DNA from: Octopus sinensis
Lineage: Eukaryota
NCBI RefSeq assembly: GCF_006345805.1
Contig: NC_043024.1
Coordinates: forward strand, 18,414,001 to 18,478,000
DNA: 64,000 nucleotides
Direction of reading: 5' to 3'
In this document: piece after piece, positions 1 to 64,000 of the stretch
Numbering within the stretch: the first letter of the stretch is position 1
Layout of the letters: every line of letters begins with the position of its first letter
Position numbers and translations under genes: made by a program
The notes under the pieces: generated by a model
Seen by the model: the letters and a program-made list of their open reading frames with translations, nothing else
Database searches by the model: none
What the model was told of the DNA's origin: nothing

Positions 1-723
1 ATGAAATTTGAGATTTTTTTGCGGAGAGGTAAAAATGGTAACAAAAACAGGACAGTAAAGACAGTACAAAATATAAACAATAAAGGACAGGACAAAGAGA
101 ATAACAGTAACACAAACATTGAGAGATGTTAAGCCAGAACGAAAGAAAAAATATTATGAACGCTTTTGGGGACGGCAAGAGAGAGACAGGAAAGCCATCC
201 ACACTTGAAGGAAGCCAGGTCAGAAAGACAGTAGCAGAGCTCTCGTCGCGGGTCAACGACGGGAGGGACGAGGAGGAGCAAGAGAAAGGGAGAGAAAAAA
301 GGGAATGGTTGTAGAGAAAACCAGAAAGAATGAGAGAGAGAGAGGGACAGAAAGGTTAAGAGTGCGCATCATTATTAATATTAAGAACAATCTTACTTAG
401 AAATGGATGCGTGCGTTCCGTCATATAATAAATTAATAAATAAAATAAAACATATGCATATATACATACATATATGTACGTACCTACCTCTACATGCATA
501 TATATATACATGCATATATACTGCGTAACATCTTGGGTAAGTGCCTTCTACTTGGGCTGACCAAAACTTAGTGAGTGGACTTGGTAGAATGAAACTGAAT
601 ATATATTCAACGAAAAAATAAATGAATGAGTGGAAATCGAACCAGTGAGTGTGTTAGTCAATAAAGCATTAAAACAGAATGACCCTCCCCAGACACAATA
701 ATATATATATAAATATGCCATAT

Positions 724-906
724 GAAAAACACCCAGTGCACTGTAGACTGGTCGGCATTAAGAAGGGTATCCAGTTATAGAAACCAAAGCAAAACACACT
801 ATAGAACCCGGCGCAATTCCTTAGTCTGGCTTTACCAGTTCCTGTTTAGCTGTCCAACCCATGCAAATATGGAGAACAGACATTAAATGATGACGATGAC
901 GATGAT
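724..906 (+). mobile_element. Short diverged copy of the RTE-LINE 3' UTR with (GAT)n tail
   Basis: Matches the end of the LINE at 13680-13865 (aagggtatccag...ccaacccatgc...gacattaaa(tga)n). Confidence 0.7.
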
Positions 907-1027
907 CTATGAGTGTGTCATTGTGTTTGCGTTTCTTCCCTACCACTGCTTGAGAATTGAGAACCAGCGTTGGTTTGTTTATCTCCCTATCACTTATTGT
1001 GTGTATATGTGTGTATATATATGTTTA

Positions 1028-1335
1028 TGTGGAGGCGCAATGGCCTAGTGGTTAAGGCAGCGGACTCGCGGTCGCAGGATCACGGTTTCGATTCCCAGAC
1101 CGGGCGTTGTGAGTGTTTATTGAGCGAAAACACCTAAAAGCTCCACGAGGCTCCGGCAGGGAGTGGTGATCCCTGCTGTACTCTTTCACCACTCTTTCTC
1201 CCACTCTTTCTTCTGTCGGCCTGCTCGCTTAGCCATCGGGGTGGCGTCATTCGAAGGTTAAAACAATGCGAACGCATTGTGACCAGCGATGTGTAACTAC
1301 ATCTGATGGTCTGGTCGGTCACGTGATCAAGTGAT
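1028..1335 (+). mobile_element. tRNA-derived SINE, family 2
   Basis: tRNA-like head with A-box TGGCCTAGTGG (1041-1051) and B-box-like GGTTTCGATTCCC. Same head recurs at 2170 and 55632. Confidence 0.8.
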
Positions 1336-1521
1336 ATATGTTTATAGTGAATGAAAGACAGGGGATGGAAGATACGAGAAATATAATTAATCACGACAGT
1401 TGTTTCGACACATCTAGCCTCGGTCCCTCACGAGTAGGATACTTTATAACTGGTTCATATATATATATGTATGTGTATGTATATCTATATCTATATTTAT
1501 TTATGTATATATATTTATATA

Positions 1522-1925
1522 CGCGCAGGAGTGGCTGTGTGGTAAGTAGCTTGCTAACCAACCACATGGTTCCGGGTTCAGTCCCACTGCGTGGCATCTT
1601 GGGCAAGTGTCTTCTGCTATAGCCTCGAGCCGACCAATGCCTTGTGAGTGGATTTGGTAGACAGAAACTGAAAGAAGCCTGTCGTATATATGTATATATG
1701 TGTATGTGTGTGTTTGTGTGTCTGTGTTTGTCCTCCTAGCATTGCTTGACAACCGATGCTGGTGTGTTTACGTCCCCGTAACTTAGCGGTTCGGCAAAAG
1801 AGACCGATAGAATAAGTACTGGGCTTACAATGAATAAGTCCCGGGGGCGATTTGCTCGACTAAAGGTGGTGCTCCAGCATGGCCGCAGTCAAATGACTGA
1901 AACAAGTAAAAGAGTAAAGAGTAAT
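1522..1925 (+). mobile_element. tRNA-derived SINE, family 1 (CORE-like), full length
   Basis: A-box TGGCTGTGTGG, B-box GGTTCAGTCC, CORE-like cttgggcaagt, internal (TA/TG)n, (agtaaag)n tail. More than 12 copies in the window. Confidence 0.85.
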
Positions 1926-2168
1926 ATATCCTCCCCCGCATCTTCATACTCCTCCTCCTCCTTCTCCGCATCGTTATCATCATCATCATCATCGTCTTTG
2001 TCATCTTTTAACATCTATTTTTCCCAACTGCCATGGGCTGGATAACTTGACACATACCAGTGGCAAATGCTCACTGACAAAATTCAGTGAACATTTCCCA
2101 TCATAAGCAGGTAGACTGGGCCTGGTTTTCTTTTGAATATCCACTGTCTGAAATACTTTATTGAAATA

Positions 2169-2560
2169 TGTGGAGGCGCAATGGCCCAGTGGTTAGGGCA
2201 GCGGATTCGCGGTCGTAGGATCACGGTTTCGATTCCCAGACCGGGCGTTGTGAGTGTTTATTGAGCGAAAACACCTAAAAGCTCCACGAGGCTCCGGCAG
2301 GGGATGGTGGTGATCCCTGCTGTACTCTTTCACCACAACTTTCTCTCACTCTTACTTCCTGTTTCTGTTGCACCTGTATTTCAAAGGGGCCGGCCTTGTC
2401 ACTCTCTGTGTCACGCTGAATATCCCCGAGAACTACGTTAAGGGTACACGTGTCTATGGAGTACTCAGCCACTTACACGTTAATTTCACGAGCCGGCTGT
2501 TCCGTTGATCGGATCAACCGGAACCCTCGTCGTCGTAACCGACGGAGTGCTTCCATCCAT
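2169..2560 (+). mobile_element. tRNA-derived SINE, family 2
   Basis: First ~170 bp nearly identical to 1028-1200. Confidence 0.8.
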
Positions 2561-3241
2561 TGAAATATAAAATGAAAGTTTGAAAGAAATGCTTATTCTT
2601 GTGTTCTTTCATTTAAAAATCTTTGCAAATAACTTGCGAAAGCAGCTGCTTCGAACTCACGCTTTTAATTTTGTTTCTGGCTATATTATCACAGACGTCA
2701 TTAACTCCATACCAACAAAGTCAAGATATTGTGTTGCTGTTTAAACAATGTTCCCGAATAATACTTTTTAGCAATACATTCAATTAATACTTTTAACTAA
2801 TACTTTTTTAGATACAACGAGTCTGTATGCAGCTGTTCATTATTTATGTGCCTGTGCAGACGCATATATTTAAATATATGTGCACTCATAGACATACATA
2901 TATAAACAGAATTATATATTCATGTATGCATATATATACACATATGTATATACATAACCAGCATGCTTATATATGCATATATTCACATAGACATGCACAC
3001 ACGTACACAGTAAAACATATACTAAAAACACCTATCAATTAAACATTTTGGAAACCAACGTTTTTCACTGAATCAGAACCATATTCAAGGAGGCTTGTAT
3101 TTGCACAATAGGTATTTAGTCGCATACATACAAAGTATTGGCAGTTCAGTTCTTTTGTTCAAATTATTACTGCTTCGATTAAAAATTCTCAGGCTGGAAG
3201 TTCCCATTCCTCTAAGATTGCTTATTTTCTAAATTAGAGCC

Positions 3242-3336
<95 letters not shown>

Positions 3337-3339
3337 TAC

Positions 3340-3604
3340 GGAGGTGTACTTGCATAGCAAGGAACGAAACAATTGCAGCGTGGAAGGTGTTTATAAGCCA
3401 TTTAAGAAACACAAAAAAACCGTTAGATTCACTTTAACTTTTAAATTTAATTTGCATCTCAGCACGGAGTTTTGTCAGTGAACAGGTCGCGGTCTCAAAG
3501 CGACGAAAATATTTTGACAAATTAAATTCAAATGTGAAGTGAATCTAACGGTTTTTGTGTGTTTCTTAAATGGCTTATAAACACCTTCCACGCTGCAATT
3601 GTTT

Positions 3605-3605
<1 letters not shown>
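3340..3605. mobile_element. Fold-back PLE/retrozyme-like element (family C) carrying a variant hammerhead
   Basis: ~85-bp inverted arms (3368-3454 vs 3518-3605) around an HHR-like core. A homologue lies at 26640-27125. Confidence 0.65.
3471..3521 (+). ncRNA. Type I hammerhead ribozyme, G3-C8 core variant
   Basis: Stem I tttgtca/tgacaaa, core GTGAACA, stem II gtcgc/gcgac after one extra G, GAAA, minimal stem III within palindrome AATATT, cleavage triplet TTT. Confidence 0.6.
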
Positions 3606-3636
<31 letters not shown>

Positions 3637-4149
3637 ATTATATATATATATATATGAGTGTATAAAACATTATTATACACAGAGGAGACCTTGGACAGGA
3701 CACCTTACATGCTAAAAAGGGAAGTTAAAACCCAAACCACGAAGAAAAGAATTCATGAGGCACGCTGTTATAACACTAGAACGAGCAAAAAAAAAATGAA
3801 TTGGTTAATCCCGAAATCGAGTTTCACTATTAATTGCCTAATAAACTAATTTGGAATCTGTAGATCGTCAGCGGGATCGCTAATTAATGAATAGTTATGT
3901 TGTTGCAAATACGTACCGAAAACACGTGCGCGAGACAGCTACATCTTTATCAATTATGGGTTCGAACACTGTGTAGCAGAATTGAAAATTTTTTTTTTGC
4001 CTTTGGTCAGTAAGTGTTAATTTCTATTTGCTTCTACTCAGAAATCAAAGGAAATCACTACCATTCCCTTCAAACTTTGCTTTTGTCATCTGGACATCAA
4101 TGTTTTGCAACTGACCTATTTTCCATTACATTTCACACAGATCCAGTGC

Positions 4150-4390
4150 TGAGTTGCTAAAGCAGAAATATCGTTATAGCAAATATTCCGCTCAATAGCA
4201 CAGGTTTGCTTGTCAGTTGTTTGGCCTTGACCACATGAGCATGTCCCTTTGTGGTTGACTATATGTGTATCTCTGATGATGAGCAGGAGAAGTGGGGGAG
4301 CAGCATAGCCATGTGTTGAGAGGGATTGAATAAATGTAACAAAATATAACAAAATCAAAGTTTGGAGGAAATATTAGCCATTTTTCATGG
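4150..4390 (+). mobile_element. Partial copy of unclassified (AAT)n-tailed retroposon
   Basis: Similar to 22620-22760 (gcaaatatt..gctcaata..cacag..ttgcttgtcagttgtttg). Confidence 0.55.
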
Positions 4391-4548
4391 TTTCTAAGGG
4401 TAAGCAAATAGGAAAGAACTGTTGCTACCCAAGGACCATAATCGTGTTTCACAGTTTTATGTTGTCCCAGTCTTTCCCTAACTTTCTCCAAAGATATTTC
4501 AAAACAACTTATTTGTCTTCATATTGTTTGTTGTTATTATATCTCTCT

Positions 4549-4747
4549 TTTTACTCTTTTACTTGTTTCAGTCATTTGACTGCGGCCATGCTGGAGCACC
4601 GCCTTTAATCGAGCAACTCGACCCCGGGACTTATTCTTTTGTAAGCCCAGTACTTATTCTATCGGTCTCTTTTGCCGAACGGCTAAGTGACGGGGACATA
4701 AACACACCAGCATCGGTTGTCAAGCAATGCTAGGGGGACAAACACAG

Positions 4748-4831
<84 letters not shown>

Positions 4832-4985
4832 CATATATACGACAGTCTTCTTTCAGTTTTCATCTACCAAATCCACTCACATGGCTTTGGTCGGCCCGAG
4901 GCTATAGTAGAAGACACTTGCCCAAGGTGCCACGCAGTGAGACTGAACTCGGAACCATGTGGTTGGTAAACAAGCTACTTACCAC
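4549..4985 (-). mobile_element. SINE family 1
   Basis: Reverse complement of the 1522-1925 consensus. Confidence 0.85.
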
Positions 4986-4987
4986 GT

Positions 4988-5120
4988 TTGCCTTTCATCC
5001 TTTCGAGTTCGATAAATTAAGTACCAGTTATGCACTGGGGTCGATATAATCGACTAACACCATTTGTCAGTCCTTGTTTGTCCCCTTTGTGTTTCGCTCC
5101 TTGTGGGTAGTAAAGAAATA
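4988..5120 (+). mobile_element. SINE family 3 (Deu/Nin-like central domain), 5'-truncated
   Basis: tttgcctttcatcctttcga-gtcgataaattaagtaccag motif, shared with 40262-40655 and 56130-56280. Confidence 0.7.
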
Positions 5121-5439
5121 TATATTAGATGGTATAATCGCTAATTAACGACTCGTTATTAAAGAATAAATCAACTAGATTTTAGGAATAAATTATTACA
5201 ACGATTATTTAAATGCTTTTTTTTTTGTTTCTTTTGTCTTTTTTACCTAAATTAATATACATACTTATATTTGAAGTTAATATAATATCAATGAAATTAA
5301 TATTTATGAATGTTTAAACATAGAGAATTACTTTATGAAGGATTAAAGCTTGAGTTGCAGAATAAAGAGAGAATATGTACACACTGGTGTGGCTATGTGA
5401 TAAATCGTTAGTTACCCAACCACATGGTTCTGGAGTCAA

Positions 5440-6770
5440 TACCCTGCTTTCAATGACTGCATGAAGTCTTCTGGGCATAGAATCAACTAAATTTTCACAT
5501 AAAACCAATGAAATCGATCTCCATTCACCCTGAATTATGTATTTCAACTGTGTTACATTGCAGGGTTTTTTTTCTCCTCAACCTTCCTTTTCAAAACACC
5601 CCACAGATTTTCTGTTGGGTTTAAATCAGGGGACATGATAGGCCAAGGCAATACCTTTACCTTTTTATCTGATAAAAACTTGGACATCATCTTTGAAGTG
5701 TGTTTAGGGTAGTTATTCATGTCATCTATCTAGTCAAAGTCGACTCTCGGTCACTCGATGGATCAGTGTCCTCCAGTCAGTTCTATCCTGGGTCGCTTCT
5801 TTCAGATTGGCTATGGCCATTCCCGTGTCACTCTTGATGGTGCCAAGCCAGCGGGTTCTTGGTCGGCCTCTTCCTCTCTTGCCACTGACCATTCCGAGCA
5901 TGATGTCCTTCTCCAGGGATTTTCTCCACATAATATGACTAAGATATGTCAATCTATGCTTGGTGATCCTAGCTTCTGGCGACAGTTTCGGCTTGATCTG
6001 GTTAAGAACTTCTCCATTGGTGAGCCTCGCTGTCCATGGAATCCGAAAAAGTCTTCTCCAACACCAAAGCTCGAATGCATTAATTCTCTTCTGGTCAGCT
6101 TTCTTTAGTGTCCAGGTCTCGCATCCATATGTTGCTATTGGGAAGACGATTGCATTCCCCATCTGCATTTGGTAGCGAGTCTGATGTCTCTACTCATGTA
6201 AGAACATGGAATGTCTTCCTAATTCCTTGATGCTTTCCTACATTGTTTTCTGCAATGTGTCACAATAAAGCCTTCAATCCATTGTTCTCTCAATAAATGT
6301 GAGTCCTCCCACGCCAGCCCCCCTCATGCATCTCCAAAGCATAATACTTCTGCTGTCGTGTTTCATGGTAGGCACGGTGCATTTGTTGCTATTATCTTCA
6401 CCTGGTCGTTGCCATACTCATTTAATTCCATCTAACCCAAACAAGTTGATTTTAGTCTCGTCAGAAAAAAAGAATTTTATTCCAAAACCCCTTCCCCTTA
6501 CTCATATAGGTTTCAGCAAAAGAAAGGCAACTTGGTTTATGCCTGGTAGTGAGGAGAGGCTTTCTACAAGTAAGGCGTTCATGAAGACTACACAGGTTCA
6601 AACTTCAGCGAACTGTTTGGATGGATACACTCTTTCCACTAACGGAAGACACTTTTTGGGCCAAAAATGAAGCGGTACGATGCCTGTTGTCCTTCATGCA
6701 ATGTTAGATGTGGCGAATATTGAATATAGCAAATTTCCTTTAGGGTGTACATACTTCTGTGAGTTACTGT
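5440..6770 (-). pseudogene. Tc1-family DDE transposase remnant, interrupted by an RTE fragment
   Basis: Minus-strand translation gives RKPLLTTRHK, FWNKILFSDETKINLFGLDG, VPTMKH, PKHTSK, WPIMSPDLNPTENLWGVLKRKV and LVDSMPRRLHAVI, with stops and frameshifts. Confidence 0.85.
5725..6235 (-). mobile_element. RTE-clade LINE 3' fragment inserted in the Tc1 remnant
   Basis: ORF 5734-6168: YGCETWTLKKADQKRINAFELWCWRRL...GKRGRGRPRTRW, followed by a (TAGA)n-like tail. Confidence 0.85.
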
Positions 6771-6867
6771 ATATACATAACCTCGGTCTGACCAAAGCCT
6801 TGTGAGTGGATTTGGTAGATGAAAACAAGAAAAGCCAGGCCAGATTGGAGCAATCACGATTATAACC

Positions 6868-7670
6868 ATCCCCTATTTGTCAGTTCCTCCGCCTCCGACG
6901 CTTGTGCAGCAGGGACCAGGATTTTGAGACCCAGTCCCAGTACCTTGCCCGCTTGTTCATGCATCGAGGATAACCCTCAACTCTTGTCCAAACCGCCCTT
7001 GCCCGCACTCGTCTGATCGATCGCACCACCGCCCTCTCTACTTCCCCAAATCAATTCCTAACTGCGCCCCCTTTCCCCTCCTTTTCCACTCATCTACCCT
7101 ATCCATTCGTCGGAGAATCCTACGGGCCTTCTGTCGTATCCAGCTAGATCCCGCCACCTAGCCCAATTCCCCAAGCCACCCTTGTCTTATTTTAAACGCG
7201 CCTGCAACCTACGCGATCTACTGGTCCGTAACACCATATCCTCTCCCCCTAGACCCACCCGGATCTTTCCCTTAGTCTAGATCCCGCTGCCACACCTGCC
7301 CTTTCACCACCAACATCACCTCTCTCACTGGATCCAGCCAGCACACTCTCACATTAGAAACTCCTCCTGCACCACTTCAAGCCTTATCGATTGCATTAGA
7401 TGTCATCTCTGCAATAAACTCTACGCTGGTCAGACGGGCCACCGGCTGGCCGACCAGTTCACCGAACGTCTAAGAGATGTTCGGCTACACACGAACACCC
7501 CCATCGTCCGTCGTTTCCGCTTGGCCAACCATTCCCCCTTTAATATCTCCGTCTTTGGTTTCGCCCTGCACCACGGATCCACACACACGCAACTCCGCCT
7601 GGAACAGAGCTACATTTTCAGTCTACGAACACAAATTCCTTCCGGACTCAGCACAGCCCCTTCTTAACGA
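6868..7670 (+). mobile_element. Penelope-like element: RT thumb plus GIY-YIG endonuclease remnant
   Basis: Degenerate reading gives QFLRLRRLCSRDQDF, HRG*P (cf. RGYP), FKRACNLRDLLVR and CIRCHLCNKLYAGQTGHRLADQFTE. Confidence 0.8.
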
Positions 7671-7899
7671 CTGTTTCTACAAACTCCTTAAAAAAAGCAA
7701 CTTTTTATTTTATTTTATTTTATTTTATTTTATTTTATTCGTCTTATTTTATCCTCTCTTATACCCTCTTACTTTTTTTTACACTGTTACCCTTTGATCA
7801 ATTTTTTATCGTTTTCTTTCCGTCGAATTGTTTAACTTTTTATTTGCATTATTTTTTTTATGATTGTATTAATTTCTACTTTATCCATTTAATTTTAAT

Positions 7900-8660
7900 T
7901 TTTTAAATCTTTTATCTATTAATTTTTGTAATTTTTGTATTTTTTTTTACGTCTTGTACCCTTTCCCCCTTCCTCCCCTTTATTTATCGATCTTCTTTTA
8001 TTATATTTTATTTTATTTCTGTGTGTACGCACACATACATACACACACGCAAAAATACACGCATCTGCGCACACACATACCTCCTGCACACACCACACAC
8101 ATACACACAACACACATGCATGCGCATACATATACACACATACATGCAGGCCCACATGCACACATGTACACACGCACATATACCCCCCACAAACCACACA
8201 TATACACACATGCACGCACACACACACATACACACATGCACGCACACACACATATACACACGCACAGTCATACGCACACATGCGTATAAACGCAAACATG
8301 CGCAAACAAACGCACACACACAGGAATGCACATATACCTCCACATAACACAACCCCACGCACACATACACATATACACATACACACGCACACACACATAC
8401 GCACGCGCACACACGCATAGGAATGCGCACATACACATACACACACCTAGATACACACGTGCATACACTCACAAGAACGCACATATACCTCCACACACAC
8501 ATATACACACACACACATGCACACACACGCACACATGTACACACGCACGCACACACATACACTCACACAATTACATATATATGGGCATATAAACACACGC
8601 ACATACACGCACACACTGACTTTCGCGCACGCATATACCCACACATACCTACTTCTCTTA
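7900..8660. repeat. Degenerate (CA)/(CATA)-rich low-complexity tract
   Basis: Directly visible. It accounts for the His/Thr and Val/Cys ORFs. Confidence 0.9.
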
Positions 8661-8715
8661 CACTCTCCTGTCTTAGAAAGAACTTTTTCTTCACCCATTC
8701 CCTTCCGGTCATTTC

Positions 8716-8892
8716 AAAATGTAACCACATCTGAATCGTTGGCGATTTTCTTCCTCCGTCTTCCTTTTCTATTGGACTTTCTTCTTTTTCTGAAGAAGAT
8801 CCTTGCTCGAAACGTTAAACCATCTTTCCTTCCTTCCATGAGCGTCTGCTAATACTTTACATATACCACGTCCTCGTGTTGGTGTTTTTTTA
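8716..8892 (+). mobile_element. PLE pLTR-like repeat (family D) with HHR-like core
   Basis: CTGAAGA...CTCGAAACGTT...GAGCGTC at 8790-8846. Homologues at 34389-34598 and 61727-61928. Confidence 0.6.
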
Positions 8893-9055
8893 TTTACGAA
8901 AATAAACAAAAGACGAAGGCAGGTGGAGTACAAACAAACACATGTATTAGTATAGCGCTCAGGAATAGAAAAAGTCTTTTACGTTTCAAGCCTACGCTCT
9001 TCTACAGAAAGATACACAGAAAAAAACAAGGAGAGAAAAAAGATGTGTGTAGTAG

Positions 9056-9058
<3 letters not shown>
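8893..9058 (-). mobile_element. PLE pLTR-like repeat (subfamily D') with defective HHR-like core
   Basis: Minus strand reads CTGTAGA-AGAG...CTT-GAAACGT...GAGCGCTA. Near-identical relative at 14428-14602. Confidence 0.55.
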
Positions 9059-9097
<39 letters not shown>

Positions 9098-9141
9098 CTA
9101 CTACACACATTTTTCTCTCTCTCTCTATATATATATATATC

Positions 9142-9200
<59 letters not shown>

Positions 9201-9204
<4 letters not shown>

Positions 9205-12200
9205 TTCACTTGCGCTAAATGAGGATGCAAAGAGAGAAGCTTGGAGACGCCACTATGAAAGGTTGCTGAATGAGGAAAATGAATGGGATAAAGAGAGTCT
9301 GCCGAATGTTGACCCAACAGAGGGACCAGCTATCCGAGTTGATAGTTCCGTGGTAGCTAAGGCAATTAGAAGCATGAAGACAGGGAAAGCCCCAGGCCCA
9401 TCAGGAATTACTGCAGAGATGCTCAAAATATCTGGTAGTGTCGGCTATAGCATAGTCACCCGTATAGTTAACCAGGTGATACACGAAGGAGTCATACCCA
9501 ATGACTGGTGTAGCAGCATAATAGTCAACTGCTACAAAGGTAAAGGCGATGCCCTAGATACAAATAACTACAGGGGCATCAAGCTGTTGGATCAGGTAAT
9601 GAAGGTTACGGAGAGGGTTATAGCCAGTTAATTAGAGAGAGAGTTAGCTTAGATGATATGCAGTTTGGGTTCGTGCCAGGGAAAAGTACTACTGATGCTA
9701 TATTCCTGGTAAGACAGCTGCAGGAGAAATACCTAGCCAAAGGTAAGCCCTTGTACTGGCTTTTGTTGACTTAGAGAAAGCCTTTGACAGGGTCCCCCGA
9801 TCCCTTATCTGGTGGTCAATGAGGAAACTAGGGATAGATGAATGGTTAGTGAGAGCTGTGCGAGCCATGTACAGAGATGCAGCTAGTAAGGTGAGGGTTG
9901 GCAACGAGTACAGTGAAGAATTCCGGGTAGAGGTTGGGGTCCACCAAGGTTCAGTCCTCAGCCCCCTCCTATTTATATTAGTCCTCCAGGCAATAACGGA
10001 AGAATTTAAGACAGGATGCCCCTGGGAGCTCCTATATGCTGATGACCTTGCTCTAATTGCTGAGTCACTATCAGAACTGGAGAAGTTTCAGGTGTGGAAA
10101 CAAGGATTAGAATCGAAGGGCCTTAGAATCAACCTAGCCAAAACCAAAGTCCTAATAAGTAGGAAGGTGGACCAACCACAAACGACTTCAGGTAGATGGC
10201 CCTGCTCGATCTGTAAAAAAGGTGTAGGTAGAAACTCCATAAGGTGCACCAAGTGTAAGCTATGGACACATAAGAGGTGCAGCAATGTCAAAGGAAGGCT
10301 AACTAAGAAAATAGTTTTTGTCTGTGGCAGATGCTCAAGAGAAATAAACACTGGAAATGTGCAGAGACCAACTTCTACCACGTTCCAGGGAGACAAACTA
10401 GAAGTAGTTGATAGCTTCCGCTACCTAGGAGACCAAGTCAGTAGCGGGGGTGGGTGTGCTGAAAGTGTAACTGCTAGAGTAAGAATAGCCTGGGCAAAGT
10501 TTAGAGAGCTTACCCCTGCTGGTGACAAAAGGCCTCTCGCTAAGAGTAAAAGGCAGACTATATGATGCGTGTGTACGTACAGCCATGCTACATGGTAGTG
10601 AAACATGGGCCGTGACAGCTGAGGATATGCGTAAGCTTGCAAGAAATGAAGCCAGTATGCTCCGATGGATGTGTAATGTCAGTGTTCATAATCGTCAGAG
10701 TGTAAGTACTTGAGAGAAAAGTTGAACCTAAGAAGTGTCAGTTGTGGTGTGCAAGAGAGACGGCTGCGCTGTATGGTCATGTGAGAGAATGGCTGAAGAT
10801 AGTTGTGTGCAAAAGTGCTACACCCTAGCAGTTGAGGGACCTGTGGAAGAGGTAGACCCAGGAAAACCTGGGACGAGGTGGTGAAGCACGACCTTCGAAC
10901 TTTAGGTCTCACCAAGGAAATGACTGAAGACCGAGTCCTATGGAAGTGTGCTGTGCATGAGAGGACCCGGCAGGACTAGTCAGGCCATATCCCGTGGCCC
11001 CTACCTGGGACGTAGTCGATCCACCTGTGCATACCTTCCTTCTTGTGACACTTGTGAAGACCTGCTGAGGCAAGTGAAAATCAATCAAAATAGATGAACA
11101 TCAATGGAATTTGTATCTTTGTGGTACCAGTGCCTGTGGCACACAAGAAAACCATCCGAACGTGGCCGTAGCCAGTACCGCGTCGACTCGCCTCTGTGAT
11201 GTGGGAACATGGTGGCACATAAAAACACCATCCGAAGACCCGGCAAGACTAGTCAGGTCATAACCCGTGGGCCCTACCTGGGACGTAGTCAGTCCACCTG
11301 TACATACCTTCCTTCTTGCGACACTTGTGAAGACCTGTTGAAGCAAGTGAAAATCAAAACAAATCAAAATAGATGAACATCAATGGAATTTGTATCTTTG
11401 TGGTACCAGTGCCGGTGGCACACAAGAGAAAACCATCCGAAAGTGGCCGTAGCCAGTACCGCATCGACTGGCCTCCGTGCTGTGGGCACATGACAAACAC
11501 CATCCGATCGTGGCCGTTCGCCAGCCTCATCTAGCACCTGTGTCGGTGGCACATAAAAACACCATCCGAAGACCCGGCAAGACTAGTCAGGCCATAACCC
11601 ATGGCCCCTACCTGGGACGTAGTCAGTCCACCTGTGCATACCTTCCTTCTTGTGACACTTGTTGAGGCAAGTGAAAATCAAAATCAAAATAAAAATAAAT
11701 CAAAATAGATGAACATCAATGGAATCTGTATCTTTGTGGTACCAGTGCCGGTGGCACACAAGAGAACCATCCGAACGTGGCCGTAGCCAGTACCGCATCG
11801 ACCGGCCTCCGTGCTGTGGGCACGTAACAAACACCATCCGATCATGGCTGTTCGCCAGCCTCATCTGCACCTGTGTCGGTGGCACATAAAAACACCTTCC
11901 GAAGACCGGCAAGACTAGTCAGTCCACCTGTGCATACCTTCCTCTTGTGACACCTGTGAAGACCGGTTGAGGCAAGTGAAAATCAAATCAAATCAAAATA
12001 GACAAAATAGATGAACATCAATGGAATTTGTCAAATCAAAATAGACAAAATAGATGAACATCAATGGAATTTGTATCTTGTGGTACCAGTGCCTGTGGCA
12101 CACAAGAAATCCATCAGTGCTGTAGTCAGTGCGGTGGGCACATGACAACCCCATCCGATCGTGGCCGTTCGCCAGCCTCATCTAGCACCTGTGTCGGTGC

Positions 12201-13833
12201 ACATAAAAACACCATCCGAAGACCCGGCAAGACTAGTCAGGCCATAACCCATGGCCCCTACCTGGGACGTAGTCAGTCCACCTGTGCATACCTTCCTTCT
12301 TGTGACACTTGTGAAGACCTGTTGAGGCAAGTGAAAATCAAATCAATCAAAACAAATCAAAATAGATGAACATCAATGGAATTTGTATCTTGTGGTACCA
12401 GTGCCGGTGGCACGTGGCACACAAGAAAACCATCCGAAAGTGGCCGTAGCCAGTACCGCATCGACTGGCCTCCGTGCTGTGGGCACATGACAAACACCAT
12501 CCGATCGTGGCCGTTCGCCAGCCTCATCTAGCACCTGTGTCGGTGGCACATAAAAACACCATCCGAAGACCCGGCAAGACTAGTCAGGCCATAACCCATG
12601 GCCCCTACCTGGGACGTAGTCAGTCCACCTGTGCATACCTTCCTTCTTGTGACACTTGTTGAGGCAAGTGAAAATCAAAATCAAAATAAAAATAAATCAA
12701 AATAGATGAACATCAATGGAATCTGTATCTTTGTGGTACCAGTGCCGGTGGCACACAAGAGAACCATCCGAACGTGGCCGTAGCCAGTACCGCATCGACC
12801 GGCCTCCGTGCTGTGGGCACGTAACAAACACCATCCGATCATGGCTGTTCGCCAGCCTCATCTGGCACCTGTGTCGGTGGCACATAAAAACACCTTCCGA
12901 AGACCCGGCAAGACTAGTCAGTCCACCTGTGCATACCTTCCTCTTGTGACACCTGTGAAGACCGGTTGAGGCAAGTGAAAATCAAATCAAATCAAAATAG
13001 ACAAAATAGATGAACATCAATGGAATTTGTCAAATCAAAATAGACAAAATAGATGAACATCAATGGAATTTGTATCTTGTGGTACCAGTGCCTGTGGCAC
13101 ACAAGAAATCCATCAGTGCTGTAGTCAGTGCGGTGGGCACATGACAAACCCCATCCGATCGTGGCCGTTCGCCAGCCTCATCTAGCACCTGTGTCGGTGG
13201 CACATAAAAACACCATCCGAAGACCCGGCAAGACTAGTCAGGCCATAACCCATGGCCCCTACCTGGGACGTAGTCAGTCCACCTGTGCATACCTTCCTTC
13301 TTGTGACACTTGTGAAGACCTGTTGAGGCAAGTGAAAATCAAATCAATCAAAACAAATCAAAATAGATGAACATCAATGGAATTTGTATCCTTGTGGTAC
13401 CAGTGCCGGTGGCACGTGGCACACAAGAAAACCATCCGAACGTGGCCGTAGCCAGTACCGCATCGACTGGCCTCCGTGCTGTGGGCACGTAACAAGCACC
13501 ATCCGATCGTGGCCGTTTTGCCAGCCTCATCTGGCACCTGTGTCGGTGGCACATAAAAACACCATCCGAGCGTGGCCGTCTGCCAGCCTCGTCTGGCACC
13601 TGTGTCAGTGGCACATAAAAACACCATCCGAGCGTGGCCGTTTTGCCAGCCTCGTCTGGCACCTGTGTCGGTGGCACATAAAATCACCCACTACACTCTC
13701 GGAGTGGTTGGCGTTAGGAAGGGCATCCAGCTGTAGAAACACTGCCAGATCTGACTGGACTGGTGCAGCTTTCGGGCTCCCCAGACCCCAGTTGAACCGT
13801 CCAACCCATGCTAGCATGGAAAGCGGACGTTAA

Positions 13834-13865
<32 letters not shown>

Positions 13866-13866
13866 A
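9201..13866 (+). mobile_element. 5'-truncated RTE-type LINE: RT with inserted PHD-like finger, long repetitive 3' UTR and (GAT)n tail
   Basis: GVHQGSVLSPLLF, YADD (10035-10046), C4HC3 finger (10203-10333), FRYLGD and LHGSETW motifs, with frameshifts. Tail at 13833-13866. Confidence 0.9.
10990..13690 (+). repeat. Tandem modular repeat inside the LINE 3' UTR (~300-bp modules, ~1.0-kb higher-order duplication)
   Basis: Identical ORF translations at 11477 and 12474 (offset 997). Recurrent gatgaacatcaatggaat blocks. Confidence 0.85.
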
Positions 13867-13996
13867 TATATATCATCTGGTCGGTAATGTATTTTCCTGC
13901 AATGTATGGATAATTTATCCTGATCACGCCGTTTATTAGCATTATCACGCGTTTGAGAATAAGAACATTATTTCTGTATCTTATATATATATAAAT

Positions 13997-14417
13997 ATAG
14001 GCGCAGGAGTGGCTGTGTGATAAGTAGCTTGTTTACCAACCATATGGTCCCGGGTTCAGCCCCACTGCGTGGAACCTTGGGCAAGTGTCTTCTACTATAG
14101 CCTCGGGCCGACCAAAGCCTTGTAATTGGATTTGGTAGACGGAAACTGAAAGAAGCCCATCGTATATATGTATATATATGTGTGTGCGTGTATGTTTGTG
14201 TGTCTGTGTTTGCCGCCCTAGCATTGCTTGACAACCGATGCTGGTGTGTTTATGTCCCCGTCACTTAGCGGTTCGGCAAAAGAGACTGATAGAATAAGTA
14301 CTGGGCTTACAAAGAATAAGTCCCGGGGTCGAGTTGCTCGATTAAAGGCGGTGCTCCAGCATGGCCGCAGTCAAATGACTGAAACAAGTAAAAGAGTAAA
14401 AGAGTAAAGAGTAAGAG
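13997..14417 (+). mobile_element. SINE family 1, full length
   Basis: Starts ataggcgcaggagtggctgtgtg and ends with the (agtaaag)n tail. Confidence 0.85.
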
Positions 14418-14427
14418 TATATATAAT

Positions 14428-14602
14428 GGGAAGGTTTACGAAAATAAACAAAAGACGAAGACAGGTGGAGTACAAACAAATGCATTAGTATAGCGCTCGG
14501 GAATAGAAATAGAAAAAGTCTTTTACGTTTCGAGCCTAAGCTCTTCGACAGAAAGATACACAGAAAAAAACAAGGAGAGAAAAAAATGTGCATAGTAGCT
14601 TA
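14428..14602 (-). mobile_element. PLE pLTR-like subfamily D'
   Basis: Minus strand CTGTCGA-AGAG-cttagg-CTC-GAAACGT. Homologous to 8893-9058. Confidence 0.55.
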
Positions 14603-14727
14603 TATATATATATATATATATTATCTGGTCGGTAATGTATTTTCCTGCAATGTATGGATAATTTATCCTGATCACGCCGTTTATTAGCATTATCACGCGT
14701 TTGAGAATAAAAACATTATTTCTATAT

Positions 14728-14768
<41 letters not shown>

Positions 14769-14784
14769 ATGTATATATATATAT

Positions 14785-14834
<50 letters not shown>

Positions 14835-15010
14835 TATATATAAGCGGGACCAGCCATCTGAATGTGGCTAGGGACAGGGCGGGGTGGTGGGGGTGTTACT
14901 GATGCATTTAGCCCCAGGCGACTATAGACGTCACCAGGAGAGCCGACACCATCACGGTGTCCTTGCTAGCCTGCAAAGGGAGATCAGCCTCCCCGAAGAT
15001 ACGGATGCTA

Positions 15011-15052
15011 CATACGGACCGGTTTCGAGGTATTGCCTCTCGTCAGCGCATG
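15011..15052 (-). ncRNA. Type I hammerhead ribozyme (family A)
   Basis: Reverse complement: catgcg CTGACGA GAGG caata CCTC GAAA C CG G TC cgtatg. All core nucleotides canonical. Confidence 0.9.
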
Positions 15053-15531
15053 GCAAACACCGTTCTTCGTTGAGGGACTTCCTCTACAGGCTAGAAATAT
15101 ATAGATTTTCACTGTAAACACAGTCACTGGCGTCGAAAATTTGTTCGATAACAATAATAAATCTCTAAGCGAGGTATAAACAGTAACTGCTCTGTAATAC
15201 AAGCGGGATCAGCCATCTGAATGTGGCTAGGGACAGGGCGGGGTGGTGGGGGTGTTACTGATGCATTTAGCCCCAGGCGACTATAGACGTCACCAGGAGA
15301 GCCGACACCATCACGGTGTCCTTGCTAGCCTGCAAAGGGAGATCAGCCTCCCTGAAGATACGGATGCTACACACCGAATGGTTTCGAGGTAGAGCAGTTA
15401 CTGTTTATACCTCGCTTAGAGATTTATTATTGTTATCGAACAGATTTTCGACGCCAGTGACTGTGTTTACAGTGAAAATCTATATATTTCTAGCCTGTAG
15501 AGGAAGTCCCTCAACGAAGAACGGTGTTTGC

Positions 15532-15573
15532 CATGCGCTGACGAGAGGCAATACCTCGAAACCGGTCCGTGTG
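15532..15573 (+). ncRNA. Type I hammerhead ribozyme (family A)
   Basis: catgcg CTGACGA GAGG caata CCTC GAAA C CG G TC cgtgtg. Predicted cleavage after C15567. Confidence 0.9.
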
Positions 15574-15786
15574 TAGCATCCGTATCTTCGGGGAGGCTGA
15601 TCTCCCTTTGCAGGCTAGCAAGGACACCGTGATGGTGTCGGCTCTCCTGGTGACGTCTATAGTCGCCTGGGGCTAAATGCATCAGTAACACCCCCACCAC
15701 CCCGCCCTGTCCCTAGCCACATTCAGATGGCTGGTCCCGCTTATATTACAGAGCAGTTACTGTTTATACCTCGCTTAGAGATTTAT

Positions 15787-15844
<58 letters not shown>

Positions 15845-15866
15845 ATATATATATACACATGTATAT

Positions 15867-15937
<71 letters not shown>

Positions 15938-15961
15938 GTATGTATATATATATATATATAT

Positions 15962-15992
<31 letters not shown>

Positions 15993-16018
15993 ATATATAT
16001 ATATACACATGTATATAT

Positions 16019-16051
<33 letters not shown>

Positions 16052-16066
16052 ATATATATATATATG

Positions 16067-16121
<55 letters not shown>

Positions 16122-16814
16122 CCGTGTATGTATATGTAGACAGGTAAAAATTCACCGACAAAATACTACTTACTTCCTCGCTGTGGAATGATATTCGCAA
16201 AGAAACAATTTAAAATAAATACGTCTTAATTGTTGTTTGAGAAAAAAATATATATATATATTCTGATGATAAAAACATCTTTAATTTATAGACTATATCT
16301 TGTATGTTTAAGAAAAAAAATAACGTTTTCTCTTCTACACTTCTATGTGTGTGTGTGTGAGAGAGAGAGTGAGAGGGGGATCAGAATCATAAAAATAAGA
16401 AAGCATTTGCAGAGCTGTTCTCTACATTGCATATATTGTTCAAGCTGTACAGTTAAGAACTATACTTGCATCCGTGAATTTATTGAGGACGACTAAAAAG
16501 CTATTGAGTTCTTTCGGAACTATGGTGTCCTGCCCACTACTGTGACATGTCCACGATATCGGAGTGAATGTGTGTATAGAAAGGACCAGAATGTCTGGTG
16601 ATACAGAAAAAGTTACACTGTCGCCAAATTGAAAGAACGACATCAGTGTGGTTATTCTATATAGGACTTTCATGGGTCCTTTCTTCATCATGCACGCACT
16701 CCTCTGTGGAAAATCGTTCTCTTCATTAACGAATTTTTTCATCGTTCTTGGAACCATATCACAATGATGGAAAACATGCAATTGTGTTCAACAACTTGTT
16801 TATATATATATATA

Positions 16815-17467
16815 TATAAACAAGTGCCTGTCCAACAATGATTGCATCACCCATACTCTCAACAATGCGCCCTTAAATATGGTTTCTGATTACAAATATC
16901 TTGGGTCATACATATCATCATCTGGAAAAGACTTTCTAACTAGAAAGGGTATGGCCTGGTCAGCCTGTAATGACATGCATAAGATCTGGTCATCAAATCT
17001 AAGTAGAGACTTCAAACTTGAAATCTTCAAAGCCACAGTCGAACCAATTCTACTATATGGCTCAGAAACCTGGACGTTATTAAAGAAGCTTGAGAGGCAG
17101 TTGGATGGAACCTACAATCGCCTCCTTATGAGAGCTCAAAATCTCTCGTGGAAGCGTCATCCAACCAAAATGCAAATATATGGGAAACTATTACCTGTGT
17201 CATCTCTTGTGAAAGGTTGGAGAGTCCAGTTTGCTGGACATTGTTGTGGAGCTGAAAGCGAGGCAATTTCTACTCTTCTCCTCTTGAGGACATCTGCTTG
17301 CGATACCAGAGGGCACACACCCTCCTACCCTGATGTAATCTCCAGGGATACAGGCATCTAGCAACAGGACCTCCGTCATGCTATGATGGACCGTGAAGTC
17401 TGGCGTAGCATGGTAAATTCCATTGTCTCGACCACAGTCGAACAATGATGATGATGATTATGATGAT
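16815..17467 (+). mobile_element. RTE-type LINE 3' fragment nested in Merlin
   Basis: ORF 16879-17361: YKYLGSYI, ILLYGSETWTL, QFAGHC. (GAT)n tail. caacaact occurs on both sides as a possible TSD. Confidence 0.8.
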
Positions 17468-17715
17468 CAACAACTACTGTGGACTGGAGATCTTTTTGTC
17501 CGGAAGTCACAGAAAAGTGGCTTCACTCACAGGAACCTACTGGCGGCGATTCAATTGAAGTTGAAATTGATGTGCCGGAAATACGGGAGGGGTCGAATTT
17601 TGAGCCAAGTTTGGTTGTTTGGTGGAATAGAGCGAACCAATAAGCGTCGTTTTGATGTGCCACTTGTTAACAAGAAGCACGACAAAGCGACACTAGTTCC
17701 TCTGATCCAGGCAGG

Positions 17716-18183
17716 TGTAGTGACGCTACTGTGTAAGTTTCAGCGCACATTCTCAGAATTGGATTACTTCCGGTTGGCCACCGGAAGTTTTCCTCATGCG
17801 AATGTGCAGGAACTGGAACCTAAAAGCCTGACCGCTGAATCGGTCTTTCTGGCATGAGCAGCGCTAGCGATCGGACGTGGCTTGACTTTCTCTCAGGGAA
17901 CAACCCTACACTCAGAGAACCTCACCCCAACGAAGGGGGAGCGAACCGACGAATCGTCTTGACTCGCAACAAGAAAGCACTGCAACCAGTCCTGCGGATT
18001 CAGCTGCTGGTTTCCCTACTAGAGATACACGTGCACTAGTTCTTACCTGTAACCGCATAATAAACCACCACTTACTGTTATTGAAGACCGCCTGACTTTG
18101 TCTCCGTTTATTCAACTTAAATTGTATGTGACAGGATCAGATCGGACACCCCTCTAGTGTCCCTGAACTCTCATCCTGTTACA
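17716..18183. mobile_element. Putative solo LTR (468 bp) nested in the Merlin transposase
   Basis: TGTA...TACA termini and 4-bp TSD cagg/catg. Removing it restores the frame LVPLIQ-A-CIKPGSVIYSD. Confidence 0.65.
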
Positions 18184-18562
18184 CATGTATCAAACCCGGC
18201 TCAGTTATTTATAGTGATTCTTGGGCTGCCTGCAATGATCTAGGTAGTTTGGGTTATCACCATTATGTGGTACACCATTCTGAAAATTTTATAAATCAAA
18301 CACACACATACGCACACAAAACATTGAACGTTTGTGGATGGACATAAAAGAGCGGACAAGAAGGCCAGGTATTCGGTCAAAATATTTGCATCAATACCTG
18401 GTCAGATATTTATTTATCTCCTCGGAGAAAAATAAACCACTCTTACTCCACAAGGTTTTTCGAGAAGCAGCCCGATTATATGTACACCTCTCAGACCAAC
18501 CGCATTTTCGACTATATAAACACAATTCCAGGGGGGGCTAATGCAGATCGATACCTCTCCTT

Positions 18563-18947
18563 GAAAAATGCATTTGGATCTTTTCCTTTTGAACGGCACT
18601 TTGTAACATAATTTCTAGGTAACTAAAAAGTTTTAAACTTCGTATACTGGTAGAATGTGTTTATAAAACATCATTTTCTCTTGGCTTTATTGAGAAAATT
18701 CTATAGGTTGTAAGATATTTCGTCTTTAATTTCGAGCATTTCGGCAATTTTAACCAATCACTGGCGTCCATTTAGGTAAATAACATTCTGTGCATAATGA
18801 ATATGTCCCTCCTTTAAGAAACAGATTGGGTTTATTTACATTAGTGAAGAAAAAAGATACCCTTCCCCCATCTCTAACCCTAACCCTAGTTAACTAGAAA
18901 TTGTATTGAAAAGTGCCGTTCAAAAGGAAAAGATCCATGCATTTTTC
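18563..18947. mobile_element. MITE-like element with ~60-bp TIRs
   Basis: gaaaaatgca..ggatcttttccttttgaacggcacttt matches its reverse complement at 18888-18947. Internal taaccctaaccctag. Confidence 0.65.
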
Positions 18948-19697
18948 TGAAAAAGTTTATTTGGATTCCTAGGTTTTACAGGTCGGAATAAACGTTTTCA
19001 AAAAAATGCAACTTTTGAAGGGGAGGTGCGAATCTGTATTAATCCCATCCCAAAATCTCGTGATTTTAGTGGGTCCATCGAATAGCGTTTCCATTATCCT
19101 CAAAAAATTCATGGACATATATAACAGGGATGTAAAACATTTATGTGAACTTCTCTCTGCTTATTCGTATGCCATTGAAATTATTGCGTGCGTGTACACA
19201 AACACAAAAATTCTCCAGGCATTCGACTTCTATTTTTAGTATATCGACATTTACATTTCCAGATAGTCTGGAGCTTTTCCTAGAAATTTTGAAATAAAAA
19301 AAAAAAAAATTCCATATTCTGAATCTCCGTATTTTTCTACGTACGTTAAAAAAATTCTTTTTAATTTTGAAAAAGTTCAGCTGAAAATATACAACTTTTA
19401 TTCTCTGTCTCTCTCTCTCCTCCCTAGATATATTTATTTTAAATCGCTTCTTTGTAGACAGAAAACTTTTATTCTCTCTCTTTCCCACCTCGCACAAAAA
19501 TGAAACCCAAGCGAGTTTGGGCGCGAAAGATTTTTGTTTTTCTTTCTAAAACGCTGGTAAAAAGCCAAAAAATATTTAGTCGAGAAAAAAGTGTGTATTT
19601 TGTTGGGGTTAATCCATGAGTTGACAATAAAGAAGTAAGTAGTACCTTGACGGTGAATTTTTACCTGTATATATATATATACATACATATATATATA

Positions 19698-19775
<78 letters not shown>

Positions 19776-19907
19776 GGAGTTTAACGCAGGTATAATTCAA
19801 ATACTAAAAATTCCGACAACCTGTTTACTTGTGTGATTTTTTGCTACCCTGGTAACTATTTATCTATTTTTTCCCGTGTTAATTGTTAATAAGGGAAAAA
19901 TACACTC

Positions 19908-20008
<101 letters not shown>

Positions 20009-20099
20009 CCTATCTACCTACCTACCTACCTACCTACCTACCTGTCTGTCTGTCTGTCTACCTACTTTTTACTTCAAAGCTTGGTTCAAACGCTCTAAT

Positions 20100-20935
20100 T
20101 GCTGACAGTAGACTTCAGCATTGATCGTTGCATTAGACGGTAACAATTCAAAGTGAATTACTCCATTGCAATCCAACCAGATAAAGAGAAGAAACTTTTC
20201 CCATGAAGTTCCCTTCACAGTTGTGGTTGAGCTCTTTCGCTTTTACCAAGCCACTGTTTACGACGTTTAACATTTCGATAGAAGATCCATTTTTCGTCAC
20301 CAGCCACAAGTCTATCCAAAAGGGTGAAATGAGTTCACGAGAATGGAGAGAAGAGCAGATGTCAACTCGGGATTTGCAGTTGCTTTCGGATAATTCATGA
20401 CGTACCCATTTTCCAAGTTTAGGAACCTTTCCAAGTTGTTGAAGATGACGATGAACTGTTGTATGGTTTGAACTAAGCTTTATTGCCGATTCTTCCAATA
20501 ATGCAGGACTTTCTTCTAGTAATACCTCAAGGAGCTTATCATCAAACTCAACTGGACGTCCTGTTTGATCTTTATCTTCAAGGCTAAAATCTCTACTTCT
20601 GAATTTTGCAAACCATCTTCTGCAAGTTCTTTCATTCAAGTATTCCTTCCCATAAACTGAGTGAATGTTTCAAGTCACTTCGGCTGCAGTGTGTCCTTTT
20701 TTGTACTCCTAAAGCATTATGTGCCTTAAATGCTCTTTAGAGACTTCCATGTTAGAAAGGGTTTTAATCAAAGAAATTTCAATTCTAATTACTCTGTAAA
20801 ATAATATTTAATTAGTTTAAATGTACACAAATGCATAAAAATAATTTTTAATTCCATTAGACATTCTAAATTACTATTAAATTTCATTCAATTTAAAAAA
20901 AGGTAAAATCAGACAGAACTTATGGGATGACCTGA
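20100..20935 (-). mobile_element. Mariner transposon 5' half (TIR plus N-terminal transposase)
   Basis: RRWFAKFR...GRP...GKWVRHEL (WVPHEL motif). TIR tcaggtcatcccataagttctg next to a TA at 20936-20937. Confidence 0.85.
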
Positions 20936-20939
20936 TATA

Positions 20940-21345
20940 TGGCTACACTCCATGGTAGTGAGACATGGGCTCTGAATGTGGAGGACATGCACAGACTGGA
21001 GAGGAATGATGCCTATGCCAAACTTTTCTCTCAATAGAGTTGTTATTTTCTCTCAATAGAGTTGTTATTTATGCACACAGATGTTGCACATCCAATGGAG
21101 CATACTACCTTCATTCTTTTCCAGTCTATGCATTTTCTTCACATTCAGAGCCTGTGTCTCAATACCATGGAGTATAGCCGTTCGTAAACGAGCACCATAC
21201 AGTCTACCTTTTGCCTTGAGAGAGAGAGAGAGTCCTTTTGTTGCCAAGAGAGGTTGTAGTTCTCTGAACTTCCTCCATCCTCTTCTTATTCTGGAAACAA
21301 TACTTTGAGAGCATCCACCACTGTTACTAATTTGGTCACCAAGCA
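20940..21345. mobile_element. Two oppositely oriented fragments of the PHD-type RTE LINE
   Basis: HGSETWALNVEDMHRLERND-like coding on plus (20940-21012) and minus (21070-21345). Confidence 0.6.
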
Positions 21346-21595
21346 TAGATCGGCATATTTCGGTCATATTATGCGGAGAAAATCCCTGGAGAAGGACATC
21401 ATGCTCGGAATGGTCAGTGGCAAGAGAGGAAGAGGCTGACCAAGAACCCGCTGGCTTGACACCATCAAGAGTGATACTGGAATGGACATAGCCAATCTGA
21501 AAGAAGCAGCCCAGGATAAAACTGACTGGAGGACACTGACCCATCGAGTACCCGAGAGTCGACTTCGACTGAGCGGATAGATAGATAGATAGAAT
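21345..21595 (+). mobile_element. RTE LINE 3' end, same family as 5725-6235, with (GATA)n tail
   Basis: High similarity to the reverse complement of 5734-5960. Confidence 0.8.
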
Positions 21596-22030
21596 TAGCA
21601 GAAACTACCTATCTCTGTGTGTGTGTGTGTGTGTACTCATATAAATATATATGTAAATGCAAATGAACACGTATATATACACACATATACACATACAGAT
21701 ATAAGTAAAGTTTTGATGAATTAGATTTGATGTTGTACTTGAATTCCAGTCAGCCTACCAATTTTCCAAAGGGAGGTATTCAAAGGAATTTTGAAAAAGA
21801 AAATCAATTTAAATATTTAAATGTCAAAGATAAATTACAGCTAATAATATTTTAAATTTCTCCGAATAGAATTCCCTTCATCTTCAGAAAGGGAAAAGTA
21901 TTTTTTCTATTTTTTTTTGGTCTTTTACATTAAGCTTGTATTGCTTTTTTTTTTAGTTTTGATCATCATCAAATGTCTAATTCCTGGTTGTGTGTCTGTC
22001 TGTGTTTGTATGTGTGTATAAATAAATAGA

Positions 22031-22099
<69 letters not shown>

Positions 22100-22186
22100 G
22101 AAATAATGATTTCATTTATTTGCCACAAGGGCGAAGGATAAGTGGGTCAACACAAAGACAAGCACAAAGTGTTGGTGTTTACACAT

Positions 22187-22470
22187 CATCATCATCATCA
22201 TCGTTTAACGTCCGCTTTCCATGCTAGCATGGGTTGGACGGTTCAACTGGGGTCTGGGAAGCCGGGAGGCTGCGCCAGGCCCAGTCTGATCTGGCAATGT
22301 TTCTACGGCTTGATGCCCTTCCTAACGCAAACCACTCCTTGAGAGTAGTGAGTGCTTTTTACGTGCCACTGGCACGGAGGCCAGTCGGGGCGGCACTGGC
22401 AACTGCCACATTTGGATGGTTTTCTTACGTGCCACCGGCACTGGTATCACAGCTACAATTTCCATTGATG
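22187..22470 (-). mobile_element. Short RTE 3'-UTR copy
   Basis: (CAT)n followed by gtttaacgtccgctttccatgctagcatggg. Confidence 0.8.
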
Positions 22471-22559
22471 TTGAACGATTGGAATAAAAAATAAATAAAT
22501 AAACAAATAAAATGAAGTAAGTAAAAACAGTATACAATGAAAAACAAGGGAAACATTCA

Positions 22560-22594
<35 letters not shown>

Positions 22595-22609
22595 ATAATA
22601 ATAATTGTC

Positions 22610-23062
22610 TTAGTATAAAAGATGGGCTACAGCAAATATTCTGCTCAATACCACAGATTTGCTTGTCAGTTGTTTGACCCTAACCAGCTGACCATGTCCC
22701 TTAATGGCGGAGCATTATACCCATGTATTGAGAGCAATTCTTTGGGGTTTGAATAATTCACCTCTGGAAACATGGGTGTATCATTCAACATCCTTAAACA
22801 ACCCTTAATCAGGGACCTTTTGATTGGGATGGGTTACCCAACCACAAGAAAATTCTAACTGGGCCCCACCTGCAAGGTTATGCGCTGTTTATCTTGATAT
22901 AAGATCACCATGTCACGCACATATGGTTGTGATGCACGTGCCTGGTGTACCCTTATCAGACAGGTAGTCATGATGGGTATACTGGGCTTCATATATTTTA
23001 CCCCAGTGTCACTTTGATGGCATGCACTGCTCTCTCACTCAATAATAATAATAATAATAATT
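22610..23062 (+). mobile_element. Unclassified ~450-bp retroposon with (AAT)n tail
   Basis: Inverted homologue at 33030-33480. Confidence 0.7.
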
Positions 23063-23398
23063 ATAATAATAATAATAATAATCCTTTTTACTATAGGTAC
23101 AAGGCCTGAAATTTGTATATATGTGTATGTATATATATATATATATATATGATGCATATATATATATATGTGATGTATATATGTATATATATACATATAT
23201 ATATATGATGTAAATACATATATAATATATGATATATATATATATATATATAAATTTATATATAGAGGGCATTATACATACATGCCAGGAGGCATTATAT
23301 ATACATGCCAAACGCTAAGAGGGACAATCAGTCATTTCTACCAAAAATATTACTAATCCCACCAAATGCAATTTTTCAAAGTAAGACATTTAAAAAAT

Positions 23399-23446
23399 AG
23401 ACCTGTATCACAGTGATTTCATACTTACGTAATCATCAGCAGGCCT
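23399..23446 (-). ncRNA. Type I hammerhead ribozyme (family B)
   Basis: Exact reverse complement of the plus-strand family B motif. Confidence 0.75.
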
Positions 23447-24056
23447 GAATGTATTATAAATAAACAACGACCCTGCCTCGCTTAAGCCGATCAGCTAACT
23501 GATCAACATCAACGAAGCACATGGGTGAGTTTATATATATTACATCCGGGTAAATGGTAAACTTTTACGAATTGCATTTCGGGAGATGCTGATGATTACG
23601 TAAGTATGAAATCACTGTGATACAGGTCTATTTTTTAAATGTCTTACTTTGAAAAATTGCATTCGGTGGGATTAGTAATATCTTTGGTAGAAATGACTGA
23701 TTGTCCCTCTTAGCGTTTGGCATGTATATATAATGCCTCCTGGCATGTATGTATAATGCCCTCTATATATAAATTAATATGTTCAATAAGAAATAATTAT
23801 TTTCGAAATTTTTTCTCTTATGAGGTTTTTACGCTATCTACCTGACAATTTCTTAAGTTTTCCTTATTTAGTAGTTGTCCTTAATTGCTAAATTTTTATT
23901 CCGAAAAAACTTTTCCTCTCCCGAAATGCAATTCGTAAAAGTTTACCATTTACCCGGATGTAATATATATAAACTCACCCATGTGCTTCGTTGATGTTGA
24001 TCAGTTAGCTGATCGGCTTAAGCGAGGCAGGGTCGTTGTTTATTTATAATACATTC

Positions 24057-24104
24057 AGGCCTGCTGATGATTACGTAAGTATGAAATCACTGTGATACAG
24101 GTCT
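24057..24104 (+). ncRNA. Type I hammerhead ribozyme (family B)
   Basis: aggcctg CTGATGA T TAC GTAA GTA T GAAA TCAC T GTGA TA caggtct. Predicted cleavage after 24097. Confidence 0.75.
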
Positions 24105-24533
24105 ATTTTTTAAATGTCTTACTTTGAAAAATTGCATTCGGTGGGATTAGTAATATTTTTGGTAGAAATGACTGATTGTCCCTCTTAGCGTTTGGCATGT
24201 ATATATAATGCCTCCTGGCATGTATGTATAATGCCCTCTATATATAAATTAATATGTTCAATAAGAAATAATTATTTTCGAAATTTTTTCTCTTATGAGG
24301 TTTTTACGCTATCTACCTGACAATTTCTTGTTAAGTTTTCCTTATTAAGTAGTTGTCCTTAATTGCTAAATTTTTATTCCGAAAAAACTTTTCCTCTCCC
24401 GAAATGCAATTCGTAAAAGTTTACCATTACCCGGATGTAATATATATAAACTCACCCATGTGCTTCGTTGATGTTGATCAGTTAGCTGATCGGCTTAAGC
24501 GAGGCAGGGTCGTTGTTTATTTATAATACATTC

Positions 24534-24581
24534 AGGCCTGCTGATGATTACGTAAGTATGAAATCACTGTGATACAGGTCT
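24534..24581 (+). ncRNA. Type I hammerhead ribozyme (family B)
   Basis: Identical motif. Predicted cleavage after 24574. Confidence 0.75.
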
Positions 24582-25010
24582 ATTTTTTAAATGTCTTACT
24601 TTGAAAAATTGCATTCGGTGGGATTAGTAATATTTTTGGTAGAAATGACTGATTGTCCCTCTTAGCGTTTGGCATGTATATATAATGCCTCCTGGCATGT
24701 ATGTATAATGCCCTCTATATATAAATTAATATGTTCAATAAGAAATAACTATTTTCGAAATTTTTTCTCTTATGAGGTTTTTACGCTATCACCTGACAAT
24801 TTCTTGTTAAGTTTTCCTTATTAAGTAGTTGTCCTTAATTGCTAAATTTTTATTCCGAAAAAACTTTTCCTCTCCCGAAATGCAATTCGTAAAAGTTTAC
24901 CATTTACCCGGATGTAATATATATAAACTCACCCATGTGCTTCGTTGATGTTGATCAGTTAGCTGATCGGCTTAAGCGAGGCAGGGTCGTTGTTTATTTA
25001 TAATACATTC

Positions 25011-25058
25011 AGGCCTGCTGATGATTACGTAAGTATGAAATCACTGTGATACAGGTCT
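25011..25058 (+). ncRNA. Type I hammerhead ribozyme (family B)
   Basis: Identical motif. Predicted cleavage after 25051. Confidence 0.75.
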
Positions 25059-25684
25059 ATTTTTTAAATGTCTTACTTTGAAAAATTGCATTTGGTGGGA
25101 TTAGTAATATTTTTGGTAGAAATGACTGATTGTCCCTCTTAGCGTTTGGCATGTATATATAATGCCTCCTGGCATGTATGTATAATGCCTCTATATATAA
25201 ATTAATATGTTCAATAAGAAATAATTATTTTCGAAATTTTTTCTCTTATGAGGTTTTTACGCTATCTACCTGACAATTTCTTGTTAAGTTTTCCTTATTA
25301 AGTAGTTGTCCTTAATTGCTATATATATATATATATATAACATATATATGTGTATATATATATACATATATACATACATAATATATATATATATATATAT
25401 ATGTGTCTGTGTGTGTGTGTGTGTGTACATATACATACATATATATCTGAGTATAGTTTTAAAATCTCTAAATGAAATCTAGGCAGTAACGATACTCTTC
25501 AGTAAAGTCTATTTGCCAATGTAAGGGGGCTGTCCTATGCAGAACTATGTTATTACCTTTTAACCCCAGGAAAGCATCTTTTCAAACTGTTTATAAATTG
25601 CAAGTTCGAGTGACTGCCACCTCATTGGTCAACAAGTAAGATCATGCAACTGCCATCTCATTGGTCAACAAACAGCTGAAGCCT

Positions 25685-26170
25685 GACCAGCTCCCTGCCT
25701 GGCCAGCTCCTTGCCCGGCCAGCTCCCTGCCCGGCCAGCTCCCTGCCCGGCCAGCTCCCTGCCCGGCCAGCTCCCTGCCCGGCCAGCTCCCTGCCCAGCC
25801 AGCTCCCTGCCCGACCAGCTCCCTGCCTGGCCAGCTCCCTGCCTGACCAGCTCCCTGCCTGGCCAGCTCCCTGCCTGGCCAGCTCCCTGCCTGACCAGCT
25901 CCCTGCCTGGCCAGCTCCCTGCCTGGCCAGCTCCCTGCCTGGCCAGCTCCCTGCCTGGCCAGCTCCCTGCCTGGCCAGCTCCTTACCTGGCCAGCTCCCT
26001 GCCTGGCCAGCTCCCTGCCTGACCAGCTCCCTGCCTGGCCAGCTCCTTGCCCAGCCAGCTCCCTGTCTGGCCAGCTCCCTGCCTGACCAGCTCCCTGCCT
26101 GGCCAGCTCCCTGCCTGGCCAGCTCCCTGCCCGACCAGCTCCCTGCCTGACCAGCTGCCTGCCTGGCCTG
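25685..26170. repeat. GC-rich 16-bp minisatellite (ccagctccctgcctgg)n, about 30 copies
   Basis: Directly visible. Followed by an RTE 3'-UTR end at 26170-26232. Confidence 0.9.
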
Positions 26171-26639
26171 CTCCATGTCAAACTGTCCAACCCATGCCAG
26201 CATGGAAAACAGACGTTAAATGATGATGATGATATAGGCCTTGTGTTTGTCTCTATCTCAACGTATAGACATTAGTAGGTATGTATATGTATATGTATGT
26301 ATTCCACACACATGCACACACACACACACATATGCACACACAACTTTTCTCCATGATTGTTTTAAAAGATCTTCTGCCTTATACATTTCATAATTGAATG
26401 ATTTCTATCCTGCAAGGATTTGGTAGATAAGATCTGTTAATTAACTCTACCCATTATTATAAACTCTGTTGAGTTCTTGGAGGCTCTCTAACCAACACAA
26501 CTCAACAGAATTTTGTATTCTTCTTCTATTTCTGTATTATCAATCATAAATATATAGCACACACACACACACACACATACACATGCATGAATATATGTGT
26601 GTGTGTGTGTGTGCGTATACATGTATAAGCATATATATT

Positions 26640-27125
26640 CTGGAGATGTACTTGCATAGCAAGTGACCTGATCTGAGATCGTGTGCTGGAATGAAAAAAT
26701 TGCAGCGTAGAAGGTGTTTCATCATCATCATCATCATCATTGTTTAGCGTCTGCTTTCCATGCTGGCATGGGTTGGACGGTGCAACTGGGGTCTGGGAAG
26801 CCAGAAGGCTGCACCAGGCCCAGTCTGATCTGGCAATGCTTCTACGGCTGGATGCCCTTCCTAAAGCAAACCACTCCATGAGTGTAGTGGGTGCTTTTTA
26901 CATGCCACCGACACAGGTGCCAAGCGAGGCTGGCAAATGGCCATGATCGGATGGTGCTTTTTACGTGCCACCAGCACGGAGGCCAAGCGAGGGTGGCAAC
27001 GAAGCCACTTAAGAAACACACAAAAACCGTTAGATTCACTTCAACATTTAAATACAATTTGTCAAAATATTTTCAGCGCTTTGAGACCACGACCTGTTCT
27101 CTGACAAAATTCTGTGCTGCATCTA
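26640..27125 (-). mobile_element. Family C element with degenerate HHR (27057-27110), split by an RTE 3'-UTR copy (26720-27000)
   Basis: Homologous to 3340-3605. Minus strand reads tttgtca GAGAACA g gtcgt..gcgct GAAA atattt tgacaaa. Confidence 0.65.
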
Positions 27126-27492
27126 TATATAATCTATTATTCTTCTATTTGTTATTCTTTGAAAGCCTAGTACTTATTCTATTAGTCTCTTTTGCTGACC
27201 GCAAGTTTACGGGGACATAAACATACCAACATCGGTTGTCAAGCAGTAGTGGTGGTGGGGGGCAACAGAGATGCACAAACATATATATTTAATAACACTA
27301 GAACAGCATCTAGGTAAGTATCAAAGCAATACCCATGTCAATTCGCAGCTGATTAAACCAATTATTCTTAGAGATATTGTGACCTAAAGATTGCTAGACA
27401 TAGACAGAAATGTCATTTTGAGAAAAGCACAAAAAACACTGGAAATGATTGATTTTACAACAATGCCCAATTACACAAGGATATATATACTC

Positions 27493-27701
27493 TTTTACTT
27501 GTTTTCAGTCATTTTGATTGCGGCCATGCTGGAGCACCGCCTTTTAGTCGAGCAAATCGACCCCGGGACTTATTCTTTGTAAGGCCAGTAATTATTCTAT
27601 CTGTCTCTTTTGCCGAACCGCTAAGTGACGGGGACGTAAACACACCAGCATCGGTTGTCAAGCAGTGCTAGAGAGACAAACACAGACACACAAACATATA
27701 G

Positions 27702-27746
<45 letters not shown>

Positions 27747-27910
27747 TACAACAGGCTTCTTTCAGTTTCCGTCTACCAAATCCACTCACAAGGCTTTGGT
27801 CGGCCCGGGGCTAGAGCAGAAGACACTTGCCCAAGATTCCACGCAGTGGGACTGAACCTGGAACCATTTGATTGGTAAGCAAGCTACTTACCACACAGCC
27901 ACTCCTGCAC
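27493..27910 (-). mobile_element. SINE family 1
   Basis: Reverse-complement match to the family consensus. Confidence 0.85.
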
Positions 27911-28174
27911 CAATCCACATTTTAGTGAAATATTTGCAGTTTTGCAGAGTCTAATAACGTCCAGAGGCACACCCTTTGCTATTTTTCTGAGGTTTTGTTA
28001 TCTGAAATCTTAGCTATTAGTCTTGCCTTAACTTATTGGGGACAGAGTGATCAGTCAGAATTTGAGAGGTGTCGGGTTTGATTCCCTGTGGAGGCTTGCA
28101 ACCACTTGTTTCCATCTTTTAAGGGTATCTGCTTAATTTTCTAAACTGTCCTTACAGCGTTCCTGCTCTCTCTT

Positions 28175-28572
28175 TACTCTTTTACTTGTTTCAGTCATTT
28201 GACTGTGGCCATGCTGGAGTACCGCCTTTAATCGAGCAACTCGACCCCGGGACTTATTCTTTTGTAAGCCCAGTACTTATTCTATCGGTCTCTTTTGCCA
28301 AACCACTAAGTAACGGGGACATAAACACACCAGCATCGGTTGTCAAGCAATGCTAGGGGGACAAACACAGACACACAAACACACACATATATATATATAT
28401 ATACATATATACGACGGGCTTCTTTCAGTTTCCATCTACCAAATCCACTCACAAGGCTTTGGTTGGCCCGAGGCTATAGTAGAAGACACTTGCCCAAGGT
28501 GCCACGCAGTAGGACTGAACCCAGAACCATGTGGTTGGTAAGCAAGCTACTTACCACACAACCACTCCTGCA
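28175..28572 (-). mobile_element. SINE family 1
   Basis: Reverse-complement match to the family consensus. Confidence 0.85.
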
Positions 28573-28995
28573 TTCATGAAATCCTCTATTTATGTAGAAT
28601 ACTGACACAGGCAGTAAGTTTGGCTACATAATATTTTCATATTATATAGGTGAATAAATTGTGGTCTAAATTCCACAAAAATAACACTGACATCTCATCT
28701 TAACAGATATATTTACCAAAATTACATACAGGATTTCATGAATGCAGGAACACTGAGAGGACAGCTTAGAAAATCAGGTAAATGTTCTTTAAAAATGGTA
28801 AAAAGTGGCCAGTAAATCTCTACAGGTAATTGAGTACTCCCAAATTCTGGCAAAAATTTGAAGTAATAATTATATATATATTAATAAGTATATAGAAATT
28901 AACAGAATGAGATAAAAAATCCAAGAACATTCTGAAAACTATTCCCGGCCTTGGATTTTTTTATCTCATTCTGTTAATTTTTATATATGTAAACC

Positions 28996-29360
28996 TCTTG
29001 GAAGAATGTGAAGACGCAGGCTGGAAAGCGGAACATTTTCCAATCAAAGTCGGATGTAGAGGGTTCGTTGGACACAGTGTGAGACGACTGTTGTTATCGC
29101 TAGGCCTAACTCATCGTAAAGTCAATACCACCATGACCGATATCCAATCTACAGTGGAGAAGGCTAGCCGCTGGATTTGGTTAAAAAGAGACGATGAGCG
29201 ATGACTAGAAGGATATTGAGCTTTATTTGATAACCAGTTGATCTAGCAAGCGGGGCATCATATCAGCGAGGGGGGCCGGTGCGCATTGATGCCGTTGAGA
29301 GGTAGGCCCCGAAACGGCGCGCATTCTCTCCTGATGACCCCATACACTTGCTGGCTTCCA
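28996..29360 (+). mobile_element. 3' end of an RLE-type non-LTR retrotransposon (HERO-like)
   Basis: EECEDAGWKAEHFPIKVGCRGFVG...EKASRWIWLKR matches the GW...PxEVGCRGF...ASxWxWxKR C-terminus of HERO-clade ORFs. Confidence 0.7.
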
Positions 29361-29865
29361 GTATACAGAACTTTTGACTGGTAGCAATTGCATGTGCAAG
29401 TTGTTTGCAAAATATATATACATGCTAATGCACAACCTATGTTGGACTCCTCATTTGTATCATTATCAAACCTGGAACTTAACTATAGTCTGTCCATAGC
29501 ACTTAGCATTACCTGACACCTTTGGGTCTTTGTGACACCAATACCTCTCATACCTTTGATATATGTTAATAAGAGAAGATGGATTGAACAGACTTTATTA
29601 TAAATCAGTGCAATTATTTCAATGCATCATTATCAGCTATTAATTGCTGAATGTTACATAAATTATATGCAATACTGTATTAATATCATTCCACAAGAGC
29701 TGTATACATACACAAGATTTCCACTGTATATCCAGTAAAAAATAAAGTTCTACTCTATTATAACATTTGGTAGCCGTTACCCAGAGAGGAGCTTTGGAGA
29801 GCATATCATAAGATTATTCTGCTTGGAGTTAACTTGGGATCCCTTGAGGATAATACTCTTTTAGT

Positions 29866-30262
29866 CTTTTACTCTTATACTTGTTTCAGTCATTTGACTG
29901 TGGCCATGCTGGAGCACCACCTTTAGGTCAAGCAAATCAACCTCAGGACTTATTCTTTGTAAGCCTAGTACTTATTTTATCGGTCTCTTTTGCCGAACTG
30001 CTAAGTTACGGGGACGTAAACACACCAGCATCGGTTGTCAAGCTATGTTGGGAGGAACAAACAGACACACAAACACACACACACATATATATATACATAT
30101 ATACAACAGGCTTCCTTCAGTTTCCATCTACCAAATACACTCACAAGGCTTTGGTCGGCCCAAGGCTACAGTAGAAGACACTTGTCCAAGGTGCCACACA
30201 GTGGGACTGAACTTGGAACCATGTGGTTGGTAAGCAAGCTACTTGCCGCACAGCCACTCCTA
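29866..30262 (-). mobile_element. SINE family 1
   Basis: Reverse-complement match to the family consensus. Confidence 0.8.
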
Positions 30263-30474
30263 TATCTCTTCAGTCAACTAAAAGTATCTTTGGCCTGATG
30301 AGTATCTAATGGAATACATTCTGCATTAAGTAATTGCTATTTCCATGATTCTGCTGACTTGCAAACATATGTAGACTGGATTTTACCTGCTCCATTCCCT
30401 CAATAAGGATATATCTATACTGAAGAAGACCCAGCCACCACAATGGAATGGGTACTAGTGCTGGTGTATGTTAA

Positions 30475-30658
30475 AAACACTGGTGCATACAAAGCACTCA
30501 GTACATTCGGTGGGGTTGTCAGTATTTGGAAGGGCATCAAGCCATAGAAACCAAGTCAGGACAGACAATGGAGCCTGGTGCAGCCTTGGATCTTGCCAGC
30601 TCCAGTTGAACCTTCCAACACATGCCAGCATGGAAAACAGACGTTAAATGATGATAAT
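30475..30658 (+). mobile_element. Diverged RTE 3'-UTR copy
   Basis: gaagggcatc...catgccagcatggaaaacagacgttaaatgatgat. Confidence 0.7.
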
Positions 30659-30734
30659 GGTATATATATGTGTGTGTGTATGTATAAACATATATATACA
30701 TGCATGCACATAGACATTATTTTACTTTTTCCTC

Positions 30735-30991
30735 TTCCTCATCATCATCATCATCATCATCTCCTTTTTCTTCTTCCTCCTCCTCCTCCTCCTTCTTCTT
30801 CTTCTTCTTCTTCTTCTTCTTCTTCTTCTCCTCCTCCTTCTTCTTCTCCTCCTCCTCCTCCTTCTTCTTCTTCTTCTTTTTTTTTTCTTCTCATTCTTCT
30901 TCTTCTTCTTCTTCTTCTCATTCTTCTTCTACTTCTTCTTCTTCTAATTCGTCTTCTTCTTCCTCTTCTTCTTCTTCATTTTCTTCTTTTT

Positions 30992-31040
<49 letters not shown>

Positions 31041-31055
31041 CACTACCACCACTAC
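30735..31055. repeat. Compound (TCA)n/(TCC)n/(TCT)n/(CTA)n trinucleotide array
   Basis: Directly visible. Confidence 0.9.
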
Positions 31056-31540
31056 CAATTGCTCACTGCTGCAGCTTTTCTGAATTTCCTTTCTAATATT
31101 TAATTTTCATTTTTATTATAGCAACATTTCCCCCACCACCACCACCAACTCCCCCTCCCCGCACACACACTCACCACCGCCACCACCGCCACCGCCGCCT
31201 CCAACTTCCAAAACTTTACAACATCTATTGTTCACATTTGCATAAATTCTTTTGATTTTTTACCATTCATTAAAATTCCATTCTCTTATCATTAAGGAAC
31301 TCCCTTACAGTATTTCGCCTGCTGCCTACGTCGAGGAACCGCCAGCCCAAGAACCGGTACGATTATACTTAACCATTGCCAAACCTCTTGTAGACTTTGA
31401 AATTTCTTCATCTCTAATTGCATTTGTTCGTATTGAATAAATGCCATTGTTATTAAAATGTAGTTCCTATTCAATCGTGTTTGAGTTTCTTAGAATTTTC
31501 AAGATTTATTTTAGAATATATATATATATGTAGAAATGTG

Positions 31541-31586
<46 letters not shown>

Positions 31587-31597
31587 ATATATATACA

Positions 31598-31628
<31 letters not shown>

Positions 31629-31832
31629 TACATATATATATATATAATATGATATATGATTTTGTGTGTCGATATGTATGCTTGTGTCTGCATGTATGTG
31701 TGTGTACATGTGTGTATGTGTATCTATCTATCTATCTATCTATCTATCTACCTATCTATCTATCTATCTATCTATATATATATATAATATATATATATAT
31801 ACACACATATTTCAATATATACATGTACACAC

Positions 31833-31864
<32 letters not shown>

Positions 31865-31894
31865 ACGTATGAATAAATCTATCTATCTATATAC

Positions 31895-31952
<58 letters not shown>

Positions 31953-32579
31953 ATAGATAGATCGATGGATAGATAGATAGATATATAGATAGATAGATAG
32001 ATACATAGATAGATATAAATATATATGCATATGCATGTATGCATATATTTATAAATATAAATATATATATATGTATATGTATGTGTGTGCATATATATAT
32101 ATATATATATATACATACATACACACATATATATATATATAGATAGATAGATATAAATATATGTGTATATATATATATACATATATATATATATACACAC
32201 ACATATATATATTTATATATAAATTGGACTTTAAAAGAGATCTGAAAGCGGACGTTAAATGATGATGATGTATACACACAACCACACATTCCTGCAGACA
32301 CACACACACAACACACACACACACACATGCATCTGTGTGTGTGTGAGTGTGTATGAAATATATGTACGTATTCAAATTAAATATAATTATTGATATTTAA
32401 ATCTAAATCTTTCCATTCCAGCCTGCCACCCATTCCATATTAATCCATTCAGCAAAGTCTTTTTCAAGAATTCCGTTGATCTTCAGACATTTACCATTTT
32501 GTGCCAGGCATAATATTCTCTTTCATAATAAAAGTTTAGCTCTTTTACATTCTGCATTTTGTTTCTGCTTTTGTCTTCT

Positions 32580-32870
32580 GTATCATCATCATCATCACCA
32601 TCATCCTCCTCCTCATCATCACCATCATCATCATCGTCGTCGTCGTCATCAGCATCATCATCATCATCATCACCACCACCACCACCACCACCACCACCAC
32701 CACCACCACCATACCACCACCACCATACCACCACCACCACCACCACCACCATACCCCACCACCACCACCACCCCGCCACCATCATCACCACCAACATCAT
32801 CATCACCACCACCACCACCACCGCCACCATCATTATCATCATCACCATCACCATCATCATCATCATTATA
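32580..32870. repeat. (CAT)n/(CAC)n trinucleotide array
   Basis: Directly visible. Confidence 0.9.
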
Positions 32871-33029
32871 GTGGTAAACTTGTAGGATCGCATTTCATCC
32901 CTCTTTCTGTTGTGAGCTCAAATTCTGCCTAGGTTGACTTTGCCTTTCATCCTTCCATGATCAATAAATTAAATACCAGTTGTGTACTGGGGTTTATCTA
33001 ATCGACTTACTCCTCCCCCAAATTTCAGG

Positions 33030-33478
33030 ATTATTATTATTATTATTGAGTGAGAGAGCAGTGCATGCCATCAAAGTGACACTGGGGTAAAATATATGAA
33101 GCCCAGCATACCCATCATGACTACCCGTCTGATAAAGGTACACCAGGCACATGCATCACAATCGTATGTGCGCGACATGGTGATCTCATATCAAAATAAA
33201 CAGCACATGACCTTGCAGGTGGGGCCCAGTTAGAATTTTCTTCTGGTCAAGTAACCCATCCCACTCAAAAGGTCCCTGAATATGAGTTGTTTAAGGATGT
33301 TGAACGAAGCACCCATGTTTCCAAAGGTGAATTATCCAAACCCCAAAGAATCCCTCTCAATACATGGCTATGATGCTCCCCCGCTACTTCTGCTTGTGAT
33401 CAGAGATGCAGATATTGTCAGCCACTAAAGGACATGCTCAACTAGTTACGGTCAAACAATTGACAAGCAAATCTGTGG

Positions 33479-33480
<2 letters not shown>
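33030..33480 (-). mobile_element. Unclassified (AAT)n-tailed retroposon
   Basis: Reverse complement of 22610-23062. Confidence 0.7.
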
Positions 33481-33521
<41 letters not shown>

Positions 33522-34326
33522 GCAAATATATATATCCTTTTCCAGTGACAAAAGGTCACTGATCTCAAAAACGTGTAAACAAGCAATAATAAATCTCTGA
33601 ACGAGGTATAAACAGTAGCTGCACGACAATGTGAAGTATATTTGCCACTTAACTGTGGCTAACCACTACAGAAAGTGTGTCAATAGCCAGCTGGAGAAGA
33701 TGCTCTCCTGGGGCTAGAAGCTACAGTAGCACCCACCTTTAGTGGTAAATATACTACACATATATATATGCAACTTATACATAAATGGCAATTTCTCTCT
33801 CTCTGTCTGTCTGCTACCATCTTGCTGCCTACACCATTTAACCAATCTTGATGAAACTGCATACATGTTAATCTAGCATCCAGTTGAATTATAAGCTAAT
33901 TGGATTTCAATAAAAATCTATAATGCCCCCCCCCTAGGAGGGGAGCGCTTTCTTGGTGTTACCGGTCAACTGATTTATTTTACTTGATTGGGCTATTATT
34001 TGATAAAATGAGAAGGGTGCAAGAGTGTTAGTGTGAGGGAAATGTGGTGGCATAGTGAGTACAGCTGATATCAGAGAAAGAGAGAACAAAGTTGTGTAAG
34101 CAACAAATGTGGAGTGGCATTAGGACGGTAATGTTTATACAGCTGTCATTCAGGGATACACAGATGACGCTACAAACATAATTTCATAAATATATAGATA
34201 CATGCATACACACACACACGCTCACACGATGCACATGCATGCACATACACACACAGTGTATGTGTCCATCTGCTGTCCATCACATTTCTGCTGTCCATCA
34301 CAAAGAAACACTCACAGACAGACGCA

Positions 34327-34363
<37 letters not shown>

Positions 34364-34388
34364 ACATATATATATATTATATATTCAA

Positions 34389-34598
34389 AATGTGACCTCA
34401 TGTGTACAGTAGGCCATTTTTTTCCTCTGTCTTCCCTTCTTTGGATCTTTCCTTTCCTATGTTTCTGACGAAAAGCTCCTCTTGAAATGTAAAACCCTCC
34501 TTCTTTCCTTCTTTCCTGAGCGTCCAATAATACTATATTTGTTCCACATCCTTGCGTTGTTGTGTTTTCTCTTTGTGTTTCATGTTTGGATTAACTTT
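34389..34598 (+). mobile_element. Family D pLTR-like repeat with HHR-like core (34465-34524)
   Basis: CTGACGA A AAG ctcct CTT GAAA TGTA...GAGCGTC. Confidence 0.6.
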
Positions 34599-34602
34599 AT
34601 AT

Positions 34603-34708
<106 letters not shown>

Positions 34709-35182
34709 ATATATATATACATACATACCTATGTCTACTATACACCATTTTAAGCTTGTGATTACCTGTGTGTACGTTTGTGTGTGTGTTTCAGTGGTGT
34801 GTGTATGTACATGTGTGTGACGTCCCACAACTGCTTGTCACTCTGCTTTTGCAGGGTTTTCCTTCTTGCTGTCACATATTGTGAAATTTTAAAATTACAT
34901 AAAATTTGGTATATTGAAATAATCTTCCATGTTAAATCCGATTTTGTTATTTATCTGTCCCAGAAAAATTGCAGTTCAATCAATTTTACCTTATCAGAAA
35001 ACAGGATTTGGGAGCTGACATTTTCTGCATGATTGCTGTCTATCACAAAATGAAAGCAAAATAATTACGATGAGTAATTACAATGCAAAGCATTACAACA
35101 ACCAAAGCTGTACGAACTTCTGAAATTTTGTTTTTGGATTTGGTTTGCAAGATTCTTTATATGAGTTCGTGTGTTGAAGCAT

Positions 35183-35334
35183 ATTTTGTTGTGTCTGGAG
35201 AGAGTCATTTTCTTTTGGCCCTTATAATATAACTCACTCACCGGTAAAATAAGAAAAAAGTGGAAATTTTACCGGTGAGTGTGTTATATTATAAGGCACA
35301 AAAAGAAAATGACTCTCCCCAGACACAACAGAAT
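35183..35334. repeat. Imperfect inverted repeat, ~68-bp arms and 15-nt spacer
   Basis: gtgtctggagagagtcattttc...caccggtaaaat is mirrored downstream. Confidence 0.85.
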
Positions 35335-35758
35335 TCTAAAATTTTAATAAGTTTTAAAGAATCAAGTCATGTGAAACAGTCGAGTAAACATGTAAATAAT
35401 TAAAAAGGCAAAAAATCCTCAACAAAGTTTTTGCAGAAAATTGGGCAAATATGTCCTGATCAAGAGGCCAGTCTGTCGGAGAAAGTATGGTCTGACATGG
35501 AATAAATAAAACTTTATATAAGACATTCTATTGTAAAAATTGCCCGGCAATGATGGGTTATTCAGCTAGTATATGTATCCATAAATAGATGTAGTATCCA
35601 AACTTTGTTATAGGAATGTCCCTTGTAGTGTGCCCAGAGAGCACATACCCCACTTGCAGCTACCAGGCATCATCTAGGGTAGTGTACTTTCGTTGCTGGA
35701 TGTAGTTAAAGAATTCCTCGGTGCACATTGAGTGTATTCTAAATGATTAATATGGAAG

Positions 35759-36040
35759 TATCATCATCATCATCATCATCATCGTTTAACGTCCGCTTTC
35801 CATGCTAGCATGGGTTGGACGATTTTGACTGAGGGCTGGCGAACCAGATGGCTGCACCAGGCTCCAGTCTTGATCTGGCAGAGTTTCTACAGCTGGATGC
35901 CCTTCCTAACGCCAACAACTCTGAGAGTGTAGTGGGTGCTTTTACGTGCCACCGGCACGAGGGCCAGTCAGGTGCTACTGGCAATGACCTCGCTTCGATC
36001 TTTTTACACATGCCACCGGCACAGGTGCCAGTAAGGCGAT
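35759..36040 (-). mobile_element. Short RTE 3'-UTR copy
   Basis: (ATC)n followed by gtttaacgtccgctttccatgctagc. Confidence 0.8.
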
Positions 36041-36148
36041 GTTATATATATATATATATATATTATATATATTCATATAGATTTAAAGTATATATATGTA
36101 TATATATATATGTGTGTGTATAAATCTATATATAGGTACAGGAGTGGC

Positions 36149-36314
36149 TATAGGCGCAGGAGTGGCTGTGTGGTAAGTAGCTTGCTTACCAGCCACATGT
36201 TTCTGGGTTCAGTCCCACTTCATGACATCTTGGGCAAGTGTCTTCTGCTATAGCCCCGGGCCGACCAATGCCCTGTGAGTGGATTTGGTAGATGGAAACT
36301 GAAAGAAGCCTGTC

Positions 36315-36358
<44 letters not shown>

Positions 36359-36572
36359 GTGTGTATATGTTTGTGTGTCTGTGTTTGTTCCCCTAGCATT
36401 GCTTGACAACCGATGCTGGTGTGTTTACGTCCCTTAGCGGTTCGGCAAAAGAGACCGATAGAATAAGTACTGGGCTTACAAAGAATAAGTCCCGGGGTCG
36501 ATTTGCTCCACTAAAGGCGGTTTTCCAGCATGGCCACAGTCAAATGACTGAAACAAGTAAAAGAGTAAAAGA
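36149..36572 (+). mobile_element. SINE family 1, full length
   Basis: Complete head, with a short duplicated head just upstream. Confidence 0.85.
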
Positions 36573-37032
36573 GTATATGTGTTTTTGTGTGTATTTCCAT
36601 TAAGTGTTCTTTCTATGGAACCTTCTTATTCTTACAACGGATACATTTCGGGGTCATATTCCAAATTTCTTTGCTCATACCCATTTTTTCGGTCAATACC
36701 ACAATGTACATTTTAGTACAGTATTTAATTCACTCTGTGTTTCATCTTGTACTACAATGATTATTTTGGATAACATTCATATAAAACACCTATAGAAAGC
36801 CGGAATCACTTTGTCAATTCAACGATTGATCTGCAGACAACAGAATGGTAAAAGAAAGACTTCCTTACTGACAAAAACCTGATTATGTTAGAATGTGATA
36901 TTTATCTTTCATTCTATAGAATAATTCCATTGAAGATATTCTACCATACACTATATATGTGTGATGTATATATATGATGTACTGTTCTGTGATAAGTACA
37001 TTTATATATGTGGTAGATATATATATATCTAT

Positions 37033-37064
<32 letters not shown>

Positions 37065-37175
37065 GTACATACATATATATATATATGTACATAATATATA
37101 ATATATATATATGCATATATGTTTTATATATATATATAATATATATATATTATATATATATATATATATATACAC

Positions 37176-37235
<60 letters not shown>

Positions 37236-37359
37236 CATACATATATATATATATATATATAAATAATGGAGGGAATATTATTCTAACTTACAGGTAAAAA
37301 ATTCATTTTAGATATACTGAATAAATTTCACAAAATATAATATATATATATATAAAAAT

Positions 37360-37650
37360 TAGAAAAAAACACCTTCTATTAATTCAAAATGAACAATTAA
37401 ATTACGCCATCTAGAAAATTACATATAATAGAAATATTAAAATCAAAATAACAATAATATACCAATGATTAAGTAAATTGCTAAATAATAATAAAAGACA
37501 TCAAATATATTCGTTTTTATTATTATTTTGCAATTTAATTAATCATCAGTATATTATTGTTATTTTAATTTTAATGTTTCTATTATGCGTAATTTTCTAG
37601 ATGGTATAAATTAATTGTTCATTTTGAATTGATCAAAGGTGGCTTTTTTC

Positions 37651-37652
<2 letters not shown>
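37360..37652. repeat. Diverged AT-rich inverted repeat, ~140-bp arms
   Basis: ccatctagaaaattac/gtaattttctagatgg and caaaatgaacaatt/aattgttcattttg pairs. Confidence 0.75.
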
Positions 37653-37704
<52 letters not shown>

Positions 37705-38376
37705 TGCATAATATTTATAGGATTAATCCCAAAATTGATTCAATATAGAAATAACGAACTTTAAAAAAAAATTATGTTGGCTCGATTTCCTCAATTTTAG
37801 CACGGCGTGTATCTATAGTGATTGTATATTATAAATGTGGAAATTGACGATTTAAAGTCTGTTCTCAGCATATTGGCATTGAAATAATTTTTCCATTGCC
37901 CTTGTTTATAAATCGTTTATAATTTTTTCTTTTTTCTTTTTACCCTCCTCTTTTTTCTTTTACCCAGAACCAGGAACTTTGCGGCATCCCCTGCTACTTA
38001 ACTCTGATCTCCAACTGTCACAATGATGCAAAATTCTCCAAATGCAATACTCTGCGATATAGATTTGAGATGGTGGGATACCAATAGATACTTTATTATT
38101 ATTTCCCTCTTCAGTTTTGAACCTGAGGCATAATAAGCCCTCTGCAGGAGCTAGCTCAAAAAGCCTGCACTTTTACCCCCTTCCTCTGTGTCATCATCTC
38201 ATTAATATATACTGTTCTCATTTTCCCTATTTGTCCTTGATGATGAAATATCAGACTCTTGGGGGTATCCCAGAAACAGCTATAAGATTTTAAATTTTTT
38301 CTTATAATAATAATATTGTATACGGCTTGAGATGGTTGCCTTGCCTTAATGTTTGCTGCCCTGTCTAACAGTTATA

Positions 38377-38960
38377 TATCATCATCATCATCATCATCGT
38401 TTAACGTCCGTTTTCTATACTGGCATGGGTTGGACGGTTTGATTGAGGTCTGGGGAGCCAGTGGCTGACCCAGGCTCCAGTCTGATCTGGCAGAGTTTCT
38501 ACAGCTGGATGCCCTTCCTAATGCCAACCACTCCGTGAGTGTAGTGGGTGCTTTTTACATGTCACCAGCAAAGGAGTGAGTCAGGCGGGCCTGGCATTGA
38601 TCCCATGCAGGTGGTGCTTTTTATGTGCCACTGGCACAAGAGCCAGTTAGGGGATACTGGCATTGGCCACAATCAGTTGATGCTTTTTACATGCTACCAG
38701 CATGGGTGCCAGTCAGGCAGACCTGGCATCAACCATGTTTGGATGGTATTTTTTACATGCCACTGGCATGGGTGCCAGTCATGGGGCATTGGCCACAGCT
38801 ACGATATTGGTTTTACTTGACTCAACAGGTCTTCTCAAGCATATCATATTGCCCGACACATCAGGGGCATTCTTAACAGGGTCAGACATATGTGACTGCG
38901 ATCTCAGTTTACTTGTCGGGTCTTCTCAAATCACAGCATATCTCCAAAGGTCCCAGTCTA
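38377..38960 (-). mobile_element. RTE 3'-UTR copy with internal modules
   Basis: (ATC)n tail and repeated ttttacatgccac modules. Confidence 0.75.
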
Positions 38961-39003
38961 TATATATGTATATATATATATATATATATAATTATTAAAA
39001 TTA

Positions 39004-39423
39004 TAAATTAGGGTATCTACGAGATATCACCATGCTGAAAATAGCAGCCATGAACTGACTCTAAAACTGTGGTGATATTTTACCATATAGCACATGGAAT
39101 TAGCGGGCATTTTGAACTAGTCTTGATGCATACGTGCATATATATGTATGTATACATTCCTATATGTAAGTATTCGTATGTTGTATTTATATATATATGT
39201 ATTTATGTTTCTTTTCTGTGTGTATTCCACTGATGAGGCAAAGCATTCCTAAATGCAAAGTCAGAAATCCGGGATCTAGAATTATCCAGTAATTTTTTAC
39301 TAGTTTCATCTTGTCTCTTTGTCTTTTCTCCATGCTGCTATAGGAAAACTTAAGGTGGTTTTAGAGTCGGTTTATGGCTGCTATTTTCAGCATGATGGTA
39401 TCTCATAGATACCCTAATCTATG
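39004..39423. repeat. Element with ~65-bp inverted termini and a degenerate HHR-like centre
   Basis: 39004-39067 mirrors 39358-39423. CTGATGAGG...CCTAAA...GTC at 39230-39262. Confidence 0.55.
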
Positions 39424-40261
39424 ATTTTCATAATTATTACCTTTGAAGGTTATTTTTTCCATGCCGACCTCTTGATAAGTTTGTTATTTTATTTTAAATT
39501 AACAATCTTATCATATATATATATATAATATATATATACACACACATATATATTAATATATACACACACATATCTATATAAACATATATTGTGCTGGGGT
39601 ATGTCAGGCAACATGATTGTAAGACAACAGGTAAACACTGTTAGAAGGAGAGACTAGGAATATGAAGGAAGAAGATGAAATACTGCGACTGAATAACATA
39701 AGGGAAGTGAAGAAAAGTTAAAAGAAGTGAAAATCAAATAAGACAAGAAAAGGTGGAAAGTTGTTTAAAAAATTCTTTTTTTTTTTAAGATACCTTAGAA
39801 ATCTCTTGAAGAAAAAATTGCTCAAAGAAAAAAAATTCTTTTAAAAGCTTAATAAACTTCAAAAAATTCAAAAAGTCCTTTGAAGAAGATGTTTCTAGAA
39901 TAATTCACAAAATCTCAAAATTTTTCAAAGTATCTCAAAAAATTTATAAGTTTTAGAGTTTTAAAGTTTTAAAGTTTTAAAGTTTTTAGGTTGTAAAAGT
40001 TTCAAAAGTTTCAAATGTTGCAGAGGGTTTTAATTTTTCTTGTTTTTAAAAGTTCATAGAGGAAAGAGACAGGCCGTGAAATAAATAGACAGATAGACAG
40101 ACAGAGAGAATTTTGCTTACTCCGTATCTTTTTCCTACCACAACCTCTTCATTAATGCCTGCCACAATGTTTGTCTTTGTAGCACTGTATGTACTGAGAT
40201 ACAACGTGGCTCTTACTTCCAGTAGCCATAATGCATCCTTCTGACTTCCTAGTAGTGTCAA

Positions 40262-40655
40262 GCATGCCGGGCGAAATGTTAGCGGTATTTCGTCTACCAC
40301 TCCGTTCTGAGTTCAAATTCCACTGAGTCGACTTGGCCATTCATCCTTTCGGAGTCGATTAAATAAGTAACCAGTTACGCACTGAGGTCGATATAATCGA
40401 CTTAATCCGTTTGTCTGCCCTTGTTTGTCCCCTCTGTGTTTAGCCCCTTGTGGGTAGTAAAGAAATAGGTATTTCGTCTACTGCTTCCTTCTGAGTTCAA
40501 ATTCTGCTAAGGTCGACTTTGCAATTCATCCTTTCGGGGTCGATTAAATAAGTACCAGTTACGCACTGGAATCGATATAATCGACTTAATCCATTTGTCT
40601 GCCCTTGTTTGTCCCCTCTATGTTTAGCCCCTTGTGGGTAGTAAAGAAATAGGTA
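40262..40655 (+). mobile_element. Two tandem SINE family 3 copies (repeated at 41779-42178)
   Basis: B-box-like gagttcaaattcc and Deu/Nin-like gtcgactttgc..ttcatcctttcgg.gtcgat.aaataagtaccag. Confidence 0.7.
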
Positions 40656-40657
40656 TT

Positions 40658-41020
40658 AAGAGCACCATCCGAGCGTGATCGTTGCCAGAGCAGCTATCTG
40701 GCCTCCATGCCGGTGGCATGTAAAAGACACCATTCGAGCGGGATCGTTACCAGCATCACCTTACTGGCACCTGTGTCGGTGGAAAAGATTTGAGTGAGGT
40801 CGTTGCCAGTGCCGCCTGACAGGCCCCATGCCAGTGGCACGTAAAAGCACCCACTACACTCTCGGAGTGGTGGTGTTAGGAAGGGCATGCAGCTGTAGAA
40901 ACTCTACCAAATCAGATTGGAGTCTGGTGCAGCCATCTGGTTCACCAGCCCTCAGTCAAATCGTCCAACCCATGCCAGCATGGAAAGCGGACGTAAACGG
41001 TGAGGATGATGATGGTGATG

Positions 41021-41022
<2 letters not shown>
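40658..41022 (+). mobile_element. RTE 3'-UTR copy (repeated at 42177-42540)
   Basis: Ends ccaacccatgccagcatggaaagcggacgt...(gat)n. Confidence 0.8.
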
Positions 41023-41057
<35 letters not shown>

Positions 41058-43124
41058 CACACACATATATATATAACATATATAACACACACACATATCT
41101 ATATAAATATATTGTGCTGGGGTATGTCAGGCAACATGATTGTAAGACAACAGGTAAACACTGTTAGAAGGAGAGACTAGGAATATGAAGGAAGAAGATG
41201 AAATACTGCGACTGAATAACATAAGGGAAGTGAAGAAAAGTTAAAAGAAGTGAAAATCAAATAAGACAAGAAAAGGTGGAAGTTGTTAAAAAATTCTTTT
41301 TTTTTTAAGATACCTAGAAATCTCTTGAAGAAAAAATTGCTCAAAGAAAAAATTCTTTTAAAAGCTTAATAAACTTCAAAAAATTCAAAAAGTCCTTTGA
41401 AGAAGATGTTTCTAGAATAATTCACCAAATCTCAAAATTTTTCAAGTATCTCAAAAATTTATAAGTTTTAGAGTTTTAAAGTTTTAAAGTTTTAAAGTTT
41501 TTAGGTTGTAAAAGTTTCAAAAGTTTCAAATGTTGCAGAGGGTTTTAATTTTTCTTGTTTTTAAAAGTTCATAGAGGAAAGAGACAGGCCGTGAAATAAA
41601 TAGACAGATAGACAGACAGAGAGAATTTTTGCTTACTCCGTATCTTTTTTCTACCACCAACCTCTTCATTAATGCCTGCCACAATGTTTGTCTTTGTAGC
41701 ACTGTATGTACTGAGATACAAACGTGGCTCTTACTTCCAGTAGCCATAATGCATCCTTCTGACTTCCTAGTAGTGTCAAGCATGCCGGGCGAAATGCTTA
41801 GCGGTATTTCGTCTACCACTCCGTTCTGAGTTCAAATTCCACTGAGGTCGACTTTGCCATTCATCCTTTCGGAGTCGATTAAATAAGTACCAGTTACGCA
41901 CTGAGGTCGATATAATCGACTTAATCCGTTTGTCTGCCCTTGTTTGTCCCCTCTGTGTTTAGCCCCTTGTGGGTAGTAAAGAAATAGGTATTTCGTCTAC
42001 TGCTTCCTTCTGAGTTCAAATTCTGCTAAGGTCGACTTTGCAATTCATCCTTTCGGGGTCGATTAAATAAGTACCAGTTACGCACTGGAATCGATATAAT
42101 CGACTTAATCCATTTGTCTGCCCTTGTTTGTCCCCTCTATGTTTAGCCCCTTGTGGGTAGTAAAGAAATAGGTATTAAGAGCACATCCGAGCGTGATCGT
42201 TGCCAGCAGCTATCTGGCCTCCATGCCGGTGGCATGTAAAACACACCATTCGAGCGGGATCGTTACCAGCATCACCTTACTGGCACCTGTGTCGGTGGAA
42301 AAGATTTGAGTGAGGTCGTTGCCAGTGCCGCCTGACAGGCCCCATGCCAGTGGCACGTAAAAGCACCCACTACACTCTCGGAGTGGTTGGTGTTAGGAAG
42401 GGCATGCAGCTGTAGAAACTCTACCAAATCAGATTGGAGTCTGGTGCAGCCATCTGGTTCACCAGCCCTCAGTCAAATCGTCCAACCCATGCCAGCATGG
42501 AAAGCGGACGTTAAACGGTGAGGATGATGATGGTGATGATATATATATATAATATATATATATATAATATATATATATATATAAATATTACTCTTTTACT
42601 CTTTTACTTGTTTCAGTCATTTGACTGCGGCCATACTGGAGCACCGCCTCTAGTCGAGCAAATCGACCCTGGGACTTATTCTTTGTAAGCCCAGTACTTA
42701 TTCTATCGGTCTTTTTTGCCGAACCACTAAGTGACGGGGGCTTAAACACAACACCATCGGTTGTCAAGCAATACTAGGGGGACAAACACAGACACACAAA
42801 CATATGCATATATACATACATATATATACATACCTACATACATATGTACATATATATGCATATGTGGGTACAGGACATCAAAATACCTTGAACACCAGTA
42901 TATATATGTGTGTATACTTGAACTGTCCAGACTCCAAATTGTCTGTTGTGGCTTGGTTTCTTCAGCTGGATGCCCTTCCAATGCCAACTACTTTACAGGG
43001 TGTGTTGGGTTCTTCCAACGTGGGTGCAATTATACAGCACTGGTACAAGTGCACATTACTTTGCTCTGGAACCCTTAAGGGACAAATCTGTATATATGGA
43101 TGGGGCAATTTTGCTTAGTTTGAC

Positions 43125-43522
43125 ATGTCCTGACGCTCGACCTTTATTCTCTAGAAAAACAACGACGCCGTGGTGATCTCATTCTTGCTCACAACATCAT
43201 AAGCGGAAAGTGTAACCTCTCGAAAGAGCTGTTCTTCACTCCTGCTCCAGAGCGTCGGCTGCGGGGTCACTCCGAAAAGCTCTATCTGCGACGATTTCAT
43301 CTCAATCGAAGGAGAGGGATTTTCTCCATCCAGGTTGCTGATCCAGGGAATAAGCTGCCAGACGAGATAGTGAAGATGCCGACGACTGCTCGGTTCAAAG
43401 TCTCTCTTGACCAGAAATGGCCTGAACCCTTTGCATGAACACCATCCTGTACATAACTCCATGTCCCCCTACATGGCCTTGCTTTTGCTTTTTGAGCCAA
43501 AAAATTAACTTAACTTAACTTA
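43125..43522 (+). mobile_element. CR1-clade LINE 3' end with (AACTT)n tail
   Basis: LYSLEKQRRRGDLILAHNII...RLRGHSEKL...FFSIQVADPGNKLP resembles the CR1 LExRRxRGDL...RGH..KL...FF..RV...WN.LP C-terminus. Confidence 0.8.
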
Positions 43523-44378
43523 CAGCAAGTCACCACAACTCCTGGTCCCTTGTCACTTACAAAGTGAGGTCCAGTGCCCAAAGATCCTTTCTCACCACTA
43601 TTTCCCATGTCTCTCTGGGTCTTCCCCTTCAACAGGTTTCAGCCACATAAATATAAGTGACTGGCTTCCTTCAGTTTCTATCAACAGAATCAACTCCCAA
43701 TGCTTTGACAAAGCCCAGAATGACACGGGCCGTATTAAGTTTCTTTATTGGCCACACAGGGCTGCACACAGATGGGACAAATTACAAGGTAGAGCTTTCC
43801 TTTTGGGGGATGATAAAAAAAAAAAGTGGCGTTGGTTTTTGATCAAAAGGGATCGTAAAAGGGAAAGAAGAAAAAAACGGAAAAAAAGGAAAAGAAACAA
43901 AAGAAAAGAAAAAAGAAAAAAGAGGAAAAAAGGGGAAGAGGAAAAAAAAACGATCTATAGGGATCATGTATCACAGTGTCATGATGTACGGTGTAAAGGG
44001 GGAAGCAGATAAGGTTTTTCTGTGGGAAGAAAAGCCTACGAAAAAGACCACGGTAACCTCGGTCAATATTGTTATATGATACCACATTTGTTTGCAAGTG
44101 GGTAACCCTCTATTTTCAATTTCTGGGTTCATAGGATTATGCTGGGATTGAACTGAAAACCACATGGCTGGAAAACAAAATTTCTTAACCACCCAACCAG
44201 GTCGGATATACTTCCGTATATCCTCAAACCTTCTCTAAGTGATTGGTTTGTTTACTCAGTTCTTGCCATCTCTGCCTCTTTCATTATTCCATCAAATGAT
44301 GTTTATTAATGGTAAATATTTTAAATTGAATCCGTGTAGAGTGAAATGCCTTGATGGATATGCAAACACATTCTATAG

Positions 44379-44920
44379 CCCTATTAGGCATTCTCCCTCC
44401 CTCTCTCCCTCTCTTACATTATATTGCTCTCCATCTCTCATTCACTCTTACTCTCCCTATATTCCATACCCCTATTAGGCATTCTCCCCCCCTCTCTCTC
44501 TCTCTCTCTCTTTCTTCCTCTCTTACATTATCTTGCCTCTCCTCTCTCATTCACTCTTACTTCCATCCATCCATATCCCTATAAGGCATTCTCCCCCCCT
44601 CTCTCTCTTTTTCTTCCTCTCTTACATTATCTTGCTCTCCATCTCTCATTCACTCTTACTCTCCCTATATTCCATACCCCTATTAGGCATTCTCCCCCCT
44701 CTCGCGCTCTCTCTCTCTTTTTCCCTCTCTTACTTATCTTGCTCTCCATCTCTCATTCACTCTTACTCTCCCTATATTCCATACCCCTATTAGGCATTCT
44801 CCCCCCCTCTCTCTCTCTCTCTCTTTCTTCCTCTCTTACATTATCTTGCTCTCCATCTCTCATTCACTCTTACTCTCCCTACATTCCATATCCCTATCAG
44901 GCATTCTCCCTCACTCTCTT
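44379..44920. repeat. Pyrimidine-rich minisatellite, ~90-108-bp unit, about 5-6 copies
   Basis: ccctattaggcattctccc recurs near 44379, 44470, 44578, 44678, 44786 and 44894. Confidence 0.85.
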
Positions 44921-45209
44921 TCTTTCTTTCTTCCTCTATTGCATTATCACTCTCTTGTTCACTTTTATTCTTTCTCTCTCTCTCTCTCTCACTATCACTC
45001 AATCTCCCTTTACCACTTTCTCTTTCTCTTAAACTCTTTATCTGTCTTTCTCTTTATCACTTACTCTATCTTGTTCCTTCTCTCTCTATAATCTCTCTAT
45101 CTCTATTGCTCATTTCTTACTCTCTCTCTCTTTCTCTTTTTTCCCACTCTTATTAACCCATACTATCTATCAATCTATCTATCTGTCTGTCTATCTTTCT
45201 ATCTATCTA

Positions 45210-45258
<49 letters not shown>

Positions 45259-45296
45259 GTCTGTCTGTCTCTCTCTCTATCTGCCTGTCTCTCTCT

Positions 45297-45339
<43 letters not shown>

Positions 45340-45388
45340 CCTACCTATCTGTCTGTCTGTCTGTCTTTCTCTCTCACCCCTCTCTCTC

Positions 45389-45451
<63 letters not shown>

Positions 45452-45590
45452 GTGTGTCCTCTCTCAGTTCGTCCATCTATCTTTCATCTGTCTGTCAATA
45501 TATTTATTTATCATTACGTGTATGTGTGTGTGTGTTGTATGTATGTTATACACATATATATATATATATATTATATATATACATTATATA

Positions 45591-45633
<43 letters not shown>

Positions 45634-45688
45634 CATATATATTATATAATATATATATATATAGATATATACACTATATATATAGATG

Positions 45689-45726
<38 letters not shown>

Positions 45727-45807
45727 ATATATATATATATGTATGTATATACATACATACAAACACACACACACATACACGTAATAGATAAATAAATATA
45801 TTGACAT

Positions 45808-45838
<31 letters not shown>

Positions 45839-45859
45839 TTACATATATATATATATATA

Positions 45860-45896
<37 letters not shown>

Positions 45897-46029
45897 ATTA
45901 TATATATATATTTAATATATATATATATATTATATATATACAGAATTATATATACATATACATATATATATATATATATTATATATATATAGATATCAAT
46001 ATATATATATACACACATATACACACACT

Positions 46030-46076
<47 letters not shown>

Positions 46077-46479
46077 GACAGTTCTTCTGTCTATCAATTA
46101 ACTTCCTTCTTTGTCTTAACCTCATAACTCTACAAATCTTTAATTAATTTGATCTAATTTCAACAGACCCCACCCAACCTCAACCACAATCCAAACACAC
46201 CACCTTCCCCCCAAAAGCCCACTACCACCACACTACTTCCCTCCCCCTCTTACATTACTCCTCCGCCACCACCACTTCCCCCTCCTCCTCCTCCTCCTCC
46301 TCCACTTCCTACCTTCCTCCCTTTTGTGAGGCCCTACCGTTACACTGCCAAACTACTAAACTAAGACTAACACTGGCGCTGTACACCTCCACTACATCCT
46401 ATACTGTAGGTGTTTGACAATATCATTCAAGATTGTATTTGTATTGTCAGCTCTCATTTCTTTCGGAAAACAACTTCAA

Positions 46480-46520
46480 CAATAACCACTACTACTATCA
46501 CTAACTCTACCACCACTGCA

Positions 46521-46583
<63 letters not shown>

Positions 46584-46675
46584 GCTGCTGTTACTGCTGC
46601 TGCTGCTACTACTACTACTACCTTTCCTACTACTACTATTTTCATACCACCAGCACCATCACCACCACCACCAGT

Positions 46676-46706
<31 letters not shown>

Positions 46707-46905
46707 CTACTACTACTACTACTTCTACCAACACCACCACCACTACCACCACTAACAACAACAGCAAAAACATCACCACCACCAAACACCAGTACTTCCA
46801 CTGCCACCAACAAAACATCATCACCACCACCACCACAACCACCGACACCACCATAAAAGGAAAACATGACCATCACCTCCAACAGCAACAACAACAACAA
46901 CAATA
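46480..46905. repeat. (CTA)n/(CAC)n/(CAA)n trinucleotide array
   Basis: Directly visible. Confidence 0.9.
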
Positions 46906-47299
46906 AAATTAGCAAAGCCCGTCAGCATTAAAGTAACGACCATATAATTGCTGTGTTTTGCAATAAGTTCTGCAAGGAATAAAATTATGGTTCCTCATTC
47001 TTGGGAACTGGTTCTTCCGGCATTCTGTTCGGTGGCCGCTTTTAGTTTTATGTGTGTGTGTACGTGTGTGTATGGATATGTGTGTATGTGTATGTGTGTA
47101 TGTATATGTATGTGTATATCTTATATGAATGCATGTATTTATATATGTGTACATGCATATGTGTATGTGTGCACGTATATATTTGTTTTGTGTGTGTATG
47201 TGGGTATGTGTATGTGAACATATGTGTATGTATGTGTATATGTATTTATATTTGTGGGTGTGTGTTTGGGTGAAGGTGGTTTTCTCCTGAATGTATTTA

Positions 47300-47740
47300 G
47301 GGAGAGAAAATATTAGTAGGATGGGGGTAGGAAAGTAGAAGGAGGAGGAAAGTAGTAGGAGGAAGAAGGTGGGAGAAGGAGAAGGGATAGGAGGAAGAGT
47401 AGGAGAGAGAGATGCAGGAGGAGGTATAGGAGGAGGAGTGAGGAGAGGGAAATAGGAGGTAAGATAGGAGGAAAAGGTAGGATAGAAAGGAGAAGGGATA
47501 AGAGGAGGAAGAGAGGTGGGAGGAGGTATAGGAGGAAGAGGAAAAGGAAGGAGAAGGGGAGGAGAAGGGATAAGAGGAAGAAGAGAGGTGGGAGGAGATA
47601 TAGGAGGAGGAGATAGGAGATAGGGTCTCACAAAAGGGAGGAAGCTAGAAGGAGGAGGACAATAAAGATAGGAGGATGAGAGGAAGGGGAAGGAGGTATA
47701 AGAGGAGGAGGAGTGGTGTGTGGAGGGGGAATAGGAGAAT
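47300..47740 (+). repeat. Polypurine low-complexity tract
   Basis: Almost entirely G/A, with recurring ggaggtataggagga. Confidence 0.85.
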
Positions 47741-48442
47741 GGAAGAAAATACAAAACAAAGAAGAAGAGAAACAAGAAGAAAGAGAGTGACTTGAAAATA
47801 ATAAGAAAGAATGAATTTATAATATTTTCATCCATTTTATCCCTGCAGCTGCACAAGAAAGGGGTACATTACTATTTGGAAGTAGTTAAAAGGGGTACTT
47901 TGTGAGCGAGGTGGTTTTGGGTTCATTTCCACTGCATGACATCTTGGGTGCCTTCTACGATAACTTTGGGCTGATCAAAGCCTTGTGTGTGGATTTGATA
48001 GACGGAAACAATTCGCACAATTAAGTGAGAAAAAATATTCACTTAACGTGAACCATTTTTGCTCAACTGCAGGCAGACCAGGGTTTAGAATCCAGTGAGG
48101 ACTTCTTGCTTGTACAAAAATAATTACCGCAAACAACAAACCCCCACTGGACCCAAAAAACAAGTCTTAACTTACAGTTCAGCTTCTTTTTTCACCAGCT
48201 GTACACAGTTTGGCTACTTCTTTTGGTGATACACACAATGCTGACAACAACACATGTGCATGCTGACAACAACACATGCTCAGTGGGAAGTAGGCTTCTG
48301 GGAAGCAAGCTTCTTACCACACAGCCATGCCTGCGCCTATATATATATATAAAATTTACATCTAATATAGGATAAATTTTTTCGAAAAAAAAATTAATCA
48401 ATGGTCAGCATATTAAAAAGTACCTTTAAAGGTTAAATTTAT

Positions 48443-48643
48443 AAACAGCTTATAAACAAGGGCAAAAGAAAAAATTTCTAATGCCGAATATGCTGAAACT
48501 AGACACATCGTCCATAACCATATAATTCATCACTATAAGCACATGCTTATAGTGATGACTTATATGGTTATGGACGATGTGTCTAGTTTCGGCATATTTG
48601 GCATTAGAATTTTTTCCCTTTTACCCTTGTTTATAAGTTGTTT
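48443..48643. repeat. Near-perfect palindrome, ~99-bp arms and 2-nt spacer
   Basis: Centre aagca-ca-tgctt at 48537-48548. Confidence 0.9.
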
Positions 48644-48654
48644 ATATATATATA

Positions 48655-48850
48655 TACTTTATTAAAAGCAGCAAGAATATCACAAAAGCTGTTACTCAGA
48701 GTTTCACGTTCGCGTTCATCGAACGGTTTTGTTTAGAATGGAGCAAGATAAAGTTATGTGCAGAAATACAATTACTTTGATAGATTCACATCTGAAATTA
48801 GTTTTGTTTCATTGGTCCTTTCAACTAATGGTCTTTTCAACAACCGTTTG
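48655..48850 (-). mobile_element. Family E PLE-like repeat with HHR-like motif (48689-48726)
   Basis: Minus strand ccgt TCGATGA ACG CGAA CGT GAAA CTC T GAG TA acag. Homologue on plus at 51050-51215. Confidence 0.55.
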
Positions 48851-49077
48851 TATGAAATAACAAATTACAGTTTAAAATCACATTATTATAAAAGTCAAAG
48901 AAAAGGGAACAGAAAATTAGAGAGAGAAAGGAAATAAAAATAGAGATAGAGAGAGTGAAATGGTGTTCAAATAAGCATCGAATGAAAGTTAGATACTTCG
49001 TTCAGCTTGAGAAACATACACTTACAAAAACACACACATAAAATGACATGTATATCTACATAAATATAAGCATATAA

Positions 49078-49960
49078 TTTTTCTCTATCCGCCATTTCTT
49101 GGTGTAACTACACATAAATCCAAAATGCAGCTGTTTGTAAAGGCTAATGAGACTCACACCCTCAGTCTGACAGGGAATGAAACTATTTATGATATCAAGA
49201 ACATGCTTTTCAATTTGGGTGGATTTGATATCAGCCAACCCCCTTTGCTTGCGAAGACATGTTGGGGCAAGCGAAATCGAAATCGAATTGAACCAGCCAG
49301 GATCCCTGGTCTGGTGGTACGTAAAAAGCACTATCCGACTCGTGGCCGATGCCAGCGCCGCCTCGACTGGCTTCCGATGCCGGTGGCACGTAAAATACAC
49401 CAATCCGACCGTGGCCGTTGCCAGCCTCGCCTGGCACCAGTGCAGGTGGCACGTAAAAAGCACCCACTACACTCACGGAGTGGTTGGCGTTAGGAAGGGC
49501 ATCCAGCTGTAGAAACATTGCCAGATAAGACTGGAGCCTGGTGCAGCCTTCTGGCTTCCCAGATCCCTGGTCGAACCGTCCAACCCATGCTAGCATGGAG
49601 AACGGACGTTAAACAATGATGATGATGATGAGCAAGTTTTAACATTCAATGGCTCCCCACTTGCCAATGACTTCTCTGTTGGGTCATTGCAAGATGTGAA
49701 CACTCTTCACTTGGATATGAGAATGCTTGGAGGCAAAGTCCATGGTTCTTTGGCTCGAGCTGGCAAAGTGAAGGGATAAACCCCTAAAGTGGAGAAGCAA
49801 GAAAAGAAGAAACAGAGGACTGGTCGTGCTAAGCGACATATGCAATACAACAAGAGATTTGTCAATGTGGTTGCTGGTTTCGGACGAAGGAAAGGACCAA
49901 ATGCCAATTCTTAGAGTTCTGAAAATGTAATTACTAAACTTGTAATAAAAATAAATAATT
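49078..49960 (+). pseudogene. FAU: Processed pseudogene of FAU (ubiquitin-like FUBI / 40S ribosomal protein eS30 fusion)
   Basis: ATG at 49125 MQLFVK...; resumes at 49630 EQVL...[30 protein letters not shown]...[17 protein letters not shown] (stop 49912-49914). Premature TAA at 49777, no spliceosomal intron evident, pyrimidine-rich 5' end, AATAAA at 49944, LINE-UTR insertion. Confidence 0.92.
49233..49630 (+). mobile_element. RTE 3'-UTR copy inserted in the FAU pseudogene
   Basis: Matches the reverse complement of 53150-53530 and has a (GAT)n tail. Confidence 0.85.
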
Positions 49961-50423
49961 AAATACATAGAATACACACACATATAATGTAATATTATAT
50001 ATACATGTAATTTTATATGAGCGTTTTCATTTGTGTACATTTCGCAAGCTGAACAATGTATATAATGAAAGTTAGATTCCTATTGGAAAGCCTTCATTTC
50101 ACGCTCTCCCTACTTCTATCTATTTCTCCCTTTTCTCTCTCTCTAATTTTTCCGCTTCTTTTTCTTTTATTTCTTTTTCTTCTTTTCCCCTTTTTTCTTT
50201 CTCCCCCCTTGTTATTCTCTGATCTCTTCCTTTTCTTTCTTTCACCTGTAACACCTAATCTGTATAAGCATACACCAGGAGGTTTTGTGCATGTGCATGG
50301 GTGTGCATGCATATATACATATGCATTTGTATATATTTATGTTTTGCCTATATATGTATATAGCCATCCACTTATGTCTGTGTGTTTAGCATATATACAT
50401 ACATTATAAATTGCTTGGTATAC

Positions 50424-50836
50424 TCTTTACTCTTTTACTTGTTTCAGTCATTTGACTGAGGCCATGCTGGAGCACCGCCTTTAGTCGAGCAACTCGACCC
50501 CAGGACTTATTCTTTGTAAGCCCAGTACTTATTCTATCGGTCTCTTTTGCCAAACTGCTAAGTGACGGGGACGTAAACACACCAGCATCTGTTGTCAAGC
50601 AATGCTAGAGGGACAAACACAGACACACAAACACACACACGCATACATATAATATATATATACATATATATGACAGGCTCCTTTCAGTTTCCGTCTATCA
50701 AATCCACTCACAAGGCATTGGTCGGCTCGGGGCAATAGTAGAAGACACTTGCCCAAGATGCCACACAGTGGGACTGAACCCAGAACCATGTGGTTGGTTA
50801 GTAAGCTACTTCCCACACAGCCACTCCTGCACCTAT
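50424..50836 (-). mobile_element. SINE family 1
   Basis: Reverse-complement match to the family consensus. Confidence 0.85.
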
Positions 50837-51049
50837 GTGTATATATTGCTAAATGTATATCTAATTTTGCATGAAAAATTTTTAAACAGATTTATCTTTT
50901 AATTTATTAATTTCTTATTTTTACAGCTAATTATTTACCCTGGGAATTCAGGCCTTTTCCCTTCTTCATAAACTATTTTTGATTTAAGGTTTTCTTCGAT
51001 TTTTATAATGATGTGATTTTAAACTGCAATTTGTTAATTCATGCAACCG

Positions 51050-51215
51050 GTTATTGAAAAGACCGTGAGCTGAAAGGACCAATGAAACAAAAGCATTTTC
51101 AAATGTGAATCTATCAAAGTAATTACATTTCTGCATATAACTCTATCAAAACTGTTCAACAAATGGGAATGTGAAACTCTGAGTAACGGATATTTTTGCT
51201 GCTTTTTAATAAAGC
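51050..51215 (+). mobile_element. Family E repeat with decayed HHR (51152-51189)
   Basis: ctgt TCAACAA ATG GGAA TGT GAAA CTCTGAGTA acgg. Confidence 0.5.
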
Positions 51216-52855
51216 ATATTACTCTACCTCTGGTATTTGAGTACTATTTTTTTCACCTTGTTTCATATTTATATTTATGTGCTTACTCTGGTATATAATA
51301 TATATATATATATATATCGATATATATATATATACCAACCACATGGTTCTGAGCTCAATCCCACTGCATGGCACCTTGGGTAAGTGTTTTCTACCATAGT
51401 CTTGGGCTATGTATGTATGTATGTTTGTGTGTGTATATGTTTCTGCATCTGTGTTTGTCCCCCCAACATCGTTTGACAATCGATGATGGTATGTTTATCT
51501 AAGCTTACAAAGAATAAGTCCCAGGGTCGATCTTCTTGACTAAAGGCAGTGCTCCAGCATGGCCACAGGGAAATGACTGAAACAAATAAGAAGAAAGAAT
51601 ATATATATATAATATATAATATAATATAATATATATATATATATATATATAATCAAAATAAGCAACGAGGATATCCTTGTTGCTTATTTTGATTATAATC
51701 ACCTTATTTTAAATTGTATGGATAATACCATACTAAATTCTGGTGCTTCATCTTAAGTACCATATTCATCTGAATCTAAATTTTTACTCAACTTATATAT
51801 ATATATATATATATATATAAAGGGGTTTGTATGATTGTGTATAGAGGGATATATGTTATTCAATGGAATTCCAACTCTATCTGTTTTTTATGTTTTATTT
51901 ATATTCTTTATAATATTAATGTAGAATATTGAATATATAGTATATATATAGTAAAATGAAATGAAGTATTGATTGTCTTATTGAATAGATGAAATGTTGA
52001 ATATCAAATATTAAGGGACTAGTATACTTTCTTGCATTAAAGCAGTCTTCAAGGTCCCAGGTTGTGACAGGAGTGTTTCAAATGTGCATATATATATATA
52101 TATATATACACACATACACACAAATATATATGTATTTAATACACAACCAAAACAGCTGCTAATAGTTTCATGCTTTTATGATACTTTAACAAAACATATT
52201 TATAAAATACGTCTTGTAGCTCTAAGCAATATTTCAGGCTCTGTTTATGCGTCGGATATAGCTATAACAAAATAAGGACAATGGACAGTGAGGAAATAAG
52301 AAAAAATAAGTAAAATGCCAAGAAAATCGATGCAAAAAAATGGAACAAGAAGAAAGAAATGAATGCCAGAAGACCAAGAATACCACTCTGATTGCAAAAA
52401 CCACAATTAATGCAGCCGTGTGTGTGTATGTGTATGTTTGGATATGTGGGTGCATGCTTATTTGTGTTTGTGTATGTGTGCACGTGTGTGTGCATTTGTG
52501 TGTGTGTGTGTGTCTATGAGTATGAATATGTATGTGTGTGTCACAGCTCATATTTCACTGCCATGTAGCAGAGCCATGTAGCATAGTTGAGCTATGACCC
52601 TCACACACACATATAAATTAGCATGCATATATGTGTGTGTGTGTGTGTGTGTGGTGTGTATGTGTGTGTGTGTGTGTATGTATATATGTCTGTAAAGTAT
52701 GTGTGTTGGTGTGTTTATGTATCTAAGGTTGTACATGTTGGTATTTGTGCCTTTGTATGTATGTTTGTGTGCGTGTGTGTGTGTGTGAATATGTATATGT
52801 ATAAGCACATGCTCACACATGCCTATATGAATAATTAGTATATATATATATATAT

Positions 52856-52958
52856 ATATTATTGGTGAATTGAAGAAATGGAGCTGAACGAAGATTGAAC
52901 AGAAATCGTTTCTGTTCAATCTTCGTTCAGCTCCATTTCTTCAATTCACCAATAATAT
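52856..52958. repeat. Perfect hairpin, 50-bp arms and 3-nt loop
   Basis: 52856-52905 is the exact reverse complement of 52909-52958; loop tcg. Confidence 0.9.
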
Positions 52959-53108
52959 TTTAATTTCAATTATCCGCACCAACGCACGGTTGCAACACCA
53001 TATGGTTGTACCTCCAACCGTGCTGTCTTCTGCTGTGATTTTTGCTACCAAGGTATTGGTTAAACTTTTGATTAATCTGCTACAAGATTATTCATCTTTC
53101 TATTTCAC

Positions 53109-53146
<38 letters not shown>

Positions 53147-53149
<3 letters not shown>

Positions 53150-55631
53150 TCATCATCATCATCATCGTTTAACGTCCGTTCTCCATGCTAGCATGGGTTG
53201 GACGGTTCGACCGGGGATCTGGGAAGCCAGAAGGCTGCACCAGGCTCCAACCTTGATCTGGCAGTGTTTCTACAGCTGGATGCCCTTCCTAACGCCAACC
53301 ACTCCGTGAGTGTAGTGGGTGCTTTTTATGTGCCACCTGCACAGGTGCCAGGTGAGGCTGGCAATGGCCACGGTCGGATTGGTGTATTTTATGTGCCACC
53401 GGCACGGAAGCCAGACGAGGCGGTGCTGGCATCGGCCACGAGTCGGATGGTGCTTTTTACGTACCACCAGACCAGGGATCCTGGCTGGTTCAATTCGATT
53501 TCGATTTCGCTTGCCCCAACATGTCTTCGCAAGCAAGGGGGTTGGCATGGGTGCCTGCCGTATGGTCAGATTGGTGTATTTTATGTGCCACCGGCACGGA
53601 AGCCAGTGGAGGCGGCGCTGGCATCGGCCACGAGTCAGATAGTGCTTTTTACGTACCACCAGACCAGGGAACCTGGCTGGTTCAATTCGATTTCGCTTGC
53701 CCCAACATGTCTTCGCAAGCAAGGGGGTTGGCATGGGTGCCTGTCGTACGGTCAGATTGGTGTATTTTATGTGCCACCGGCACGGAAGCCAGTGGAGGCG
53801 GCGCTGGCATCGGCCACGAGTCGGATAGTGCTTTTTACGTACCACCAGACCAGGGATCCTGGCTGGTTCAATTCAATTTTGACTTCGATTTCGATTTTGC
53901 TTGCCCCAACATGTCTTCACAAGCAAAGGGGGTTGGCATGGGTGCCTGTCGTCGGATGAGGTTCTATATCGACTTCGCTTGCCTCAACAGGTCTTTGTGT
54001 CCAAGGGAGGAAAGGCATTCATAAGTGGGCTGGGCTCACTTGTCCTGCCTGGTCTTCTCACGTACAGAATATTTCCAAAGGTCTCGGTCGCTGGTCATTT
54101 CCTCAGTGAGGCCTAAAGTTCGAAGGTCATGCTTCACCACCTCGTCCCAGGTTTTCCTGGTCTACCTCTTCCACGGGTTCCCTCAACTGCTAAGGATTGG
54201 CACTTTCTCACACACCTATCTTCATCCATTCTCGCCACATGACCATACCAGCGCAATCGTCTCTCTTGCACACCACAACTGATGCCTCTTAGGTACAACA
54301 TTTCTCTCAAGGTGCTAACGCTCTGTCGAGTATGTACACTGACATTACACATCCATCGGAGCATACTGGCTTCATTCCTCACGAGCTTACGCATATCCTC
54401 GGCAGTCACGGCCCATGTTTCACTGCCATGTAGCATGGCTGTTCGTACACACGCATCATACAGTCTGCCTTTTACTCTGAGCTCTGAGCGAGAGGCCTTT
54501 AGTCACCAGCAGAGGTAAGAGCTCCCTAAACTTTGCCCAGGCTATTCTTATTCTAGCAGTTACACTTTCAGCGCACCCACCCCCCCCACTACTGACTTGG
54601 TCACCAAGATAATGGAAGCTATCAACTACTTCTAGTTTTTCCCCTTGGAAAGTGACTGAAGTTATTTTCTGCAGATTTTCAGAGGTTAATGCTCCTGAGC
54701 ATCTGCCACATACAAAAACTATCTTCCCAGTTAGCCTACCTTTGACATTGCTGCACCTCTTATGTGTCCATAGCTTACACTGGGTACATCTTATAGAGTT
54801 TCTACTACTACACCTTTTCTACAGATCGAGCAGGGCCATCTTCCTGAAGACATTTGTGGATTGTCTACCTTCCTACTTATTAGGACTTTGGTTTTAGCTA
54901 GGTTGACTCTAAGGCCCCTCGATTCTAAACCTCCTTCCACACCTGGAACTTCTCCTCCAGCTCTGATAGTGACTCAGCAATAAGAGCAAGGTCGTCAGCG
55001 TAGAGGAGCTCCCAGGGACAACCTGTCTTGAATTCCTCCGTAATTGCCTGTAGGACTATGATAAATAGGAGGGGGCTGAGTACTGAACCCTGGTGGACCC
55101 CAACCTCTACTTTGAATTCTTCTGTGTACATGTTGCTAACCCTAACCTTACTTACAGCATCTCTGTACATGGCTTGCACAGTCCTCACCAGCCATTCATC
55201 TATCCCTAGTTTCCTCATTGACCACCAGATAAGGATCGGGGGACCCTATCAAAAGCTTTCTCCATGTCAACAAAAGCCAGGTACAGGGGCTTATCTTTGG
55301 CTAGGTATTTCTCCTGCAGCTGCCTTACCAGGAATATAGCATCCGTGGTACTTTTCCCTTGCACAACGAAACCAAACTGCATCTCATCTAAACTAACTCT
55401 CTCTCTAATTAGTGGGCTATGACCCTCTCCGTAACCTTCATTACTTGATCCAACAGCTTGATACCTCTGTAATTATTTGTATCTAGGGCATCACCTTTAC
55501 CTTTGTAGCAGTTGACTAGTATGCTGCTACACCAGTCATTGGGTATGACTCCTTCGTGTATCACCTGGTTAACTATACGGGTGACTAGGTTATAGCCGAC
55601 ACTGCCAGATATTTTGAGCATCTCTGCAGTA
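53147..55631 (-). mobile_element. Second 5'-truncated PHD-type RTE LINE copy
   Basis: MLKISGSVGY..., GVHQGSVLSPLLF, YADD, finger at ~54690-54845, different 3'-UTR modules, (ATC)n tail. Confidence 0.9.
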
Positions 55632-55915
55632 GTATATAGTGGTTAGAGGAGTAGACTCGCGGTTGAGGGATCGTGGATTCGAATCTCAGACTGGGCGATG
55701 TGTGTGTTTATGAGTGAAACACCTAAGCTCCACGCGGTTCCGGCCAAAGGTAATGGCGAACTTCTGCTGACTCATTCGCCACAACTTTCTCTTACTCTTT
55801 CCTCCTGCATCTTGCAGTTCACCTGTGATGGACCTCCATCCTGTCCAGGTGGGGAACCTATATGCCAAGAAACCGGGAAACCGGACCTTATGAGCCAGGC
55901 ATGGCTTGAAAAGTA
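55632..55915 (+). mobile_element. Diverged SINE family 2
   Basis: tagtggttag..gactcgcggt..ggattcgaatc..cacctaagctccacg. Confidence 0.65.
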
Positions 55916-55952
55916 ACAAACATATATATATATCTTTATATATATATCTTTA

Positions 55953-55987
<35 letters not shown>

Positions 55988-56129
55988 CTGTGTGCAATGT
56001 ATGTGCCTGTGTGAATGTTCGTGGATATGCATGTTTGTGCAGGTGTGCATGTAGTGTGCGTGTGTGTGAAGGCAGTGGGCTGACAGAATCATTGGCATGT
56101 CTGGCAAAATGCTTGGTGGAATTTCATCA

Positions 56130-56280
56130 GTTTTTGTGTTCTTGAGTTCAAGTTCTGCCAAGGTTGACTTTGCCTTTCATCCTTTCAGGTTTGATAAAAT
56201 AAGTACCAGTTGAGTACTGGGGGTCGATGAAATTGACCCTATTACCTCTCTTGAACTCGCCTGCTTTGTGCCAATATTTG
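56130..56280 (+). mobile_element. SINE family 3 fragment
   Basis: gagttcaagttctgccaaggttgactttgcctttcatcctttc...aataagtaccag. Confidence 0.65.
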
Positions 56281-56414
56281 AAACAGATATATTATATGTT
56301 TGCATGTGCATGCCTGAGTTTGTATGTTTGTGTATGTGTGCAGTTTGTGTTTTTGCATGTGACTGTCTATGCATGTGTATATGCTTGGATGTGCATGTGT
56401 GCACGCACAATGCA

Positions 56415-56621
56415 CTGCTGAAAAGTTCCTGTCTTTGAGTAAAAGAAAATACAGGAGGATCATTTAATTATGGTTTTATTCAACATATTCCCCTTTAAGA
56501 TTCACACACTTATTGCAGCAGTCCTTCGGTTTTTCTAAGCCCTGTCAAAGAACTCAGAAGGTTAGGCCTCCAATCTGGCCTTTCTCGATATCCTTAAAGC
56601 CAGGAACTTTTTGCACCCTTC
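56415..56621. mobile_element. Mariner-type MITE (~200 bp)
   Basis: TIRs gctgaaaagttcctg / caggaactttttgc. Homologue at 59370-59570. Confidence 0.7.
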
Positions 56622-57767
56622 ATGTATGTATGTATGAATGTATGTATGTATGTATGTATGTATGTATGTATGTATGTATGTATGTTGTATGTATGTATGT
56701 ATGTGTGTATGTGTGTATGTATGTATGTATGTATGTATGTATGTATGTATGTATGTATGTATGTATGTGTGTGTGTATGTATGTATGTATGTGTGTGTGT
56801 ATGTATGTATGTATGTAGGTATGTATGTATGTATGTTGTATGTTGTGTATGTGTATGTAGGTATGTATGTGTGTATTATGTATGTATGTATGTATGTATG
56901 TATTATGTATGTGTGTATTATGTATGTATGGATGTATGTGTGTGTATGTATGTATGTATGTATGTATGTTATGTATGTATGTATGTATGTATGATGTATG
57001 TATGTGTGTGTGTATGTATGTATGTATGTATGTATGTATGTATGTGTGTATGTTGTATGTATGTTGTATGATGTATGTAGTATGTATGTGTGTGTGTATG
57101 TATGTATGTATGATGTATGTATGTATGTATGTATTATGTTGTATGTATGTATGTGTGTATGTGTGTGTAGTATGTAGGTATGTATGTATGTATGTGTGTA
57201 TGTATGTATGTATGTATGTATGTATGTATGTGTATGTATGTGTGTGTGTATGTATGTAGTATGTATGTATGTATGTATGTATGTGTGTATGTATGTATGT
57301 ATGTATGTATGTATGTATGTATGTGTGTGTGTATGTATGTATGTATGTATGTATGTATGTATGTATGTATGTATGTATGGATGTATGTATGTATGTATGT
57401 GTGTATGTATTATGTATGTATGTATGTATGTGTGTATGTGGTGTATGTATGTATGTATGTATGTATGTATGTATGTGGTATGTATGTGTGTAGTATGTAT
57501 GTATGTGTATGTATGTATGTATGTATGTATGTGTGTGTATGTATGTATGTATGTATGTATGTATGTAGTGTGTATGTATGTATGTATGTAGTATGTATGT
57601 ATGTATGTATGTAGTGTGTGGTGTGTATGTATGTATGTATGTGTATGTATGTGTGTGTATGTATGTATGTATGTATGTATGTGTATGTATGTATGGTGTA
57701 TGTATGTATGTATGTATGTATGTATGTATGTATGTTATGTATGTATGTTGTTGTATGTATGTATGTG

Positions 57768-57799
<32 letters not shown>

Positions 57800-59345
57800 G
57801 TGTATGTATGTATGTATGTATGTATGTGTGTATGTATGTATGTATTATGTATGTATGTATGTATGTATGTATGTATGTTGTATGTATGTATGTATGTATG
57901 TATGTGTGGTATGTATGTATGTATGTATGTATGTGTGTATGTATGTATGTATGTATGTATTGTATGTATGTATGTGTGTATGTATGGTATGTATGTATGT
58001 ATGTATGTAGGTATGTGTGTATGTATGTGTGTATGTATGTATGTATGTATGTATGTTGTATGATGTTGTATGTATGTATTATGTATGTATGTATGTATGT
58101 ATGTTGGTATGTATGTATGTATGTATGTATGTATGTGTGTATGTAGGTATGTATGTATGTATGTATGTGGTATGTATGTATGTGTATGTATGTATGTATG
58201 TATGTATGTATGTATGTATGTGTGTGTGTGTGTAGTATGTATGTATGTATGTATGTATGTATGTATGTATGTATGTATGTATGTATGTATGTATGTGTGT
58301 ATGTATGTATGTATGTATGTATGTATGTATGTATGTATGTATGTATGGATGTATGTATGTGTGTATGTATGTATGTGTGTATGTATGTATGTATGTATGT
58401 ATGTATGTATGTATGTATGTATGTATGTATGTATGTATGTGTATGTATTGTGTATGTATGTATGTATGTATGTATTATGTATGTATGTGTGTATGTATGT
58501 ATGTATGTGTGTATGTATGTATGTATGTATGTATGTATGTATGTGTGTATGTATGTATGTATGTATTGTATGTATGTATGTGTGTATGTATGTTGTATGT
58601 ATGTATGTATATGTATGTATGTATGTGTGTATGTATGTATGTATGTATGTATGTATGTTGTGTGTATGTATGTATGTATGTATGTAGTATGTATGTATGT
58701 ATGGTGTATGTATGTATGTATGTATGTATGTATGTATGTATGTATGTGTGTATGTTGTATGTATGTATGTATGTATGTATGTATGATGTATGTTGTATGT
58801 GTGTATGATGTATGTATGTATGTATGTAGTATGTATGTATGTGTGTATGTGTGTATGTATGTATGGTATTATGTATGTAGTGTATGTGTGTATGTATGTA
58901 ATGTATGTATGTATGTATGTATGATGTATGTATGTATGTAGTGTGTATGTATGTATGTATGTATGTATGTATGTATGTATGTATGTGTGGGTGTATGTAT
59001 GTATTATGTTGTATGTATGTATGTATGTATGTGTGTATGTATGTGTTATGTATGTATGTATGTATGTATGTGTGTATGTATGTATGTATGTATGTATGTG
59101 TATGTATGTATGTATGTATGTATGTAGTGTATGTATGTATGTTGTATGTATGTATTATGTGTGTATGTATGTATTATGTATGTATGTATGGATGTATGTA
59201 TGTATGTATGTATGTATGTATGTGTATGTTGTATGTATGTATTATGTATTATGTATGTATGTATGTATGTATGCATGTATGTATGTATGTATGTATGTAT
59301 GCATGTGTATGTATGTATGTATGTATGTATGTATGTATGTATGTA
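56622..59345. repeat. ~2.7-kb imperfect (TATG)n microsatellite
   Basis: Directly visible. Confidence 0.95.
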
Positions 59346-59369
59346 TATACACACACACATAAACATACA

Positions 59370-59570
59370 TAAGAGGGGTTGCTGAAAAATTCCTGGATTT
59401 GGGTAAAAGAAAATATAAGGGGATCAGTTAATTATGATTTTATCCAACATATTCCCCTCTCAGATTCACACACTTATTGCAGTGGTCCCTGAGTTGTCTT
59501 CTGTAAAAGAGCTCGAAAGCTAGGCCTTTCATGACATCCTTAAAGCCAGGAGCTTTTCAGTACCCACCCC
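59370..59570. mobile_element. Mariner-type MITE
   Basis: taagaggggttgctgaaaaattcctgg ... ccaggagcttttcagtaccc. Confidence 0.7.
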
Positions 59571-59794
59571 TTCCCTGGTATGTGTGAGCCTGAAGGGACT
59601 CCAATGTTTGATAGTAAAGTTTAAGAATGATCCTTCTCAAATCGAAGACCTACCAGCTGGCTCAGGAAACGATCAGCATATGAAGCTGCCTTGGCTTTTG
59701 TTCAGCCCTTAATAGCATTTTGAGAAGAGATTAAATTCCCTAGAAGGGAGAGGGAGATCCCCTGCTGAAAAAGTCCCGCAGGGCTTATTCTCTC

Positions 59795-60153
59795 TTTACT
59801 CTTTTATTCTTTTACTTGTTTCAGTCATTTGACTGAGGCCATGCTGGAGCACCGCTTTTAGTCGAGCAAATCGACCACAGGACTTATTCTTTGTAAGCCT
59901 AGTACTTATTCTATTGATGTCTTTTGCCGAACCGCTAAGTTACGGGGACGTAAACACACCAGCATCATTTGTCAAGCGATGTTGGGGGGACAAACACATA
60001 CATATATACGATGGGCTTCTTTCAGTTTCTGTCTACCAAATCCACTCACAAGGCTTTGGTCAGCCCGAGGCTATAGTAGCCCGCAGTGGGACTGAACCCG
60101 GAATCATGTGGTTGGTAAGCAAGCTACTTACCATTCAGCCACTCCTATGCCTA
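59795..60153 (-). mobile_element. SINE family 1 with internal deletions
   Basis: Reverse-complement match to the family consensus. Confidence 0.8.
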
Positions 60154-60344
60154 TAAAATAAAGATATGAAACTTGCTTGTATGTTCTGTTCCTTCTGTCA
60201 TCTTGAGCAGGGATTATGTCCTGTTGCGGATGGAAGGAGTTTAGGGATAAACCAGTAAAAAAGAAAATTTTAAAACAATTTGCCTTTCTGCTAACAACTA
60301 ACAAATCAACCAAAGCAAAAGGTCACCAGAGTACCACACCATCA

Positions 60345-60915
60345 TACCCTCCAACCCACCACCACCACCACCACCACCACCACCACCATCACCATCATAA
60401 CCACCATATCTTCACTTATGTCACAACCATCACTAGTACAAGTACTAACAATAGCACCATTGGCACCACTACTACTACCACCACTTGCAAAATGACCACT
60501 TGCAACACCATCACCGCCACCACCACCACCACCACCACCACCAATGGCAACACCACCAGTGGTACCAACACCGGCGACATCACCACCACCCCCAGCAGCA
60601 GTACCACCACCTGTAGCACCACCAGCGCCCCACCAGCGGTACCACCACCAGTGGCACCACCACTATCAGTGGTATCACCCACCACCCCCAGTGGCACCAC
60701 CACCAGTGGCACCTACATCCCCACCACAACCACCACCACCACCACCACCACCACCTCCACCACTACCACCGTGACCATCACCACCACCAACAACAACAAC
60801 AACAACAGCAACAACAACAACAACTACTCTGCCACTTCCACTGCCACTGCTACCCCCACCCCCACCACCACCACCAATACTACTACAAATAACAACAACA
60901 ACAACAACAGCAACA
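60345..60915. repeat. (CAC)n/(AAC)n cryptic trinucleotide tract
   Basis: Directly visible. Confidence 0.9.
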
Positions 60916-61661
60916 ATCAATCAATACCCGCTTCACAGTGGTTAAATAATGCAGGACTTAGAATCTGCGAGACATGCTTTACTAACATGGCTCGTGTTTG
61001 CTGAGCAATCAAGTTAATATGGACAGAACAAGGAAGAATTTCAAGACAGCCAAAGCAGGAGCAAAAGAACAAACCAGAAGAAAAAAGACAAAAAAAAATA
61101 TTGTCTGAATCTCATTAATATGTCTGGAAGGAATAAGGAAGGACTCTTTTTTCTTCTGTTTATATATTTATTGTTTTTGTGATTATCGGAAGAGAATAAG
61201 TAGATACATGAGGCCGTTGTTTGAGGGGAGAAGAGAGTCGATATGATGAGATATGGATGGAAAATATATGAATTCTTTTGGTATTGCATACAGATGTGTA
61301 CTGATATGTGTGCGTGATAGAATTTATTTCATGTATGTGTGTGTATGTGTATATATGTGTGTATATATTATACAAATACACATTTATATTATATATATTG
61401 TACATATATGATTATATATATTCATATACACACACATAGATGTACACACAGACACACATACAGACGTACATATATACATCACTGGATGGAGTGCTTTTTG
61501 GTTGACCTTAATAGAACAGTAAACAATATATATATACAAACATATACAGTCATGCACATATGGATACATATATGTGATATATATATATATATATATATAT
61601 TTATGCACTCACATTTTATATATGTTTGTGTTTATATACATACATTATACATGAGTATGCA

Positions 61662-61708
<47 letters not shown>

Positions 61709-61726
61709 ATATATATAATGTGACCT

Positions 61727-61928
61727 CGTGTGTACCGTTGGCGATTTTTTTTCCTCTGTCTTCCCTTCTCTGGATCTTTCCTTCTCCTATGTTTCCGATG
61801 AAGAGCTCCACTCGAAACGTTAAACCCTCTGTCTTTCCTTCTTTCCTGAGTGTCCAATAATACTATATTTGTTCCACGTCCTCGCGTTGCTGTGTTTTTT
61901 TTGTGTTTTCTTGTTTGGATTAACTTTA
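61727..61928 (+). mobile_element. Family D pLTR-like repeat with HHR-like core (61795-61854)
   Basis: CCGATGA A GAG ctcca CTC GAAA CGTT...GAGTGTC. Confidence 0.6.
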
Positions 61929-62070
61929 TATATATACCCATATACATACATATTGACTATAAAATATTTCCTTATCTATATCAATCTAGCTATCTGTCTC
62001 TTTTTGTCAGCCTATTTTTCATTCTGCCTGTCCTGTGCTCTGGTCTCAACATATGTATGTATGAATATGC

Positions 62071-62124
<54 letters not shown>

Positions 62125-62143
62125 GTATGTATGTAAGTGTATA

Positions 62144-62174
<31 letters not shown>

Positions 62175-62193
62175 ATATATATATACATATGTA

Positions 62194-62256
<63 letters not shown>

Positions 62257-62639
62257 GTATGTGTATGTATATACATTTATAGTTATATTTATATATATAG
62301 TGCATACATATATATAAGTGTGTATGTGTATATATGTATACATATATATGTGTATGTGTGAGTGTGAAGACTTATATTTGTTCTAATATAGTCTGTTGTT
62401 TATATGAACAAATATATTCATATGACTTCGTTATTTTCATTTGCTTAGTCCAATAATATTAATGTTTATTAAATGTACTTGTTTCCTTTTTTCCTTTTCC
62501 TTCTATGAATAAACATTGCCAGAGAAAAAGAGAGGACAAAAGAAATAGAAGGCAAAGTTGGGGTCAAGGAGGTCAGTAAATTCGATAGAGTTTAGCAGAC
62601 TGAACAAACAGGATAAAGATATATGAGAAAGAAAAGAGG

Positions 62640-62990
62640 TTATCTGCAGGGAGGAGAGCATTATGTAATATGTTGATGTCACTGCTAACACTGCATTAAT
62701 AAGTTACATGGTGCTTACAGAGACAAATTTCAAGAGTCCTTTGCATCATCACAGCTACTTGTTCTGACATTCACACTTGAGAAAAGCCACGACATTTTCA
62801 AAGCATATTTGAAATTAAAAGATAAAATAAAAATAGGCCACCAGCATTATGTGAACAGTGTTAGATAAAGTGCAAGCATCTGAGAACGTGTCAAACTGCT
62901 GTGACCTCTGTCTTGCAGAAAAATTCCACATTATGCACGAAGTTGACCCAGTTTTCAATAAAAGGATCTAATTTTGCATGCAAAGAACCA
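62640..62990 (+). mobile_element. Penelope-like GIY-YIG C-terminal remnant of a second PLE lineage
   Basis: Degenerate reading gives LTETNFK, ATTFSKHILKLKDK and CDLCLAEKFHI...FNKR, resembling PLE GxTExxFK...TxLSxHxWxLK...CxLCLxEK...LNKRSE. Confidence 0.65.
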
Positions 62991-63213
62991 ATTCTTCCTC
63001 AGTGATTCCAAAATGGATACCAGTAATTAATGACAATCTGCTGTGTTTTTTGCTGTTACAGTCATTCCATTTCTTTGTTTTTCAACCTTTTGATGTGTTT
63101 GTGTGACTGAAAGGTGGAGTGAATAAAACCAATCATCTAAGTATGTACATGTATTAAGGTACATTAATTAAGATACATTAGGCATAACACATAAATTGTA
63201 TGTTTTTTATAAT

Positions 63214-64000
63214 TAGGCGCAGGAGTGGCTGTGTGGTAGGTAGCTTGTTTACCAACCACATGGTTCCGGGTTCAGTCCCACTGCGTGGTACCTTGGGCAA
63301 GTGTCTTCTACTATAGTTTCGGGCTGACCAAAGCCTTGAGAGTGGATTTGGTAGATGCATATATATGTATATGTAAGTAGCTTGCTAACCAACCACATGG
63401 TTCCAGGTTCAGTCCCACTGCTTGGCATCTTGGGCAACTGTCTTCTGCTATGGCCCCGGGCCGACCAATGCCTTGTGAGTGGATTTGGTAGATGGAAACT
63501 GAAAGAAGCCTGTCGTATATATGTATATATATATATATATATATGTGTATTTGTGTGTCTGTGTTTGTCCCCCTACCATTGCTTGACAACCGATGCAGGT
63601 GTATTTACATCCCCGTCACTTAGCGGTTAGGCAAAAGAACCTGATAGAATAAGTTCTGGGCTTACAAAGAATAAGTCCCGAGGTCGAGTTGCTCGATTAA
63701 AGGCGGTGCTCCAGCATGGCCGCAGTCAAATGACTGAAACAAGTTAAAGAGTAAAGAGTAAAGAGTATGTGCGTGTATGTTTGTGTGTCTGTGTTTGTCC
63801 CCCTAGCATTGCTTGACAACCGATGCTGGTGTGTTTATGTCCCCGTCACTTAGCGGTTCGGCAAAAGAGACCCATAGAATAAGTATTGGACTTACAAAGA
63901 GTAAGTCCCAGGGTCGTTTTGCCCGACTAAAGGTGGTGCTCCAGCATGGCCGCAGTCAATTGACTGAAACAAGTAAAAGAGAAAAAGAGTAAAGAGTATG
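63214..64000 (+). mobile_element. Cluster of three tandem or partial SINE family 1 copies
   Basis: Head at 63214, restart at ~63375, third 3' half from ~63770. Confidence 0.85.

What the first reader, a model, noticed from the sequence alone, without database searches (positions are those of the whole stretch)
14838..15790. Retrozyme-like 359-bp tandem repeat with a fully canonical type I hammerhead ribozyme
Seen: a 359-bp monomer repeated head to tail. Each complete monomer carries catgcg-CUGACGA-GAGG(caaua)CCUC-GAAA-C(CG)G-UC-cguRug, with every core position canonical. Stem I extends by eye through acgg/ccgu and cgaaga/ucuucg. Stem III is minimal and sits in the palindrome ACCGGT. There is no coding capacity. 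Known: animal non-LTR retrozymes are non-coding tandem repeats of a few hundred bp with one type I HHR per monomer; they are transcribed, self-cleaved and circularised, and minimal palindromic stem III is associated with dimeric cleavage. Inference: this is a cephalopod retrozyme that would yield a 359-nt linear or circular RNA. I cannot confirm whether the family has been described.
Basis: partly seen in the sequence, partly recalled or inferred. Interest (0 to 1): 0.92.

Follow-up and report, generated by a model that had tools for sequence, protein, structure and literature searches.

The report
Octopus hammerhead-ribozyme repeat, inverted insertion
This is a non-coding 359-bp repeat from an octopus-like genome that carries a textbook self-cleaving hammerhead ribozyme, but it sits as two short arrays joined head-to-head inside a (TA)n microsatellite, so it looks like the inert footprint of a retrozyme copied in by a Penelope-like retrotransposon rather than a working source of circular RNA.

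Summary
The ribozyme motif is real, but the layout was misread. Period 359 is confirmed. However, 14838-15790 is not one head-to-tail array. It is 1.54 units on the minus strand (14838-15390) joined head-to-head at 15390/15391 to 1.11 units on the plus strand (15391-15790), and both outer ends run into (TA)n.

Two complete type I hammerheads exist, one per strand. The core is fully canonical, helix I has 6 bp, helix II has 4 bp, and helix III is the ACCGGU palindrome. A formal descriptor finds only these two sites in 64 kb, against 0.003 expected. Rfam's Hammerhead_1 model gives only 12.3 bits (threshold 34). The monomer is non-coding and folds very stably (z = -4.7).

No strand carries two complete ribozymes, so this locus cannot release a 359-nt RNA on its own.

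A second, unrelated 477-bp hammerhead repeat (23248-25321) has the same architecture: an inverted truncated copy, a tandem array, and (TA)n on both flanks. That is the published signature of Penelope-like element integration.

The host is Octopus-like. I found no paper describing cephalopod retrozymes.

Verdict: a new member of a known kind (animal non-LTR retrozymes), of moderate interest.

The parts
14730..14842 (.). Left flanking (TA)n microsatellite; it abuts the 3' end of the minus-strand array.
   Evidence: TRF period 2, 57 copies; sequence read.
14838..15193 (-). Full unit of the minus-strand array (monomer positions 1-356). Its 3' end merges into (TA)n inside the A/T run TTATATTA.
   Evidence: Inverted arm I1, 99% complementary to 15391-15746; gap-free alignment; A/T-run map.
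15011..15052 (-). Complete type I hammerhead on the minus strand: CAUGCG-CUGACGA-GAGG(CAAUA)CCUC-GAAA-C(CG)G-UC|CGUAUG. The predicted cut is after C17 = 15017.
   Evidence: Descriptor hits. The single difference from the plus copy turns U.G into U-A in helix I.
15194..15390 (-). 5'-truncated unit of the minus-strand array (monomer positions 163-359). It is the most divergent copy (96-97% identity).
15370..15390 (-). Hammerhead remnant. It starts in loop II, lacks CUGACGA and the 5' half of helix II, and its helix III is mutated (ACCGGUCC to ACCAUUCG). It should be non-functional.
   Evidence: Mismatches at monomer positions 174, 175 and 178 and the truncation point; sequence.
15390..15391 (.). 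Head-to-head junction where the 5' ends of the two arrays meet. There is at most 1 nt of overlap and no (TA)n between them. The junction is not a symmetric palindrome centre: the arrays are 162 nt out of phase.
15391..15790 (+). Plus-strand array: one full unit (15391-15749) plus the first 41 nt of the next (15750-15790). Its 3' end lies in the A/T run ATTTATTATT and is followed by (TA)n.
   Evidence: D3 repeat 100% identical at spacing 359.
15532..15573 (+). Complete type I hammerhead on the plus strand. The predicted cut is after C17 = 15567.
   Evidence: All core positions align to the Rfam RF00163 consensus.
15515..15590 (+). Extended hammerhead domain: 6-bp proximal helix I, a 7x6-nt internal loop 1, then 4 bp, a 1-nt bulge and 6 bp of distal helix I. 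This continues into a roughly 50-bp quasi-rod in the monomer MFE.
   Evidence: ViennaRNA folds.
15790..16118 (.). Right flanking (TA)n microsatellite.
   Evidence: TRF period 2, 166 copies.
33524..33661 (-). Diverged fragment of the same family (monomer positions 324-359 then 1-99). It is contiguous across the unit boundary, has no hammerhead, and its 3' end lies in the A/T run TATATATTT next to (TAA)n.
   Evidence: Local alignment score 105 against a shuffle maximum of 54; blastn.
23248..25321 (+). Second, unrelated hammerhead repeat family with the same architecture. It was not part of the finding and is used here as corroboration. An inverted 5'-truncated copy (23248-23586, minus strand) is joined head-to-head to a 3.64-unit, 477-bp tandem array (23587-25321, plus strand), with (TA)n on both flanks.

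Best explanation
This locus is a retrotransposed, probably dead-end copy of a 359-nt non-coding element of the animal non-LTR retrozyme type, in an Octopus-like genome.

Inferred life cycle of the family, taken from published work on the class:
1. Longer tandem master copies elsewhere in the genome are transcribed.
2. Hammerheads of neighbouring units pair through the ACCGGU palindrome to form a double hammerhead.
3. They cut after GUC, releasing 359-nt RNAs that fold into a stable quasi-rod.
4. A tRNA ligase circularises these RNAs.
5. A Penelope-like element (PLE) reverse transcriptase/endonuclease copies them back into DNA.

What is shown for this locus is the structure of the product:
- Two cDNA-like arrays, each longer than one unit, lie in opposite orientation.
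- Their 3' ends are anchored in a (TA)n microsatellite at A/U-rich patches of the monomer.
- Their 5' ends are joined head-to-head.

The inferred mechanism is target-primed reverse transcription from both nicked strands of the (TA)n target, on a circular or multimeric RNA template.

Each strand kept only one complete ribozyme, so the locus itself cannot release unit-length RNA. If it is transcribed, a single cut is possible after 15567 (+) or after 15017 (-), and that cut would need a partner hammerhead supplied in trans.
For: Shown here:
- The canonical core and helices are present in exactly two sites, both in this repeat, with 0.0033 expected per shuffle. A relaxed descriptor hits only this family and the 477-bp family, with 0 of 400 shuffles giving any hit.
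- Three metagenome contigs carry hammerheads with the same loop II (CAAUA) and the same GAAACCGGUC. Their helix II pairs covary (AGG/CCU, AUC/GAU, ACC/GGU), although the search pattern left those positions free. Two of them reach Rfam hammerhead models at E about 1e-5.
- The monomer is non-coding and strongly self-paired: circular MFE -122.6 kcal/mol, z = -4.7.
- The arrays are 1.54 and 1.11 units long. None of their four ends coincides with the cleavage site, so the template was not a cleaved linear monomer.
- The three 3' ends of family pieces in the window (monomer positions 41, 99 and 356) fall in three of the four A/T-only runs of 6 nt or more. Those runs cover 9.2% of the monomer.
- An unrelated 477-bp hammerhead family shows the same layout of inverted truncated copy, tandem array and (TA)n on both sides. 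These two loci are the two largest inverted repeats in the window.
- (TA)n covers only about 6% of the window.

From the literature:
- PLE insertions are partial tandems, often with an adjacent inverted 5'-truncated copy, and show a (TA)n or microsatellite bias (PMC8557442).
- Pairs of hammerheads 100-700 bp apart on opposite strands were noted in Schistosoma (PMC4209133).
- Animal retrozymes are proposed PLE derivatives (PMC7229834; bioRxiv 10.64898/2026.07.22.740005).
Against: - Rfam Hammerhead_1 scores only 12.3 bits against a gathering score of 34, and nothing reaches gathering score.
- No other full copy could be examined, because no cephalopod genome can be searched by DNA with these tools. 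Copy number, master arrays and expression are therefore unknown.
- Monomer GC is 50.1%, at or above the upper bound reported for animal retrozymes (<45-50%).
- No PLE RT or GIY-YIG motif occurs in the window, and similarity to a resident PLE pseudo-LTR is untested.
- The 5'-truncated unit is more diverged (about 3%) than the two long arms are from each other (0.6%). A single rolling-circle copy of one circle does not predict this. It needs a heterogeneous multimeric template, error-prone junction repair, or later gene conversion between the arms.
Confidence: 0.68

Rival explanations
1. The 359-bp unit is not an independent retrozyme. It is the pseudo-LTR (3'/5' terminal) part of an autonomous Penelope-like element, and this locus is a heavily 5'-truncated PLE insertion in which only terminal repeat material was copied.
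For: The architecture (partial tandem, inverted copy, (TA)n target) is exactly that described for PLEs themselves. PLE pseudo-LTRs carry type I hammerheads. Li et al. find that retrozymes and pseudo-LTRs are sister sequences.
Against: The end of the unit runs directly into the start of the next unit in three independent pieces (minus array, plus array, and the fragment at 33524-33661), with no RT-coding sequence between them. PLE hammerheads are usually minimal variants without helix III or loop 1, whereas this one has the canonical 6-bp/4-bp design with an internal loop 1. There is no PLE ORF motif in the window.
Confidence: 0.15
2. It is ordinary satellite or segmental DNA. A short tandem repeat carrying a relic hammerhead was duplicated and inverted by DNA-level events (fold-back, replication template switching or unequal exchange) at a fragile (TA)n tract, with no RNA intermediate.
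For: (TA)n tracts are prone to hairpins and breakage. The arms are 99% identical, as expected of a recent DNA duplication. Only about 2.6 units are present.
Against: The junction is not a symmetric palindrome centre: the arms are 162 nt out of phase with a 197-nt spacer. An unrelated family shows the same layout in another (TA)n tract 8 kb away. The outer ends sit at A/T-rich microhomologies of the monomer. Both families keep intact ribozyme cores in every untruncated unit.
Confidence: 0.1
3. The inverted arrangement is an assembly artefact (for example a chimeric long read), and the true locus is a simple tandem array.
For: PLE-type inverted or tandem structures are known to trouble assemblies. 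I cannot inspect the reads.
Against: Missed-adapter artefacts give symmetric palindromes, and this junction is asymmetric. The copies differ at 8 of 553 positions. A second locus of a different family has the same structure.
Confidence: 0.04
4. The hammerhead-like motif is a chance match in a repeat with no ribozyme activity.
For: The Rfam score is far below threshold. A relaxed descriptor would give on the order of a hundred chance hits in a genome of a few Gb (extrapolated from 0.0033 per 64 kb).
Against: The motif occurs in a repeat and is kept in both complete units, with a pair-preserving change. Helix I continues for a further 10 bp. 0 of 20,000 monomer shuffles give a hit. Relatives with the same loop II and helix III covary in helix II.
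Confidence: 0.03

Closest known systems
Animal non-LTR retrozymes (Cervera & De la Pena 2020, PMC7229834), e.g. the 350-390-bp retrozymes of the mussel Mytilus galloprovincialis and the 330/350-bp repeats of the axolotl
   Same: Non-coding unit of a few hundred bp with head-to-tail periodicity. One type I hammerhead per unit. A highly self-paired monomer RNA. A weak palindromic helix III implying dimeric cleavage, as in the newt and axolotl motifs. A mollusc host.
   Different: At this locus there are only 1.54 and 1.11 units, in opposite orientations, so no unit is flanked by two ribozymes. GC is 50% rather than below 45%. Helix III has a 2-nt loop instead of a tetraloop. Expression and circles are untested. 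No cephalopod example was found in the literature searched.
Penelope-like element insertions (Craig et al. 2021, PMC8557442; Cervera & De la Pena 2014, PMC4209133)
   Same: A partial tandem with an adjacent inverted 5'-truncated copy. Insertion into a (TA)n microsatellite, so target-site duplications cannot be read. A hammerhead in the repeated part. Paired hammerheads on opposite strands a few hundred bp apart.
   Different: No RT or GIY-YIG ORF: the whole unit is 359 nt. The hammerhead is the canonical form with helix III and loop 1, not the minimal PLE variant.
Newt satellite 2 / Schistosoma Sm-alpha hammerheads (Rfam RF00163 seed type)
   Same: Type I topology. Core CUGAcGAG...CGAAAC..GUC aligns position by position. 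Loop II CAAUA resembles the consensus CAAAUA. The short helix III requires a double hammerhead.
   Different: The primary sequences of helices I and II differ, so the Rfam score is 12.3 bits. The helix III loop is 2 nt rather than 4 nt.
L1 'twin priming' inversions
   Same: Two cDNAs primed from the two nicked target strands give a head-to-head inverted structure, with both 3' ends at the target.
   Different: Here the template is a short, repeated or circular non-coding RNA, priming is at A/U-rich internal sites rather than a poly(A) tail, and the presumed enzyme is a PLE RT/GIY-YIG endonuclease. This is an analogy of mechanism only.

Membership tests
Hammerhead ribozyme, type I (canonical metazoan form) | Conserved core: C3 U4 G5 A6 N7 G8 A9, G12 A13 A14, A15.1-U16.1, H17 | tested here: met
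   CUGACGA ... GAAA ... UC is present in both complete copies and aligns column by column to the RF00163 consensus.
Hammerhead ribozyme, type I (canonical metazoan form) | Three helices around the core: helix I open (about 6 bp, then loop 1), helix II about 4 bp and capped, helix III short (1-2 bp) with a 2-4-nt palindromic loop | tested here: met
   Helix I has 6 bp plus an internal loop and 10 more bp. Helix II is GAGG/CCUC with loop CAAUA. Helix III is A-U, C-G with loop CG inside the palindrome ACCGGU. This matches the description in PMC4209133.
Hammerhead ribozyme, type I (canonical metazoan form) | Rfam RF00163 gathering score (34 bits) | tested here: not met
   12.3 bits, E = 3.4 in a 131-nt search, and no hit at gathering score. 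Relatives with the same loop II and helix III (L001, L003) reach 31-32 bits. The shortfall comes from the helix sequences, not from the core.
Hammerhead ribozyme, type I (canonical metazoan form) | Self-cleavage after H17, and loop 1-loop 2 tertiary contact | not testable with these tools
   Needs a transcription/cleavage assay. The thermodynamic model only shows that helix III is unfavourable in cis (+5.9 kcal/mol) and favourable as an intermolecular 6-bp duplex (-9.7 kcal/mol).
Animal non-LTR retrozyme | Head-to-tail tandem repeats of about 150-450 bp | tested here: inconclusive
   Period 359 is confirmed and unit ends are contiguous in three pieces. However, each strand holds fewer than two units and TRF does not call an array.
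Animal non-LTR retrozyme | A type I hammerhead in every repeat unit (the definition of an 'active' retrozyme in bioRxiv 10.64898/2026.07.22.740005) | tested here: not met
   There is one complete hammerhead per strand, and the third copy is truncated and mutated. The locus is therefore filed as an inactive copy of a retrozyme-type family, not as an active retrozyme.
Animal non-LTR retrozyme | No protein-coding capacity | tested here: met
   The longest ORF is 77 aa on the antisense strand, with no homologue in 5.8 billion proteins.
Animal non-LTR retrozyme | Low GC content (<45-50%) | tested here: not met
   Monomer GC is 50.1%, against 38.6% for the window. The 477-bp family has 32.7%.
Animal non-LTR retrozyme | Highly self-paired monomer RNA | tested here: met
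   Circular MFE -122.6 kcal/mol, against -96.8 +/- 5.5 for shuffles, z = -4.7.
Animal non-LTR retrozyme | Expressed as linear and circular unit-length RNA; many genomic copies | not testable with these tools
   No cephalopod genome or transcriptome can be searched by DNA here. There is only one diverged fragment in the window and none in a 21-kb O. vulgaris sample.
Penelope-like-element-type integration product | Partial tandem with an adjacent inverted 5'-truncated copy | tested here: met
   seen again in the 477-bp family. Literature description.
Penelope-like-element-type integration product | Microsatellite, especially (TA)n, target | tested here: met
   (TA)n lies on both flanks of both loci. 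(TA)n covers about 6% of the window.
Penelope-like-element-type integration product | RT plus GIY-YIG ORF (autonomous element) | tested here: not met
   There is no such ORF in the unit and no GIY-YIG or PLE RT motif in any frame of the window. The only RTs are LINE-type RVT_1+PHD. The element would therefore be non-autonomous.
Penelope-like-element-type integration product | Sequence similarity to the pseudo-LTR of a resident PLE | not testable with these tools

The most novel reading that the evidence does not exclude
The two loci in this window would be direct structural footprints showing that retrozyme RNAs are integrated by the Penelope-like machinery. On this reading, both nicked strands of a (TA)n target prime reverse transcription at A/U-rich patches of a circular or multimeric ribozyme RNA, producing head-to-head arrays longer than one unit. 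That would turn the phylogenetic link between retrozymes and PLEs into a mechanistic one, in a lineage (cephalopods) where retrozymes are undescribed. As a by-product, each such insertion is a near-perfect inverted repeat of about 350 bp. If transcribed, it would form a long dsRNA hairpin, a natural substrate for RNAi or for the very active ADAR editing of octopuses.
Probability: 0.3. Interest if true: 0.65.

Novelty: new member of a known kind. Interest (0 to 1): 0.45.

Why it matters
Retrozymes are among the few sources of abundant ribozyme-made circular RNAs in animals, and how they move is still inferred rather than shown.

This window adds a cephalopod to their host range. It contains two unrelated hammerhead repeat families within 10 kb of each other.

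Both insertions also carry the hallmark layout of Penelope-like element integration: an inverted copy, a partial tandem, and a (TA)n target. This gives a concrete, genome-wide testable prediction about the integration mechanism.

For this particular locus the practical message is negative. It is most likely an inert insertion, not a producer of a 359-nt circle. The neighbouring 477-bp array is the better candidate for bench work.

Tried and rejected
- Rfam at gathering score on the whole window gave nothing. In E-value mode on 1.2 kb, only AT-rich microRNA-like noise appeared. On 131 nt, Hammerhead_1 gave 12.3 bits. The 477-bp family's motif gave no hammerhead hit at all.
- I searched for other copies through proteins. 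The 77-aa antisense ORF has no homologue.
- Exact look-ups of two window ORFs (the LINE RT at 9819-10565 and the mariner-like ORF at 20148-20639), done to identify the source genome, found nothing.
- I searched for other copies by DNA. The degenerate hammerhead pattern gave three non-octopus metagenome contigs and nothing in viral or prokaryotic genome collections. A conserved non-ribozyme segment and the 477-family motif gave nothing.
- A 21-kb sample of the O. vulgaris genome around a LINE copy holds no copy of either family.
- There are no tRNA-like genes in the window.
- There is no GIY-YIG or PLE RT motif in six frames. Pfam on the larger ORFs shows only LINE RVT_1+PHD and a Mos1-type HTH.
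- The 359 and 477 units share no sequence similarity.
- I considered a symmetric fold-back duplication and a missed-adapter artefact and rejected both, because the junction is 162 nt out of phase.
- I considered that the template was a hammerhead-cleaved linear monomer and rejected it, because no array end lies at the cleavage site.
- The double-hammerhead could not be evaluated as a nested structure in ViennaRNA because it is kissing-type, so only the duplex energy is given.
Full report
**What is in the sequence**

The stretch 14838-15790 contains a 359-bp repeat, but not as one head-to-tail array.
- Direct repeats with spacing 359 exist twice: 14838-15032 = 15197-15391 (96%) and 15391-15431 = 15750-15790 (100%).
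- The dominant feature is an inverted repeat. 14838-15193 is 99% complementary to 15391-15746, and 15153-15391 is 97% complementary to 15552-15790.
- I number the monomer from 15391 (m1) to 15749 (m359). The minus-strand array 14838-15390 aligns without gaps to m163-m359 followed by m1-m356, with 8 mismatches in 553 nt. The plus-strand array is m1-m359 followed by m1-m41.
- The two arrays therefore meet 5' end to 5' end at 15390/15391, with no microsatellite between them.
- Both 3' ends run into (TA)n tracts: 14730-14842 and 15790-16118.
- TRF does not report a 359 period because each strand holds fewer than two units.

**The ribozyme motif**

Two complete copies exist: 15532-15573 on the plus strand and 15011-15052 on the minus strand. 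Both read CAUGCG-CUGACGA-GAGG(CAAUA)CCUC-GAAA-C(CG)G-UC followed by CGURUG.
- Every core position is canonical. Helix I has 6 bp and helix II has 4 bp with a G10.1-C11.1 base pair. C17 is 15567 on the plus strand and 15017 on the minus strand.
- The only difference between the two copies changes a U.G pair to U-A in helix I.
- Helix I continues after a 7x6-nt internal loop into ACGG/CCGU and CGAAGA/UCUUCG (15515-15524 / 15580-15590). In the full monomer it extends to a quasi-rod of about 50 bp.
- The third copy (15370-15390, minus strand) starts inside loop II at the junction, lacks CUGACGA, and has a mutated helix III, so it should be dead.

Statistical support:
- A formal descriptor (helix I of at least 5 bp, the core, helix II of 4 bp, GAAA, helix III of at least 1 bp, UH) finds exactly these two sites in 64 kb.
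- The expectation is 0.0033 sites per dinucleotide shuffle of the window.
- 0 of 20,000 shuffles of the monomer give a hit.

Rfam is not decisive here:
- Nothing reaches a gathering score.
- Hammerhead_1 gives 12.3 bits against a threshold of 34, although the alignment matches all core columns.

**Independent support for the motif class**

I scanned JGI metagenomes with CTGANGAGNNNCAATANNNCGAAACCGGTC and found three AT-rich, eukaryote-like contigs.
- In all three, the positions left free by the pattern form perfect helix II pairs of different sequence: AUC/GAU twice and ACC/GGU, against AGG/CCU here.
- Two of them reach Rfam hammerhead models with E about 1e-5.
- The design also fits the published description of the canonical metazoan type I hammerhead: helix I 6 bp, helix II 4 bp, helix III 1-2 bp with a 2-4-nt palindromic loop, active as a dimer in tandem transcripts (PMC4209133).
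- In ViennaRNA, closing helix III within one molecule costs +5.9 kcal/mol, whereas the intermolecular ACCGGU duplex gives -9.7 kcal/mol. Dimeric cleavage is therefore the reasonable expectation.

**Other properties of the unit**
- It is non-coding. The longest ORF is 77 aa on the antisense strand, with no homologue among 5.8 billion proteins.
- The circular monomer folds to -122.6 kcal/mol, against -96.8 +/- 5.5 for shuffles (z = -4.7).
- GC is 50.1% in a window of 38.6%. This is at or above the range reported for animal retrozymes.

**Host**
- A LINE reverse transcriptase in the window is 82% identical to an Octopus vulgaris protein and 70% identical to an O. bimaculoides protein.
- A 21-kb O. 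vulgaris locus shares many dispersed repeats with the window at 80-91% identity.
- 'Cephalopod' is therefore supported, but the species is not established.

**Consequence of the real layout**

On each strand there is only one complete hammerhead. A transcript of either strand can be cut once at most, and even that cut probably needs a partner ribozyme in trans. No 359-nt unit is bracketed by two cleavage sites. By the definition used in the 2026 preprint, which requires a hammerhead in every repeat, this is not an active retrozyme locus.

**A second locus with the same architecture**

The 477-bp tandem repeat at 23587-25321 has 3.64 units that are at least 99% identical.
- It is joined head-to-head at 23586/23587 to an inverted 5'-truncated copy at 23248-23586.
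- It lies between two (TA)n tracts: 23116-23264 and 25320-25402.
- Each unit carries GGCCUG-CUGAUGA-U UAC(GUAA)GUA U-GAAA-UCA(CUG)UGA-UA|CAGGUC. This is a type I hammerhead-like motif with a U.U mismatch at the base of helix II, a feature also reported for an axolotl retrozyme ribozyme.
- A relaxed descriptor hits only the two families, and 0 of 400 shuffles give any hit.
- Three consecutive complete motifs (cuts predicted after 24097, 24574 and 25051) bracket two full units, so this array could release 477-nt RNAs.
- The unit has 32.7% GC, z = -6.5, and no similarity to the 359-nt unit.
- Rfam does not recognise its motif, so it is less secure as a ribozyme.
- The two loci are the two largest inverted repeats in the whole window.

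**How the locus most likely arose**

The published signature of Penelope-like element (PLE) insertions has three parts: a partial tandem, often an adjacent inverted 5'-truncated copy, and a strong bias for microsatellites such as (TA)n that hides target-site duplications (PMC8557442). Pairs of hammerheads a few hundred bp apart on opposite strands were noted in Schistosoma. Both loci here match that signature.

Further details fit priming on RNA:
- The three 3' ends of 359-family pieces in the window fall in three of the four A/T-only runs of at least 6 nt. These ends are m41, m356, and m99 of a diverged fragment at 33524-33661 next to (TAA)n. The four runs make up 9.2% of the monomer.
- The arrays exceed one unit.
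- No array end lies at the cleavage site.
- The central junction is 162 nt out of phase, which argues against a simple fold-back duplication or a missed-adapter artefact.

My reading is target-primed reverse transcription from both nicked strands of a (TA)n target, on a circular or multimeric retrozyme RNA, followed by head-to-head joining. This step is inferred, not shown. No PLE RT or GIY-YIG motif is present in the window, so any partner element acts in trans.

One loose end remains. The truncated unit differs from the other two copies by about 3%, while those two differ from each other by 0.6%. That fits a heterogeneous multimeric template, error-prone junction repair, or later gene conversion between the long arms better than a single round-the-circle copy.

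**Comparison with what is known, and novelty**

The closest class is the animal non-LTR retrozymes, for example the 350-390-bp units in mussels (PMC7229834). These have recently been argued to be PLE derivatives in vertebrates. Full-text searches combining retrozyme or hammerhead with octopus, cephalopod, squid and related terms found no description in cephalopods. That only covers the library held here.

I therefore rate this as a new member of a known kind. The most useful point is the PLE-type insertion architecture seen in two unrelated ribozyme repeats. Interest is moderate, at 0.45. The motif and family assignment would not surprise a specialist, and this specific locus is probably inert. 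The architecture does, however, offer a testable handle on how retrozymes integrate.

Noticed in passing
window 23248-25321 (flanks 23116-23264 and 25320-25402): A second, unrelated hammerhead-like repeat family. The 477-bp unit forms a 3.64-unit plus-strand array joined head-to-head to a 339-nt inverted truncated copy, with (TA)n on both flanks. Three complete motifs in tandem are predicted to cut after 24097, 24574 and 25051. There is a U.U mismatch at 10.1/11.1. GC is 32.7% and fold z = -6.5. Rfam does not recognise the motif. It is a better candidate than the flagged locus for producing unit-length or circular RNA.
   Followed up: partly
window 33524-33661 (minus strand): A diverged fragment of about 138 nt from the 359 family (monomer positions 324-359 then 1-99). 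It has no hammerhead, is contiguous across the unit boundary, and ends in an A/T run next to (TAA)n at 33480-33519. It shows the family has older copies in the genome.
   Followed up: partly
L001 179-220(-), L003 115-187(-), L002 1203-1244(-) (JGI metagenome contigs): Hammerheads in AT-rich eukaryote-like contigs share loop II CAAUA and GAAACCGGUC with the octopus motif, while helix II covaries. L001 scores 31.1 bits on Hammerhead_1 and L003 scores 31.9 bits on HH9, both just under their gathering scores. L002 also has a large inverted repeat downstream of its motif.
   Followed up: partly
window 37340-37496 / 37515-37671: An AT-rich near-palindrome (157-nt arms, 86% complementary, 18-nt spacer) lies between two (TA)n tracts (37017-37265 and 37651-37696). 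No hammerhead core is seen. It could be a MITE or another head-to-head insertion.
   Followed up: no
window 11211-13569 and 13484-13688; related copies near 38549-38729, 49056-49630, 53150-53960: A 334-bp tandem array (7.1 copies, 74% matches), followed by a 63-bp array. Both are built from a unit containing GGCACATAAAAACACC..., which recurs in both orientations across the window and in the O. vulgaris locus L004. No hammerhead motif and no tRNA-like gene were detected.
   Followed up: no
window 9201-11195 (+) and 54031-55631 (-): Two copies of a LINE-type element (RVT_1 plus a PHD finger) lie in opposite orientation. The best protein match is Octopus vulgaris at 82% identity. A near-relative (70% identity) is annotated in a 'Herbaspirillum sp.' MAG, which looks like host or eukaryote contamination of that bin.
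   Followed up: partly
window 20148-20639 (minus strand): A mariner/Mos1-like transposase remnant, with a weak HTH_48 Pfam match.
   Followed up: no
window 25681-26174 and 56622-59346: A 16-bp minisatellite (GCCTGGCCAGCTCCCT, 31 copies) lies just downstream of the 477-bp array. There is also a 2.7-kb (ATGT)n tract. Overall the window is unusually rich in microsatellites, with (TA)n alone covering about 6% of it.
   Followed up: no
window 1539-1929 / 4539-4985: Inverted repeats of about 100-160 nt (91-94% complementary) lie 2.6-3.1 kb apart. They could be the ends of a DNA transposon or oppositely oriented SINE copies.
   Followed up: no
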